The position numbers and the translations under genes are program-made. Positions 1 through 64,000 of a stretch of 64,000 nucleotides of DNA are shown piece after piece. Below the pieces are notes generated by a model. That model was not told where the DNA came from, made no database searches, and saw only the letters and a program-made list of their open reading frames with translations. The first letter of the stretch is position 1; every line of letters begins with the position of its first letter. The stretch is from Macrostomum hystrix (lineage: Eukaryota; Animalia; Platyhelminthes), in contig CATNEN010000002.1 of assembly GCA_950097015.1 (NCBI GenBank), positions 6,758,001 through 6,822,000 on the forward strand, given 5' to 3'.

Positions 1-986
1 GCCGTCGGTGCACCTTAGTGCTCTCCGCTAGCCCCGCGTCTCGTTGGGGGTTGAAGCCACGAACTAGGGCCGCCTACCTGTGTCGCCAATCACAACAGTT
101 TTTAAAAGGAAAATAAATAAATTTTATAAATATAAAAAAAGTATCGCTATCCCTTTGGGAGTGTCGCTCGCTTTCGTCTCGTCCAATTTTTCCGCCTTCC
201 CCAGGTGTTTAACACCTGAATAGCTGGTGCCAGCTTGCAGGACTTACACCAAAGCGATACATTGAACTACCTATGAATCGTTGGAATTTGCTACAATGTC
301 TATATTAGCTGTGCTATCTTCCCAGATTGTTTAACTCCTGTCCTCAATAAGGCGATCGATAGGTAAATGGATACAACAGCTCCTCTTGTACGTTCGCTTT
401 CCAAAGAGGCCCATCAGATCCTAATGAAATTCAGATGCTTTCAATCAGTTTTAGTTTTTTCATCGCATGCATTAACTGGTGTAGCGTTTCAGGAGAGCTA
501 ATTTATCTATAAGAATGAGAACTCAAAGAAGCAAGCTAGCAACAGGTAAAAGGTGCATATTTGTGATATATCTGGGAGCCTGAATGAATTTTTTTGAAAT
601 ATTCATTCACGTTTCCAGGTTTCGTTTCACCCACGGAAGTAGATCAGAGTTGAGCTTCGATTCGTTGTTTAAATTCAAATTTGCTCAATAAAGTTCTACT
701 ACCAATCTCATGCAAAAATTGGTTTATTTATTCTCTTCAATGACTTTATCTTCTTGACCACAAGTTACTACTTACTAGTACTATATTACTTTAAAGTCTG
801 TAAAAGCTTGCTGGTATTAAAAATTACGATTTTTTTTAAATAACACAATATTTTTTTGTTTAGATAAAAACATTCAAGTCTAAAGGTCGCCAATGTCGAC
901 CCATTTTTTCTAGCATAGTTGCTAGCATAGTTTTCTAGCATAGACTGCCTAGCCTTAAGATCAAATGGACGTATGATCTCACAATT

Positions 987-1490
987 TTGAGCTCTCCATT
1001 GTCTCATTTCTCCCCTGCCACATCTCTCCCTAGCAACATCTCTCCACAGTCTCATTTCTCCCCCTGCAACATCTCTCCACTATCTCATTTCTCCCCTACC
1101 ACATCTCTCCCCTATCTCATTTCTCCCCTGCCGCATCTCTCCCCTGCCACATTTCTCCCCTGCCACATCTCTTCCCTGCCACATCTCTCCCCTGCCACAT
1201 CTCTCCAATGTCTCATTTCTCACCTGCCACATCTCTCCCCTGCCACATCTCTCCTGTGTTTCTCCAGTGTCTCATCTCTCCTGTGTTTCATCTCTCCCAT
1301 GTCTCATCTCTCCAGTGTCTCATCTCTCCTGTGTTTCATCTCTCCCATGTCTCATCTCTCCAGTGTCTCATCTCTCCAGTGTCTCATCTCTCCAGTGTCT
1401 CATCTCTCCTGTGTTTCATCTCTCCCATGTCTCATCTCTCCTGTGTTTCATCTCTCCCATGTCTCATCTCTCCTGTGTTTCATCTGCTAC
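987..1490. repeat. CT-rich degenerate minisatellite (variants of TCTCATCTCTCCTGTGTTTCA)
   Basis: Visible tandem reiteration of catctctcc/tctcatttctccc motifs; explains the repetitive ORFs 987-1585. Confidence 0.9.
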
Positions 1491-3214
1491 AGGGCTCTCT
1501 CTTTAATATTCTCTACTGTAATGTTACACTCTCACTATTACTGTCTCTACTCTCATTAATACCAATATTACCTTATAGTTACTAAGATCACTATTTCCTA
1601 CAAGTGGCGCTGCCACCAAGCAGAAGGGACTGCTATCAGAGGAATGTTCCTAAGATATTACTTATTTATACTACTAAATGCACTTTTATTTATCTAGGGT
1701 AACGTTTTTCTCTTTCTCTCTCTTGTACGTGTATGCGTGGCCTGAGAGGTCTTTTGGCACCGGTTATGCACTCAATCCGTCAGGCGTACCTGTGGATTAG
1801 AGGGCCACAGCAATAAGCCTTTGGATACCTATGGATAGACTCCGAAATTCGGGTATTACTCTCCGAAAGTACTTCTTCGGGAATTAATCTGGTTATCCTC
1901 TGAATATTCTATTCGGGTCAACTGTCTTTCATATCCTCTGAACTCTCCTGTTCAGGTAAAACTTTCTCACTCTCTGAACACTCTGCTCAGGTATAGATTC
2001 TAAAGAACAAAATCTCAAAAACCTTTCTCCTTTTCTCTGATTTTAAGCGGTATGTTTGGTCACTTGTTTGCAAGGAAAGTTAATGTCCCAAAGGCACAAG
2101 AAGATGAATTTCTCGCAAGAAATTCCTTGCTTTTTGGTGTTTTATTTGCAATTATTAAGAAAAAATTATTTTAAAAATATTTTTTTTCGATTGCGATTAT
2201 TTTAACAAAAATTTATTGAGAAAAATATTTGACTGTTGAAACATTTATTCTAATCTAATCGAAAAAATTTTTTTTTAATTATTTCACTTAAAACAAATTG
2301 TTATTCGCGAAAATGTAACATAATAAAATTTTGAAATATGTAGGATCTTTATTAATTTATATTTGTAAGTTTTATTCTTTATAGTATTATATGTAAAGTG
2401 AAAAAAATAGAAATGTTTTAGAGGTTTTAAAAATAGTTTTTTCTCGTTCTCTTTTGTCTCACCTTTCTATTCAAGTAGACTAAACACGGGACAACTGTAC
2501 TAATAAACAGGTTCGCGTAAACATGTTGTTGTGTTAGAAAAATTTAACGACTTTTATAATTGCTCAAACAAAAATAGACATAGTTTACATCTTCTTTTCA
2601 GTCTCAAAAGATTTCACCTGTCTGCTTGTCCTTGATGATTGGTTTCTGAATAGGAAAGTTTAAAACGCAATAGTCAGAAAGGATTCGCAAAAAACTCTTT
2701 TCAATAGAAATTCTGAAGCACTAAGCCAGAAATGTTTCTTTTTTATCCTCTTTTGACTCTGCCCTTAAAACAGCCTCAAAACACCTGCATGGCTATCTAT
2801 GGTGCGAATAGTGCTTTCCATGCCAGGTGTAAGATCAACGATTTTTCGTGCAGAATCGAGGCTGAAATCCTTCACGCTGATGACTTGGCATCTGACAGAC
2901 AGCTTTGCATCAGCTCAAGTGCTGGCACCTGCTCAGCTGAGTCAAAAACAATCTGCATGCCTGGATACGGTGTCTAAAAACCAGGCACTGACTCTAGAGA
3001 GTCACGAGAGCGGCAACATTCGTTTTTCGCGAATTCTAAAATTGTTAGTTTTAACCTTCAGATGTGATCGTTCACATTTTTCTAAATGGCTCTTTATTTT
3101 TCAGCGCAATATGTTCCTCTATAGACACCAACAAGGCATTGGAGCTTCGGTAATGCGCTGAAATTAAAAAAATAAAAATAAAAAAAGTGATATTAATACT
3201 GCAATTTATTAAAC

Positions 3215-3285
3215 CTGCCCCCCGGGAATCGAACCTCAGATCTTTAATTCGTGAGTCCGACACCCTAACCACTAGGCTGCAACCC
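3215..3285 (-). mobile_element. tRNA-derived SINE head / tRNA pseudogene
   Basis: Minus strand reads GCAGCCTAGTGGTTAGGGTGTCGGACTCACGAATTAAAGATCTGAGGTTCGATTCCCGGG, with A-box (TAGTGGTTAGG) and B-box (GGTTCGATTCC). Stems do not pair cleanly, so not a functional tRNA. Related copy at 40445-40506. Confidence 0.55.
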
Positions 3286-3759
3286 TTTTTTAAGATACAT
3301 GTTCTGATTATTTAGATTTATGTCTTTATCCCACCGCTGTTACCAAAGTTGTTACAGGGTTATATGATTAATAACTGAGATCTCAGCGAATGCCACCAAA
3401 GCTGTTATGGGCCTATCCTATCAATCAATAAGATCTCACTGCTGTTACCACAATCAAGTAGGTATTTATTATGCTTTAGACTGGCGGTCCTAAAATGGGC
3501 CGTTTAACTCCCGATATTCCGCGATGTTATTATTTTCGCGAGCTTCAATACTCTAATGGTATAGCGTTTACTTCACACGATCTGGTAGCGTCTTTTGCAC
3601 GAGCGGTAACTTAGGCAACTGAATGGCCAGCTCAGTCCTAGAAAAGTGAGTTTGATTTAGTCAGTACTCGGGGTTTACCGTAGACTCGATGAAGTCGATT
3701 TAGTCAAGTCCCTCTAAATCTGTCTTTTGTAACTTTTATTAGGTCAAAGTTAATTTTAT

Positions 3760-4130
3760 TTAGTCGTTACAGCCATGAGATACACTTATGGTTTGAATGG
3801 TACAGGGTTGCCAGTTTGGGAGCAACATAATCAAGCGTTGCCGCATGTCATTGAGCGTCAAGGTGGGTGTTTCACCAAAAAATTCAACAGGGCTGTCAAG
3901 CATAGCTTCAGTTAAAGCTTTTGGCTTATTTCCACCTCGTCTCAATGCCTGAACGCGTTCACTCTGTTCGTATTTAACGATAACATTTCTGGCAGACTGA
4001 CATGGAATGTTTAGCTGTCTCGCTAGTTGCTGCCAATAGACATTGCCAATAAAGGCGTCGATGAGTCTTCGCCGATGAGTCATCATAGTCTATGGTTAGA
4101 ATATCCTCGGCTGGAATCAATGGTCGTCGG
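3760..4130 (-). pseudogene. Truncated, frameshifted Tc1/IS630-superfamily transposase N-terminal HTH fragment
   Basis: RRPLIPAED (one frame) joins RRLIDAF..YWQQLARQLNIP..SARNVIVKY...VQALRRGGNKPKALTEAML...P.LTL..MR.RL (ORF 3760-4086). This resembles the HTH region of DD34E/DDE_3 transposases; no catalytic domain or TIRs found. Confidence 0.55.
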
Positions 4131-5320
4131 CTCGCTACGCTCGCCTCGAGACCATTAAATACAGCCTCGGACATTCTAACCAAGAATGTGAATTAAACGG
4201 CGTTTATTATATATATACTTACACTACAACATTATTATTACTTACACTACAACATTACAACATTATATGACTGAAAGGAATCAAGTACAAATAAAGTATG
4301 CTTTGTGTCACTAGCACGGCTTACAATAATGCCATACGTAATGTTACGGTATCTTTATCGGTGCCCTTGATACCCAATTAAATAGAAATGGAAATCTATT
4401 TTCCAGACTTCAAATAAACTAAAAGGAACTGAGTTATACAAGAAAGTTTAGCTCAAATGAAATAAAATGAACTTAATTAAAAAATTCTAAACTGAACCAA
4501 AAGGCAAGTGAAGAGACCAAAGAACTTTAGGCATCGAAGCGTTGAATACGTATGACCACACAATGCGTACATGACATGAATATTTAGGCAGCATATTTGG
4601 TCACGTGGTTTGCAAATATGCCAAATCTGTCCTTCAACAGCCAGTCACGCTGCTGTTCAAGGCCTTAGCGGGTAGGCCTTTCTAAAAAAGTCCAAAGCCT
4701 TCCATCTTGCTCCCGCTGACAAACGCAATCAGCAAGCAACCCACGGCTGCTTTTGAATGCTTGGCCAAAAAAGGAAGCGGTAGTTTTTTGCTTGCTAGAT
4801 AGAATTCTACTAAGTCATGCTGTTCCATGATTGGTTACCGAGCTGTAGAGCTGTTGTTGTGTTCAGAATTGTAGCTGTCCTGTCAGGATTTACGTACTTG
4901 TTCTAAATTTATAGGCGTACTTGAAAAATGTTTTTTTATTGACTAGAGTCATGCTTGATCAGAGTCAGGTCATTGTCCTTGCTGCTGTTTTTAATGAGAC
5001 AAACCAGTTTATACTGCATGCTTCCGTTGTGTCTTCATTCTCTCGTTCCTCTTCCTGTCTCTCCAAAAGCAGTTGCAAAACAATTTTCCTAAACGTTGTT
5101 TTTCTGGTCGCTGGTGAAGTAGCAAACAGAGAAATCGATGTTGCGATGTGTGAATTTTAAGTTTGCATTTTGTATCGAGCTGGGACGGCGCCCCTGGCAA
5201 TAGCGCTAATTTGACTTTGTATTTTCCTGATTCAAGTAACATTTTTTATTTTAGCATCGTAAAAGCGAGTCTGTTTTGTGTTCAGAGGCGTCACAGGTTT
5301 GCATTATGCGGATCAGCGGG

Positions 5321-5836
5321 TCAGAACTCGCAGAACTGATGAAGGTAGCTCCGGCGACACCAATTGCAGCAGCAGTTGGACACGACGTCCTCAGTTCGGC
5401 GAACAGCGGAGCAGCGCCGGATTTGCTGGCTGCGATGCAACACGGCCTTCGAGCCGACTGAAAATGACCATTTTTTAATATTAATCTATTGGATCAAGCG
5501 AGTCGGTGGAATTGATTCCACAGAAAATGCATACTTTGAACAGAACGAGCCAGCTCAGGTGTTTCGGCATCGGAGTCGGCATCGGAGCCGTACAGCTCAG
5601 TCCCGCGCTCTCTGCAGACTGCAATCAAAGCGGCCTTCAAATCAGCGCCACAGGCTCGGATCCACTGGGCCTGAAATTGTTCGTTATCTATTTTTTGTTG
5701 CTGCTCAAAATAAATACTGACGGCTCAACTAGACTTAGTGATAGACAAATCTTACCGGGTTCTTTTTCTGACAGCTGACTTCAACGATCATGACACCAAA
5801 AACAAGCATAGCAACAAGCGATAGTGTCAGGCGCAT
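5321..5836 (-). CDS. Insulin-like peptide precursor, paralog 1 (3 exons: 5780-5836, 5535-5670, 5321-5457; 109 aa)
   Basis: Hand-spliced at GT-AG introns (phases 0 and 1): MRLTLSLVAMLVFGVMIVEA|QWIRACGADLKAALIAVCRERG...QIRRCSAVRRTEDVVSNCCCNWCRRSYLHQFCEF*. Signal peptide, B-chain CGxxLxxxLxxxC and A-chain CC-x3-C-x8-C signatures are present. Confidence 0.9.
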
Positions 5837-5925
5837 GATCAGCAAGGTGAGTTTTATTTCTAGAGAAAGTTGCAGCTCGCAGCCAGCTTGCTATGGAATC
5901 GACTGAGCAAGCGCCCTTGCTGCCA

Positions 5926-5968
5926 TATTTATAGGGAGTCGAGGCGATTGCAGACCGCATCTGATTGG
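5926..5968 (-). promoter_or_regulatory. Candidate TATA (TATAAATA, 5926-5933) and CCAAT (5964-5968) boxes of ILP paralog 1
   Basis: Minus-strand motifs about 90 and 130 bp upstream of the ATG at 5836; similar arrangements upstream of paralogs 2 and 3. Confidence 0.4.
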
Positions 5969-8113
5969 TGGCCCCATTCGCTGTCCGATCCCTATTTTTA
6001 GATACTATTTTTAGCAAGAACCTTTCCATTTTAGTTTGATGATTTTTATTATCATCATTGACAAAAAGGCGAAAAACAAATCAAAGCATGACGAAAAGTA
6101 CTGATGCTATGCCGAATGTATTCGAGTATCACCGGGCTGCGTCTTAGGTACGCGACGTTGCATCTCATTAAACCCCCGGGTTTCCACAGTGACCAAAAAC
6201 AAAATCCCGATTTAATCAGCTGGCAGCCTTCAATGGCACGAATGTTTTTATTGCTAAATCTTAGTTTTCTCGAAGCTTTAAGAGTAACTATGAAATCTGT
6301 AGTTTTGCAAACCAGAAATGCTCCTGCCTTGATTTTACTATATAACGAAACAGCCATTTGTTGATTGTCCATTAAACGACAAGCGTGCACTAGTTGATGT
6401 ATTTTTAACCGGCGAAATAAACACTTACAAGACTTGCCAAAAATAGGTCATGCAATTTCAAATAGTCTATGGCAAAAGTGGGGTTCGAATTGCCATAGAA
6501 TTCTCTAGCTCTATGTTAAGGTATCGAATTCTATGGCAGTATCACGCCGGCACTTTTTTCTTCCAACCTAAAAACCGGCTGTAAATAAACAAATTTAAAA
6601 TAAGTAGTTTTGGCCCGAGAAGCATGATCAAGCTCATCGGTCATTTGTTTTTTTACTAGCTCTCAATTCAGGCGCATAAAACTTTCCGGTGATGCACGAT
6701 TCAAATTTACATTTTTTCACTTTTTTCATATTTTTGGGTCTATTATTTGGTTTGGAATTTGGAATACAATAGAATGACAATGATTAATGAATGGATGAAT
6801 GGACAGCCACCACTCAAATTGCGCTGCGCTTCCAAAAGCCGTGTACAACGATTCCGTCCATGGACTGTGTAGACCAACTCCAAGAAGGAACTGCTCTTCA
6901 TGCTCTGAGCATGGATTAAATGAACGTTATTATGAATATTTTGCAGGCTGAAAGATTCAGTCATTTACTCCCAGAGATCGCTTACTCACAGTAGTGTCAA
7001 GAGTTTGACATATTTATTCTGCTCATTTGAATCGGAACAATTTATATTTATCATCAGTTCCGGAAAAGGACTTCAGATTGATAGCTTTTATTATCTGTGA
7101 CATGGTGACGTGCCAACTTGCAATCATAGTGCACATTCACCCGTTCTCAAAATCCTATTACTGACTGCATGAACAGGTTTTGTCTATCACTTGGTATTTA
7201 AAAATCGATCACTTGCTTTGCTTGGCAGTTCTAAAAGTAGAACCTATAATTACCAATTAGCAACAAAATAATGGGATCAATAAATAATTCCACGAATATC
7301 GTACTCTGCTCTCATTCATTCACCGAACGCCAGGACATTGTCCAGCTGCAGGATGATGCCAACAGATGCCAGATTTATCAGCGGTTGCAAAAAGCTGTTC
7401 CAGCAAGTCAGTAGATTTCATCGTGTTGACAGCGCCTTCTAGCAGCACCAGATCGCCTTTTACAGTCCAGATGACTTAGGCCACGTTGCAGCATGCGTGA
7501 CTGGACATGCCTGCTGCTTAACAGACCCACATGTTGGGCAGGACAGGTCAGGAGGTTTTAAAAACAATGCTGCGTGTGATTCACCCACCCCCTCTTTAGC
7601 GAAACGATGCAAAAGTTGTCAAAATAAAACACTACAGTTTCCTAAAAAATGCAAAGAATGCAAGCCCCCCCCGAGTAATGTCCAATCAGCAGGGAGATGC
7701 ATCTCAGAACATTCTTGGACTATCACTATTCTTTTGAATACTGTATTAGCTCATGCGCGAACTACGTGTGTACTACGTGTTACATAGTCGTGAATTTTTA
7801 GCTTTATTCGTCAGCTTCTTTCAAATGATTCAAATGCAGAGCATTCTCAGCGTGTCGAAGCATTTAGGAGCTAAGAAAGATATTTAAAGTTTTTTTGCAT
7901 GTCAATGCCGTCAGAGTTTCGTCAGTTAAATATATTTCTATCAAAGATGGCTTGAAGGATAAACACAGAAAGGTAGCAGAGCGTATTTAGGGGTGGGGCC
8001 TTGCTTTAACTAGTAACAAAATAAACGGTTCAATCCGAACACGGGAATATTTGAAGTTGAACTACCATTGTCTTCGCCCGATCCATACAGCTCAACTGGT
8101 GTGTCATCCGGTC

Positions 8114-9081
8114 TTAAACGGGGCCGGGTTTGGCGCAGTATGTGTGCAGGTAGGACACGCGGCACCACCTGCAGCAGCAGTTGTAAACAATGTCAACACT
8201 CTCGATGTAGCACCTCAGCTGGTTGATGGACTTGTTGCGCTTTGTCAGTAGTCTGGTCACTGGAAAATGGGAACATTTCTTAGAACTGAGGTTCCCAATT
8301 TACTGCAGTGCTCGACTATGGCTTTATTTTTTCTCCTTGTATAATTTTGATGTAAAAATCCTTAACTGTTACTTAAGTAGTTACATTCGAATTGATTATA
8401 ATTTACTATCTTTTTATGAGTCTCATCGACTGTTATGAGACAGTGTAAAGGGAAAGCTTTATGACGTTCAAGTGGCCATAGACGCCATGAGCTTTTGGCC
8501 GTAGACATCCATTCAATCAACGCATGTTCATGTGTGTCAATTTATCAACTCATGCTTGAGGTTTTTAAAAAATCTAAAAGCTACAACAAAATGTATTGTG
8601 CCTATGGTAAGGCCGGATGCAATTCCTATTGGCCTCTGCACACCAGGTGGCATCAGCTTGACTACCACAGCGTGGCGCTCTCACCGTAGCTAACTTCCGA
8701 ACTGCTGTCGAATACGCCACCCCTGTCGGCGCAGGCGGAGTGCAACTCTTCGACTAGTCGATGACCGCACTCATTCAGCCAGCGAGCCTGCAAGTTTGCA
8801 TGGACAAGCGGAGGATCAAACGAATTGCAAAATATAATTTGGGGTCATCAGTGGCTCTGAAAAGGCAAGCTTGATTTCGGAGTTATTCTAACCGATGTTA
8901 GCTAATGTTTTTGGTCCTTTAAGAACCTTTACTTCAAGTACTATTTAGCATGCTTCGATTAAAACTCAAATTCTGATCTCACCGGGTTGTTGTTTTGTGA
9001 GCAGTTGCTGTGCCAGCACAGGTTGGCGAGACACAGAACTAGAAGCAATGCGTGACTTCCGCGAAGGGTTAATCCGACCAT
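8114..9081 (-). CDS. Insulin-like peptide precursor, paralog 2 (3 exons: 8983-9081, 8685-8787, 8114-8259; 115 aa)
   Basis: MVGLTLRGSHALLLVLCLANLCWHSNCSQNNNP|ARWLNECGHRLVEELHSACADRGGVFDSSSEVSY|VTRLLTKRNKSINQLRCYIESVDIVYNCCCRWCRVSYLHTYCAKPGPV*. GT-AG introns with the same phases (0, 1) as paralog 1. Confidence 0.92.
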
Positions 9082-10223
9082 GGCGAGTCTTTTTCGAGTA
9101 GGCGGAGGGCGTCGAGCGACGAAGTTCTTGGGTCCCAACAGGATTTAGATGGCTAAATCGCTTGACTTTACTGAGTTAGAGAGATTATCTGATTGCTGCT
9201 CGGATTACTGCTCCAGTGTGAAACTCTCGGGCTTTTCAGTGTGAAAGGCTGCGCTCCTTTATTGTGGAAGTCGCCCTTCTCAGTCCCCGTCCCATTGGCT
9301 GCCAAATATGATGCGTAGGCAGCCAATCCTTTCTAATCCGGATGACTGAACCAGACTGCACGCTCTGTCATGGGCCGGCTGATGTTACTCAAATATCGAT
9401 GGTGATGCTGGAGCTGCATCGGATTATAAGTCGAAACAATTATAACACTAGCCTGTAAGCCATGGTACCTATGTCTTTTATGCTTCTACGAGAATACTCA
9501 TTGAAGACAGTAGGTGGTATATAGGCTCGTATGCGCTCTATAGAGCCTGCTATATATTAGAAAATATTTAAGTTGAAGTAGCCTAAAATATCGTGATATC
9601 GAGCTGTTCGAAACTAAGAAAAAACGTGTACGTCTTCCTTTTTCATGCTGTGTATTATATTTTTAGAAATTTTCTTTTCGGTCGCCAGTGTGTGGTTCAA
9701 TAAGTTTAGTATAGTAGACTAGCTGAAACAACCTCCGTAAATTAGTTCTTTAGCTTGATTCGGCATCTGTTGGCCGACTATAATCATAATTTGTAGCTTC
9801 ATGACTTCAAATGCTTCAAATGCATGAGACAAGTATTTGAGTTATTGCTTACTGTCAGAATTTACTTCTGATTGGTGCTTCATAAACGCGAATTTGAAAA
9901 AACGTTGGAAAGAAGGCTAAACGTTAGTTTTAACTACTTATGCTACGAAGCATAGATTTTCGTCGCAGAGCTGTTTGCGTCCATTTTTATTAAGACAAAA
10001 GGTTGATTAGCATGACAAAAAATCAGCACAAATGGCGCAATCTTGCATGCAAAATTGGGTTCAAGAGGTTCAAGAGGGCCAAAATACTCCGCCCTCTGTC
10101 TGCGCTTCTGCTTTTGGGACTAAAATGGCTTAAAAAATAATATTGTCCGAGAGAGTAGGAGACAAACAGTCGCATGGATGCTGGCTCTGGAATGTCCACT
10201 GGCTAGCAGCTGGTTGCTGATCT

Positions 10224-10757
10224 TCAAATTGGTCGTTCGTAGGCGCAGTACTGGTGCAGGTAGGACACCTTGCACCAGCGGCAGCAGCATTGGTTCACCA
10301 GATCGTCGTTCTGGTTAAGCATGCAGCGCAGGTCGATCATGCTGGTGGAGCTGCGCTTGCTGGCCGCCACACCTGCGGATGGTCCGGGTTCGAATTGGCA
10401 TGAACAGAACTAAATCTGAGTCAGATTTTTTTCTGGAAGGACAAAGAGCAACTCACGCGCCATCAGGGCCCTTGTGGAGGCCATTTGCCGTCGGCGGCTC
10501 ATGAACTGCCTCTGGCCGCTGGAGCTGTCGTAGACTCCGCCACGGTCGGAGCACGCGTTCACCAACTCCCGGACCAGGCCATCGCCGCATTCGTTCAAGA
10601 AGCGATCCTTCGAACAGCGTTGCATGGAAGGGAGAATAAGATTTGCTCTGATGGAAAGATATAAAAGCGAACGTCAGCAACTTACCGGATCGCCGCGAGC
10701 GAAACAGTAGCAAACGGTGCAGGCCACGATCAGTGCGATCAAGATAATTCTGCTCAT
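10224..10757 (-). CDS. Insulin-like peptide precursor, paralog 3 (3 exons: 10686-10757, 10457-10607, 10224-10372; 123 aa)
   Basis: MSRIILIALIVACTVCYCFARGDP|DRFLNECGDGLVRELVNACSDRGGVYDSSSGQRQFMSRRRQMASTRALMA|RVAASKRSSTSMIDLRCMLNQNDDLVNQCCCRWCKVSYLHQYCAYERPI*. Exon 2 is partly visible as ORF 10410-10625. Confidence 0.92.
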
Positions 10758-11476
10758 CTTTAGGAGGTTGAGTCGCTCGCTCGGCAAAGATAGAATCTCA
10801 GAGAGAAATCAAGCAAACGCGACGGGGATCTGGCGCGGTTTTTGGCGCTGGACCAGGGCCCTGTGGTATTTATGCCCGCGACAGGTTCAGGGGAGGCATC
10901 AGTTTGGCTGCGTCACACGCCAATAATTGGGCATCGGCTTTCAAAAGAGCAAAAATCTTTAAAGCAGCGATTTTCTAAAGCCTAACTGGCACAAACCAGT
11001 CCAGCTGCTAGGTTCACCTGCACTGACACCTGAACGTTGGCGTGCCGAGGCTGGCACGAACAACTGTCTGGGGCTTTCGGTTTCACAGCCACCGTGCTCA
11101 GTGGCGCGGACGTAATTGGGATTTAGTAGAGGATGGGTGGATGATTGGGGGAAATTTCGAGAAAAACAAGCGATCGAATGGCCCTGCCCGCGTCTGCGCA
11201 AAAGCGAAAAACAAAAAGAAAAATTTTAAATGGCTCTGTCGAAGAGGAGCAAAGTTTTCATCTCAGTTCTTATGAAACCGGGACGAGCTCGTCATAATCT
11301 AGTCGCGTCTGGAGAAACGTCTGGAATCTTATCTAGCATCTTATCGTTAATTTGACGATTCTCTTAATCAAAGATATTTTATACCGAGTCGTCAGCTTCA
11401 GATGAAGTGCAATTTCAATTTTCTTGCGCAAGACAGAAGGACAGCTAGAGTCTTATCCGTACCTGCGATCGAAGTA

Positions 11477-11544
11477 TCGGACCGTTAAACCAGTGAGTCG
11501 AAGCCAGGCGGTTGGCACGGCGTGCGCAAGTTGGAAACTGGCCC
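11477..11544. repeat. 68-bp direct repeat, copy 2 (candidate B2 of a Ngaro-type split direct repeat)
   Basis: tcggaccgttaaaccagtgagtcgaagccaggcggttggcacggcgtgcgcaagttggaaactggccc; 63/68 identical to 11843-11910. Confidence 0.9.
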
Positions 11545-11842
11545 TTAAGAATCGAGCATTATCAATGTGCTTAATGAAATTTTATTTAATGAGCGAGAGA
11601 CGAAGGCAATTTAAAAGAGAAACACTATTAATTGTGAATTAAAAGCAGAAACATTGGCGCAAAAAAAATCAATAAGCCTCTCGGAGAGACGCGCCGGCGC
11701 ACAGCGCGCCACACTAAATAGGGCTGGGAAAGGCCGACCCCAAGAGGGGGGCGGCCCCGCGACCAGGCAACGTACATGCACCCCCGCACCAATGCACAAG
11801 CCCCCAACACCCCGGTTTAACCTCCAACCAAGCTACGCTCGG

Positions 11843-11910
11843 TCGGACCATTAAACCAGCGAGTCGAAGCCAGGCGGTTGGCACGGCAGGCGCAAGTTCG
11901 AAACTGGCCC
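11843..11910. repeat. 68-bp direct repeat, copy 1 (candidate B1)
   Basis: tcggaccattaaaccagcgagtcgaagccaggcggttggcacggcaggcgcaagttcgaaactggccc; lies 46 bp downstream of the recombinase stop codon. Confidence 0.9.
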
Positions 11911-11956
11911 AAACCCAAAACGGAAAGGAGAAGCAGGGAACAGAAATTAGATTGAG

Positions 11957-12957
11957 TTAGAGAGCGCCCAGGCGACGCGCCAGCCCATGCACGGCTGCCC
12001 TTGCATCCGAGTCCTGCACAGACAGATAGCGAAACACAGAGCCGCTCTTCCAGTCACCTAGCTGCTTGATTACTGGCAGAGGAACACCGAGCTGCATCGC
12101 CGTCGTAGCGCCGCCACGCCGCAGCCCGTGGCCTGTGAAGACACGCGGCGAAAAACCCGCCGCAGCGCACAGAGATCGGAGGCGGCCATCGAAACCGCTA
12201 GCTGTCAGGGCCGTCCACCCGTTTGCCGACCAGGTCGCAAAAAGATGAACAGGACCAGGGGCTTGATCCACCAGGTTGGCGGCCAGCTGCTGCTTCAGAG
12301 CTCGGTACGGGAAAATGGCCTCTAGCCCGCCATCCGGAAGCTTCGGGAGAAACACACGCTGAACTCTGTCGCCAAACTGGTTCGTCTTGGAATGCTTCAC
12401 TACCAGCTCACAGTCGCGCTCCGAGAAGGTGACACTCGACGCTGACAAATCGCGCACCAGATCGAGCTCCCCTGCCTGCGTGGTGACATTCGCCTTTCGC
12501 AGCATTCCCCACCAGGCCGTCAGAATCGCCGACCAGAAAGCGATGTCTTTGCGTGGTTTCTGGTCAAGATAGGCGTGCAGCTTGAGAAGATCGGCGACTC
12601 GGATTGGCTCCTTCGAGTGCTGTTGTCGACCGAGAAACCGGCGAAGGCCGCGAAGCACCCACTTGACCATCGGTGTCTCGCACGGGTCCGGCCGACCAAT
12701 CGCTCTGAAGTACAGAGAGACTGCGTTCGCATACGCATGGCAACTGCGGAAAGTGGTTAGCCGATTGGACAGCTCAGCCAGGTATTCAGCCACGTGTACC
12801 GGCTGCGGTCGGGCTGGTGTCAAGCGCTTGGAACTGCAGAAACGCAACCAGGACGCGAGCTGCGACCGGTAACTCCGCTTCGTGTGGGGAGCGATTGCAT
12901 TGCCGACGAGAAATGCGCAGCGCTGGCTGAGACGGTCGGGAGCCTGGCGCGGAGGGC
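11957..12957 (-). CDS. Tyrosine recombinase of DIRS/Ngaro type (frame open upstream of the ORF-track start; true start unresolved)
   Basis: Catalytic set present: GMLRKAN (R), HSKTNQF (K), GHGLRRGGAT (H-x-x-R), LGDWKS (W), VFRYL (Y). The upstream in-frame sequence NAIAPHTKRSYRSQLASWLRFC matches the N-terminal SAM-like helix of DIRS-group recombinases. Confidence 0.9.
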
Positions 12958-13454
12958 CTGCAAAAAGAGAAACGCGAAAGCAGAAGCGCGAGTGCCCTGC
13001 AGAGGAAAATCTGAAGCGGAGACAGAAATTCTTGAAATTTTGTTCGAATTTAATATTTTAATGACGGTCAGTTGTCAATCGAAAATCTGACCCGTGCGTG
13101 ATTTCCGTTGGCTGCTGAAGCTTCCAAATCCCCAAGGTCCTAGAGACTGATCGGGACTTCAAAGCTCTCTCGAAAAATTGTAGCATAGATTGACTATCTG
13201 TGCAAGAGGTAACACACAGGTGCTATCAGTAGCCAAACAGCTAAATGAAGTACCATTTTCCTGCAAAGAAGATACACATGTGTTATTTTTTGAGTCTCCT
13301 AATGAAAAATCAGATGGACCCGGCAGCAGCTGCTGCTGAGAAACCTGGGACCAACCTTTGATGAAATGTTACGAGAAATCTGCGACAAGCTAAGGGCGAT
13401 ATGTTGATACAATTAAGCTTCTGTCTAACCTAGGTATTGCTATGCTATGCGAGT

Positions 13455-13737
13455 TGACGCTTCGCTAGACGCTACGCTAGACGCTACGCTAGACGCTACA
13501 CTAGACGCTACGCTAGACGCTATGCTAGACGCTACGCTAGACGCTATGCTAGACGCTACGCTAGACGCTACGCTAGACGCTATTCTAGACGCTACGCTAG
13601 ACGCTATGCTAGACGCTATTCTAGACGCTACGCTAGACGCTACACTAGACGCTACGCTAGACGCTACGCTAGACGCTACGCTAGACGCTACGCTAGACGC
13701 TATGCTAGACGTTACGCTAGACGCTACGCTAGATGCA
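13455..13737. repeat. 12-bp minisatellite (GACGCTACGCTA)n, about 23 copies
   Basis: Direct reading; source of the LDAT-repeat ORF. Confidence 0.95.
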
Positions 13738-14588
13738 AGACTCGTTAGTTACATTCACATTTCTTGTAACTTCTTTAAGACAATCTAATTTTAAAAAGAC
13801 ATTATTCATTCAAATGTGAAAATATTCACCAATCAAATCAAATCACCAGTCTAAAAAAACTTTTAGGATTCTAAAGCTGAGGATTGTAAAACTGAGGGAA
13901 ATTGAACAGCTATTTCTATCGCGTCTGTACCGGAAGCAATTATCTTCTCAGTTTTCTGTTCTGCGCGTCTTTACAGAAGCCAGTTGATCAGACGATTGGG
14001 AAATATTAGAAGCAGATTTGCAGCAGATTTATTATTTGCTGTGACTCCCAATTTTCTGCATTATCTGCGTCTGCAACTGAGTCCTCGCAATTGAGTCCAC
14101 TGTCTCATTGTGTGTATCTGTCTCCACTACCTGTCCCTCATGTGTGTGTGTGTGTCTGTCTTGTTGAACATTTTATAATTTCCAACAGAAGCTGTTAACA
14201 ACTACTTGTCCCGAAGAGGTCCTCCAGTAATTAAGGCCTTACCTGATTGGAAGCACTTTCATTGATTCAAATCAAACTCGTGATATAGCTTTGATTGAAG
14301 TTAAAGCAATTCATTAAAGCTCATTGCAAAAACGAAATGTATTAAAAATTCAATTACGCTTGTAAGACAACTTAAACGAAAGTCAAGTTTTAGTCAAATA
14401 TTTTGCTTTGTCTCGTAAAAACATTTTTTGTCGAAGGACTCAAATTATCAATGATTGTCTGGCTTAATAGGGAGCTAAGGCACTTTATACTTTTCTAGTA
14501 CAATCACTTGCACTAAAACTTGCACTAGTAAGGGAACAGGGTTTGTAGACGGATTAATAGCTGGAGGGATCAGTGTACAGGTTCATGG

Positions 14589-15000
14589 GTGGATGGATGA
14601 ATGGATGGATGGGGATGGATGGATGGATGGATGGATGGATGGATGGATGGATGGATGGATGGGGATGGATGGATGGATGGATGGATGGATGGATGGATGG
14701 ATGGATGGATGGATGGATGGATGGATGGATGGATGGATGGATGGATGGATGGATGGATGGGGATGGATGGATGGATGGATGGGGATGGATGGATGGATGG
14801 ATGGATGGGGATGGATGGATGGATGGATGGATGGATGGATGGGGATGGATGGATGGATGGGGATGGATGGATGGGGATGGATGGATGGATGGGGATGGAT
14901 GGATGGATGGATGGATGGATGGGGATGGATGGATGGATGGGGATGGATGGATGGGGATGGATGGATGGATGGGGATGGATGGATGGATGGATGGATGGAT
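14589..15000. repeat. (GGAT)n microsatellite with GGGGAT interruptions
   Basis: Direct reading. Confidence 0.97.
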
Positions 15001-15705
15001 AATGCATGATTGGACTGGTTAGAAAAAAGGAGAAAATAGAATAAACTAATGTTAAAGTAATTCAATTTTCATGAAAACGTTCAGAAAGCGAGTAAAAAAT
15101 TGAAAACTTAAACTTAATATAAACAAAAATGTGCAAGTCTATTTTAAAGAAGTTAGCGCGATTTACTTTTTTCTCAAATAAAGTAAAAATGATGTAAAGA
15201 AATATCAAAATGATTCGCTAAAAGGATTGCACCAATCAGGTAAAAATTTTAGGGCGCACAATAAACAGGAGGGTAAAACGAAAAAAACTTGTAGATCGGA
15301 AGAAAGTATTATGCAATCGTTATACTGAAGTTGACTTCTAAGAAAACTAAACTACAAGGCAATCGGAATTAAACTGAAATTTAAAATAAAGCTAATTGAC
15401 TAATCAGGTTTCTAAGAAAAACGGCGATTATTTGTATTCACTTAACGTTTCTCTGCCACATTAGTATTTACTTGAATATATAATTTAAACCCTAAATCTT
15501 ATTTGATTATATATATTTTCTAAATCTTCATTTTGCTGTCTAAAATCCTAATTAGTTTAAATCGAACACCGAATTTACGAAAGCTAGTGTGAGCTCAATA
15601 GTTGGATTCTTGCTTTCATAGAAATTAATCATAGATTTACTCCTTAGAAACAAAAGACTTTCTTCTTATTTTATGTCTAGGAAACTTTCGTTATTGATTT
15701 CTTTA

Positions 15706-15707
<2 letters not shown>

Positions 15708-15740
<33 letters not shown>

Positions 15741-15999
15741 GCAGGAGGGCCGCGGGCAATGGCACACAGATACTGTACGCAGGCATACGCTCACACAGGT
15801 GTGTACATCTGCCCTGACTTTCTCATCTTCAGGCAGTGTACACTCTCACTGTGCCTTGGAGGTTGGCCCTCAAGGGCGTAAATTGCACGACAAGCCCCCA
15901 AGCCTTCTCTCCGCGGCTGCGCCCCAAATAAATGTGGCCTCGCCGCGGAATCGAGCTCAGGGACCTCGGTGCGAAAGGCAAACGCGTCAACGCTCTGAT
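15708..15999 (-). mobile_element. tRNA-derived SINE with (ATT)n 3' tail
   Basis: Minus strand begins with a tRNA-like head (CAGAGCGTTGACGCG...GAGCTCGATTCCGCGGCGAGG) and ends in (ATT)n at 15708-15738. An internally deleted copy lies at 27708-27800. Confidence 0.6.
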
Positions 16000-16467
16000 T
16001 GATTATTGATTATATAAAAATTCTAAAATATATCAAAACGCTTCAAAAATAATAAAACAAACACAGTAAATAAATAATAATCAAATCGCAGTACTATGCA
16101 CGTTTTTGAACTGGAGGACTGTTGTCAAAATATTGCCTTCGCTAAAAAACAAATGTCACGGAAATCCGGTAGGCTGTACTTAAAAATGGCATCTCACTTT
16201 GTTCTGCTGAATAAATAATAAGGCAAAATTCTTTAGCCATGAAAGTTAAAAAAATTAAAGCACACAAAATTGGAATGTATTAGGAAGACATGAACAGGCC
16301 TCCCTAGTTAAACAATGATGAAGTTCCGAAAAAAGTGATGATGTCGTTGTTAAATAATGTAAAAAGGATTTGAGACATGAAATAGAAAATATCAGGTATG
16401 ATGTAAGTGTGATGCAGGATAGGAATCATTAGAAGCGAGCAAATATCAGTACACGAGGAGAAAACCT

Positions 16468-16685
16468 GCCAAGAACGGTCTAGAACCCGCCAAGAACGGT
16501 CTAGAACCCGCCAAGAACGGTCTAGAACCCGTCAAGAACGGTCTAGAACCCGCCAAGAACGGTCTAGAACCCGCCAAGAACGGTCTAGAACCCGTCAAGA
16601 ACGGTCTAGAACCCGTCAAGAACGGTCTAGAACCCGCCAAGAACGGTCTAGAACCCGCCAAGAACGGTCTAGAATCCGTCAAGAA
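16468..16685. repeat. 21-bp minisatellite (AAGAACGGTCTAGAACCCGCC)n, about 10 copies, overlapping the ATPase stop codon
   Basis: Direct reading, period 21. Confidence 0.95.
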
Positions 16686-17037
16686 ATCGCGGCTTCAATC
16701 CGAGCCAGCCATCGGGCGTCATTCGCTGCAGCAGAAGTTTCCTCGCGGCCTCGTGAGCCAGGATGAACAGAGCAAACGGCATTGCTGGCAGCCACCAGGT
16801 GAACCGCAGAGGCTGCATCTGTGCGGCCTGGTTGAGTCCGGGACTGTACACAAGCAGAACAGCCAGACCAGTCTCCAGCAGCAGCGCTGCGGTCAGATGG
16901 CGATAGTTGGCGAGCTGCAGCCGGGAGCTGTCTGCTCGGGAGCCGCAGGCGAACAGGTTGGCCCACTGCAGCAGCACCAGGCTGCTGAAGAACACAGCGT
17001 GGGCGGTCTGTTGCAGCCGCGTGCGCTGCTGATGCGA
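16669..17037 (-). CDS. ATP1A-like: Na+/K+-ATPase alpha-like gene, last visible exon (8 of 8; M8-M10)
   Basis: Acceptor cccgcag at 17038; SHQQRTRLQQTAHAVFFSSLVLLQWANLF...LETGLAVLLVYSPG...PLRFTWWLPAMPFALFILAHEAARK...LDGF* aligns with TYEQRK..TCHTAFF.SIVVVQWADL... Confidence 0.88.
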   Translation of the reverse strand, partial: SHQQRTRLQQTAHAVFFSSLVLLQWANLFACGSRADSSRLQLANYRHLTAALLLETGLAVLLVYSPGLNQAAQMQPLRFTWWLPAMPFALFILAHEAARKLLLQRMTPDGWLGLKPRFLDGF

Positions 17038-18681
17038 CTGCGGGGGCGGCAGGCGGGTTCCGGGGCAGTGACAGGACGCGAGGAGACGAGTTTCACTTTG
17101 TCAGCATCATAGGGTGCGGATTAAGCTATGGGATGAGAAGGTTAGACGACTGGACAAAAAGTGCACTGGAAAAGTCATGGATTTTAGAAGGCTTACAGAA
17201 TGACGTCCGTTCGTGGCTTAAAGGTTGTGATTGACTATTTGACAGCTGACAGGCTCAGGCTCAGCTGACTGAATGATATCAAATGCTGATAGACAGACAG
17301 ACGAACAGGCAGAGACAGAAAGAGAGACAGACAATGGCAAAGAATGCAGAATGAAGGAAAAAATACAATAAAAAGCAGCACGCACGCATACAAAGCTGAT
17401 AGACAAACGGAATAATTGCAGTTATTGGCTCTGTCGGCACTTAGAAGCACTTAAAACAGGCTCGTTGGAAACTGCCTGGAAGCAGTTAGAAGCACCTCTT
17501 GTGAAATCGCGACTTTGTGTGTCGGCATTATCCCAATATCCTCGGGGAAGAGACAAACTCTTTGGCAAAGGATAGACACTCCCAGGCAGAAACAATAAGA
17601 GTTTGGCATCGTAAATACTCGTAGCATTGTAAAGAAGCAGCTAAACCGAAGCACGGTGAGTCAACAAAATTCAATAGACTAAAACCAGTGACTATTTTTC
17701 CTAGTGCAGATGCACTTCAAACATTCAACAACGGCAAAGATTTGCCAGCAGAAAAAGCCTGTTTTGGCTCGAAAGCAACTCGGCGACTCGCATAAATTAA
17801 AAGCTCGGATGTGTTCAAGATTCGATTTGCATAGGCCGCTGAGTCATGTGACTCAAGAGCCGCCTCAAGAGCTGCGCAGTTTCAGGGGAAGGTTACTTTG
17901 AGCACTACCGGATGAGCACATGCTGAGCACATGTCGGGGTCGCAAACACCGACCACGCGTCAACTTGAGTTGTTGTGGTTTTTTTATAAACCCGCACGAT
18001 AATAAGATGAGGCTTTCTAAGAAGTGACGCGCTGCGATTTCTAAGAAACTACAAGGAAGCCAAAAAGCTGTAAAAGGACTGCTATATCGTCCTTAAGAAA
18101 AACAGCTGACATTTCTTTCAAGAATTTTCAGTGACATTTTTTTTCAAATTCAAACGCATTTAAAAACCAAACTAAAACCAGCTGGCTTATACATAAGGAG
18201 TGCCTTAAAACAAATAAAACGTTTTCTAAGAATTCTAGAGAGCCAAAAATTCTCGAAGCTGTTTGTTATTCCATAAGAATTTAAACTGTTCTACAAACAA
18301 AGAAAAACATACATTTTCAGAATCACAAGTCAGGCCATTTAAATTAGTGAAGGTTTTAAGCAGTAAGAGAAAGTTTCTATGAAACAGAGGCTTACTTGCC
18401 ATGAAAATCCAGACGAAGAGTAAAATGTCTAGCTAAAGGACACAAATTGTTCTGGTAAAATTAGGTCTCGCATCGAATCGACATTCAAGTCGTGAGAAAA
18501 CTTACTCCCCATTGTTTTCTATTTAAATTAATCTTCTTTAGAATAAAGGTTCTTGTTTTTCTTGTTTTTTAGAATAGCACTAGCAAATTTTGCCCCCCTT
18601 CGGGGAGCAGAAATATTTTAAATTTGTCTAGTACTCGTACATACTTCTTAGCAGCTGTATTTTCAGCTTTTTTAAAGATAC

Positions 18682-19150
18682 AATGATCCCCCAGTTGACA
18701 ATGTTCCCCAGTTGAAAATGATCACCCGGTTGACAATGATCCCCCAGTTGACCATGATCCCCCAGTTGACAATGATCCCCCAGTTGACAATGATCCCCCA
18801 GTTGAAAATGATCACCCAGTTGACCATGATCACCCAGTTGACAATGCTCCCCCAGTTGACAATGATCCCCCAGTTGAAAATGATCACCCAGTTGACCATG
18901 ATCACCCAGTTGACAATGATCCCCCAGTTGACAATGATCCCCCAGTTGACAATGATCCCCCAGTTGACAATGATCCCCCAGTTGACAATGATCCCCCATT
19001 TGATTATGAATCCTCATTGATGATGATCACCCAGTTGACAATGATCCCCCAGTTGACCATGATCCCCCATTTGATGATGATCCCCCCAGTTGACCATGAT
19101 CCCCCGTTTGATGATGACTCCCCATTGATGATGATCCCCAGTTGACAATG
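18682..19150. repeat. 18-bp minisatellite (ATGATCCCCCAGTTGACA)n
   Basis: Direct reading. Confidence 0.95.
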
Positions 19151-19295
19151 TTCCTCAGAAGAAGATAATATACGTATTTTTATATTAGCTGCTTTTGTAA
19201 AAAACAGAGAAAAACAACATTAAATGAATAGTAGACAAAAAATATTATCATACAAATATATATATATATATATAGATAGAAGAAGAATATATATA

Positions 19296-19478
19296 GAAGA
19301 CTGACCTCTATCATGATCCTCATATGGGAAGACTGACCTCTATCATGATCCTCATATGGGAAGACTGACCTCTATCATGATCCTAATATGGGAAGACTGG
19401 CCTCTATCATGATTCCCATGTAGGAAGACTGGCCTCTATCATGATCCCCATATGGGAAGTCTGACCTCTATCATGATC
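19296..19478. repeat. 32-bp minisatellite (GAAGACTGACCTCTATCATGATCCTCATATGG)n, about 5.5 copies
   Basis: Period 32 (19296, 19328, ...). Confidence 0.9.
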
Positions 19479-19677
19479 AGGATCCTCAGGTGTGGAGACT
19501 GAGTAAAGTTAATCGTCGGAGAAATCTTCAAAAAGCTACTCACCTGTGAATCCAGATGGTGCAGATGCTGCTGCTGCTGCTGAGGTGATCATTATGACGT
19601 TATAAGATAAAAAAACTTAAATGCAGAGAATTCGATTCAATGACAAAAGAAAAATGTTGCCATGATTCACACCCACC

Positions 19678-20112
19678 CTGGTTTAGCCATGATTCAAGCT
19701 CTGGTTTAGCCATGATTCAAACTCTGGTTTAGCCATGATTCAGACTCTGGTTTAGCCATGATTCAAACTCTGGTTTAGCCATGATTCAAACTCTGGTTTA
19801 GCCATGATTCAAACTCTGGTTTAGCCATGATTCAGACGCTGGTTTAGCCATGATTCAAACTCTGGTTTAGCCATGATTCAAACTCTGGTTTAGCCATGAT
19901 TCAAACTCTGGTTTAGCCATGATTCAGACGCTGGTTTAGCCATGATTCAGACGCTGGTTTAGCCATGATTCAGACGCTGGTTTAGCCATGATTCAAACTC
20001 TGGTTTAGCCATGATTCAAACTCTGGTTTAGCCATGATTCAGACGCTGGTTTAGCCATGATTCAGACGCTGGTTTAGCCATGATTCAAACTCTGGTTTAG
20101 CCATGATTCAGA
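19678..20112. repeat. 23-bp minisatellite (CTGGTTTAGCCATGATTCAAACT)n, about 19 copies
   Basis: Direct reading; two unit variants (AACT/GACG). Confidence 0.95.
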
Positions 20113-20864
20113 CACTTGTTTTGCCATGCAAAAGTGAATTAAAAGTTTCCCCTTTATTTTCAAAACTAAATAAAAATTTTGCTTTGCATCCATCACTACT
20201 GACTGACAATTAATTTAAATATTTGACGCAGTGAAGAGTCGAACCAGGGACACTTCGCCTAGCCTAGCCTAACCTATTCCTAGTGCCTACACATCGGCTA
20301 CTCCGACTGTTGGATTGTGGATGCAAAAATTAGCCTTATAAAATGAATTCTCAAAGTTCTGGCTTTGTATAAATAGAGTACACTTAGGTGGTGTACATTA
20401 ATTTCAAATTTGTGTCCAGATTGTGCAGGCTTCTAATTCAGTCAGCTAGGGGGTGTTGCGCAAGTTGACGATGCAATTCCAATTCAGTGGCCGTCAGTGA
20501 AATTCTCAATAGGCCAAGATCTTTTGACCTTTGAAAAAATAAGCAAAAAGCATGTTTTTGGAACCTTTATCCCATTTAGAATAAAGCAATTTCTTAGCAA
20601 AAAGTTGCGTACCGTTGCTGGAAAATGTGGCGTCTTTTGGCGAAAGAATGGCGAAAATCGGTTCAGCCGTTTTTTCTCGTGGAAAAGTGACCCACAAGCA
20701 AGTACGAGTCGTAGTATAATAATACATTCTGAGACATCCCGTCTGTACACCAAGAGCCCCATTGGGGAAAAATTACACAAGCAACTTACGTTTGATACAA
20801 CTCAGCTTAATGCTACTAAGGTACATGGATATACTATCCCCTCAGCAGTAAAAAACCAGTGTCT

Positions 20865-21442
20865 CCCCAGCAGCAGAGAACTAATTCCCCCCCCCAGCAG
20901 CAGAGAACTAATTCCCCCAGCAGCAGAGAACTAATTCCCCCCCAGCAGCAGAGAACTAATCCCCCCCTGCAGCAAAAAACTAATTTCCCCCCCAGCTGCA
21001 GAGAACTAATTCCCCCCCCTCCAGCAGAAAACTAATTTCCCCCCCCCAGCTGCAGAGAACTAATTTCCCCCCCAGCTGCAGAGAACTAATTCCCCCACCC
21101 CAGCAGCAGAGAACTAATTCCCCCCCAGCAGCAGAGAACTAATTCCCACAGCAGCAGAGAACTAATTCCCCCAGCAGCAGAGAACTAATTCCCACAGCAG
21201 CAGAGAACTAATTCCCCCAGCAGCAGAGAACTAATTCCCCCAGCAGCAGAGAACTAATTCCCCCAGCAGCAGAGAACTAATTCCCCCAGCAGCAGAGAAC
21301 TAATTCCCCCAGCAGCAGAGAACTAATTCCCCCAGCAGCAGAGAACTAATTCCCCCAGCAGCAGAGAACTAATTCCCCCAGCAGCAGAGAACTAATTCCC
21401 CCAGCAGCAGAGAACTAATTCCCCCAGCAGCAGAGAACTAAT
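20865..21442. repeat. About 23-bp minisatellite (AATTCCCCCAGCAGCAGAGAACT)n with variable C-run
   Basis: Direct reading. Confidence 0.95.
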
Positions 21443-21644
21443 GTTCTCCAAACAGAAGAGAGCCTCCATAATACCAGAATGGAGGCTACTTGCAGGCTAC
21501 CAAACTCGCAGCAAGAAATGTTGCCCTTTTTCTTTGACAGGAAACCATTGCCCCCAAATAGCAAAGTAACGATGTGTCAATCGTTGTACTCAGCCCAGAA
21601 GGCAACAAATATCTCCTGTTACATGTGGCACGGTAGATACATTT

Positions 21645-21775
21645 AGAAAACTGTTAAACGCATTTAGAAAACTGCGGGACACATTTAGAAAATCGTTGGA
21701 CACATTTAGAAAATCGTTGGACACATTTAGAAAATCGTTGGACACATTTAGAAAATCGTTGAGCACTTTAGAAAA
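21645..21775. repeat. 21-bp minisatellite (ACATTTAGAAAATCGTTGGAC)n
   Basis: Direct reading. Confidence 0.85.
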
Positions 21776-22798
21776 CGGTTTTGATCAGTCTTCGTCGAAT
21801 AAAGTTTTATAATTATTACTATAAAATAAGTTATTTTTTTAATCGAATAACGCTTAAAGCAATGCTTAAAAAATAGAAAAATTGGAAATAATTTACGCTC
21901 TCAGCTGCGCTCAATATTTTTTTCTTGCAGTTCTGAATCTGATAACGCTTGCAGCTATGCACAAAAAATATTTCCCAAGTTTTAGTATCGAATAAAACTT
22001 GCTGCTTTACTCGAAAAGAAAAGCTAATACTATTTTCTGAAAGCGAGTACAGGAATAATAAAGCTAACAAATATCTGCTTCGACAGTAGCTGACCAAAAG
22101 CGCTTACTATTTATACTCGAACCCAAAAATGCCCAAAAAATACTAATAAACAGGAACTTACGTTTTTAACTGCTGATGTTTAGAAGATTAAAAGAAAAAG
22201 AAGCAGTAACACAGCTGATGCTGAAATTCTACCTGCATTCTACAAAAGCATAAAAGTACTTTACTTCGGAGCTCGATGAAAAAAAAGCGGCACAATGATC
22301 GAAGTCGAGACAAGGTTTGACAATAGAAAGGCTGCAGTTTTATGGATAGAAAGGAGGAGGAGAGGTCTCGCTAGCATTGAGCATCATAAAAGCCCAATCA
22401 TGAAATCTGCTATGTACGTTTTGCGTATTCAAATCAAATCACTCGATCAGCCAAGAGACAAATTTATAAACGTACGTACGGGTCGAAAAGCAGTGACGCA
22501 ATCCTATTCAATTGAGAGTATCGGGCCCTGTTCTGTGCTATATACCAATGCACGCGCGGGCGAGAAAAAGCACCGATGCAATCTAATAAAACTGACAGTG
22601 TCCGGCCCTATTCTAATTTAACCTTGTTTGGCCTCCTATTGAAAGCAATAGGAAAACTCGTTTTTCGAATATTTAATACCCTTGGCATTGAGACAGAATG
22701 ATGAAATTTGATCAGTCTAATCCTTGGATGAATTGGCACTTTTTGGTGAAAACAGGAAAAAATTGGTCTAGCCATTCAATCGCTAGAGCATTTCAGAT

Positions 22799-23100
<302 letters not shown>

Positions 23101-23220
23101 ATGACTTTAACAAAATCCAAATATTTGTTAAATCTTTTGATGAAGCAAAAAGTTATTCGTTTTCTAAGAAACGAATAAACCTATTTTTTCTAGCAAATCG
23201 TTTAGAAATGTTGTCCTCAC

Positions 23221-23832
23221 CCACTCCTGTCCGTAGCTGTCCTCGATGTCCATCAGCGCCACGCTATCCCATTCTTTTCGAAGTCCGAGCAGCCGCAGGG
23301 GCCAGAAGCCGTTCTCGGCCATCACAACGAAGTAAGCGAACATCGCGCCGACGATTTGCACAACGCCAACCTGGGCGAAGGCGGCCGCGAAGACGCCCTC
23401 GTTGATTAATCTTCGGCTTCGTCTCGGATCGCAAAGAGCACTCTTTGACGACCTTTCAGCGGCTTCGGCGGCTTCGCCGAAGAGCAGCAGAGTGACAGAG
23501 GGCAGCAGGTTGGTGCCGAGGTCGATGCAGAGCAGGGTGGCGGCACCCATGGGCAGCGGCAGGCCGCAGGCTAGGTACAGCACGAACGCCGCAGCTTCCG
23601 GTAGATTAGACGTCAACGCAAAAGCAATGGCATGTCGGAGATTGTCAAAGGCGGCGCGGCCCTCCTCGATGCTGGCCACAATGACGCCGAAGCTTGCGTC
23701 GGAGAGGACGGCGTGCGACGACTGGCGGGCCGCGTCGCTGCCCAAAGAGCCGCCGAAAGCGAGGCCGATGTCGGCGCGACGAAGCGCCGGACAGTCGGCT
23801 ACATCGCCGCCCGTAGTCGCTACAACGTGGCC
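23221..23832 (-). CDS. ATP1A-like: Na+/K+-ATPase alpha-like gene, exon 7 (P-domain end, M5-M7)
   Basis: cag|GHVVATTGGDVADCPALRRADIG...DNLRHAIAFALTSNLPE...CIDLGTNLLPS...YGQEW|gtgagg; 612 nt, phase 0/0. Confidence 0.93.
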
Positions 23833-23839
23833 CTGAATG

Positions 23840-25110
23840 AGCGGATGGAGGAGCGGATGGCGGAGCTGATGGTGTAGCAGATGGAGGAGTGGATGGAGGA
23901 GCGGATGGAGAAGCGAATGGAGGAGCGGATGGAGGAGCGGATGGAGGAGCGGATGGAGGAGCGGATGGTGTAGCAGATGGAGGAGTGGATGGAGGAGCGG
24001 ATGGAGGAGCGAATGGAGGAGCGGATGTAGGAGCGGATGGAGGAGTGGATGTAGGAGCGAATGGAGGAGCGGATGGAGGAGTGGATGTAGGAGCGAATGG
24101 AGGAGCGGATGGAGGAGTGGATGTAGGAGCGAATGGAGGAGCGGATGGAGTAGCGGATGGAGGAGTGGATGGAGGAGCGGATGGAGGAGCGAATGGAGGA
24201 GCGGATGTAGGAGCGGATGGAGGAGTGGATGTAGGAGCGAATGGAGGAGCGGATGGAGGAGTGGATGTAGGAGCGAATGGAGGAGCGGATGGAGGAGTGG
24301 ATGTAGGAGCGAATGGAGGAGCGGATGGAGTAGCGGATGGAGGAGTGGATGGAGGAGCGGATGGAGGAGCGGATGGAGGAGCGGATGGAGGAGTGGATGG
24401 TGTAGCGGATGGAGGAGTGGATGGAGGAGCGGATGGAGGAGCGGATGGAGGAGTGGATGGAGGAGCGGATGGCGGAGCTGATGGTGTAGCGGATGGTGTA
24501 GCGGATGGAGGAGCGGATGGAGGAGCGGATGGCGGAGCTGATGGTGTAGCGGATGGAGGAGTGGATGGAGGAGCGGATGGAGGAGCGTATGGAGGAGCGG
24601 ATGGAGGAGTGGATGGAGGAGCGGATGGAGGAGCGTATGGAGGAGCGGATGGAGGAGTGGATGGAGGAGCGGATGGAGTAGCGGATGGAGGAGTGGATGG
24701 AGGAGCGGATGGAGGAGCGGATGGAGGAGCGGATGGAGGAGTGGATGGTGTAGCGGATGGAGGAGTGGATGGAGGAGCGGATGGAGGAGCGGATGGAGGA
24801 GTGGATGGAGGAGCGGATGGCGGAGCTGATGGTGTAGCGGATGGTGTAGCGGATGGAGGAGCGGATGGAGGAGCGGATGGCGGAGCTGATGGTGTAGCGG
24901 ATGGAGGAGTGGATGGAGGAGCGGATGGAGGAGCGTATGGAGGAGCGGATGGAGGAGTGGATGGAGGAGCGGATGGAGGAGCGTATGGAGGAGCGGATGG
25001 AGGAGCGGATGGAGGAGCGGATGGAGGAGCGTATGGAGGAGCGGATGGAGGAGTGGATGGAGGAGCGTATGGAGGAGCGGATGGAGGAGTGGATGTAGGA
25101 GCGGATGGAG
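23840..25110. repeat. 12-bp minisatellite (GGAGGAGCGGAT)n, about 105 copies, intronic
   Basis: Direct reading; source of the HPLL/PPSA/GGAD repeat ORFs. Confidence 0.97.
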
Positions 25111-25639
25111 GATAAAAAGTCGAACAATGTCTGTATTCTCGTAGATTGAGAAAAACTTCTTGAGTGACAACGGGGACGGACAAAAGAGGCAGACTGATGA
25201 AACAGAGCAGTCCCATACTTGTACTACAGAACGATTTGACAAGTTTGTGAGCATTGTAAAATGTCGCTTTTGAGAAGTCTTTGCAATTGAACAGGTGGCA
25301 GCCGGGTCAACAAGTTTCCGAGGATGAACAGGAAGACTGGAAGAAGGTAAGGAAAGACAAACAATTCCCGAGAATAAATTCTAATCACATATTGTTCTGT
25401 GCAAGTGCAAAGTCTGGATGAGGCAATTGGGGGGAGGCGCCGATGCACAGGTAAAGCGAGCAAAACGCACTGGCGTCGGTGAGGGGGAGCTGCAGACAGA
25501 GACAAAAAGTACTCACAAAGAACGAGTTGCCTGTTGACTGTTCCAGTTTGGGAAAATTCAGAAGCATTTTATTTACAGTGTTTTCCAGGTATTACCAACA
25601 GTAGCTAGATAAGAATTTATCAAGAAAAGTTGATATTAT

Positions 25640-26150
25640 TAGATAATGGGATCATTGGTTCAGATGATGGGATCATTGCTTCAGATGATGGGATCATTGC
25701 TTCAGATGATGGGATCATTGCTTCAGATGATGGGATAATAGATGATGGGATAATAGATGATGGGATAATAGATGATGGGATAATAGATGATGGGATAATA
25801 GATGATGGGATAATAGATGATGGGATAATAGATGATGGGATAATAGATGATGGGATAATAGATGATGGGATAATAGATGATGGGATAATAGATGATGGGA
25901 TAATAGATGATGGGATAATAGATGATGGGATAATAGATGATGGGATAATAGATGATGGGATAATAGATGATGGGATAATAGATGATGGGATAATTATTGA
26001 TGGGATAATTCATTCAGATGATGGGATCATTGCTTCAGACGATGAGATCATTGCTTCAATGATGGGATAATTCATTCAGATGATGGGATCATTGCTTCAG
26101 ACGATGAGATCATTGCTTCAATGATGGGATAATTCATTCAGATGATGGGA
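25640..26150. repeat. 15-bp (GATGATGGGATAATA)n core flanked by 21-bp (TCAGATGATGGGATCATTGCT)n units
   Basis: Direct reading. Confidence 0.95.
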
Positions 26151-26172
26151 TCACCATACCAAAGCCGCTCAC

Positions 26173-26460
26173 CAGCCGCTTGCAGCTCTCCACAATGCGC
26201 AGCTTCTGCTGCGGGCTAATCCTCGCAAAGACCAACTGCTGCCCGGTGCTGAGGACATTGTCCAGCTCTTCAGCGGACAGAACCGCCAGTTGATCCCCGG
26301 TGACAACTCGAGCATCCGCATCCAGCGGGTTGATCCGGTCGAGTGGAACTCCGCGCTCCGCTGCCAGATCTTCCGGGGTCTTGCTGCGGCTGCCGATGAT
26401 GCCAGAGTACCGGGCCACCGCGCGAGCAGTGGCTGGATGGTCGCCTGTCAGCATCAGCAC
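26173..26460 (-). CDS. ATP1A-like: Na+/K+-ATPase alpha-like gene, exon 6 (P domain)
   Basis: cag|VLMLTGDHPATARAVA...VFARISPQQKLRIVESCKRL|gtgagc; 288 nt. Confidence 0.93.
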
Positions 26461-26484
26461 CTGTGGGAGCCGAGGAGAAATGAG

Positions 26485-26697
26485 GATCACCTGAGGTTCA
26501 CGGGAGTCACTTGGCGTTCATGGGAGTCACCTGAGGCTCATGGGAGTCACCTGAGGCTGTGGGGAGTCACCTGAGGCTCATGGGAGTCACCTGAGGCTTT
26601 GGTGAGTCACCTGAGGCTGTGGGGAGTCACCTGAGGCTCATGGGAGTCACCTGAGGCTTTAGTGAGTCACCTGAGGCTGTGGGCAGTCACCTGAGGC
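26485..26697. repeat. 20-bp minisatellite (TGGGAGTCACCTGAGGCTCA)n, intronic
   Basis: Direct reading, period 20. Confidence 0.92.
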
Positions 26698-26712
26698 GCA
26701 AAATCTACCCAC

Positions 26713-27072
26713 CTTGATACCCAGACGTCGGCACCAGGTCACCGCATCCAGCACCTCCGGTCTCAGTGGGTCAGTCAAGGAGACGAGGCCGAGGAGCCGC
26801 AGGCCGCATTCCAGTGGAAAGTTCACTTGGTCGGCATCGAACTCATATCCGGGCGGGAACTCCTGCTGGCTGAGGCGCAGGTCGCAGAAGGCCAGGACTC
26901 GCTCGCCTGTGGAGCCCAGCTCAGCGCATGCATCGGCAACCGCTGCCCGCCAATGTTCGTTGATTGGGAGGCTGCGGCCGCCGCACAAGACGGTGGAGCA
27001 GCGGCGAATGACGGCTTCGGGTGCGCCCTTCAGCACCAGCAGGTGGCCGGAGCCGTCAGCGTGAACCGACGC
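26713..27072 (-). CDS. ATP1A-like: Na+/K+-ATPase alpha-like gene, exon 5 (N domain)
   Basis: cgcag|ASVHADGSGHLLVLKGAPEAVIRRCS...GERVLAFC...TDPLRPEVLDAVTWCRRLGIK|gtgggt; 360 nt. Confidence 0.93.
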
Positions 27073-27276
27073 CTGCGATTCGTGTGTGTTGGAGTCTGGT
27101 GTGCAGAGTGAGTGTAACTAGAGGAGACAGCGGGAGAGGAGACAAGGGGAGAGGAGACAGGGGAGAGGAGATAGGGGGAGAGGAGACAGGGGAGAGGAGA
27201 TTATAAAAAATCGAAGCGGATTATAAGAGAAATCTCATCGCCTTCTTGTCGCAGGTCAGACCCAGCCGGTCCTCAC

Positions 27277-27680
27277 CTGGAAGCGGGTCTCGCAGCTGAA
27301 CGGCAGCTCGCAGAGTTTCGGGTGCCGCCTTCGAAGGGCTTCAAGCTCGGCCGCGCCGCCCGGAGCCGTCCACTGGGCAAACTGCAGCAGCGCCAGCTCG
27401 GTGGAGTCGCCGACGACGCCGACGTTGGCATTATTCGAACTCAATGACGGATCTGCCAGTGGCTCCTTGGAGCTGTCATCGACGTCAATCCTGCTGTTGA
27501 AGCCGACCTCCGCCCGGCTGCACAGCGCGATGCAGCGAGCCAACCGGAGCCAATCAGGCCCGGACAGCAGCGAGCTGCGCGCATCCGGAAGCGCCGCCGA
27601 CCAATCGGACGCGCCGGTGTCCCAGAGCCGGCCAGAGTGCCAGGTGTGCGACACCGACATGCGGCCCGTGGTGAGCACCC
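27277..27680 (-). CDS. ATP1A-like: Na+/K+-ATPase alpha-like gene, exon 4 (N domain)
   Basis: ggcag|(G)VLTTGRMSVSH...GDSTELALLQF...ELPFSCETRFQ|gtgagg; 404 nt, phase 1/0. Confidence 0.9.
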
Positions 27681-27707
27681 CTGCCATGGGAGAGCGTGGG
27701 GGTTGTG

Positions 27708-27800
27708 CATTGGAGGTTGGCCCTCAAGCCCCAAATGAATGTAGCCTCGCCGCGCGGAATCGAGCTCTAGGACCTTGGTTCGAGAGGCTAACGCGTTAGA
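27708..27800 (-). mobile_element. Internally deleted copy of the SINE at 15708-15999
   Basis: Shares ggaggttggccctcaag and ccccaaat.aatgt.gcctcgccgcg..gaatcgagctc with the 15.9-kb copy; the body between these blocks is missing. Confidence 0.6.
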
Positions 27801-27991
27801 CGTAATACCGCTTTACTGAGTATATACTATACTGCGACTCACCCCCCAAAACGCTCGTAATCGTACATTGGTGCTGATTTTTGACTCTGGGAGCCAATCG
27901 GAGAGGGCGTCAAAAAACAGCATGGTCACGTGATTCTGCCCCGCCTACCGGATGATGATTGGCAGGCCATGGAGTGGGGTGGGTGTTCCGC

Positions 27992-28017
27992 AGGGTTAGG
28001 GTTAGGGTTTGGGTTAG
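27992..28017 (+). repeat. Short interstitial telomere-type repeat (TTAGGG-like x about 4)
   Basis: AGGGTTAGGGTTAGGGTTTGGGTTAG. Confidence 0.6.
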
Positions 28018-28038
28018 AGCACTCCCAGGCCCTCTCAC

Positions 28039-28437
28039 CAGTCTTGCCGGTACAGACGACGCTGCACCGCCCAAGAGCTTCCACAGCGGCCAGGCTGCGC
28101 ACATGGCAGTGCCTTCTGGACAGTCGCCGAGCTGACAGCGCCAGGCAGGCAGCGGCTGTCACGGTCAGGCCCTCCGGCAGGAAGGCCAGCGCAGAGCCCA
28201 GCATGAGAACCAGAGCCTCCAGCCAGTTGTACTGCGTCGCGAATGCAACGATGAAGAAGGCAAGGCCGACTGCTCCAGCTAGGAAGCTGCTGAGCTGGAC
28301 GAAATGACCGACTTCGCGAATTATCGGCGTCAGCTCGAAGGACGCGTTGCCGGGGTCGCCGTTGGCAGCTGCTAGGTTGGCCACTTGACCCATCAGGGTG
28401 AGACCGCCGGTGCGAATTACCAAGGCTGTACAGCTAC
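28039..28437 (-). CDS. ATP1A-like: Na+/K+-ATPase alpha-like gene, exon 3 (M3-M4, phosphorylation motif)
   Basis: cag|(G)SCTALVIRTGGLTLMGQVA...AFLPEGLTV...VRSLAAVEALGRCSVVCTGKT(G)|gtgaga; 399 nt, phase 1/1. Confidence 0.93.
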
Positions 28438-28465
28438 CTGTCACAGTGAGTGCATGTTGAAGCCT

Positions 28466-28620
28466 TCACAATGACCCCACTGCGTTCACAATGACCCCCA
28501 CTGCGTTCACAATGACCCCACTGCGTCCACAATGACCCCACTGCGTTCACTATGACCCCACTGCGTTCACAATGACTCCACTGTGTTCAAAATGATCCCA
28601 CAGCTGTCCTAATGACACAA
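28466..28620. repeat. 20-21-bp minisatellite (CACAATGACCCCACTGCGTT)n
   Basis: Direct reading. Confidence 0.85.
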
Positions 28621-28879
28621 TTGCTGATCCCACAACATTTGAATGACCCAACAGTCGTTACTATGCTCCCACTGCCGTTATGAACCAACAGTCTTCCTGC
28701 TGACGCAACTGCCTTGCCACTGAGTTTGTAATCACCCAACGCCCCTCTGATGACCTCACGGTCTTCTCAGGGATCCAACTACCATATCCTGATGATCTCA
28801 CTGCCAACCCACTGCCCTGCTAAATGACCAAAATGCCTTGGAAATGCCTCCACTATCGTATCGCACATCCCAGCCTCAC

Positions 28880-29147
28880 CTTCAACAGCGAATGTGGTAA
28901 AGAAGGCCAGGTTTTCCGTTTCCAGCGGGTTCTCGCTGGTGTACATCGGCGAACGCGGCGAAGGCTCCGATGGACCAGTCAGCACGGAATTGTCCACCCG
29001 GAATCGTTGAGCAGTCAATATTCGGACATCCGCTGGCACTTGGTCACCGCTGGAGATCTCAACTAGGTCTCCGTACACGAGCTCCTTGACTGGGATCCGA
29101 AGCCTTCGACCACCTCGTGTGACCAGCGCCGTCTGGGGCAGCGCCTC
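28880..29147 (-). CDS. ATP1A-like: Na+/K+-ATPase alpha-like gene, exon 2 (A domain)
   Basis: cgcag|EALPQTALVTRGG...GDLVEISSGDQVPADVRI...VDNSVLTGPSEP..RSP..TSENPLETENLAFFTTFAVE(G)|gtgagg; 268 nt. Confidence 0.93.
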
Positions 29148-29239
29148 CTGCGATGGTTGTGATATCCGACCAGTCACAATGTACTTTTAGAGTGGAAGTT
29201 GGTGTAGAGGTCACACCCACATCTACTCTGGCTGATTCT

Positions 29240-29388
29240 GGTCTCAAACTCACAGCTGGAAGCAAGCTGGAGGAAATTTTCTTGCCCAAGGGCAAAAATC
29301 GTTTTCCCTTAGGCTGAGATTCGAACTAGCGACCCCCCGGATCACTGTAATGCTCCACACGCTCCGTTGTAAACGGTTGAACTACCAA
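29240..29388 (-). mobile_element. tRNA-derived SINE with CORE-like central motif, intronic
   Basis: Minus strand: GGTAGTTCAACCG... B-box AGTTCGAATCTC, followed by GCCCTTGGGCAAG, resembling the CCTTGGGCAAG motif of CORE/V-type SINEs. Confidence 0.45.
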
Positions 29389-29985
29389 AGGGAGGACAAT
29401 TTTTGTGCTGCACCCGAACGGAGCAACGCAAGCACACGAAACTCAAGAACATGGGCCAACTTTTTGTTGCGCATCTTCTGAAACAAGAATCAAGTCGCCA
29501 GCTCTTCAGATCGTCGTGATATTCAATGGTTCTGGCCGAAGGTCTGACTTTTCCCATAAGGTTATTTGATATACCCCAATACACGAATTAGCACTGCGCC
29601 TCAGTGCGGCCTTGCCAGGCCTTCAAAATTTATCAGCATGTCACCCGAATGTGCCTGCATCATCTCCGTCTTCGGTGGTCACCTACCTTTATCTAGACGG
29701 ACTGCTGGACCTTCAAAGGCTACAACAGTTAGAAATAGGCCACTATGGACACCCTGACGCGAATTTCTCCTATTTCACTTATCAAGCCTAAATATTAGGC
29801 GCAGCTCAACCACAGGATACCATCGCCTAGTCTGTCAACCAATCAGTCACCACCCAACGCTGTTTGCATTCGGGCGCTGTCAAAATAATTTTCAGGGGAC
29901 GGGGATTTCGCCCCTTGGTGGCAAAATGGCTTGGTAGTCCTATATATGAATGCTCAATTAGTAAGATAAAAGCTCTGAAGCGCAC

Positions 29986-30435
29986 CTTGAACATGTCGGC
30001 CAGTTTGTCTGCTCGAATCTCCAAGTAGCACGACAAGCCGGCGTTTGCACCGACAACTACTAGCAGTAGAAGGCCCATGGCGAGGTTGTCCATCATCGGC
30101 TGCTCGTCGGCTGCCACCGATTCGGCGCGCACAGCGTAGGCGACGAGGCTGAGCAGGCCCGCTGCCAGCAGCAGCAGGGAGACACCGCTGAGAGCCGAGC
30201 GGGCCAGACGGACCCAGACGGGCACGGCTAGTGGCGGCTGCAGCTGGTTCGGATCGTCGGCCAGCAGCCGCTCGGCTGCCTGGTCATCCGTGAGGCCGTC
30301 GGTGAGGCTGGTGTCCAGGTGCTGCGCCAGCAGGCGAGGATCGATTCGGTGTTCTACGATGGCAAACTCCTGACGAAGTCGATGCTCGACTCCTGACGAG
30401 GTCGGCTGGTGGTTCGCGGCCGCCGCGTGGCCATC
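29986..30435 (-). CDS. ATP1A-like: Na+/K+-ATPase alpha-like gene, first visible exon (N-terminus, M1-M2); 5' boundary uncertain
   Basis: LRQEFAIVEHRI...GLTDDQAAERLLADDPNQLQPP...WVRLARSALSG..LLLLAAGLLS..AY...DNLAMG...ADKLADMFK|gtgcgc. No in-frame ATG; 30435 follows a candidate acceptor ccctccag. Confidence 0.85.
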
Positions 30436-32367
30436 CTGGAGGGCCGCTCGGAAACTGCCTTGTCTATGGCTCTGAGGGATTTTTGAGTCTCTTTGATTTT
30501 GGATTTTAACAAAACACACAAACTCTTTTACTAAAATTTGTGTGATTTTCTGCTCTTTTCTAACTTATATCGAGGCTGGGGCTTCCGAATTATCTAGGTC
30601 CATGGAGACAAATAAAGAAAATAACTAGGATTTAATTATATTTTAAATAATATCAGTATATTAAATGTTTTATTAAATAGCAGTATTTGTTGCTAGCATT
30701 GTAAAATTGTTTAAGCTGAAAAGGTACTTCAAAATTATTTTTAAAAAGCTCAATTTTTTTTCGATTTTTTGAAGTCTAAGTTAACTACTACTACTGATAT
30801 TGTGAAAACTGCTCCAACTAATCAAATAAGCGGAAAGGATACTACAAGAACAATCTTGCATGCTGTTCAATAGTTTCATTATTTCATTATTTCATGTATA
30901 TAGCTAATACAATCCATTTTTTAAATAATTCAGAAAAAAATCTCGAGAAAAAATGTTATATATATATATATATATTATTTTACTTTTGATCAGCTCTAAC
31001 CCTTGTGGCACTTAGACAGTGCTTAGCTAAGTCTAGGTCATTGACTGAACAGCTCTTGACAAGTGCACCCTGGTATCGAGCTACAACCTTCTTAAGCTTT
31101 TTTAATCAAGTCAGTATATTTAAACTGTTGTCTACTAAAATAAACTTATTTTGTGTCCATTGACTTTTAAACTTAATTGCTTCTATACATAAAAAGAAAT
31201 AAAATAATTTAGCTATTTATCTTTGCACAACTATGTAATGTAGCTATACCAAAAAGTCCATCTTTACATATAAACATGGTACTTTTAAGGCACATTGCAT
31301 AGTTATGTGAAAAAGTAATGTGAGAAAATGTGTAAAAGTGAGCTAATTCCATAAGAAAAGTTTACTTCTATTAGTTCTACATATATATTTATTTACTAAA
31401 AACTTTTCGTATCACTTGAATACGAATACGAATCACTTGATCTTAGTTTTGATACTTTTTTAATTACAACTGTGTACTTCGTTTACTGTGTGAGCATAAT
31501 TGCAATAAATTACTAGGTCGATTATTTTTTGCTTTCTGCTGTACAAAATCCAGAGGCGATTTCTTTAAAAATGATTCGTACTTATCGAACTTAAATATTG
31601 AAGCAACGCGGTAAGCCGTTTAAAACAAATGAAAGTAATATTCTTCTAATGTATTTTAATAATTATTAAATTATTTTTAACAATAATAATTGTTACAGTC
31701 ATAAAGTATTTTACACAGAACTGAAAAGCTTATTGTTCGCTTTGTTGTATCATTGTTCTATTTATCAGCAATGCGTTATAATGTTTACCCATACTGAACC
31801 AATAACTTTTGTTAAACATTAGTGCTCTGTTTTTAAATTATATAGCTGCTCCGGTTCAAACTAAAAACCTATTAAATATTTATGTGTACAGAATCGCACT
31901 GCGTATGCTTGTATATACTGATAGAAAAATCAAGCTGGGAAATGCAAACACACTCTATAGAGAAGGCTGTCAAGTTTTGAGCAGTGGAAAACTGAGCAAC
32001 AGCTTATTGAGGCTGGAGCGTGCCTGAGCAAACTATAATTTATTTCCTCTCTCACTATTATGCCTACCTGCCGGAAATGAATTACTATCGATCGACAGCG
32101 CGACACGACAATATCTCGCTCTGCACTGTGGTAGATTCTGTGTACTGTGATTCTGTTTGCTAAAGATTGTGTTTTCATTCGAACCTTCAGTTAGAATTAT
32201 TAGTAAGACACGATTCAGAGTCACTACGCATCGACTACGAGCGATATAATAAAAGCAACAGAAAGACAGCGTGCAAATTACAGCTGTGATAGCACTCATG
32301 CAAGATGATTGACCTCAGTGCGAGGCACGCCAGATCTTTGATCAATTCGCGAGGTAGCGTAAAAATT

Positions 32368-33424
32368 CATGGAAACCCTGCTAACAATGCGTCAAACCAT
32401 GGGCCCTGAAATGCATGGAAACCCTGCTAACACTGCGTCAAACCATGGGCCCTGAAATGCATGGAGACCCTGCTAACACTGCGTCAAACCATGGGCCCTG
32501 AAATGCATGGAGACCCTGCTAACACTGCGTCAAACCATGGGCCCTGAAATGCATGGAGACCCTGCTAACACTGCGTCTAACCATGGGCCCTGAAATGCAT
32601 GGAGACCCTGCTAACACTGCGTCAAACCATGGGCCCTGAAATGCATGGAAACCCTGCTAACACTGCGTCAAACCATGAGGCCCTGAACTTCATGGAGACC
32701 CTGCTAACACTGCGTCAAACCATGGGCCCTGAAATGCATGGAGACCCTGCTAACACTGCGTCAAACCATGGGCCCTGAAATGAATGGAAACCCTGCTAAC
32801 ACTGCGTCAAACCATGGGCCCTGAAATGAATGGAAACCCTGCTAACACTGCGTCAAACCATGAGGCCCTGAACTTCATGGAGACCCTGCTAACACTGCGT
32901 CAAACCATGGGCCCTGAAATGCATGGAAACCCTGCTAACACTGCGTCAAACCATGGGCCCTGAAATGCATGGAAACCCTGCTAACACTGCGTCAAACCAT
33001 GAGGCCCTGAACTTCATGGAGACCCTGCTAACACTGCGTCAAACCATGGGCCCTGAAATGCATGGAAACCCTGCTAACACTGCGTCAAACCATGGGCACT
33101 GAAATGCATGGAAACCCTGCTAACACTGCGTCAAACCATGGGCCCTGAAATGCATGGAAACCCTGCTAACACTGCGTCAAACCATGAGGCCCTGAACTTC
33201 ATGGAAACCCTGCTAACACTGCGTCTAACCATGAGGCCCTGAATTGCATGGAGACCCTGCTAACACTGCGTCAAACCATGAGGCCCTGAAATCCATGGAA
33301 ACCCTGCTAACACTGCATCAAACCATGAGGCCCTGAAATGCATGGAGACCCTGCTAACACTGCATCAAACCATGAGGCCCTGAAATCCATGGAAACCCTG
33401 CTAACACTGCATCAAACCATGAGG
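32368..33424. repeat. 46/47-bp minisatellite (CATGGAAACCCTGCTAACACTGCGTCAAACCATGGGCCCTGAAATG)n, about 23 copies
   Basis: Head-to-tail units with no spacers. Confidence 0.95.
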
Positions 33425-35164
33425 TCGCTTAAGATTTCAATGAAAGTTCAGCAAATTATTTTCTCCTGATCGTTAAGGACTTCTAGGGCACGTGGGACTT
33501 TCTCGCTGCTGTCTAGTGCTTGACTGAGAATACAGGAACTGCAGGCACTTTCCTGCAATATCTGAGACGGGCTATCTTTTAGCTTTGAATTCCAGAAAGA
33601 TTTTCTCGTTAGATCATGATTTACTAGTTTATCACGACTTGATTAACATGGCTTTCAAAAACTTCAACAAATCCATTTCTTGTAGTTTTAAATTCTCCAA
33701 ACAAAGGTGAGGAATTAGTTTTCAGTGAATTTTTTGCTGAATTTTCTGAAAAAATGTCTTTAAACTTCTGATTCTTGGAAAAAATGCGCAAATTCAATTT
33801 TTTGTGAGTTTTCCAGTTGTCCAAGTTGGTATGAAAAGCACTATTCGAAATTTTCAACCAGACGAGTGAGTTCGCGTGAGCAGACTCAGAGCAGCGGGGC
33901 ACGCCAAAGCTGGTCTGTCTGCTCAAATTGTTCAAGAACGGCAGTCTAAACTGGCTGTCAGAGCAGTACAGATCGCAGGTGTTCGAGCCGGTACTCGGGC
34001 GGGCCGAGTGAGGGCGGGGCTGACGCCCGGGACAGCCAGCTGCGGTCAGCTCCGATGAAGATTCAGAGCTGAATTCAGAGGTAGAGGTAGACGCACAAGC
34101 TTCAGCGAAAATTTAAAGAATTTATTCAGCTTTTTAATGAAACAAACATTTTGAAAATCTGTTGCACGATAAGGAAGTAATCAGTGTTTTTCTCCGAGTA
34201 GTGCATCAGAATTCAGTTTCTAGATTCAGTGCTCAATGGCTGAGCTCAAGCCTATGGGAGCTAGCTCAGTCTCGAGTTCGGAGATGCGACCTGAGAGAAA
34301 GTTGGAGAGAAGTTGAGGAGTAGGGAAGGAAAGTTGGTTGGGACACCCACAGCCTTGCACACACATGTAGTGAGCAGGTGCTAGAGATCCCAAGCACCTG
34401 GGGATTTCGCGCATTTCGCTTCCCCCGTCCCCTCTGCCCCAGCTCCCCAACACGCGGCTGTTTAGACTGTTCAACCCTATAGCTGCACTCGAAGTTTGGG
34501 AGAATTATCCCCTCCCACCCGTCAAGATCCTGCCATTCCACCCCAGTAGGTGGGGTAAACTGATCCCCGCGTGTCGTTTGCGTCGCCCGCCTCAAAGTCC
34601 TCCGCCCCGCCCCTCAACTGCCGGGCGGACATGCCCGGCCTCAGATTTGATTGAATCGGCTGCGTTTTTTCTCTTTTCTTTTGACTCGGCCAGCCCGATG
34701 CGAGAAGTAGAAAATCTTGCTGGGACTGACTTCGACTGTCAATTTCGTCTTCCCAACCTCCCGCCCGCTCTTCCCCGCTCTAAAGCCAAAATCCCGTCGT
34801 TAATGTTTCTCCCGAATCCTGCTGACCCCCACCCCAGATCCACCTGGCCTGTCCCGTGGCAGGCCTCTTCATAATGGATTCAAAATGGCTCAATTAATTT
34901 CCCGGCTTATTCACAATGCATTGGGGAGAACTTCTTGGCTTTCAGATGGGGAGCAGAAGACCTGATTGCCGGCGCAGATGAGGATAAACAGAAGGCCCGG
35001 ATTGATAAAGATAAGGGAGATGAACTTGAAGATTGGTTTGCGGATTTTCGGAAATATTAACGACACTGAATCATTGGGCCCATGTCCGAATGCCAGACAG
35101 GAATAAAGTTGGAAAGAAAATAATTAAGTGAAATTCTATGCTATACAATGTTATTATGTCCCTT

Positions 35165-35470
35165 CTTTCCCTTCCTGCCGCCTTCTCACCCTTCCTGCCG
35201 CCTTCTCACCCTTCCTGCCGCCTTTTCACCCTTCCTACAGCCTTCTCACCCTTCCTACAGCCTTCTCACCCTTCCTACAGCCTTCTCACCCTTCCTACAG
35301 CCTTCTCACCCTTCCTACAGCCTTCTCACCCTCCCTACAGCCTTCTCACCCTTCCTATAGACTGCCTTCTCCCCCTTTCTATAGACTGCCTTCTCACCCT
35401 TCCTTACACAGCATTCTCGTTCTCACCCTCTCCCTTCCCACCATGGCTCTTCTCACCTTCTCCCTTCTCA
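35165..35470. repeat. 20-bp minisatellite (CCTTCTCACCCTTCCTACAG)n
   Basis: Direct reading. Confidence 0.9.
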
Positions 35471-36093
35471 ACCATTCTGAGAACTATCGTGATACTCCTA
35501 ATTCCTAAGTATGCAATCTACACACCCCTCCACCATATGCAGGCACATATGCAGGCACATATGCAGGCACATATGCAGGCACACGAGCGTCCACCGCCTC
35601 CTGCACAGCAGAATTAACACGGCCTGTGATTGAAGTTAATTACAGTTCCCGGCGAATATACAGGACCGAAGCGACACTGATAATTAACTATTATTTCTTA
35701 TTTATCGGCCACAACATAGTTGTATCTCCTGTGGCAGTGACCATCGACTCAGGGATTGGACTGATGGGCAACTGCTGATGAAGCTTCCCCATTGGTGGAT
35801 AAGATTAGAGTGACTCCGGCTAAGGCAATGGATGACGTGACTGATTTACAAAAGAAAGCAGACAACGAGAAGCTGGGCCCTGTCACCTGATCCCTGAGTT
35901 GAGGATAATTTCAGCGCCAATCAATAATCCCCCCGAGTTGTCGCGTCAGAGGTGAGTTAAGGGCAAAATAAGTACCTTTGGTGTGAATTCGAACTGTTTT
36001 GCAATTTAAGAATAAAACAAGTTAAGTCGACGGATAAAGTGGATTACTGTTCTAATCAACCTTAATAGAACTTTTGATAAAAGAAGTAAGATA

Positions 36094-36730
36094 GGAGAGG
36101 GGAGAGGAGAGAGAGGAGAGAGAAGAGGGGGAGAGAGGAGAGAGAGGAGAGAGAGAAGAGAGAGGAGAGAGAGAAGAGAGAGGAGAGAGAGGAGAGAGGC
36201 GAGAGAAGAGAGAGAAGAGAGAAGAGAGGGGAGAGAGGAGAGAGAGAAGAGAGAAGAGAGGGGAGAGAGGAGAGAGAGAAGAGAGAAGAGAGGGGAGAGA
36301 GGAGAGAGAGGAGAGAGAGAAGAGAGAGGAGAGAGAGAAGAGAGAGGAGAGAGAGAAGAGAGGGGAGAGAGGAGAGAGAGAAGAGAGAAGAGAGGGGAGA
36401 GAGGAGAGAGAGGAGAGAGAGGAGAGAGAGGAGAGAGAAGAGAGAGGAGAGAGAGAAGAGAGAGGAGAGAGAGGAGAGAGGCGAGAGAAGAGAGGGGAGA
36501 GAGGAGAGAGAGAAGAGAGAGGAGAGAGAAGAGAGGGGAGAGAGGAGAGAGAGAAGAGAGAGGAGAGAGAGAAGAGAGAGGAGAGAGAGAAGAGAGAAGA
36601 GAGGGGAGAGAGGAGAGAGAGAAGAGAGAGGAGAGGAGAGAGAGAAGAGAGAGGAGAGAGAGAAGAGAGAGGAGAGAGAGAAGAGAGAGGAGAGAGAAGA
36701 GAGAGGAGAGAGAGGAGAGAGAGGAGAGAC
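36094..36730. repeat. Pure polypurine GA-rich low-complexity tract (second tract 37000-37140)
   Basis: About 640 nt of only G and A apart from two CG-containing interruptions. Confidence 0.95.
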
Positions 36731-37980
36731 GTGAGACGTGAGGTGAGCGGTGAGACGAGAGAGACTAGGATTGTCGGATAAACTTTCAAATTGAATTTTC
36801 TTTATTTATTGAAGATTTTCCACGGCAAAGTTTTCTTCGTCTCGAGGGAGCAGAGATAAAAATATATTTTGATAAGTAGCTTGCTTAAAATCGATTGCAA
36901 GGCAAATTATTCTGTTGGTGATTAACTTAGGAGTTAAAAAAATAAACACAGTGAAGTGTGAAGCGACAGAAGAGAGAAATAAAGAGAGACGAGAAAAGTA
37001 GAGAGAGGTAGAGAGAGGGAGAGAGAGGAGAGAGGAGAGAGGAGAGAGGAGAGAGGAGAGAGAAGCAGAGAGAGGAGAGAGAAGCAGAGAGAGGAGAGAG
37101 GAGAGAGGAGAGAAGAAGGAGAGAAGATGGAGAGAGATGCGAGATCAGTTGTGAGACTGGAAGGGGTGCTTTGGATAGTAAAGTAGAAGAAAATAACATC
37201 TTGCAAGGGCATAAAAGTTGCAGCAAAAAATAACAAAGAGAGACTGAAACACACCAGTGCAGGGCTGTGTGAGTGTGAGAACTGATGACTAGAACAAGAA
37301 AACTGCTACTTGTCAGTCTACTGATGCGTTTGTCAGAGATAGAAGAACACACAAGACGGGATTGAATAAGGCAGATAATAAGTATAGGGAAAGATTCCCT
37401 AGATGTAGGATGATACAGTCTAAAGCCATGGACACAATGGGTGGGGGCTTGAGAAGTTCAGCTCAAGGGATGACTACGGAAAGGATTTGGGAGTCAACGG
37501 GAAGACTGCAAAAAAGCACACAGAGAAATGAAAGCCAAGACTGTCAAGCGCAGGAAGCCGGTCCAGAAGCCGCGGTATCAAATTGCCTTTTGAGTTCGCC
37601 AGGCTTCGCCAGTCTTTGATGCCGGGATAGAGAGAAGCATTTTAGGCCTTAGTAGAGTCCCGTCCGTATTCGTGCACACTATAGTTAGTTAGCGATATTT
37701 CCAGATAGGATAGACAAATCAACTGAGAAACGGAGGGAGTAGGTCTAGATTACTGGCTCATTTCCAGCATTGCCATCAACTGTTTCATCTCCCCTTCACC
37801 AGAGTAGACTCCGCCCTGAGGCAGTTGATCTGAGTTGGTCTCAAGACTTGATTTGTTCTGAGCGCTAATTCACTCGAGGCCTGCGGCTGCAGCGTTTGCA
37901 ATTATCAGCTAGCCAGATTAATGCCTTATCTCTGCAGATAATGCCACAAATACTGGGCTGTAGCAGGAAGACCCCGCCGC

Positions 37981-38012
<32 letters not shown>

Positions 38013-38149
38013 GGTGTACGAGGTGAGAACTTTGCAAGTGATAAAGTTTGCTTTCAAACTACTCTGTGTAACTCATTTCAATATTTTGTTGTTAAAAATC
38101 GTCAAATCTATCTATATGTATCTCCGACTCACACTCAAATTCTCCAAAT

Positions 38150-39305
38150 CTACCTTTCCCAATCTACCCCTCACACTCTCCCAATCTACCCGTCCCACTC
38201 TTCCCAATCTACCCCTCACACTCTCCCAATCTACCCCTCACACTCCTCCCAATCTACCCCTCACACTCTTCCCAATCTACCCGTCCCACTCTTCCCAATC
38301 TACCCCTCACACTCTCCCAATCTACCCCTCACACTCTCCCAATCTACCCGTCCCACTCTTCCCAATCTACCCCTCACACTCTCCCAATCTACCCCTCACA
38401 CTCTCCCAATCTACCCCTCACACTCTCCCAATCTTCCCCTCACACTCTCCCAATCAACCCCTCACATTCTCCCTATCTTCCCCTCACACTCTCCCAATCT
38501 ACCCCTCACACTCTTCCCAATCTACCCGTCCCACTCTTCCCAATCTACCCCTCACACTCTCCCAATCTACCCCTCACACTCTCCCAATCTACCCCTCACA
38601 CTCTCCCAATCTTCCCCTCACACTCTCCCAATCAACCCCTCACATTCTCCCTATCTTCCCCTCACACTCTCCCAATCTACCCCTCACACTCTTCCTAATC
38701 TACCCCTCACACTCCTCCCAATCTATCCCTCACACTCTCCCAATCTTCCCCTCACACTCTCCCAATCAACCCCTCACACTCTCCCAATCTACCCCTCACA
38801 CTCTCCCAATCTACCCCTCACACTCTCCCAATCAACCCCTCACATTCTCCCTATCTTCCCCTCACACTCTCCCAATCTACCCCTCACATTCTCCCTATCT
38901 TCCCCTCACACTCTCCCAATCTACCCCTCACACTCTCCCAATCTACCCCTCACACTCTCCCAATCTACCCCTCACACTATTCCTAATCTACCCCTCACAC
39001 TCCTCCCAATCTACCCCTCACACTATTCCCAATCTATCCCTCACACTCTCCCAATCTATCCCTCACACTCTCCCAATCTTCCCCTCACACTCTCCCAATC
39101 TAACCCTCACACTCTTCCTAATCTACCCCTCACACTCCTCCCAATCTTCCCCTCACACTCTCCCAATCTACCCCTCACACTATTCCCAATCTACCCCCCA
39201 CACTATTCCCAATCTACCCCTCACACTATTCCCAATCTACCCCTCACACTATTCCCAATCTACCCCCCACACTATTCCCAATCTACCCCTCACACACCCA
39301 ATCTA
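38150..39305. repeat. 22/23-bp minisatellite (CCAATCTACCCCTCACACTCTC)n, about 50 copies
   Basis: Direct reading. Confidence 0.95.
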
Positions 39306-40444
39306 CATTTCTCAGACTACCACTCTTAACTATCTATCTCAATTTACCCCTCACATTCTTGTAATTTACCTCACTCACTCTACCTCTCCTTATCTACCGA
39401 TCCCACTCAACCTCCCGCAATCTACCTCTCTTACTCATAATTTGCCTCTCCAAATCTACTTAATCTCCCTCTATTTCTCTCTCATCTCCTCACAATTCCC
39501 TATTCTCCATGCGTTCCTCTCTGCAACATCCTGGAAGATCGGTTTAATAAAATCCTATTCAAGCATCCACTAAGGGAGTCCAGCTCTCGCCACTGAAGCT
39601 TTTTCAGATTTCAAATTGACACTCCGGTCACAAATCTGGTCCTCAGCCAGGCGAATCGAAATTGGGATTTCAACTGTAAAATAATGTTTAAGAATGAAAA
39701 CTGAATTGATGAATAATATTCCCATTCACAATTCCCAACCCAGCCCACCCGGCTGATCCCCAAATCCAGCAACTCCGCGAGGAAGAGGGACGGTCAAGCT
39801 TCACCCGCTGGGAAAAATTTTCCCACTTCCACGAAACCTGCCGCACACTTTCTCCCTCCCTGCATGGCAACAACCCGGCCCTCCCTGCCTGTCACTTTTC
39901 CATGAAGAGAGGAAGCGAAGTCCGGCTCACCTCAGCTCCCCGTCATTTCCCCAGCTTCCCAGCTCGCCCAGCCGCATTCCTGGCCTGAGTGGGATGAAAT
40001 CCTCTCTCTCTCTGCTGCAGTCTTCTTCATCAAGCAACAGCAGCAGCAGCAGCAGCAGCGTCCTCGGATTCAAATCGGATTAAAAATAAGCAAATTGAGT
40101 GCGCTAGAGTGAGGGAGAGGGAGGTGGGGGAAGAGCACGGACTCAACTCGCCTCATAATCCCGATTCTTGGCTACAAGCTGCTGCTGCTGCTGCTGCTGC
40201 TCAGAGCGCACAACTTGAACACTCTAAATCGATCCCTTGCCCGGCCATCTCTGCTGCAGGCTTGACTCAATTTTCTATCATTTTTGTGCTAGATTACATT
40301 TCTAAGAACTCGAGCGGGCCCTGTCAATGCGGGCTTACCTTTAACTGCTTCGATCTTACACTATAATCAGAGCAGAACAGTTTGAGCACGGGAAACAGTC
40401 GACCCACAGCCAGTGGGTAGGTAAAGGGCATAAATTATCATAAT

Positions 40445-40506
40445 GGAGCCGCGAATCGAGCCCCCGACCTTTCAGTCATGAGTCCGGCCCTGTAACCAAT
40501 AGGCTA
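40445..40506 (-). mobile_element. tRNA-derived SINE head related to 3215-3285
   Basis: Minus strand TAGCCTATTGGTTACAGGGCCGGACTCATGACTGAAAGGTCGGGGGCTCGATTCGCGG; shares GCCTA.TGGTTA.GG..CGGACTCA.GA with the first copy. Confidence 0.45.
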
Positions 40507-41194
40507 TTAAATACACTCCGTCAACAATCCTTATTTTTTTGCAATCCTAGTGTAAAATGATTACGATAATGCGCGTCAATCTCTACTTGGTCAGTAGGCA
40601 GTCAGGAGCATTGCGGGTAAGTCTGAACAACACTCGGGAGATGCTAGCAGTGAGAGGATATGTAAATCGTGATGATTGAGGAATGAAATGCAGGAAAGCC
40701 TACATAAGGATTTTCTTTGCCAAGCCTGCACAGCCAGGCATGAATCAATACGTTCTTGTTCTTGCCTTTGTTAGCACTACTTGCCGGCCCATCTTGTCTT
40801 CTCTCGCTGTTCCTCCCTCATCACCCGGTATCTCAGTGCGAGGAGCATTTCCTACATGCATAGAAGCCCTGTCAGTGCTTAATCAGAGCTCAGCAACAAT
40901 ATCTGGAGCCTAAGATTATAAGAGTTCCCTGTTGTACAGCAAAGTTCATGTGCAGCTTCCATAGCTGCTCACAATTGTACTATATGCAAAAATATTATTG
41001 ATTGATTTCTGAGCACTGCATTGCTGAGCCTCTCAAACCCCGGCAATGAACTCAAACATTTCTATCCCGAGCGCAACCAGCTGTTGCCACAGCCAGGGAT
41101 CTAGAGTGTTGGGCTGCTCACAATTGAGTGGGGGAAAATGGGAAAATGTTTTTACCAATACCAAGCGACCTCATCGGAGCAAGCGAACAGACCA

Positions 41195-42448
41195 CACACA
41201 CACAGCTGCAGTTGCAACTGACTGCAAATCACACACAGCTGCAGTTGCAACTGACTGCAAATCACACACACACAGCTGCAGTTGCAACTGACTGAAAATC
41301 ACACACAGCTGCAGTTGCAACTGACTGAAAATCACACACAGCTGCAGTTACAACTGACTGCAAATCACACACAGCTGCAGTTGCAACTGACTGCAAATCA
41401 CACACACAGCTGCAGTTGCAACTGACTGCAAATCACACACAGCTGCAGTTGCAACTGACTGCAAATCACACACAGCTGCAGTTACAACTGACTGCAAATC
41501 ACACACAGCTGCAGTTGCAACTGACTGCAAATCACACACACAGCTGCAGTTGCAACTGACTGCAAATCACACACAGCTGCAGTTGCAACTGACTGCAAAT
41601 CACACACAGCTGCAGTTGCAACTGACTGCAAATCACACACACACAGCTGCAGTTGCAACTGACTGCAAATCACACACAGCTGCAGTTGCAACTGACTGCA
41701 AATCACACACAGCTGCAGTTGCAACTGACTGCAAATCACACACACACAGCTGCAGTTACAACTGACTGCAAATCACACACAGCTGCAGTTACAACTGACT
41801 GCAAATCACACACAGCTGCAGTTACAACTGACTGCAAATCACACACACACACAGCTGCAGTTGCAACTGACTGCAAATCACACACACACACAGCTGCAGT
41901 TGCAACTGACTGCAAATCACACACAGCTGCAGTTGCAACTGATTGCAAATCACACACACACACACAGCTGCAGTTGCAACTGACTGCAAATCACACACAG
42001 CTGCAATTGCAACTGACTGCAAATCACACACAGCTGCAGTTACAACTGACTGCAAATCACACACAGCTGCAGTTGCAACTGACTGAAAATCACACACAGC
42101 TGCAGTTACAACTGACTGAAAATCACACACAGCTGCAGTTACAACTGACTGCAAATCACACACAGCTGCAGTTGCAACTGACTGCAAATCACACACACAG
42201 CTGCAGTTGCAACTGACTGCAAATCACACACAGCTGCAGTTGCAACTGACTGAAAATCACACACAGCTGCAGTTACAACTGACTGCAAATCACACACAGC
42301 TGCAGTTGCAACTGACTGCAAATCACACACAGCTGCAGTTGCAACTGACTGCAAATCACACACACACAGCTGCAGTTGCAACTGATTGCAAATCACGCAC
42401 AGCTGCAGTTGCAACTGACTGCAAATCACACACACAGCTGCAGTTGCA
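41195..42448. repeat. 33-41-bp minisatellite (CACACAGCTGCAGTTGCAACTGACTGCAAATCA)n with variable (CA)n, about 36 copies
   Basis: Direct reading; most units carry the palindrome CAGTTGCAACTG. Confidence 0.95.
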
Positions 42449-43460
42449 TCAACATTAGCTGGGGTAGAAATCGAGTGGGGTTTGGCGGATGCAAACTCCA
42501 TGGACTGCACAGCTGTACACAGCCTTTGGATGCGATAGCTGCGGCTGCGCCAGTAGCTGTACATCTGATTTAGCTATGCATAAAAAAAACACTGTGCTGC
42601 AGTTGCCAAGCGCTCAAAGTACAGCCTCATCCCGCAAAACTCATCTCGCCAGTCCCATCTCGACTCGCCCCCATACAAAGGCCGTCTTCAGCAAACTCAT
42701 CTCAAATTGCTTTTGCCTTGGCTAAGGGGGGGCCTCAGGTAGCTGAGCAGTTGAGTCTGAGCAGTTGAGTGAGACGGGCAGAAAGAATTGCATGCATGCG
42801 AGCGGGGAAGAATGTAGATTGAGGATTCCGCATGCTGAGGCAGAAGAAATAGATGCGATGGATGCGAGCAGAGGAGCGGGTGGGCAACTGAGGTTGGGAG
42901 GAAAGTATTCCCAATTAGGGAAGAAATGAGGAGGAGAAGACGGCGGTTTGGGAGGGAATCGTCTGGCCCGCCTGGCTGTCCGGGTGGCTCGTTAGTTGAG
43001 GCGTAGCAACTCAAGTCCCGGTGGGAGAGGGCCAGGAGAAGAGAGTGCAGAGAGTTTTGAGTCGGTGGGAGAACTGGAATGAGAACCCCGGAGCATAGAA
43101 GAGGCAGAAGTGGGCCAGGCCTGAGAGAATACGGTTTGCATGAGTATGAGAGCTGCTCTAGTCGCGTGGATCCTGCATCGGGGACAAATGAGGCCTAATT
43201 TAGCTCTGGGCAAACCTGAGGCGCTGACTGGCTCTTATTCGCACCAAGTTTGAGTCGGCTTGAGGAGGCTGCGAGCTCAACAGGGCCAGAAATGAAATGA
43301 AATCGGCTGGGGGTAGGACTATCTTCTCATGCAGCGTCTCCTCCTGCGGTCGTTCCCCATTTCGTCTCTTCCAATTTGTAAATCTATTTTGCTCCCACTC
43401 ATGGGAAGAGCAAAATAAATTGTTTCTCAATGAAGACGAAATCCCAAAAACCAACAGAGC

Positions 43461-44150
43461 AGTTTGGGATCTGAGCAGTTTGGGATCTGAGCAGTTTGGG
43501 ATCTGAGCAGTTTGGGATCTGAGTAGTTTAGGGATCTGAGTAGTTTGAGATCTGAGTAGTTTGAGATCTGAGTAGTTAGGGATCTGAGTAGTTTGAGATC
43601 TGAGCAGTTTAGGGATCTGAGTAGTTAGGGATCTGAGTAGTTAGGGATCTGAGTAGTTTGGGATCTGAGCAGTTTGGGATCTGAGTAGTTTGAGATCTGA
43701 GCAGTTTAGGGATCTGAGTAGTTTGAGATCTGAGTAGTTTGAGATCTGAGTAGTTAGGGATCTGAGTAGTTTGAGATCTGAGTAGTTTAGGGATCTGAGT
43801 AACTTAAGGTAGTTTGAGATCTGAGCATTTTGGTATCTGAATAGTTTGAGATCTGAGTAGTTTGGGATCTGAGTAGTTTGGGATCTGAGTAGTTTGGGAT
43901 CTGAGTAGTTTGGGATCTGAGTAGTTTGAGATCTGAGTAGTTTGGGATCTGATTAGTTTAGGGATCTGAGTACCTTAAGGTAGTTTGAGATCTGAGCATT
44001 TTGGTATCTGAATAGTTTGAGATCTGAGTAGTTTGGGATCTGAGTAGTTAGGGATCTGAGTAGTTTGGGATCTGACCAGTTTGGGATCTGACCAGTTTAG
44101 GAACTGAGTAGTTTGAGATCTGACCAGTTTAGGATCTGAGTAGTTTTGGA
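43461..44150. repeat. About 16-bp minisatellite (TTTGGGATCTGAGTAG)n
   Basis: Direct reading. Confidence 0.93.
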
Positions 44151-44597
44151 TATGGGTAATTTGAGTCGTAACAAAATCTTGTGTACTCAACATATAGTAA
44201 ATCTGGTGTATTAATATATCTGCTGTACCGACAATAACATAAACTAGGAAATATTTGAAAGTAAAAAATGTACATATTTTAGCAGCCTGCCCAAAATACA
44301 ACCCATTGCGTCGATCGATTTTCCTGTCGTCAAGCAAAAAGTGAGAATTTGAGAAGAAATTAAAATCAAGGAAGAAAATTGGCATGTAGGGAGGAAACAG
44401 ATAAGAACGTCAAGAAGCATGCCGACAAGAAATTGTTGTTAGGAGAAGCTGGGTCTTCTAGGGCAAGCCTGCCAACGCACAGGGGAGTGTGTGTGTGGAT
44501 TAGGGAAATTCAAGGTCGTAAAAATTTTATTCCCATTTCCCAGCCAGTGCAGAATGGGCCTGAGAGAATCGGGGTTTGAGGGTGGAACTCTGAGAAC

Positions 44598-44629
<32 letters not shown>

Positions 44630-44954
44630 TAGTTTTTTTATCAGTTTTTTAGTATTATATAAACGTATAGCTTACATCGGCAGTTAAAGTACATATGGAT
44701 TGCTGAGCATCGAATTGAAAAACGCAACGCGATTTTATAACCCTCCCTAGATCATGATTATCGCGGCATTGCGAGCTAGTGAATGTACTTTAGAAATTTT
44801 TTGGAAGCACTTTTCAACAATGAACAGATGTACAGGTGACTAGTTATTAGATACACGTGGAATAAACATGTACAAACATAAGTAAATTTGTAGCTAGGAA
44901 AGTAGGTAAATAGAAAGTTTAGTGCCAAGTTTGGTAGAAAAGTAAGAAGATAAG

Positions 44955-45900
44955 TAACTACGCAGGTGGATAGATAAGTGGGTTTGTATATAGTTTTGTA
45001 GATAGATAAGTTGGATTTTATCTAGTTTGGTAGATAGATAAGTAGATTTGTAGCTGCTTTGGTATATAGATAAGTAGATTTGTAGCTACTTTGGTAGATA
45101 GATAAGTAGGTTTGTATCTAGTTTGGTAGATAGATAAGTAGATTTGTAGCTACTTTGGTAGATAGATAAGTAGATTTGTAGCTACTTTGGTAGATAGATA
45201 AGTAGATTTGTAGCTACTTTGGTAGATAGATAAGTAGATTTGTAGCTACTTTGGTAGATAGATAAGTAGATTTGTAGCTAGTTAGGTAGATAGATAAGTA
45301 GATTTGTAGCTACTTTGGTAGATAGATAAGTAGATTTGTAGCTACTTTGGTAGATAGATAAGTAGATTTGTAGCTACTTTGGTAGATAGATAAGTAGATT
45401 TGTAGCTACTTTGGTAGATAGATAAGTTGATTTGTAGCTACTTTGGTAGATAGATAAGTAGGTTTGTAGCTAGTTAGGTAGATAGATAAGTATGTCTGTA
45501 GCTACTTTGGTAGATAGATAAGTAGGTTTGTATCTAGATAGGTAGATAGATAAGTAGGTTTGTATATAGTTTGGTAGATAGATAAGTTGGATTTTATCTA
45601 GTTTGGTAGATAGATAAGTAGGATTGTAGCTAGTTAGTTTGATAGATAAGTAGATTTGTAGCTACTTTGGTAGATAGATAAGTAGATTTGTAGCTACTTT
45701 GGTAGATAGATAAGTAGATTTGTAGCTACTTTGGTAGATAGATAAGCAGGTTTGTATATAGTTTGGTAGATAGATAAGTAGGTTTGTATTTGTAGCTTGG
45801 TAGATAGATAAGTAGGTTTGTATTTGTAGCTTGGTAGATAGATACGTAGGATTGTAGGTAGGTAGCCAGGTAGGTAGGTAGATAGAAGATCAGTAGCTAG
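44955..45900. repeat. 32-bp minisatellite (TAGATAGATAAGTAGATTTGTAGCTACTTTGG)n
   Basis: Direct reading. Confidence 0.93.
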
Positions 45901-46554
45901 TTAGGTAGATAAGTAGATCATTAGGTAGGTAGTATATATTACTTCAGTCCGTGGACTGGTGAGGCCATCCTAACAATCGGAATTTCTAGCCCAGCAAATG
46001 TTGAAGTGAGCAGGCTGTTGAGTAGATCCCCGCAGTTTGGCTGTCTATAGCTGTGTCCGGCCGGCCCTGTTAAATTATTCCTGCCAAAAGCTTTTCAATC
46101 CTGCATGGGGCGGCAAGTTTTCTGTCATCGCCGCGATCCACCCGGAGACAATGTCTCCCAGTTTGGGATGAGCTCATCAGGCCTTGATGTGCGCTTTCAT
46201 CATTTATTTATCAGAGCTCTCTGATCCTGACCTGCAGAGACGGAGACCGGGAGATGTGGAAAAGTAGAAAGCGGCACCAGATGTTTTTAAGTTCCCCCAA
46301 AAAAATTGTACCCTTCAGTAGGATAGAAATGGGATTTTATGTACTAGAGTGAAAGGGAAGATAAATAAGCTATATCTTGAGTTGGGATTTATAAATCAAC
46401 AATGTTCAGTTTAACAGATGAGATTAAGGACGGGAATCAGAGATGGGTTTAGGATGGAATAAGATTAGATTAGTGACGGGTTTAGGGATGGGGTTAGATA
46501 TGGGATTAAAGAAAGGTAGGATTTTTCATGGGATACGGGACGGGATTAGAGAAA

Positions 46555-46745
46555 GGTAGGATTAGAGATGGGATTAGAGATGGGATTATAGATGGGATTA
46601 GAGATGGGATTAGAGATGGGATTAGAGATGGGATTAGGGATGGGATTAGGGATGGGATTAGAGATGGGATTAGAGATGGGATTAGGGATGGGATTAGGGA
46701 TGGGATTAGAGATGTGATTAGAGATGGGATTAGAGATGGGATTAG
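46555..46745. repeat. 12-bp minisatellite (GATGGGATTAGA)n
   Basis: Direct reading. Confidence 0.93.
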
Positions 46746-47347
46746 AGAAAGGTAGGGTTTTGCATGGGATTTGGGATGGGACTACAAAATGGATTAGATT
46801 TTGAAAAAAAAGATGGGAATAGGGATGAGATCAGCCAGCGATATTCAGGAAAACATTGACCTAATTTTTTTAGTTTATTAACTCTTTAATTAACACTAAG
46901 GCTGATATCATAAAAAAGTGCATCGAGACCCAAAAAAAACCTTCAGACCAGCTCAACTGCTTCATATTGAATAATGTTTCTTAGAAAACCTGCAAGAAAA
47001 CTCATTGCTAGCTATGAAATAGCGTGGCGATGTGGAACAGCAGAGACCGGGCGGCAACCGGATACCAACTCAGCTCACACTCAGCTCACACTCAGCGTGG
47101 GGATGCCGCATTTTATTTTCTAAGAAAATCCACGCCGGGCCGGTGAAGTGGGTCGCGAGCTCCCGGGGCAGGCAGCTCAGGCAGGATTTGCTCCCAACTC
47201 AGCCAGCCACTCCTTGGCCTGCGCAATGAGCTGTGGGGAAAATTGGGGAGGAAGGGGCTATGGGATACAAGATGTCCACCACGGCTGGTTGCCGATTTAG
47301 CAAGCAGGCCCGCTCAAAAACTACTTGGGATCTTCAAATCAGCGACA

Positions 47348-47432
47348 ATGAAGCTGAAAAAGTCCCAAACAGATTGGCTGCTGCTACTGGGCTCCGTATT
47401 CTGCGCTGCACTGGTCAGGGCTGACCAGAACG
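47348..47432 (+). CDS. Nicotinic acetylcholine receptor-type (Cys-loop LGIC) subunit, putative exon 1 (signal peptide)
   Basis: ATG in context gacaATGA; MKLKKSQTDWLLLLGSVFCAALVRADQN + G|GTAAGA strong donor. Phase 1 matches the exon at 57729. Confidence 0.7.
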
Positions 47433-47474
47433 GTAAGACTGCAGTTATAGAGGACCTAAAAACTTTTTGAGCAT

Positions 47475-48260
47475 TTTGGGATCTGTACAATTTGGGATCT
47501 AAACAGTTTGGGATCTGAACAGTTTGGGATCTGAACAGTCTGTGATCTGAACAGTTTAGGATTTGAGTAACTTAAAATTTAAGTACTTTTGTGATCTCAG
47601 AAGGTTTTGGATTTTGGCAGTTTAGAATTTGAGTAATTTCGGATCTAAGCAGTTTGGGGTGTGACTAGTTTGGAATCTGAACAGCTGAGAATAATACTCG
47701 GAGTATAGTAGATTAGGGTCTTGGTATTGAAATTTGGGATCTAAGAAGTTTGGGATCGGAGGAACTTGGGATGAAAGAAGTTTGGGATCTGAGAAACTTG
47801 GGATCGGAGGAACTTGGGATCTGAGAAACATGGGATCTAAGAAGTTTGGTATCTGATGAACTTGGGATCTAAGAAGTTTGGGATCAGAGGAACTTGTGAT
47901 CTAAGAAGTTTGGGATCAGAAGAACTTGTGATCTAAGAAGTTTGGGATCAGAGGAACTTGTGATCTAAGAAGTTTGGGATCAGAAGAACTTGTGATCTAA
48001 GAAGTTTGGGATCAGAGGAACTTGTGATCTAAGAAGTTTGGGATCAGAAGAACTTGTGATCTAAGAAGTTTGGTATCTGAGGAACTTGTGATCTAAGAAG
48101 TTTGGTATCTGAGGAACTTGGGATCTAAGAAGTTTGGTATCTGAGGAACTTGTGATCTAAGAAGTTTGGTATCTGAGGAACTTGGGATCTAAGAAGTTTG
48201 GGATCAGAGGAACTTGGGATCTAAGAAGTTTGGTATCTGAGGAACTTGGGATCTAAGGAG
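47475..48260. repeat. 16-bp (TTTGGGATCTGAACAG) and 32-bp dimeric (GATCTAAGAAGTTTGGGATCAGAGGAACTTGT) minisatellites
   Basis: Direct reading; the two arrays are 47475-47560 and 47730-48260. Confidence 0.88.
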
Positions 48261-48519
48261 TTTTAGATCAAAGAAGGGTTTTGAGTTCATCAGCTCCTGA
48301 TTTCGACAGTGTTTAGGATCTGAATTTTAAATATGAATATTACGACTTTGGGATTTAAGAATTTTGTAATCAGCATTTTTTAGATCCCAGTCAACTTTTT
48401 GATTTCTGGTTATTCAGTTATCGATAAATTATGCATGCTGATGTCAATTTGTAATTATGATTAGCTTTCGAATTCGAAATCAATACTAAATTTTGGAATT
48501 CATGCACTACTTTTATCTC

Positions 48520-49230
48520 ACTATCTCACTGTATTTTGGGATTTCACTGTATTTTAGGATCTCACTGTATTTTGGGATCTCATTGTATTTTGGGATCTCA
48601 TTGTATTTTGGGATCTCATTGTACTTTGGGATCTCACTGTATTTTGGGATCTCACTGTATTTTGGGATTTCACTGTATTTTGGGATCTCATTGTATTTTG
48701 GGATCTCACTGTATTTTGGGATCTCATTGTATTTTGGGATGTCATTGTATTTTGGGATCTCGCTGTATCTTGGGATTTCACTGTATTTTGGGATCTCATT
48801 GTATTTTGGGATCTCATTGTATTTTGGGATCTCATTGAATTTGGGGATCTCTTTGTATTTTGGGATCTCACAGTATTTTGGGATCTCATTGTATTTTGGG
48901 ATTTCACTTTATTTTAGGATTTCACTGTATTTTGGGATCTCACTGTATTTTGGGATCTCTTTGTATTTTGGGATCTCTTTGTATTTTGGGATCTCACTGT
49001 ATTTTGGGATCTCATTGTATTTTGGGATCTCATTGTATTTTGGGATCTCATTGTATTTTGGGATCTCATTGTATTTTGGGATCTCACTGTTTTTTGGGAT
49101 CTCATTGTATTTTGGGATTTCACTGTATTTTGGGATCTCATTGTATTTTGGGATCTCATTGTATTTTGGGATTTCACTGTATTTAGGGATTTCACTGTAT
49201 TTTGGGATTTCATTGTATTTTGGAATCTGA
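48520..49230. repeat. 18-bp minisatellite (ATCTCACTGTATTTTGGG)n, about 39 copies
   Basis: Direct reading. Confidence 0.95.
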
Positions 49231-50799
49231 GCATTTTATTTTTTGGGATCTGATATCACAATTTTTAGTGCCGTTGAGCTGGTAAATTTCACTAGACAAA
49301 TAATGAAAGCCTGCTCTCTGAACTTGCAGAGTTGAGTACACTCAGTCCAAGAAGGTATTTGTTGAACTTGCGAATCAGTTCAACCCCCGCTTGCCTGCTG
49401 CCAGTCTGGAGCCGAGCATGAAACTCACAGTTTATTTATTCCTCACTTCCCAGCTCCCAGATCCCAAGCCGGGCTTCAAGTCATAAATAACTTCCCAATT
49501 CGAGCTTCCCCCCCACTTCCCATTTCAGCCCAGCCTCTCGCGGCCTCATTAATTTCCACGGGATCAGCCTGTTTCTTCCCTTCTCCCTGTGGGAAATTAA
49601 AGCCAAAGCTTCATCGAGACCAATTGCTGTCTGGGGCCCGCAGCAAACCTATCTTAATCCTCCATATGCTTTGCATTGGGGATCTGGGAGACAGTGCTAG
49701 AGTGGTTTGGCATCGAAAGTAGATTTTATTTTCTTGCATTCGGAATTAGTTGGTAACTCAACTGAAACTGCTAATCTTCCCTGCGAAAACTGTTCTGACA
49801 TTCTCTCTAGAAGTTTACCAAAATGCTACTTTAGCTACTTAAAGTAGAGCTAGCGAATGTTTGTTATCCGACCTTATTTTCAAAATGCGCATTGTGTGCG
49901 ATCAAATAATAACGAAAGGATTTTGAGAATCGAAACATTTTTGAGTATTTTGAGGTCTGTAAACACTGGGATCTGTGGGATAGGACCATTTTGGGATCTA
50001 AAACTAAATACTTTAGGGTTAAAAAAGAGGATTGTGGGAATTAAATTATTTTAAGGAACTTGAGGGAGAAATAATTAAATGTCTGTTAAAGCAATTATTA
50101 TTATTCCGGTCGGTACTAAGCTACTCAAAGTAATAAAGCTTGAATGTAGTCTTATCGATTAGTTAAACGTCAAAAGCGCAATAAAAACAGAAATTTTTGG
50201 ATGTGCACAGACCATGAAGAGAAAATGCTTTCCAAGAATGCCTCTGCACCTCTGCAGTACATTTGTCCCTGATCTTTCTTAGAATTTTTTCGCGTCAGAG
50301 ATGAAGCAGATGAAGCAGCGACCGGCTTTTGCTAATCAACTTTCACCTGTTTGAAAATCTATCCCCAAAGAAGAGAGATTTTGGATTCCGGGAAGGAAAG
50401 ACTGAGGGGACACGCGGGTAGCTTTCTATATTCTCCCATTTTTCGTATCTTTATCTTTATTTTAGTTGTTTCAGGGGCCTTTACCTAAGCAGGGGGGATA
50501 ATTGTCCCAACATCAAAGCTGGGATGAGGAAGGCGGAGCTGATGCTGTTCCTTTGAATCCGAATTGCCAGGAGGCAAACAAAATTTCTGTCTTTTCTTCT
50601 CCTTTCTTAAAATCACTTCCCGTTTTTTCGTTTTCGTTTTTCGTTCGTGGAAAATCCCCATTTGCTAAGATTTATTTCTTCAGGGTCTTAGAAAACAGCT
50701 TGTCAAAGATTCGAAATCGGAAAAAATATTTCTCTGCTTCTGATGAAGAAGTAGGTGAGCTGCGATGAGTTCTATGAGGTCTCTGCGGTCAGGTTGAGC

Positions 50800-51400
50800 T
50801 GAGGTCTCACTCCTCTTTTGAGTCTCAACCTCTCCCCTGAGTTTCAACCACTCTCCCTGAGTCTCACCCATCCACCTGAGTCTCATCCATCCACCTAAGT
50901 CTCACCCCTCCCCCTGAGTCTCACCCCTCCCCCTGAGTCTCATCCTTTCCCCTGAGTCACACCCTCCCCCTGAGTCTCATCCTCTCCCCTGAGTCACACC
51001 CCTCCCCCTGAGTCTCATCCTCTCCCCTGAGTCACACCCCTCCCCCTGAGTCTCATCCTCTCCCTTGAGTCTCAACCACTCTCCCTGAGTCTCAACCACT
51101 CTCCCTGAGTCTCAACCACTCTCCCTGAGTCTCACCCCTCCCCCTGAGTCTCATCCTCTTCCCTGAGTCTCACCCTCTCCCCTGAGTTTCAACCACTCTC
51201 CCTGAGTCTCACCCCTCCCCCTGAGTATCATCCTCTCCCTGAGTTTCACCCCTCCCCCTGAGTCTCACCCCTCCCCCTGAGTCTCATCCTCTCCCTGAGT
51301 TTCACCCCTCCCCCTGAGTCTCACCCCCTCCCACTAAGTGTCAACCACTCCCCCTGAGTCTCATCCTCTCCCCTGAGTCTCACCCTCCCCCCTGAGTGTA
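50800..51400. repeat. 19-21-bp minisatellite (CTGAGTCTCACCCCTCCCC)n
   Basis: Direct reading. Confidence 0.92.
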
Positions 51401-52019
51401 ACCATCAGGAACGAGAGGAAACTCAGTTGACCTATAAAATCATGGGTCAGTAAGGTTAAACTTGTTAGTAAACTCTCGGTAGTCATTTTTGCGTTCAAAA
51501 TGGCACAAAATTTGTTCCTTCATTGTACGCTTTGCCACTAGCAAGTCTAAGAAGCAAAATTAGCATTTTATGAGTGAGCACACTCCTTCTTGAGTACTGG
51601 CTGTTCAATAAATTTTAGCCAGAAAGCAAAACAGCTCTAGCTGAGGCGCAGGGTGAGACGTGGCAGTGGATTAAGCTTCCGCCCGGTGGGATACAGCCCT
51701 ACCAGTCATTCTGTTTCACTTCCTTTAATCCGTTAAGCGCCAGGGTTGCTGTTGCAAGCTTTTATAACTCGACTTAAAAGGGCTGGCTTCGGGTAGGCAA
51801 ACGGAAAAACGCGGAGTTAATTATTCAGTGAGAGAAGGGGGAAGTGAGAACAGTTCTCAGAGCAATAAGGGATTCCCCTATTTGTCTTTCCACTCTCTCG
51901 GAGCATTAAAGAGCCGCAGTGTCAGGGGGCGACCTTCAGGTAGACGCAGTGCTGACTCTAATGAAGGTTTCTGAAATTCAGGGTTTGTGAAATTCAGGCT
52001 TTGTGAAGATCGTAGTTTC

Positions 52020-52910
52020 TTACATTCAGGGTTTCTTAGATTCAGGGTTTCTTAGATTCAGGGTTTCTTAGATTCAGGGTTTCTTAGATTCAGGGTTTCT
52101 TAGATTCAGGGTTTCTTAGATTCAGGGTTTCTTAGATTCAGGGCTTCTTAGGTTCAGGGTTTCTTAGATTCAGGGTTTCTTAGATTCAGGGTTTCTTAGA
52201 TTCAGGGTTTCTTAGATTCAGGGTTAGTTAGATTCAGGGTTATTTAGATTCAGGGTTTCTAAGATTCAGGGTTTCTTAGATTCAGGTTTCTTAGATTCAG
52301 GGTTTCTTAGATTCAGGGTTTCTTAGATTCAGGGTTAGTTAGATTCAGGGTTTCTTAGATTCAGGGTTTCTTAGATTCAGGGTTTCTTAGATTCAGGTTT
52401 CTTAGATTCAGGGTTTCTTAGATTCAGGGTTAGTTAGATTCAGGGTTTCTAAGATTCAGGGTTAGTTAGATTCAGGGTTTCGAAGATTCAGGGTTAGTTA
52501 GATTCAGGTTTCTAAGATTCAGGGTTAGTTAGATTCAGGTTTCTTAGATTCAGGGTTTGTTAGATTCAGGGTTTCTTAGATTCAGGGTTTCTAAGATTCA
52601 GGGTTTCTTGGATTCAGGCTTTCTTGGATTCAGGGTTTCTTAGATTCAGGGTTTCTTAGATTCAGGGTTTCTTAGATTCAGGGTTTCTTGGATTCAGGGT
52701 TTCTTAGATTCAGGTTAGTTAGATTCAGGGTTTCTAAGATTCAGGGTTTCTTGGATTCAGGGTTTCTTGGATTCAGGGTTTCTTAGATTCAGGTTAGTTA
52801 GATTCAGGGTTTCTAAGATTCAGGGTTTCTTGGATTCAGGGTTTCTTGGATTCAGGGTTTCTTAGATTCAGGTTAGTTAGATTCAGGGTTTCTTGGATTC
52901 AGGGTTTGTT
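52020..52910. repeat. 16-bp minisatellite (TTAGATTCAGGGTTTC)n, about 55 copies
   Basis: Direct reading. Confidence 0.95.
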
Positions 52911-53719
52911 AAGGCGATCATTATTGTCAAACATTAACAGTTCGGACATTGGTTGATACAGGACAAGCAATTTAGTACTAGTCCTACTTCAGAGGAAATT
53001 CAAGATTTTGAAATTTCCTAAACTGTCTCATTGCACTGCATCAATCTCGGCGGACATTTTGATGAATCGGTTCACAAGATCCCCACTTTGGGATCTGATG
53101 CTATCTCTGCGATGTTGCCTCTTTGAAGCCAGGGGAGATTTTTCTAGTACAATGCGAGGCCTGTACCAAACCGGGAGCAGGCACTGTACAAGTTAATCCA
53201 AGCCTGATTACTTTAGCTGATTCGAGGTCCGCATGGGAGTTGGTCGCCTGTCAGTTACGCTTTGTGTCAGCCGTTGCACCCGCCCAGCTCTAAGGATAAT
53301 GTCAGCCGGCAACATCATTTCCACCCACCCCACCCCCCAAGGGCTGATAGGGATAACGGAGATGGGAATACACGCCCAGAACAGTCCGGCCGAGTAGTTT
53401 CGCCCCAGCCAGCCAAGAGAAGTTGAGAGTCACGCATGATGAGCGATGGCCCTCCTAGGAGCAGAACAAAGTGGACAGAGATTTCATGCTCAGCAAACTT
53501 TCACTGTTAGTCCCACATGCTGCTTGGCGACCTAGCATACTAGGCTGTTAGTCTGCCTTTGTTTCTTTGCTTTTTAATTAAAATTGAAAGCTAAATCACG
53601 CCAGGCTTAACTATATTAATCTTTGGAACAGAATTAAAAAAGCGGAAAATATTCTTTTAATGGCTTTCAAAGAGCGGTTAAAGTTAGATTTGAAGGTTTA
53701 ATTTTCCTACCCGCAACCT

Positions 53720-54990
53720 CATCCTTCAGGTGGAGTCAGGACTGTCATCACCTGATCCTTCATGGCCTCTGTTATCCCTGATCCTTCAGGTGGAGTCAGG
53801 ACTGTCATCCCCTGATCCTTCATGGCCTCTGTTATCCCTGATCCTTCAGGTGGAGTCAGGACTGTCATCACCTGATCCTTCATGGCCTCTGTTATCCCTG
53901 ATCCTTCAGGTGGAGTCAGGACTGTCATCCCCTGATCCTTCATGGCCTCTGTTATCCCTGATCCTTCAGGTGGAGTCAGGCCTGTCATCCCCTGATCCTT
54001 CATGGCCTCTGTTATCCCTGATCCTTCAGGTGGAGTCAGGACTGTCATCCCCTGATCCTTCATGGCCTCTGTTATCCCTGATCCTTCAGGTGGAGTCAGG
54101 ACTGTCATCACCTGATCCTTCATGGCCTCTGTTATCCCTGATCCTTCAAGGCCTCTGTTATCCCTGATCCTTCATGGCCTCTGTTATCCCTGATCCTTCA
54201 TGGCCTCTGTTATCCCTGATCCTTCAAGGCCTCTGTTATCCCTGATCCTTCAAGGCCTCTGTTATCCCTGATCCTTCATGGCCTCTGTTATCCCTGATCC
54301 TTCAAGGCCTCTGTTATCCCTGATCCTTCATGGCCTCTGTTATCCCTGATCCTTCATGGCCTCTGTTATCCCTGATCCTTCAAGGCCTCTGTTATCCCTG
54401 ATCCTTCAGGTGGAGTCAGGACTGTTATCCCCTGATCCTTCAGGTGGAGTCAGGACTGTTATCCCCTGATCCTTCAGGTGGGGTCAGGACTGTTATCCCT
54501 GATCCTTCAGGGCCTCTGTTACCCCTGATCCTTCAGGGCATCTGTTATCCCCTGATCCTTCATGGCCTCTGTTATCCCTGATCCTTCAGGTGGGGTCAGG
54601 ACTGTTATCCCCTGATCCTTCAGGTGGAGTCAGGACTGTTATCCCTGATCCTTCAGGTGGGGTCAGGACTGTTATCCCCTGATCCTTCAGGTGGAGTCAG
54701 GACTGTTATCCCCTGATCCTTCAGGTGGGGTCAGGACTGTTATCCCTGATCCTTCATGGCCTCTGTTATCCCCTGATCCTTCATGGCCTCTGTTATCCCC
54801 TGATCCTTCATGGCCTCTGCTATCCCTGATCCTTCATGGCCTCTGTTATCCCTGATCCTTCTGGTGGAGTCAGGACTGTTATCCCCTTATCCTTCAGGTG
54901 GAGTCAGGACTGTTATCCCCTGATCCTTCAGGTGGGGTCAGGACTGTTACCCCTGATCCTTCAGGGCATCTGTTATCCCTGATCCTTCAG
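53720..54990. repeat. Composite minisatellite of 34-bp and 26-bp GATCCTTCA-initiated units, including a 60-bp higher-order repeat
   Basis: Seven near-identical 60-bp periods at 53720-54140. Confidence 0.95.
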
Positions 54991-55839
54991 GTGAATTCAG
55001 GTGAAGTCAGGTTTAAAATGGGGTCAGCATCTACTGCTGCTAATTTGGCTCCATTGTGCTTCGAAGCTTGCCGGTTTTATTATCGGGCTAAAAAAACAAA
55101 AAAACGCTGACATTCTATGCTTTCACCGCCCTATTCAACCAATTGGATCACACTCACACTCACACCCACTCACACGCACTCACATCCGCAACTGCATCTG
55201 CTTTGGGTCTATGATTCGGATAGATGAAAGGAACACAGGGGAATGATAGGCTCCCTGCTTGGCCCTGACAGCTGCTAAATTGCTTTCTCCCTCTGAGACC
55301 ACTCGAGCTGTTTTGCCGAAAACCGACAGAAATGCTCAAAGAGAACAAGCGGAAGCAGCAATGGGAGAGTGGAGATAGGGGAACAGCTTTGAGTAAGCAG
55401 CTGTGATTGCTTAATTAGGCTTCTGATCAGCTTAATTTAATAAATTCTGCCAACAAAGCTTGAGTCCAGTACTAGTGCCTATTATTGTGCCTAATATTTA
55501 TGATTACTAATGCTTCATGCAGCCGCTGAAATACGGCCAATTTTCATGTCAGCGCGAAAGCCCCTCGGGGGGGCGGTCTTTGCTGGTTGAGTATTCGTGC
55601 ACCTTTCTCTCGCTCATCCGTCTCTTACGCCTGAATTGAGGCTGGCAAAGGTGCACAACTATGCAGGTTCCCACCTGCTCGAAAATTTTACTTTCTAATC
55701 CCAAAGGCTAGCAACTAACTTTAGTGGGCGACTCGACTCTGATTAACTTGAATGCCAATACTTTGGGCTCTTGAGCACCTGGAGACAAATTAGTGTGATA
55801 TATGCGCAGGCGAAATGAAAGTCAGAGGGTGGTTCTGAC

Positions 55840-56812
55840 TGAGATTCAGTGTGAGATTCAGTAAGATTCAGTTTGAGATTCAGTGAGATTCAGTGAGATT
55901 CAGTGAGATTCAGTGAGATTCAGTGAGATTCAGTGAGATTCAGTGAGATTCAGTGAGATTCAGTGTGAGATGGAGTGAGATTCAGTGAGATTCAGTGAGA
56001 TTCAGTGAGATTCAGTGAGATTCAGTGAGATTCAGTGTGAGATGGAGTGAGATTCTGTGAGATTCAGTGAGATTCAGTTTGAGATTCAGTGAGATTCAGT
56101 GAGAGATTCAGTGTGAGATGGAGTGAGATTCTGTGAGATTCAGTATGAGATTCAGTACGAGATTCAGTAGAAGATTCAGCGAGATTCAGTGAGATTCAGT
56201 GAGAGATTCAGTGTGAGATGGAGTGAGATTCTGTGAGATTCAGTGAGATTCAGTTTGAGATTCAGTGAGATTCAGTGAGAGATTCAGTGTGAGATGGAGT
56301 GAGATTCTGTGAGATTCAGTATGAGATTCAGTATGAGATTCAGTACGAGATTCAGTATGAGATTCAGTACGAGATTCAGTAGAAGATTCAGCGAGATTCA
56401 GTGAGATTCAGTGAGATTCACTATGAGATTCAGTATGAGATTCAGTGAGATTCAGTATGAGATTCAACGAGATTCAGTGAGATATTCAGTATGAGATTCA
56501 GTATGAGATTCAACGAGATTCAGTGAGATATTCAGTATGAGATTCAGTATGAGATTCAGTGAGATTCAGTGAGATTCAGTGAGATTCAGTGAGATTCAGT
56601 GAGATTCAGTGAGATTCAGTATGAGATTCAGTATGAGATTCAACGAGATTCAGTGAGATATTCAGTATGAGATTCAGTATGAGATTAAGTGAGATTCAGT
56701 GAGATTCAGTGAGATTCAGTGAGATTCAGTGAAATTCAGTATGAGATTCAGTGAGATTCAGTGAGATTCAGTGAGATTCAGTGAGATTCAGTGAGATTCA
56801 GTGTGAGATGGA
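55840..56812. repeat. 10/12-bp minisatellite (GAGATTCAGT)n
   Basis: Direct reading. Confidence 0.95.
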
Positions 56813-57728
56813 GAGACTTGGATCATCGAACTGTTTATGGGTTAGTGTTAAGGCTGTGTACAGGCATCACGGCCCCCCTGTAAGTGCATTTAGGATAATT
56901 AATTGGCATTGAATTAGAGAATTGACGCAAAAAGGCAAAAGGCACGCAAGCCACGATATGAAAATGAGATCATTCCACAATGATCTCTCCAATGCGCTAA
57001 GCCTATTGTGCATGCATTGATGATTATCAATCTTAACCAATTCTATCCAAACCCAGCCCCCATTGCTGAGTGGCCGCAGCAGCTGATAATATCCCAGTTA
57101 CTGCGATGAATTTTCCCAAACTAAAAATGCCAGCGTTGGCCAACGGAATTTGAGGGGGTAAAGAACTGATGGCAGATTTGAGGCTGGCTGCAGTGGACTG
57201 TGGGCCACTGATCGTATGAACGTGCGTGGATGGATTTTTACAGGGCAGCAGCAGCTGATCAGAAGTGGTTTAGGGGAACCTGCTTGAAACTAGCAGTTTC
57301 GTTGTTTCGCCGGCCCTACCCTCGCCCCTCTCCTTCCTTACCCTACCTCAGGACCCACCCCCACACTTGGCCAGTCACTGTACGCCTCACTGCCCTGATC
57401 CCCGACTCCCTTGTCTGCCAATCAACATTCAGCTGTACCGTCCCTCAGGCCCCCCCCCAATTCAGTTGTCTGCTTCGCTGGCAATAAAAGCAAAGTCTGA
57501 TCCGCTGCCGGACTTTATTGACAGTAAAATTCTCTTTGAGTTGCTAATTGATTTTTTTATTTATAACAAAGAGTACTGTTGAATAGATTAAATAGATTTT
57601 ATTGAAATGCTTTCAAAATGGCTCGCGGTGGCTGTGCTGTTTTTACAGTTTAGTAAGTCGAGACAGAAACAGTTTTTTGTGACTTTCATTGTTTTAATTA
57701 ATTTATCATCGAACAATTATTTTTGCAG

Positions 57729-57922
57729 AATCGATCGCACTCTCTGACGAGAAGACACTGATCAAACAGATCCTGCTTGACTACCAGACAGCTGGAGTTG
57801 ATGGCAGACCAGTGCAGAACACCACCGATGTGGTCACCGTACAGTTCGGTCTGGGCCTCATTCAAATCCTGGATCTGGACGAGAAGAACCAAGTCCTCAC
57901 CATCAAAGTCTGGTCTAGATTT
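57729..57922 (+). CDS. Nicotinic acetylcholine receptor-type subunit, exon 2 (N-terminal ligand-binding domain start); gene continues beyond the window
   Basis: ttttgcag|(E)SIALSDEKTLIKQILLDYQTAGVDGRPVQNTTDVVTVQFGLGLIQILDLDEKNQVLTIKVWSRF|gtgagt. RPV.N...V.V.FGL.L.QI.D.DEKNQVL...W is the classic nAChR motif. Confidence 0.92.
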
Positions 57923-57954
57923 GTGAGTAGATAATAGGGATACGGTATATTGCG

Positions 57955-58588
57955 ATGGGATCTGAGAAATCCGAGTCTGAGATCTGAGAACTTTAGATTT
58001 AAGATCTTGGGATCGGAGATCTTGGGATCTGAAAACATGGGATCCGAAAACTTAAGATCTGAGATCTTGGGATCTGAAAACATGGGATCTGAAAACTTAA
58101 GATCTGAGATCTTGGGATCTGAAAACATGGGATCTGAAAATATGGGATCTGAAAACATGGGATCTGGAAACTTAAGATCTGAGATCTTGGGATCTGAAAA
58201 CATAGGATCTGAAAACATGGGATCTGAAAACATGGGATCTGAAAACATGGGATCTGAAAACATGGGATCTGAAAACATGGGATCTGAAAACAAGGGATCT
58301 GAAAACTTGAGATCTGAGATCTTGGGATCTGAAAACATGGGATCTGGAAACATGAGATCTGAGATCTTGGGATCTGAAAACATGGGATCTGAAAACATGG
58401 GATCTGAAAACATGGGATCTGAAAACATGGGATCTGAAAACATGGGATCTGAAAACATGGGATCTGAAAACAAGGGATCTAAAAACTTGAGATCTGAGAT
58501 CTTGGGATCTGAAAACATGGGATCTGGAAACTTGAGATCTGAGATCTTGGGATCTGAAAACATGGGATCTGAAAACGTGGGATCTGAG
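57955..58588. repeat. 15-bp minisatellite (GGGATCTGAAAACAT)n, left of the LTR element
   Basis: Direct reading; heterogeneous units. Confidence 0.95.
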
Positions 58589-58756
58589 TGTTGTGGCTGC
58601 TAGCCAAATAAGCGAGGCGAGGCCAAGTCCAGTTAACCAAGGGTGAGGGTGCTCTCTCGCGTAGCGAGAGCCGTGTATATATATTATTGAACCTCACATG
58701 TACATTGATTACATAAGTACACTATGAGCAAATGTGCACATAGGTCATTCACAACA
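58589..58756 (-). repeat. 3' LTR (168 bp)
   Basis: tgttgtggct...cattcacaaca, identical to 63074-63241; preceded on the minus strand by PPT GGAGGGGGGA (58760-58769). Confidence 0.97.
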
Positions 58757-58886
58757 TCATCCCCCCTCCAAAGAGATGACAGGCAACGGGCGGGATGGCA
58801 TAGTTTGAGACATGCATTTAATCAGTTCGTATCGCATGTGATTGCTCTCTCCACAACAGTCACTTGAGTCACATGTCGGTTCACAC

Positions 58887-61800
58887 TCAATCGTGGGTCA
58901 CGACACTGCCGAACCGTTGAGGCGCTGCACGATGCCTCTCAGAACGACGCAGCGGTGGCATTGGTGGCGCTGGGCTTGTCGGCGCACCCGCTGGCTGGGG
59001 TGGCAGCTCACCGTCACCGTCATCGTCGCACCAGCCGCGGCGGTTGTCTGGGATGCAGCGGCTGATGTGCCAGCGACTGCCATCGGTTAGCGTCAGTGTG
59101 TTGCCGTTGCGACCGACGACCGTCATCGGCTCGGAGATGCCGCTGCCGAGTTTGCTTTTCTTCGGTCGGCGTACGCGGACACGACTGCCGACGGTCAATG
59201 CGGCGCTCCGCGGTTGCTGATTCTGCTTGGAAGGTTTCCGGCGACTTTCGGCTCGCTGCTGTTGTTCCTGGACGGTGCGCCGCAGCGCCTGGCTGGGCGC
59301 GGACTCAGGCTCGGCCGGTTGAAGCCGGTCAAGATGCAGGCGAAGCTTCCGCCCTAGCATCATCTCGGCCGGGGTCTTCTTGGTCAGCGCGTGTTCAGCC
59401 GATCGATACGCTAGCAGGAGTTCCTGCACAGCTTGCTTCATGGCCACGCCGTCGGCCAACAGGGCTCGTAGAGAAGACTTGATGAAGCCGTTGAACCTTT
59501 CGACTCCGCCGTTCTGCTGCGGACAATAGAATGGAGTCCGGCGATGCTTGATGCCAAGTGAGCTGAGGAAGTCCGTGAACTCGCTCGACACGAATTGTGG
59601 TCCGTTGTCAGTTGTGATCTCGTCTGGCAGGCCCCAGCGGACGAACAGGCTGCGAAGGGCCTCGATGCAGGCAGTAGAGGTTACGGATGAAGACGCGATG
59701 ATCTCGGGCCACTTGGAGTAGAGGTCGTGGACTACGATGAGGAATCTGTGCGAATTTGGCGCTTCGGTTGCCGGGAGCTCTCCGACAATGTCGACTTGGA
59801 GCTGTCTCCACGGGCCGGCTGGTAGTTCCGTGGTTGACCAGGGCACCTTGATCGGCTTGAACGCCTTCTCCGACAGAATGCAGGCACTGCAGTTCCTCAC
59901 GAATGTCTCCACGTCGCTGTCAATGCGCGGCCACCAGACAGTTTCGCGGCATCGCGCCTTGACCTTCGCCACGCCGAGATGTCCTTGATGCGCCTCCGTC
60001 AACACCAGGTCGCGGAGTGAGGCTGGGATGACCGCACGGCTGCCTCTCGCCAGACAGCGCCCGTCGTTCCACAGGCAGAGCTCGTGCTGCACCTGATGGA
60101 AACCCTTCAGGTCGCTAGGAGTCTCGGTGGGCCATCCGTTGAGCACGAACTGAACGACTCGCTGCAGTTGGTCATCGCTAGCTGTGGCCTCGGCGAGCTG
60201 AGCAACTGAAATAGGCTCGGAGCTCCTGGCAAGCACTAGGTTGATGTCTGACTCAGTTTGACGTTGATCAATCGATTCTTGGTCGATCTTTTTACGATCG
60301 TAGCCGTAGCGGGACAGAAAGTCAGGTTGGACGTTTAGCTTACCAGGAACATACTCGATGTCAAAATCGTAGACGAAGAGTCGCTCACACCAGCGTTGAA
60401 GCCGAAGAGGCCGCTGGCCGCTTCCGCGTGCTGATAGCAGGGTGGTCAGAGCCTGGTGGTCGGTCAGCAGCTTGAACTTCCGGCCGTACAGCAGAAGGTG
60501 CCAGTGCTCGCAGCTCCAGACGCAGGCCAGGGCCTCCTTCTCCGTCGCGGAGTAACGGCGCTCGGTGTCGGACAGAGCGCGCGAGGCGAAGGCGACTGGA
60601 CGAAGTTGTCCACGCTCGTCAATTTGGCCCAGAGTAGCGCCCAGGGCGACGTCGCTGCTGTCACACGAGACGACTGTTTCGTGGCTCTGATCGAAGAATT
60701 TTAGGCACGGTGCGGATGAGATGAGCCGCTTGACCTCACTGAAGGCTGCCTCGCACTTCTTGTCCCAGTTCCAGGGCACATCCTTGCGCAGGAGTGCTGT
60801 CAGCGGCTCGGCGACATGCGACAGGTTCTTGATGTAGAACTGGAGAAACTTTGCGAAACCGAGGAAGGAAGCAAGCTCGGACGCGTTCGTCGGTGCCTTG
60901 AGTTGCTCTACTGACTCAGCGTGGGGCTGAAGCGGCTGGATGCCGGTGGCGCTGATCCGATGTCCGACGAACTGGATCTCTGGAACCTTGAAAACGCACT
61001 TCTTGAGGTTGATGGTGACTCGGTGATGCAGCAGCTTGTCCAGGACTCGGAAAAGGCGTTTGTCATGCTCGGCTTCCGTTGCCGCGTGCACCGCGATGTC
61101 ATCTTGATAGTGCATGACGCCGTCGATGCCTTCCAGGATCTTGCCGACGACCTTCTGGAAGGCCGCCGGAGCTGAGCTGATTCCGAATGGCATTCGCTTG
61201 AATCGGTACAGGCCGGATTCTGTGTGGAAGCAGGTCAGGTTCTTGGCGTCTTCGTGCAGCGGCAGTTGCAGGTACGACTGGTTGAGATCAATCCGCGAGA
61301 ACCACTTGGAGTTGGAAAACTCGGTAACTAGGTCGGCGAATGTTGGCAGTGACATCGAGTCTGGGACAATCGCCTTGTTGACACTGCGCAGATCGACGCA
61401 GAGGCGAAGCTTCCCGTCAGACTTCCTGGCGCAAGTGACATTCGATTGCCAATCAGGAACGTCGCCTTCGGCGCGCTCGATGATGCCTTCTTCCTTCCAG
61501 CGATGGATCTCCGCAGCACACTCTTGGCGCAGAGCGAGCGGCAGCCGGCGCATCCGCTGGGCTACCGGCGGCACGGTCGGGTCCACCCTGGGGCGGTGGC
61601 AGAAGCCCTTGATCTCGCCGAGACCGGTGCCTAAAGTGTGGTACTTGGCAGGAATCCAATCTGGCATAGGTGGCATACCTGAAGCCTCGTTACCCGAGCT
61701 AATAGTGAAGATTTGATGGCCGGAAGGTCCGAGGACCTTGCAGTCGAGTTTGTCCATCAGGTCGATGCCCATCAGGTCGTCGCCGTCCATCACAATTGTG

Positions 61801-62945
61801 AAGGTGAACAACGGAAGCTGAACGCCGTCGAACTCGACCCTGGCATCGATCTCGCCGGCGACGCTGATACTGGAGCCGTTGTAGGAAAGCAGCTTCTTGT
61901 CGCACGGGCGCAGAGGAATTTTAGATCCGAAGATTTTGCGGCTTGTCTCCATGCTGAGGATGGAGACTTTGGCGGCTGTGTCCACCAGTAACGGGATGCT
62001 GTGACCATTGATTCTTATGCTGGCCCTCTTGTATTGGCCTTTGTGGCTCGACCCGACAGCGAAGATACTCTGCTGTCTGGAGCTGTCTATCTCGACGCCT
62101 TGAATATTCTTTTGGCCTGAGGTCGGTGCCGTCGTGCTGCTCTTGCACACCTTGGCGAAGTGGTTGAGCCTCCCGCACTTCGTGCACGCCTTGCCTCGTG
62201 CCGCACAGCGCGGATCACTGCCTGTGCGGTGGCCTCGCTGGCCGCAGTGCGAGCAGCAGAACTGGTTCTGCTGACCCGTCTGGCGCTGCTTGGCGTCGTA
62301 GGAAGCTCTCTTAAAGTTGATCTTCTTGATGCTGTCGTCGGCTGCTGTCTTGCCAGTCAGCGACTTCTCACTGTGGACCGCCATTTCCACCTGGGCTGCA
62401 ATTTGGATTGCCCCGCCCAGCGTGAGCTCCTTCTCAAGTAGGAGTCTTTCGCGCACCTTTGAGGACGAGGTGCCAAAGATCAGCTGGTCCAGGATGAGGT
62501 CGTCATGGAGGACTCCAAACTGGCAGTCCTTGGCGGCATGGCGCAGATTTGCCACAAAGGCTTGCACGCCTTCGGCGCTTCGCTGGACGCACTTCCGGAA
62601 TTCGTGCCTCTTGGCATACACGCTCACTGCTGGCTGGAAGTGCTGCTTCAGGAGATCGCATGCCGCTGCTAGTGTTGTCGGAGCCGTTTCCTGGTCAGCC
62701 GAGAGAGTCCGGTAGATTCGTACTCCTTCGCGCCCAAGGCAGTGGGTGAGCAGCGCAATCTTCCTGGCTTCTTGCAGGCTATCGATTCCGGATGCTAGCA
62801 GGTAGGTGTCAAACTCAGCGGCCCAGATTTCCCACGAAACTGCAGGTGTTCCTGGGTTGTCCAGAAATGGTGGAGGTTCTCTGAGGTTCAGGCGTAGTGC
62901 TGGCGCTGTGGCATTCTCAGTGCTACCCATTTCCGATTGGCTCAA
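58887..62945 (-). CDS. Gag-Pol polyprotein (Gag with two CCHC knuckles, protease, RT, RNase H, H2C2 zinc finger, integrase)
   Basis: CSHCGQRGH..C..CTKCGRLNHFAKVC; LLVDTAA; RLCVDLR; YQDD; DSSD..LGA; HQGHLG..C..C; integrase D (QVDIVG), D (TDNGPQF), E (GVERFN). Domain order PR-RT-RH-IN is Ty3/Gypsy. Confidence 0.97.
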   Translation of the reverse strand: MSQSEMGSTENATAPALRLNLREPPPFLDNPGTPAVSWEIWAAEFDTYLLASGIDSLQEARKIALLTHCLGREGVRIYRTLSADQETAPTTLAAACDLLKQHFQPAVSVYAKRHEFRKCVQRSAEGVQAFVANLRHAAKDCQFGVLHDDLILDQLIFGTSSSKVRERLLLEKELTLGGAIQIAAQVEMAVHSEKSLTGKTAADDSIKKINFKRASYDAKQRQTGQQNQFCCSHCGQRGHRTGSDPRCAARGKACTKCGRLNHFAKVCKSSTTAPTSGQKNIQGVEIDSSRQQSIFAVGSSHKGQYKRASIRINGHSIPLLVDTAAKVSILSMETSRKIFGSKIPLRPCDKKLLSYNGSSISVAGEIDARVEFDGVQLPLFTFTIVMDGDDLMGIDLMDKLDCKVLGPSGHQIFTISSGNEASGMPPMPDWIPAKYHTLGTGLGEIKGFCHRPRVDPTVPPVAQRMRRLPLALRQECAAEIHRWKEEGIIERAEGDVPDWQSNVTCARKSDGKLRLCVDLRSVNKAIVPDSMSLPTFADLVTEFSNSKWFSRIDLNQSYLQLPLHEDAKNLTCFHTESGLYRFKRMPFGISSAPAAFQKVVGKILEGIDGVMHYQDDIAVHAATEAEHDKRLFRVLDKLLHHRVTINLKKCVFKVPEIQFVGHRISATGIQPLQPHAESVEQLKAPTNASELASFLGFAKFLQFYIKNLSHVAEPLTALLRKDVPWNWDKKCEAAFSEVKRLISSAPCLKFFDQSHETVVSCDSSDVALGATLGQIDERGQLRPVAFASRALSDTERRYSATEKEALACVWSCEHWHLLLYGRKFKLLTDHQALTTLLSARGSGQRPLRLQRWCERLFVYDFDIEYVPGKLNVQPDFLSRYGYDRKKIDQESIDQRQTESDINLVLARSSEPISVAQLAEATASDDQLQRVVQFVLNGWPTETPSDLKGFHQVQHELCLWNDGRCLARGSRAVIPASLRDLVLTEAHQGHLGVAKVKARCRETVWWPRIDSDVETFVRNCSACILSEKAFKPIKVPWSTTELPAGPWRQLQVDIVGELPATEAPNSHRFLIVVHDLYSKWPEIIASSSVTSTACIEALRSLFVRWGLPDEITTDNGPQFVSSEFTDFLSSLGIKHRRTPFYCPQQNGGVERFNGFIKSSLRALLADGVAMKQAVQELLLAYRSAEHALTKKTPAEMMLGRKLRLHLDRLQPAEPESAPSQALRRTVQEQQQRAESRRKPSKQNQQPRSAALTVGSRVRVRRPKKSKLGSGISEPMTVVGRNGNTLTLTDGSRWHISRCIPDNRRGWCDDDGDGELPPQPAGAPTSPAPPMPPLRRSERHRAAPQRFGSVVTHD

Positions 62946-63056
62946 CTGGCTGACTTGCAGTTGTGAGTGCCGTATGAGTGCGAAAGTCGCTTAGTGGGCC
63001 TGGCTGCCGTGAGTTGATTGGCTGGACTGCGCTGGTTTGGGGGGTTTGCTCTAACC

Positions 63057-63072
63057 CCTGCTTGCGACGCCA
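63057..63072 (-). promoter_or_regulatory. Primer-binding site TGGCGTCGCAAGCAGG
   Basis: Begins 1 nt inside the 5' LTR boundary; TGG is complementary to tRNA CCA. Confidence 0.8.
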
Positions 63073-63073
63073 G

Positions 63074-63241
63074 TGTTGTGGCTGCTAGCCAAATAAGCGA
63101 GGCGAGGCCAAGTCCAGTTAACCAAGGGTGAGGGTGCTCTCTCGCGTAGCGAGAGCCGTGTATATATATTATTGAACCTCACATGTACATTGATTACATA
63201 AGTACACTATGAGCAAATGTGCACATAGGTCATTCACAACA
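63074..63241 (-). repeat. 5' LTR (168 bp)
   Basis: Identical to 58589-58756. Confidence 0.97.
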
Positions 63242-63246
63242 CTGAG

Positions 63247-63945
63247 ATCTTGGGATCTGAGAACATGGGATCTGAAAACATGGGATCTGAAAATTTGAGA
63301 TCTGAGATCTTGGGATCTGAGATCTTGGGATCTGAGATCTTGGGATCTGAGATCTTGGGATCTGAGATCTTGGGATCTGAGATCTTGGGATCTGAGATCT
63401 TGGGATCTGAGATCTTGAGATCTGAGATCTTGGGATCTGAAAATTTGAGATCTGAGATCTTGGGATCTGAGATCTTGGGATCTGAGATCTTGGGATCTGA
63501 GATCTTGGGATCTGAGATCTTGGGATCTGAGATCTTGGGATCTGAGATCTTGGGATCTGAGATCTTGGGATCTGAGATCTTGGGATCTGAGATCTTGGGA
63601 TCTGAGATCTTGGGATCTGAGATCTTGGGATCTGAGATCTTGGGATCTGAGATCTTGGGATCTGAGATCTTGGGATCTGAGATCTTGGGATCTGAGATCT
63701 TGGGATCTGAGATCTTGGGATCTGAGATCTTGGGATCTGAGATCTTGGGATCTGAGATCTTGGGATCTGAGATCTTGGGATCTGAGATCTTGGGATCTGA
63801 GATCTTGGGATCTGAGATCTTGGGATCTGAGATCTTGGGATCTGAGATCTTGGGATCTGAGATCTTGGGATCTGAGATCTTGGGATCTGAGATCTTGGGA
63901 TCTGAGATCTTGGGATCTGAGATCTTGGGATCTGAGATCTTGGGG
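63247..63945. repeat. 15-bp minisatellite (GGGATCTGAGATCTT)n, right of the LTR element, highly homogeneous
   Basis: Direct reading; over 40 near-perfect copies. Confidence 0.97.
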
Positions 63946-64000
63946 ATTATAATATTCGGGATCTAGAGCACTTTTCAAGCTATTCAGATAACAAGATCTT

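Follow-up and report, generated by a model that had tools for sequence, protein, structure and literature searches.

The window, meaning the whole stretch of 64,000 nucleotides analyzed, probably carries a tandem cluster of three functional insulin-like peptide (ILP) genes of the flatworm eight-cysteine type, belonging to a Macrostomum-type flatworm other than M. lignano. The genes gA (10757-10224), gB (9081-8114), and gC (5836-5321) lie on the minus strand and consist of three exons each, as follows.

10868-10874, minus strand: TATA-like heptamer CATAAAT, upstream of gA (117 nt from its start); an identical one precedes the M. lignano ortholog by 93 nt
10686-10757, minus strand: gA exon 1, start codon and predicted signal peptide, followed by a phase-0 intron; the ortholog Mlig006842 is annotated with the same junction
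10457-10607, minus strand: gA exon 2, B chain with its two Cys and the larger part of the C peptide including an RRR site, followed by a phase-1 intron
10224-10372, minus strand: gA exon 3, KR site and N-extended A chain of pattern C-x11-CCC-x2-C-x8-C, ending in a stop codon
8983-9081, minus strand: gB exon 1, start codon and predicted signal peptide; supported by a hydrophobic stretch and by a phase-0 donor that follows Pro, like those of gA and gC, but by no direct homolog
8685-8787, minus strand: gB exon 2, B chain plus short C region, free of dibasic sites
8114-8259, minus strand: gB exon 3, KR site and A chain of pattern C-x10-CCC-x2-C-x8-C, ending in a stop codon
5756-5836, minus strand: gC exon 1, start codon and predicted signal peptide
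5535-5670, minus strand: gC exon 2, B chain plus acidic C region, likewise free of dibasic sites
5321-5457, minus strand: gC exon 3, HR in place of the KR of the paralogs, an RR flanking the upstream Cys on each side, and A chain of pattern C-x12-CCC-x2-C-x8-C, ending in a stop codon

A preliminary description had proposed three co-oriented three-exon genes with introns in phases 0 and 1 and closing frames, and this proposal holds. All six introns are of the GT-AG type, with phase 0 followed by phase 1 in each gene, and no internal stop codon is found when the exons are joined in silico, as was done to test frame closure and to align the three paralogs. The predicted proteins (123, 115, and 117 amino acids for gA, gB, and gC, respectively) stop 2-6 residues past the last Cys. 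Their N-termini are hydrophobic (best 11-residue Kyte-Doolittle mean, 2.8-3.2), and the signal peptides are predicted from this hydrophobicity only. The GC content of the introns (0.33-0.45) is lower than that of the exons (0.46-0.65), and the GC3 values of the genes are 0.64-0.81. Two acceptors should be noted as weak points of the models. The acceptor of gA intron 1 is AAG, and the junction of the ortholog is at the same place. In gC intron 1, in-frame alternative acceptors are present at 5703, 5700, and 5664. A TATA-like box also lies 97 nt upstream of gC, and none was found in the search upstream of gB. Neither a fourth paralog nor a remnant was found within the 64,000-nt window; a CC-containing stretch near 7490 was considered as a fourth ILP copy and rejected. 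No Rfam family was found in positions 1-16500.

The assignment of gA, gB, and gC to the insulin superfamily is supported by their chain order, their introns, and profile matches. In each gene, a B chain with two cysteines (C-x11-C) precedes an A chain with CC-x3-C-x8-C, the order of the superfamily (PF00049), and the B-chain motifs quoted in the preliminary description are present in the window. All three genes, like those of M. lignano, have a phase-1 intron in the C domain. This is a hallmark of the insulin family (PMC8286064), which confirms the earlier remark that a phase-1 intron after the B-chain region is typical of the superfamily. In database searches performed exon by exon, all six B- and A-chain exons match the Pfam Insulin model, each in the correct half, with single-exon scores of 13.5-19.6 bits that are each under the curated cut-off of 23. 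The matches cover positions 4-31 (gA exon 2, E 0.002), 51-81 (gA exon 3, E 0.0019), 4-26 (gB exon 2, E 0.011), 59-81 (gB exon 3, E 0.15), 2-28 (gC exon 2, E 0.012), and 48-81 (gC exon 3, E 0.079). The full-length M. lignano ortholog of gA, Mlig006842, scores 26.4 bits, which is over the 23-bit cut-off. Among solved structures, IGF-II, DILP5, and insulin A chains are the best relatives. For the ortholog, the AlphaFold model is poor (pLDDT 52), and the top match in a fold search with this low-confidence model, mini-IGF-1, is not significant (E 4.2). A chance motif match is rejected, as three pairs of B and A motifs are observed versus a mean of 0.013 and never more than one in 300 composition-matched shuffles, a control that is lenient because the motifs were written after the genes had been seen.

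The arrangement of the cysteines should also be noted. The three peptides share C-x10-12-CCC-x2-C-x8-C, with spacers of 11, 10, and 12 residues in gA, gB, and gC, respectively, and so have both marks of the flatworm eight-cysteine type, namely CCC-x2-C-x8-C and a Cys approximately 10 residues before CCC. Molluscan MIPs and nematode beta-type peptides possess one extra Cys per chain, whereas both extra Cys residues of gA-gC are on the A side. These two groups, octinsulin, and some multinsulins combine the six-Cys insulin core with one predicted extra disulfide (PMC8286064). The M. lignano ortholog falls below the Ins_beta cut-off. The long C-terminal extension and late phase-0 intron of the IGF type are absent, the phase-0 intron here following the signal peptide. 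The introns are in phases 0 and 1 only, without the additional phase-2 intron of dilp7/relaxin-like genes or multinsulins. The coding sequence of octinsulin is interrupted only by a phase-1 intron (PMC8286064), the single coding intron of the octinsulin/gonadulin type, versus two coding introns in gA-gC.

Neither the eight-cysteine architecture nor tandem ILP genes are new to flatworms (for the latter, Echinococcus and, by annotation, M. lignano), and a new cysteine scaffold is rejected, since planarian ILP-1 has the same eight-Cys pattern. Compared by eye and without alignment, Schmidtea mediterranea ILP-1 in the supplement of PMC2953531 resembles the window genes in having a signal peptide, a B chain with two Cys, CCC-x2-C-x8-C preceded by a Cys at a spacing of 10 residues, and eight cysteines in total. 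It shares with gC a dibasic site between the upstream Cys and CCC, as judged by eye from the same source. Contrarily, gA and gB have no dibasic site in this spacer and carry KR before the upstream Cys. PMC2953531 describes a single ILP gene in S. mediterranea, versus three here. Schistosome ILPs have the A-chain signature CCCX2CX8C in common with gA-gC, but they derive from one gene of two exons with an 8-12 kb intron (PMC5391603). Echinococcus emilp1 and emilp2 are adjacent ILP genes, as here (PMC3923246).

All database relatives found are IlGF-domain proteins of M. lignano; homolog searches with the exons or the M. lignano proteins as queries reached no planarian, fluke, tapeworm, mollusc, or annelid ILPs. 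The ortholog of gA, Mlig006842 (PAA85943), is 62% identical and annotated with the same two junctions, and gA exon 2 is 64% identical to M. lignano L003. In tandem behind Mlig006842 lies a decayed gB-like copy, to which gB exon 2 is 67% identical. This neighbour differs from the window in being unannotated and in lacking two conserved cysteines, which are missing from each of the three assembly copies seen; its signal-peptide exon was looked for and not found. A further difference is a PRLamide-repeat neuropeptide gene in the 10 kb behind Mlig006842, where no gC-like gene is found. The likenesses extend to Mlig006842, Mlig020476, Mlig029872/027486, and Mlig003858, which have three exons with the intron phases and junction positions of gA-gC, and the eight-Cys pattern and tandem arrangement are also seen in the M. 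lignano IlGF-domain genes. Phase 0/1 junctions like those of gA-gC occur in the four annotated M. lignano ILP genes, which pass the Pfam cut-off and encode peptides in which the upstream Cys is invariant. Like the window cluster, two of three M. lignano ILP loci lie next to a P-type cation ATPase gene, at its 3' end. A literature search found no publication naming the M. lignano gene ids (Mlig006842 etc.).

The preliminary description regarded two of the paralogs as closer to each other than to the third, in agreement with the identities of 55% between gA and gB and 31-35% between these and gC. It further proposed a local ILP expansion. The expansion itself is supported, whereas its age and extent need qualification. 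A tree of the window genes and M. lignano sequences was built from per-exon alignments set end to end, and is unrooted, without an outgroup, because the homolog searches did not reach ILPs of other groups. A recent species-specific triplication is rejected, with p-AU values of 0.004 for gA, gB, and gC as a clade and 0.023 for gA and gB. Since the counterparts of gA and gB are in the same tandem order in M. lignano and the species-specific clade is rejected, the gA/gB duplication predates the split from M. lignano, making the cluster fairly old as judged from sequence comparison. In the unrooted tree, gC has a terminal branch of 1.79 and shows a weak association with another M. lignano cluster, and therefore may not share the local duplication of gA and gB. 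Compared with M. lignano, gA and gB are under purifying selection. The dN/dS values are 0.32/0.70 for gA versus its ortholog and 0.27/0.87 for gB versus the gB-like copy (ratio about 0.3-0.5), and dN is smaller than dS in all five pairs, each over approximately 70-100 codons.

The most likely role of the products, by analogy, is that of secreted prohormones acting on the insulin receptor. Each gene would encode a secreted prepro-peptide that loses its signal peptide and acquires the three canonical insulin disulfides. The extra Cys pair, consisting of the third Cys of CCC (insulin position A8) and the one located 10-12 residues ahead of CCC, would most likely form a fourth bond within the N-extended A chain. 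By analogy, a PC2-type convertase may cut the prohormones at basic sites. Cleavage of gA at RRR and KR would give B and A chains and free the C peptide, whereas gB, cut at KR only, would retain a C extension on its B chain. In gC, KR is lacking and the upstream Cys is flanked by RR on either side, so that its product may be single-chain or consist of three disulfide-linked pieces; KK at the same place in planarian ILP-1 allows likewise. The products most likely bind an insulin-receptor tyrosine kinase, as Echinococcus ILPs bind EmIR2 in two-hybrid tests (PMC3923246), and would tune growth, neoblast proliferation, or the germline like planarian ILP-1, whose RNAi leads to degrowth and fewer mitotic stem and germ cells (cited in bioRxiv 10.64898/2026.10.10.758126).

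It is improbable that the peptides serve as exocrine or seminal products, i.e., as allohormones of glands or gonads, and not as systemic growth hormones. Such a role would fit fast divergence and turnover, in that orthologs are merely about 60% identical inside the genus and the M. lignano gB-like copy has decayed; planarian ilp-1 is expressed in testes, and parasite ILPs are biased to the adult or gonad. However, the dibasic convertase sites suit neuroendocrine processing, and cells of the central nervous system also express planarian ilp-1. Quite improbable is that at least one of the genuine ILPs acts like relaxin, gonadulin, or octinsulin via an LGR-type GPCR and not the insulin receptor. 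LGR use is proposed for some eight-cysteine and other insulin-related peptides (PMC8286064), and the long terminal branch marks gC as highly divergent, whereas among solved structures IGFs and insulins are the closest relatives, in planarians this architecture is linked to ilp-1/inr-1 signalling, and the dilp7-type phase-2 intron is absent.

The decay of the M. lignano gB-like copy, with its cysteine losses and missing signal-peptide exon, the lack of a TATA-like box at gB, and the lack of a clear ortholog and a KR site in gC might point to at least one silent or decaying gene, most likely gB or gC. This is very improbable, since none of the three has lost its open frame, its splice sites, or any of the eight mature cysteines, GC3 is high in all of them, and dN stays below dS throughout. 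Finally, the ancient bilaterian triplet (IGF, gonadulin/octinsulin, dilp7), which also has three co-oriented adjoining insulin-related genes (PMC8286064), is rejected, as gA-gC have one flatworm-type cysteine pattern and one intron layout in common, lack the IGF and dilp7 features described above, and include two genes as similar as gA and gB.

The differences in predicted processing might mean that Macrostomum ILPs are split into functionally distinct classes, namely two-chain without C peptide (gA), C extension retained (gB, lost in M. lignano), and single- or three-chain (gC), which we consider unlikely. If true, these classes would offer a regenerating flatworm in which separate insulin signals to stem cells, gonads, or mates can be compared in a natural system. 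Body size, neoblast division, and the germline are under the control of planarian ILP-1, and gA-gC are candidates for RNAi and receptor assays on growth and stem-cell control in a model of regeneration and sex allocation. One ILP gene has been described in planarians and flukes and two in tapeworms; the window and M. lignano loci show at least five in Macrostomum, grouped in small clusters in which genes have been gained and have decayed from species to species. The cluster is an ordinary one that adds members to a known flatworm ILP type; it is not a new type of system and does not change what is known of the build or action of insulin-family peptides. It also corrects the annotation, in that ORF tracks miss ILP genes with short exons. 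As stated in the preliminary description, the ORF track reveals only one exon of the cluster, gA exon 2, whose ORF (10410-10625) is the sole in-frame one of at least 60 amino acids.

The three tandem insulin-like peptide (ILP) genes, gA, gB, and gC, have the following structures.

gA: exons 10757-10686, 10607-10457, and 10372-10224, minus strand, three-exon model, 123 aa
gB: exons 9081-8983, 8787-8685, and 8259-8114, minus strand, three-exon model, 115 aa
gC: exons 5836-5756, 5670-5535, and 5457-5321, minus strand, three-exon model, 117 aa

All six introns have GT-AG borders, and none of the three frames contains an internal stop. Intron 1 lies in phase 0 directly behind the proline closing the signal-peptide exon, and intron 2 lies in phase 1 within the C region, a phase-1 intron in the C domain being a hallmark of insulin-family genes (PMC8286064). 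The introns (77-425 nt) are lower in GC than the exons, and GC3 is 0.64-0.81. Each protein has a hydrophobic N-terminus and, outside the signal region, eight cysteines. The B chain holds two of them, and exon 3 encodes the other six, arranged as C-x(10-12)-CCC-x2-C-x8-C. The window contains three B+A motif pairs, versus a mean of 0.013 and a maximum of 1 in shuffled sequences. The three co-oriented three-exon genes proposed in the preliminary description hold, with complete frames, GT-AG introns, and phases 0 then 1. They are genuine genes, rightly described and assigned. Its remark that the ORF track reveals one exon only is also correct, since gA exon 2 alone among their exons gives an in-frame ORF of at least 60 aa. 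A TATA-like heptamer 5′ of gA is common to the Macrostomum lignano ortholog. Between gB and gC, a 20-nt inverted repeat (85%, 8-nt loop) at 6491-6538 matches no known RNA family.

Database searches were run exon by exon. Each exon 2 matches Pfam Insulin PF00049 in its first half and each exon 3 in its second half (E 0.002-0.15). The single-exon scores are all below the cut-off of 23 bits, as expected for half domains; Mlig006842 and three other annotated M. lignano ILPs all pass it (26-35 bits). A profile built from the exon-3 peptides of all three genes retrieved the A chains of IGF-II, DILP5, bombyxin, and insulin from the PDB, with the third Cys of CCC aligned to insulin position A8. The exon-wise matches and these relatives support the proposed insulin-superfamily membership. 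Among 1.84 billion representatives, the same profile found six proteins, all from M. lignano and mostly named IlGF-domain, and two additional homolog searches found M. lignano proteins only. None of the three genes has the layout of an IGF, dilp7, or octinsulin gene.

The cysteine positions should be compared with those of flatworm ILPs. Schistosome ILPs have the A-chain signature CCCX2CX8C (PMC5391603). Planarian ILP-1, published in 2010, has two B-chain Cys and a Cys ten residues ahead of CCC-x2-C-x8-C (PMC2953531 supplement). Both extra Cys are thus on the A side, as in gA, gB, and gC. Judging from the sequences, the eight-cysteine layout is not new, because planarian ILP-1 bears the entire pattern. 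Our literature search found no publication on Macrostomum ILPs.

Mlig006842 (P0015) of M. lignano matches gA over its full length (about 62% identity, dS near 0.7). Its annotated junctions and phases are those of gA, and three more annotated M. lignano ILP genes have identical ones. With every relative found being an M. lignano protein, yet at this identity and dS, the window belongs to a Macrostomum-type flatworm other than M. lignano. Mlig006842 is followed, about 1.4 kb on and in the same orientation, by an unannotated gB-like gene (L003:11979-14382, also in assembly copies L007 and L008), with 67% identity to gB in exon 2 and 63% in exon 3. In all three copies, the first A-chain Cys is replaced by Trp and the last is missing. 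A search for its signal-peptide exon found none; a tandem repeat occupies the stretch before exon 2. This gene has probably decayed, because two A-chain Cys are gone and no signal-peptide exon was found. The dN/dS values are 0.32/0.70 for gA versus its ortholog and 0.27/0.87 for gB versus the gB-like copy, so that both genes appear to be under purifying selection, judged on few codons. An AWYVSPRL-amide neuropeptide precursor with many copies of the peptide (pyrokinin-like; L003:17594-18133) lies 7 kb behind the M. lignano pair; the window has no gene like it.

Two of the three paralogs had been described as closer to each other, and gA and gB indeed share 55% identity, versus 31-35% for either with gC. 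An unrooted tree that also included six M. lignano genes, and in which no branch has firm support, groups gB with the gB-like copy (81/95) and places gC on a long branch, weakly with two genes from another M. lignano cluster (81/92). Clades of gA+gB+gC (p-AU 0.004) and gA+gB (p-AU 0.023) are rejected, so the duplications predate the split from M. lignano. The locus is an ordinary small ILP cluster, in part conserved in M. lignano.

The ILP genes of M. lignano number at least five intact ones plus one decayed copy, spread over three kinds of locus.

L001, L005: three genes in tandem, facing a P-type ATPase gene at its 3′ end
L004, L006: single gene behind another ATPase gene
L003, L007, L008: gA/gB pair

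One ILP (L001:5405-6175) has a variant A chain (CC-T-C-GR-C) with a loop longer by one residue. P-type cation ATPase 3′ ends (L001:15848-21538, L004:1-6143) occur at two of the three M. lignano loci in differing orientations. The window cluster likewise lies behind the 3′ end of such a gene.

16669-30519: minus strand, Na/K-ATPase alpha-like gene

This suggests an old ILP-ATPase neighborhood, short of proven one-to-one synteny, because the window ATPase has low identity to those of L001/L005 (39-57%) and L004/L006 (32-50%) and is oriented unlike that of L001/L005. The two M. lignano loci and the window are possibly an old duplicated block. The phosphorylation motif is CTGKTG in the window ATPase versus CSDKTG in both ILP-adjacent M. 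lignano ATPases.

In gA, RRR lies behind the B chain and KR ahead of the A chain; gB has KR only. In gC, HR takes the place of this KR, and RR flanks the upstream Cys on both sides, to which the KK between the upstream Cys and CCC in planarian ILP-1 (PMC2953531 supplement) may be likened. The planarian fragment carrying this Cys is listed as a mass-spectrometry assignment of low confidence. The cleavage products are only predicted, because neighboring disulfides can prevent cleavage at dibasic sites (PMC8286064). As in other family members, the products would be secreted with three canonical disulfides, and a fourth would join the A8 Cys to the upstream Cys. By analogy with planarian ilp-1, the peptides likely act via the insulin receptor kinase to control growth, neoblasts, or germline. 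Functional specialization among Macrostomum ILPs through different processing, with gB lost in M. lignano, seems rather unlikely. The AlphaFold model of the M. lignano gA ortholog is of poor quality. ILP genes are also adjacent in Echinococcus (PMC3923246).

Other elements were found in the window.

11957-12847: minus strand, tyrosine-recombinase ORF (Phage_integrase, E 7e-6)
58887-62945: intact gypsy-like gag-pol ORF, 1352 aa (protease, RT, RNase H, integrase)
3760-4086: short ORF, weak paired-box-like match (E 4e-4)

A 68-nt direct repeat (93%; 11477-11544 and 11843-11910) lies beside the recombinase ORF, and together they (11477-12847) sit between the ATPase gene and gA. The short ORF is probably a remnant of a Tc1-type transposase, covering its DNA-binding part.

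Follow-up and report, generated by a model that had tools for sequence, protein, structure and literature searches.

Closest described systems and the nearest relative

The P-type ATPase fold is known in roles other than transport. In alveolates, guanylate cyclases are fused to a P4-ATPase-like module that retains the fold for a non-transport role, and in C. elegans a catalytically competent P2C alpha, CATP-1, has a pump-independent role and also pumps. The gene described here, from the flatworm Macrostomum hystrix, differs from the alveolate cyclases, which belong to the P4 subfamily, are fusion proteins and come from protists. Pump-independent roles of the Na,K-ATPase (junctions, polarity, signalling) are hard to isolate because one protein does both, and an expressed alpha-like protein that is dead by nature would set these functions apart from transport. 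In Drosophila septate junctions ATPalpha and Nervana2 are required and catalytic activity is not, according to a passage in PMC8006247 that cites Paul et al. (2007). Drosophila ATPalpha acts there as a P2C alpha without catalysis, yet it keeps all catalytic residues and pumps, whereas the M. hystrix gene has lost these residues naturally. In the literature that we searched, we found no account of a P2C alpha that is dead in nature.

The window is a stretch of 64,000 nucleotides of M. hystrix contig CATNEN010000002.1, and all coordinates refer to its first letter. By architecture and similarity, the protein encoded by the gene is of P2C type (Na,K/H,K-ATPase alpha-like). Pfam recognized Cation_ATPase_N, E1-E2_ATPase, Cation_ATPase (the N-domain) and Cation_ATPase_C across exons 1-5, 7 and 8, with the pieces from exons 5 and 7, taken alone, falling just under the curated cut-off; the short exon 6 piece gave no match to the Hydrolase model. 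The best match of every exon tested was a solved Na,K-ATPase alpha chain (for exon 7, E 1e-57 vs. 1e-19 for SERCA), and two further exon alignments concur. Canonical Na,K- and H,K-ATPase alphas (PDB 3b8e, 2zxe, 7e1z) have the same domain order, length and ten transmembrane (TM) segments, and they share with it the motifs PEGL, TSNxPE, KGAPE, TGDHP, SPQQK and SYGQEW. However, it is only 41-45% identical to the canonical pumps, for which the median identity among themselves is 77%, and it departs from the family at about 200 of 507 near-invariant columns. It lacks several residues that canonical alphas have, namely the Asp that accepts the phosphate, the Glu of TGES, the Asp and Asn of the Mg site, two cation-site Asp (each replaced by Asn) and the C-terminal YY.

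The nearest sequence is M. lignano BOX15_Mlig017217g1 (P0004; hereafter Mlig017217), an ortholog or old paralog with 51% identity. The two are sisters in the tree (99% SH-aLRT support) and share 47 derived residues, including QWAN, in which Asn takes the place of the site III Asp of TM8, and a C-terminus of the form FL(D/E)xF in place of ETYY. Mlig017217 also has eight coding exons, and five of the seven introns share codon and phase with those of the M. hystrix gene, introns 1 and 6 being offset by 12 and 37 codons. Both loci have insulin-like genes at most a few kb downstream, although the orientation of the insulin-like neighbour relative to the ATPase gene is inverted between the two. What sets the relative apart is that it retains DKTGT, TGES, TGDGVSD, the TM6 DLGTD and the L6/7 loop, none of which remains in the M. 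hystrix gene. Rather than a canonical pump, the nearest relative is a Macrostomum-specific divergent alpha with DKTGT and TGES intact.

Orthologs with the dead motifs were sought with exon 7 in its long open reading frame, exon 4 (against 1.84 billion representatives), P0004 and exon 7 alone; none was found, and no match was closer than 52%. Among the full-length relatives fetched, none was without the catalytic motifs, barring a partial Paragonimus model that misses that segment.

Gene structure and transcript

The gene lies on the minus strand from 30471 to 16669, with eight coding exons and GT-AG boundaries at all seven introns. Its features are as follows.

30472..30474, minus strand: trans-splice acceptor (CAG), where the spliced leader is joined
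30471-29986, minus strand: coding exon 1 (aa 2-163), N-terminus, TM1 and TM2 (Pfam Cation_ATPase_N, E 9e-12; cDNA-like contigs)
29147-28880, minus strand: coding exon 2, A-domain with TGPS for TGES (Pfam E1-E2_ATPase; cDNA-like contigs; alignment to solved chains)
28437-28039, minus strand: coding exon 3, TM3, TM4 (PEGL intact) and CTGKTG (cDNA-like contigs; alignment to solved chains)
27680-27277, minus strand: coding exon 4, P-site motif residues VLT, then the first half of the N-domain with GDSTE and ELPF (cDNA-like contigs; Pfam)
27072-26713, minus strand: coding exon 5, KGAPE, GERVL and DPLR (cDNA-like contigs; motif check)
26460-26173, minus strand: coding exon 6, TGDHP and SPQQK (cDNA-like contigs; motif check)
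23832-23221, minus strand: coding exon 7, TGGDVAD, TM5, TM6, degenerate L6/7 loop, TM7 and SYGQEW (alignment; first 10 codons in cDNA)
17037-16669, minus strand: coding exon 8, TM8, TM9, TM10, C-terminus RFLDGF and stop TAG at 16669-16671 (Pfam; motifs)

The coding sequence is 3189 nt long (1062 aa), with zero stops and zero frameshifts. The other five frames of the same sequence contain 13 to 35 stops each, and the open frame exceeds chance expectation. An initial annotation of this DNA had described eight GT-AG exons of about 3150 nt, open in phase, which holds at the slightly greater length; its first exon, placed from 30435, actually starts at the trans-splice acceptor (30471/30472). The exon 7/8 junction was inferred from GT-AG, reading phase and the length of a cDNA contig. 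Exon 4 is the most divergent of the eight. Intron 6 contains a 1.3-kb tandem array.

Read support came from one DNA run (X1) and three cDNA-like runs (X2, X4 and X6) of two studies, X6 belonging to the genome study and X2 and X4 to a second, earlier one; X1 may be the assembly's own sample. Within 26100-32000, contigs from the DNA run had no mismatch to the exons, and the spliced contigs from the three cDNA-like runs had zero mismatches over the exon stretches that they covered. The latter omit introns 1-5 precisely and reach the beginning of exon 7; in X2 and X6 the loose end at 26172 reads G-H-V-V-A-T-T-G-G-D, the first 10 codons of that exon. The X2 contig has 1004 nt beyond exon 6, compared with a predicted 981 nt plus about 23-24 nt of 3' UTR, so that downstream of those codons, through the exon 7/8 junction and exon 8, the agreement with cDNA is one of length only. 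Four runs of the 2020 study contain exons of the gene, as judged by word share.

At its other end the X2 contig has 23 more nt beyond 30472, and this sequence does not occur in the window. When the G at 30472 is added, it is identical to the 3' end of the spliced leader published for M. lignano (PMC5173321). The start codon is not genomic and the terminal ATG of the leader is the only possible start, making this gene a clear example of a spliced leader donating the sole start codon. An upstream cis exon carrying the ATG was considered and rejected, as the extra cDNA letters are not in the window and are those of the leader; over 30631-32000 there were no RNA contigs. The mRNA is correctly processed, with spliced, leader-bearing contigs in three runs of two studies, the depth of which gives no expression level.

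An assembly or sequencing artefact, or a mutation private to the strain in an otherwise normal pump gene, can be set aside with near certainty. We found nothing in its favour beyond the possible identity of X1 with the assembly's own sample, and sequencing error is rejected by the agreement of DNA contigs with cDNA-like ones across two studies, X2 and X4 (earlier study) and X6 (genome study) being without mismatch in the exons covered within 26100-32000. Besides, the differences from the family affect about 200 of 507 near-invariant positions and not three. The initial annotation had argued against sequencing error, correctly, and against a pseudogene, which stands as far as a disrupted or silent one is concerned: the gene is spliced, trans-spliced to the leader and open in frame, and pseudogene hallmarks (stops, frameshifts, broken splice sites, silence) are absent.

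Catalytic and cation-site residues

The phospho-acceptor motif reads CTGKTGVLT for CSDKTGTLT (Asp to Gly, GGC at 28046-28048), and the A-domain, at the Glu needed for dephosphorylation, has TGPS for TGES (Glu to Pro, codon 28971-28973), both in DNA and in cDNA-like contigs. At the Mg2+ site (23794-23814) TGGDVAD replaces TGDGVND, with Asp and Asn lost, and its T-G-G-D is also found in cDNA. These three motifs had been named before the present analysis; they emerge again from the gene model and from the alignment to solved Na,K-ATPase chains, in which they lie opposite CSDKT, LTGESEP and TGDGVND. The Gly and Pro codons and the T-G-G-D, which the initial annotation had wanted checked in reads and cDNA, match in DNA and/or cDNA-like contigs. 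The residues that it had given were right, while its codon positions were off by ca. 10 nt (Pro) and 1 nt (Gly). RNA editing cannot restore the Asp, because GGC cannot become GAC and the cDNA equals the DNA, and it was rejected. In other words, the P2C hallmarks DKTGT Asp, TGES Glu and GDGxND are absent, and the predicted protein is a candidate pseudoenzyme, having lost essential catalytic residues with the fold otherwise complete. The motifs ELPF, KGAPE, GERVL, TGDHP and SPQQK, which had been reported as kept, were all recovered by our motif check.

Of the cation-site changes, D808N (TM6, IDLGTN, Asn codon 23509-23511) is found in the M. hystrix gene alone and not in its sister, and D926N (TM8, QWAN, Asn codon 16957-16959) is common to both. 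The PEGL Glu, the TM5 Ser, Asn and Glu (TSNLPE) and the first TM6 Asp are retained. In TM5 Tyr-Thr has become Phe-Ala, the L6/7 loop is degenerate or lost, and the C-terminal YY is gone, with RFLDGF replacing ETYY. The TM7-TM8 loop, DSYGQEW, is kept (SYGQEW at 23221-23238) and, by motif, suggests beta-subunit binding. All ten TM segments are hydrophobic, with hydropathy inside the canonical range.

The retained TM ligands are what could be expected if the protein carried out a non-canonical transport or hydrolysis, or let cations leak passively through the degraded site III and the C-terminal pathway. In canonical pumps, disease mutations that alter site III and the C-terminus are known to cause leak currents, although the leak modes known so far belong to phosphorylated, E2P-like states, which would be out of reach here. 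Also gone are the L6/7 entry loop and the second Asp of TM6. No P-type ATPase functions without the DKTGT Asp (PMC10654040), and we regard activity of this sort as very improbable.

Rate of evolution and possible role

At conserved columns there are 183 lineage-specific changes in the M. hystrix protein, compared with 23 in Mlig017217. Tajima's test gave 255 unique changes vs. 45, and the maximum-likelihood end branches were 5.98 and 0.19. The dead lineage evolved at 5 to 8 times the rate of its sister at conserved positions; changes affect 34% of the positions where the sister equals the canonical consensus, and about 27-34% at conserved columns. Loss of constraint is distributed over all domains, and the amino-acid composition is skewed toward residues with GC-rich codons (GARP 0.33 of the protein vs. 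0.24 in canonical alphas).

All this, together with losses that reach from the catalytic core and the ion sites to the L6/7 loop and the C-terminus, and with the lack of an ortholog in our searches, might be taken for a dying gene, that is, a redundant or duplicate divergent alpha that recently became functionless and is still transcribed, open by luck and with no maintained role. However, in simulated neutral drift only 1.5-2% of the frames were still open at 10% amino-acid divergence and none at 20%. Put differently, 10% of neutral divergence closes 98% of the frames by stops alone, with indels uncounted, and the observed value is about 27-34%. The divergence could not have accrued neutrally without stops, and neutrally drifted sites can be at most about 2%. 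The replacements are strongly conservative (mean BLOSUM62 +0.16 vs. -0.69, sd 0.11, for a mutation-only null; z about 7.7), every splice site is canonical and in use, and the TM segments keep their hydropathy. The pairwise comparison with Mlig017217 gave dN 0.43 and dS of at least 1.0 (saturated), hence a dN/dS of at most about 0.4 that is pairwise and not branch-specific. Frame upkeep, conservative replacements and pairwise dN/dS support constraint on the gene, and we consider its being on the way out unlikely. Of the two signs of maintenance suggested initially, orthologs and dN/dS, the first did not materialize with the dead motifs and the second, as a pairwise value, points to constraint.

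The gene is real, expressed and trans-spliced, and we believe that its full-length P2C alpha-like product probably has no Post-Albers cycle and a pump-independent role, under relaxed but continuing purifying selection. It would have originated in a Macrostomum-specific divergent alpha lineage, the M. lignano member of which (Mlig017217) is catalytically intact, and loss of catalysis would have been followed by rapid evolution under such selection. The protein, presumably unable to run the Post-Albers cycle, would still fold and pair with a beta subunit, and it may bind nucleotide and perhaps one cation. Its role could be structural or regulatory, for example as a partner in a junction or adhesion complex, or alternatively that of a decoy tuning the assembly of active pumps. 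Against this explanation stand the absence of a retrievable dead-motif ortholog, the extreme acceleration, the loss of constraint in every domain and the shift to GC-rich codons, which also fits a gene sliding from use.

As a sodium-pump protein that works without pumping, the gene product is a natural candidate. If so, it would be a natural separation-of-function allele and a clean genetic handle on the disputed pump-independent functions. Its catalytically intact close relative, found in a sister species in which transgenesis is possible, would provide a comparative system, and the pair could show what function the fold has when it does not cycle, which of its surfaces remain under constraint, and at what pace P-type ATPases evolve after catalysis is lost.

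The overall interpretation given in the initial annotation is partly supported. It had overlooked the acceleration of the whole protein, the changes at cation-site carboxylates, the disappearance of the L6/7 loop and of the C-terminal YY, and the divergent character of the nearest relative. Because no dead-motif ortholog was retrievable, we can only infer that the dead state is under selection and that the protein binds ATP and serves as a scaffold. In a more specific and tentative reading, this free-living flatworm maintains a dedicated non-pumping Na,K-ATPase alpha in which the nucleotide pocket, the beta-binding loop and some of the cation site are kept; it would serve as a scaffold at junctions, or as a switch that senses ATP or cations. 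In the beta-binding loop three of 26 positions have changed, a low rate that is not significant alone.

Gene structure, start codon and read support

Eight collinear minus-strand blocks, running from reference residue 8 to the end, were found by tblastn with canonical pumps (Na,K-ATPase and H,K-ATPase alpha subunits). The splice-refined tblastn blocks, together with the trans-splice site discussed below, are the following:

30472-30474, minus strand, trans-splice acceptor for the spliced leader
30471-29986, minus strand, exon 1
29147-28880, minus strand, exon 2
28437-28039, minus strand, exon 3
27680-27277, minus strand, exon 4
27072-26713, minus strand, exon 5
26460-26173, minus strand, exon 6
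23832-23221, minus strand, exon 7
17037-16669, minus strand, exon 8

The open frame of eight exons proposed by the initial annotation was borne out, with GT-AG borders in 7/7 introns and a CDS of 3189 nt (1062 amino acids) in which the only stop is the terminal TAG; the other five frames contain from 13 to 35 stops. Across the exon pieces Pfam recognizes Cation_ATPase_N, E1-E2_ATPase, Cation_ATPase and Cation_ATPase_C, and the best PDB matches are solved Na,K-ATPase alpha chains, with SERCA far lower.

We compared one DNA run (X1) and the spliced contigs of three cDNA-like runs (X2 and X4, belonging to a 2020 study, and X6, belonging to the 2023 study) with positions 26100-32000. No differing letter was found in the exons of this interval for any of the four runs, and the sole variants were located inside the repeat of intron 1. 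A 3234-nt contig of X2 spans exons 6, 5, 4, 3, 2 and 1 in this order, with contiguous record coordinates and 0 differing letters, and past exon 6 it reads G-H-V-V-A-T-T-G-G-D, matching codons 1-10 of exon 7. For exon 7 past the tenth codon, exon 8 and the 7/8 junction, read agreement is by length of the cDNA contig only. Although these runs are not recorded as RNA, their contigs skip GT-AG introns and start with a spliced leader, and hence derive from mRNA. The gene is present in only eight runs from two studies, and its share of sampled words was 0.47-0.48 in each of the four 2020-study runs, the exonic share of the query being 0.49.

Exon 1 has no in-frame ATG upstream of TM2. The X2 contig extends 23 nt beyond 30472 with letters that are nowhere in the window. 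Read with the G at 30472, these letters are identical to the 3' end of the spliced leader published for Macrostomum lignano, whose last three bases are ATG (PMC5173321). The pump ORF continues in frame from this ATG; the initiator codon, the sole start available to the 1062 amino acids, is thus donated by the leader, and genome-only gene finders will miss it. The leader marks the source as a Macrostomum-type flatworm, probably other than the M. lignano reference. [quoted passage not shown] Upstream of the acceptor, no RNA contig of X2, X4 or X6 was found over 1.5 kb.

Catalytic and ion-binding residues

Alignment to the solved pumps bears out the three catalytic-motif lesions. The window protein has VVCTGKTGVLT opposite ICSDKTGTLT, LTGPSEP opposite LTGESEP and TTGGDVAD opposite VTGDGVND. 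The coordinates first proposed for these codons were near but inexact, and should read:

28046-28048, minus strand, Gly codon at the phospho-acceptor position
28971-28973, minus strand, Pro codon of TGPS
23794-23814, minus strand, TGGDVAD

The Gly and Pro codons match in both DNA and cDNA-like contigs, and TGGD is read at the start of exon 7 in X2. As had been suggested, the nucleotide-pocket motifs are retained (PF, KGAPE, GERVL, TGDHP and, within ARxSPQQK, SPQQK). Also kept are PEGL, GDxxE, DSYGQEW, TSNxPE of TM5, the first TM6 Asp, the TM8 Gln and the final Asp of the Mg motif. Lost, on the other hand, are the Asp of DKTGT and the Thr following its Gly, the Glu of TGES, the Asp and Asn of GDGVND, the second TM6 Asp (now Asn), the TM8 Asp (also Asn, a change common to the closest M. 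lignano protein, see below), the TM5 Tyr-Thr (now Phe-Ala), the second Pro of DPPR, the L6/7 loop and the C-terminal YY. From these residues, an aspartyl phosphate could not form in the protein, which would then lack both the E1P/E2P cycle and primary transport. Literature searches found no description of a naturally dead P2C alpha, and none is mentioned in a review from 2023 on unsolved problems of P-type ATPases (PMC10654040).

A divergent Macrostomum lineage, its selection and possible role

The window protein is 41-45% identical to 75 full-length canonical pumps (median among themselves 77%), and 200/507 of the columns at least 97% conserved among them are changed. Its closest sequence (51%) is M. 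lignano BOX15_Mlig017217g1 (Mlig017217), which retains DKTGT and TGES and has TGDGVSD as Mg site, whereas the window protein lacks all three; the window gene was not found among M. lignano proteins in the database. The two are sisters in the tree (SH-aLRT 99%, with long-branch attraction a risk) and have 47 derived residues in common, including QWAN in TM8 and a C-terminal FL(D/E)xF replacing ETYY. Both genes have eight coding exons, and 5/7 introns lie at identical codon and phase, but introns 1 and 6 are shifted by 12 and 37 codons (junctions at amino acids 163 and 736, vs 140 and 731 in Mlig017217), suggesting that introns were lost and gained, or slid, in this small gene lineage. Mlig017217 has no kin closer than the M. 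lignano canonical alpha (66%), indicating a divergent alpha lineage specific to Macrostomum. Insulin-family genes, about 37-39% identical in protein to the insulin-like cluster of the window, lie a few kb downstream of both M. lignano copies. This cluster adjoins the divergent alpha at both loci (5321-10757 in the window, 22381-28071 in M. lignano locus L001), a conserved microsynteny with one inversion.

Mlig017217 itself occurs at two loci (L001 10001-18071 and L002 10001-17243) with identical protein. It is divergent and motif-intact, with TGDGVSD, Asn for the TM8 site III Asp and the C-terminal YY missing, and possibly pumps with a modified Na+ site III or a different stoichiometry.

Canonical consensus reaches 80% or more in 685 columns; among these, 183 changes were specific to the window gene, 23 to Mlig017217 and 47 common to both, while in 81 columns the two proteins had changed to different residues. 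By Tajima's relative-rate test there were 255 vs 45 unique changes (p about 1e-33), and the maximum-likelihood end branches were 5.98 vs 0.19. No domain escapes the acceleration (fraction of conserved columns affected 0.12 to 0.57, p = 0.03 by chi-square), with its minimum in the beta-binding TM7-TM8 loop and its maximum in the L6/7 loop. The GARP amino-acid fraction (0.33 vs 0.27 and 0.24) reveals a shift toward GC-rich codons.

The main rival explanation would be a redundant gene in late decay. Against it, frames in substitution-only simulations remained open in 1.5-2% of cases at 10% amino-acid divergence and in 0/200 at 20%. The lineage-specific replacements are also conservative, with a mean BLOSUM62 of +0.16 vs -0.69 for a stop-free mutation-only null (sd 0.11, maximum -0.33), and we therefore disfavour late decay. 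Hydropathy is canonical in 10/10 TM segments, and pairwise dN against Mlig017217 is 0.43 with a saturated dS of at least 1.0. Taken together, open frame, replacements, hydropathy and dN/dS indicate that the divergence was not neutrally accumulated; the protein appears to have been under relaxed yet real purifying selection for most of it. Sequence-database searches retrieved no ortholog with dead motifs; X9, a run from a second organism, shares 7% of the window-gene words.

A selected, non-pumping protein, as proposed in the initial annotation, would fold as a ten-helix alpha, might still pair with a beta subunit and bind nucleotide and possibly cation, and could act structurally or as a regulator. 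Septate junctions are used by flatworm epithelia. The best precedent for such a role is the septate junction of Drosophila, where, according to a passage in PMC8006247, ATPalpha and Nervana2 are required and catalysis is not.

Repeats in and around the gene

Intron 1 contains a very high-copy repeat (29250-29985; DNA word depth ~390,000 vs ~99 flanking) that is also present in the cDNA-like runs. In M. lignano, a copy of it with 75-79% identity follows the homolog on its downstream side (L001 19348-19524). In intron 6 a 12-bp unit is repeated ~106 times (23839-25112), open in frame, and joins exon 7 as a 696-amino acid ORF, a trap for ORF-based gene calling. Minisatellites with periods of 15-32 bp are found in nearly every intron of the gene. 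Another one, of 21 bp and 10.6 copies (16463-16685), begins within the final CDS codons. The C-terminal codons and TAG resemble a diverged first unit of this array, every unit of which carries an in-frame TAG, and it seems that the array grew out of the 3' end of the gene.
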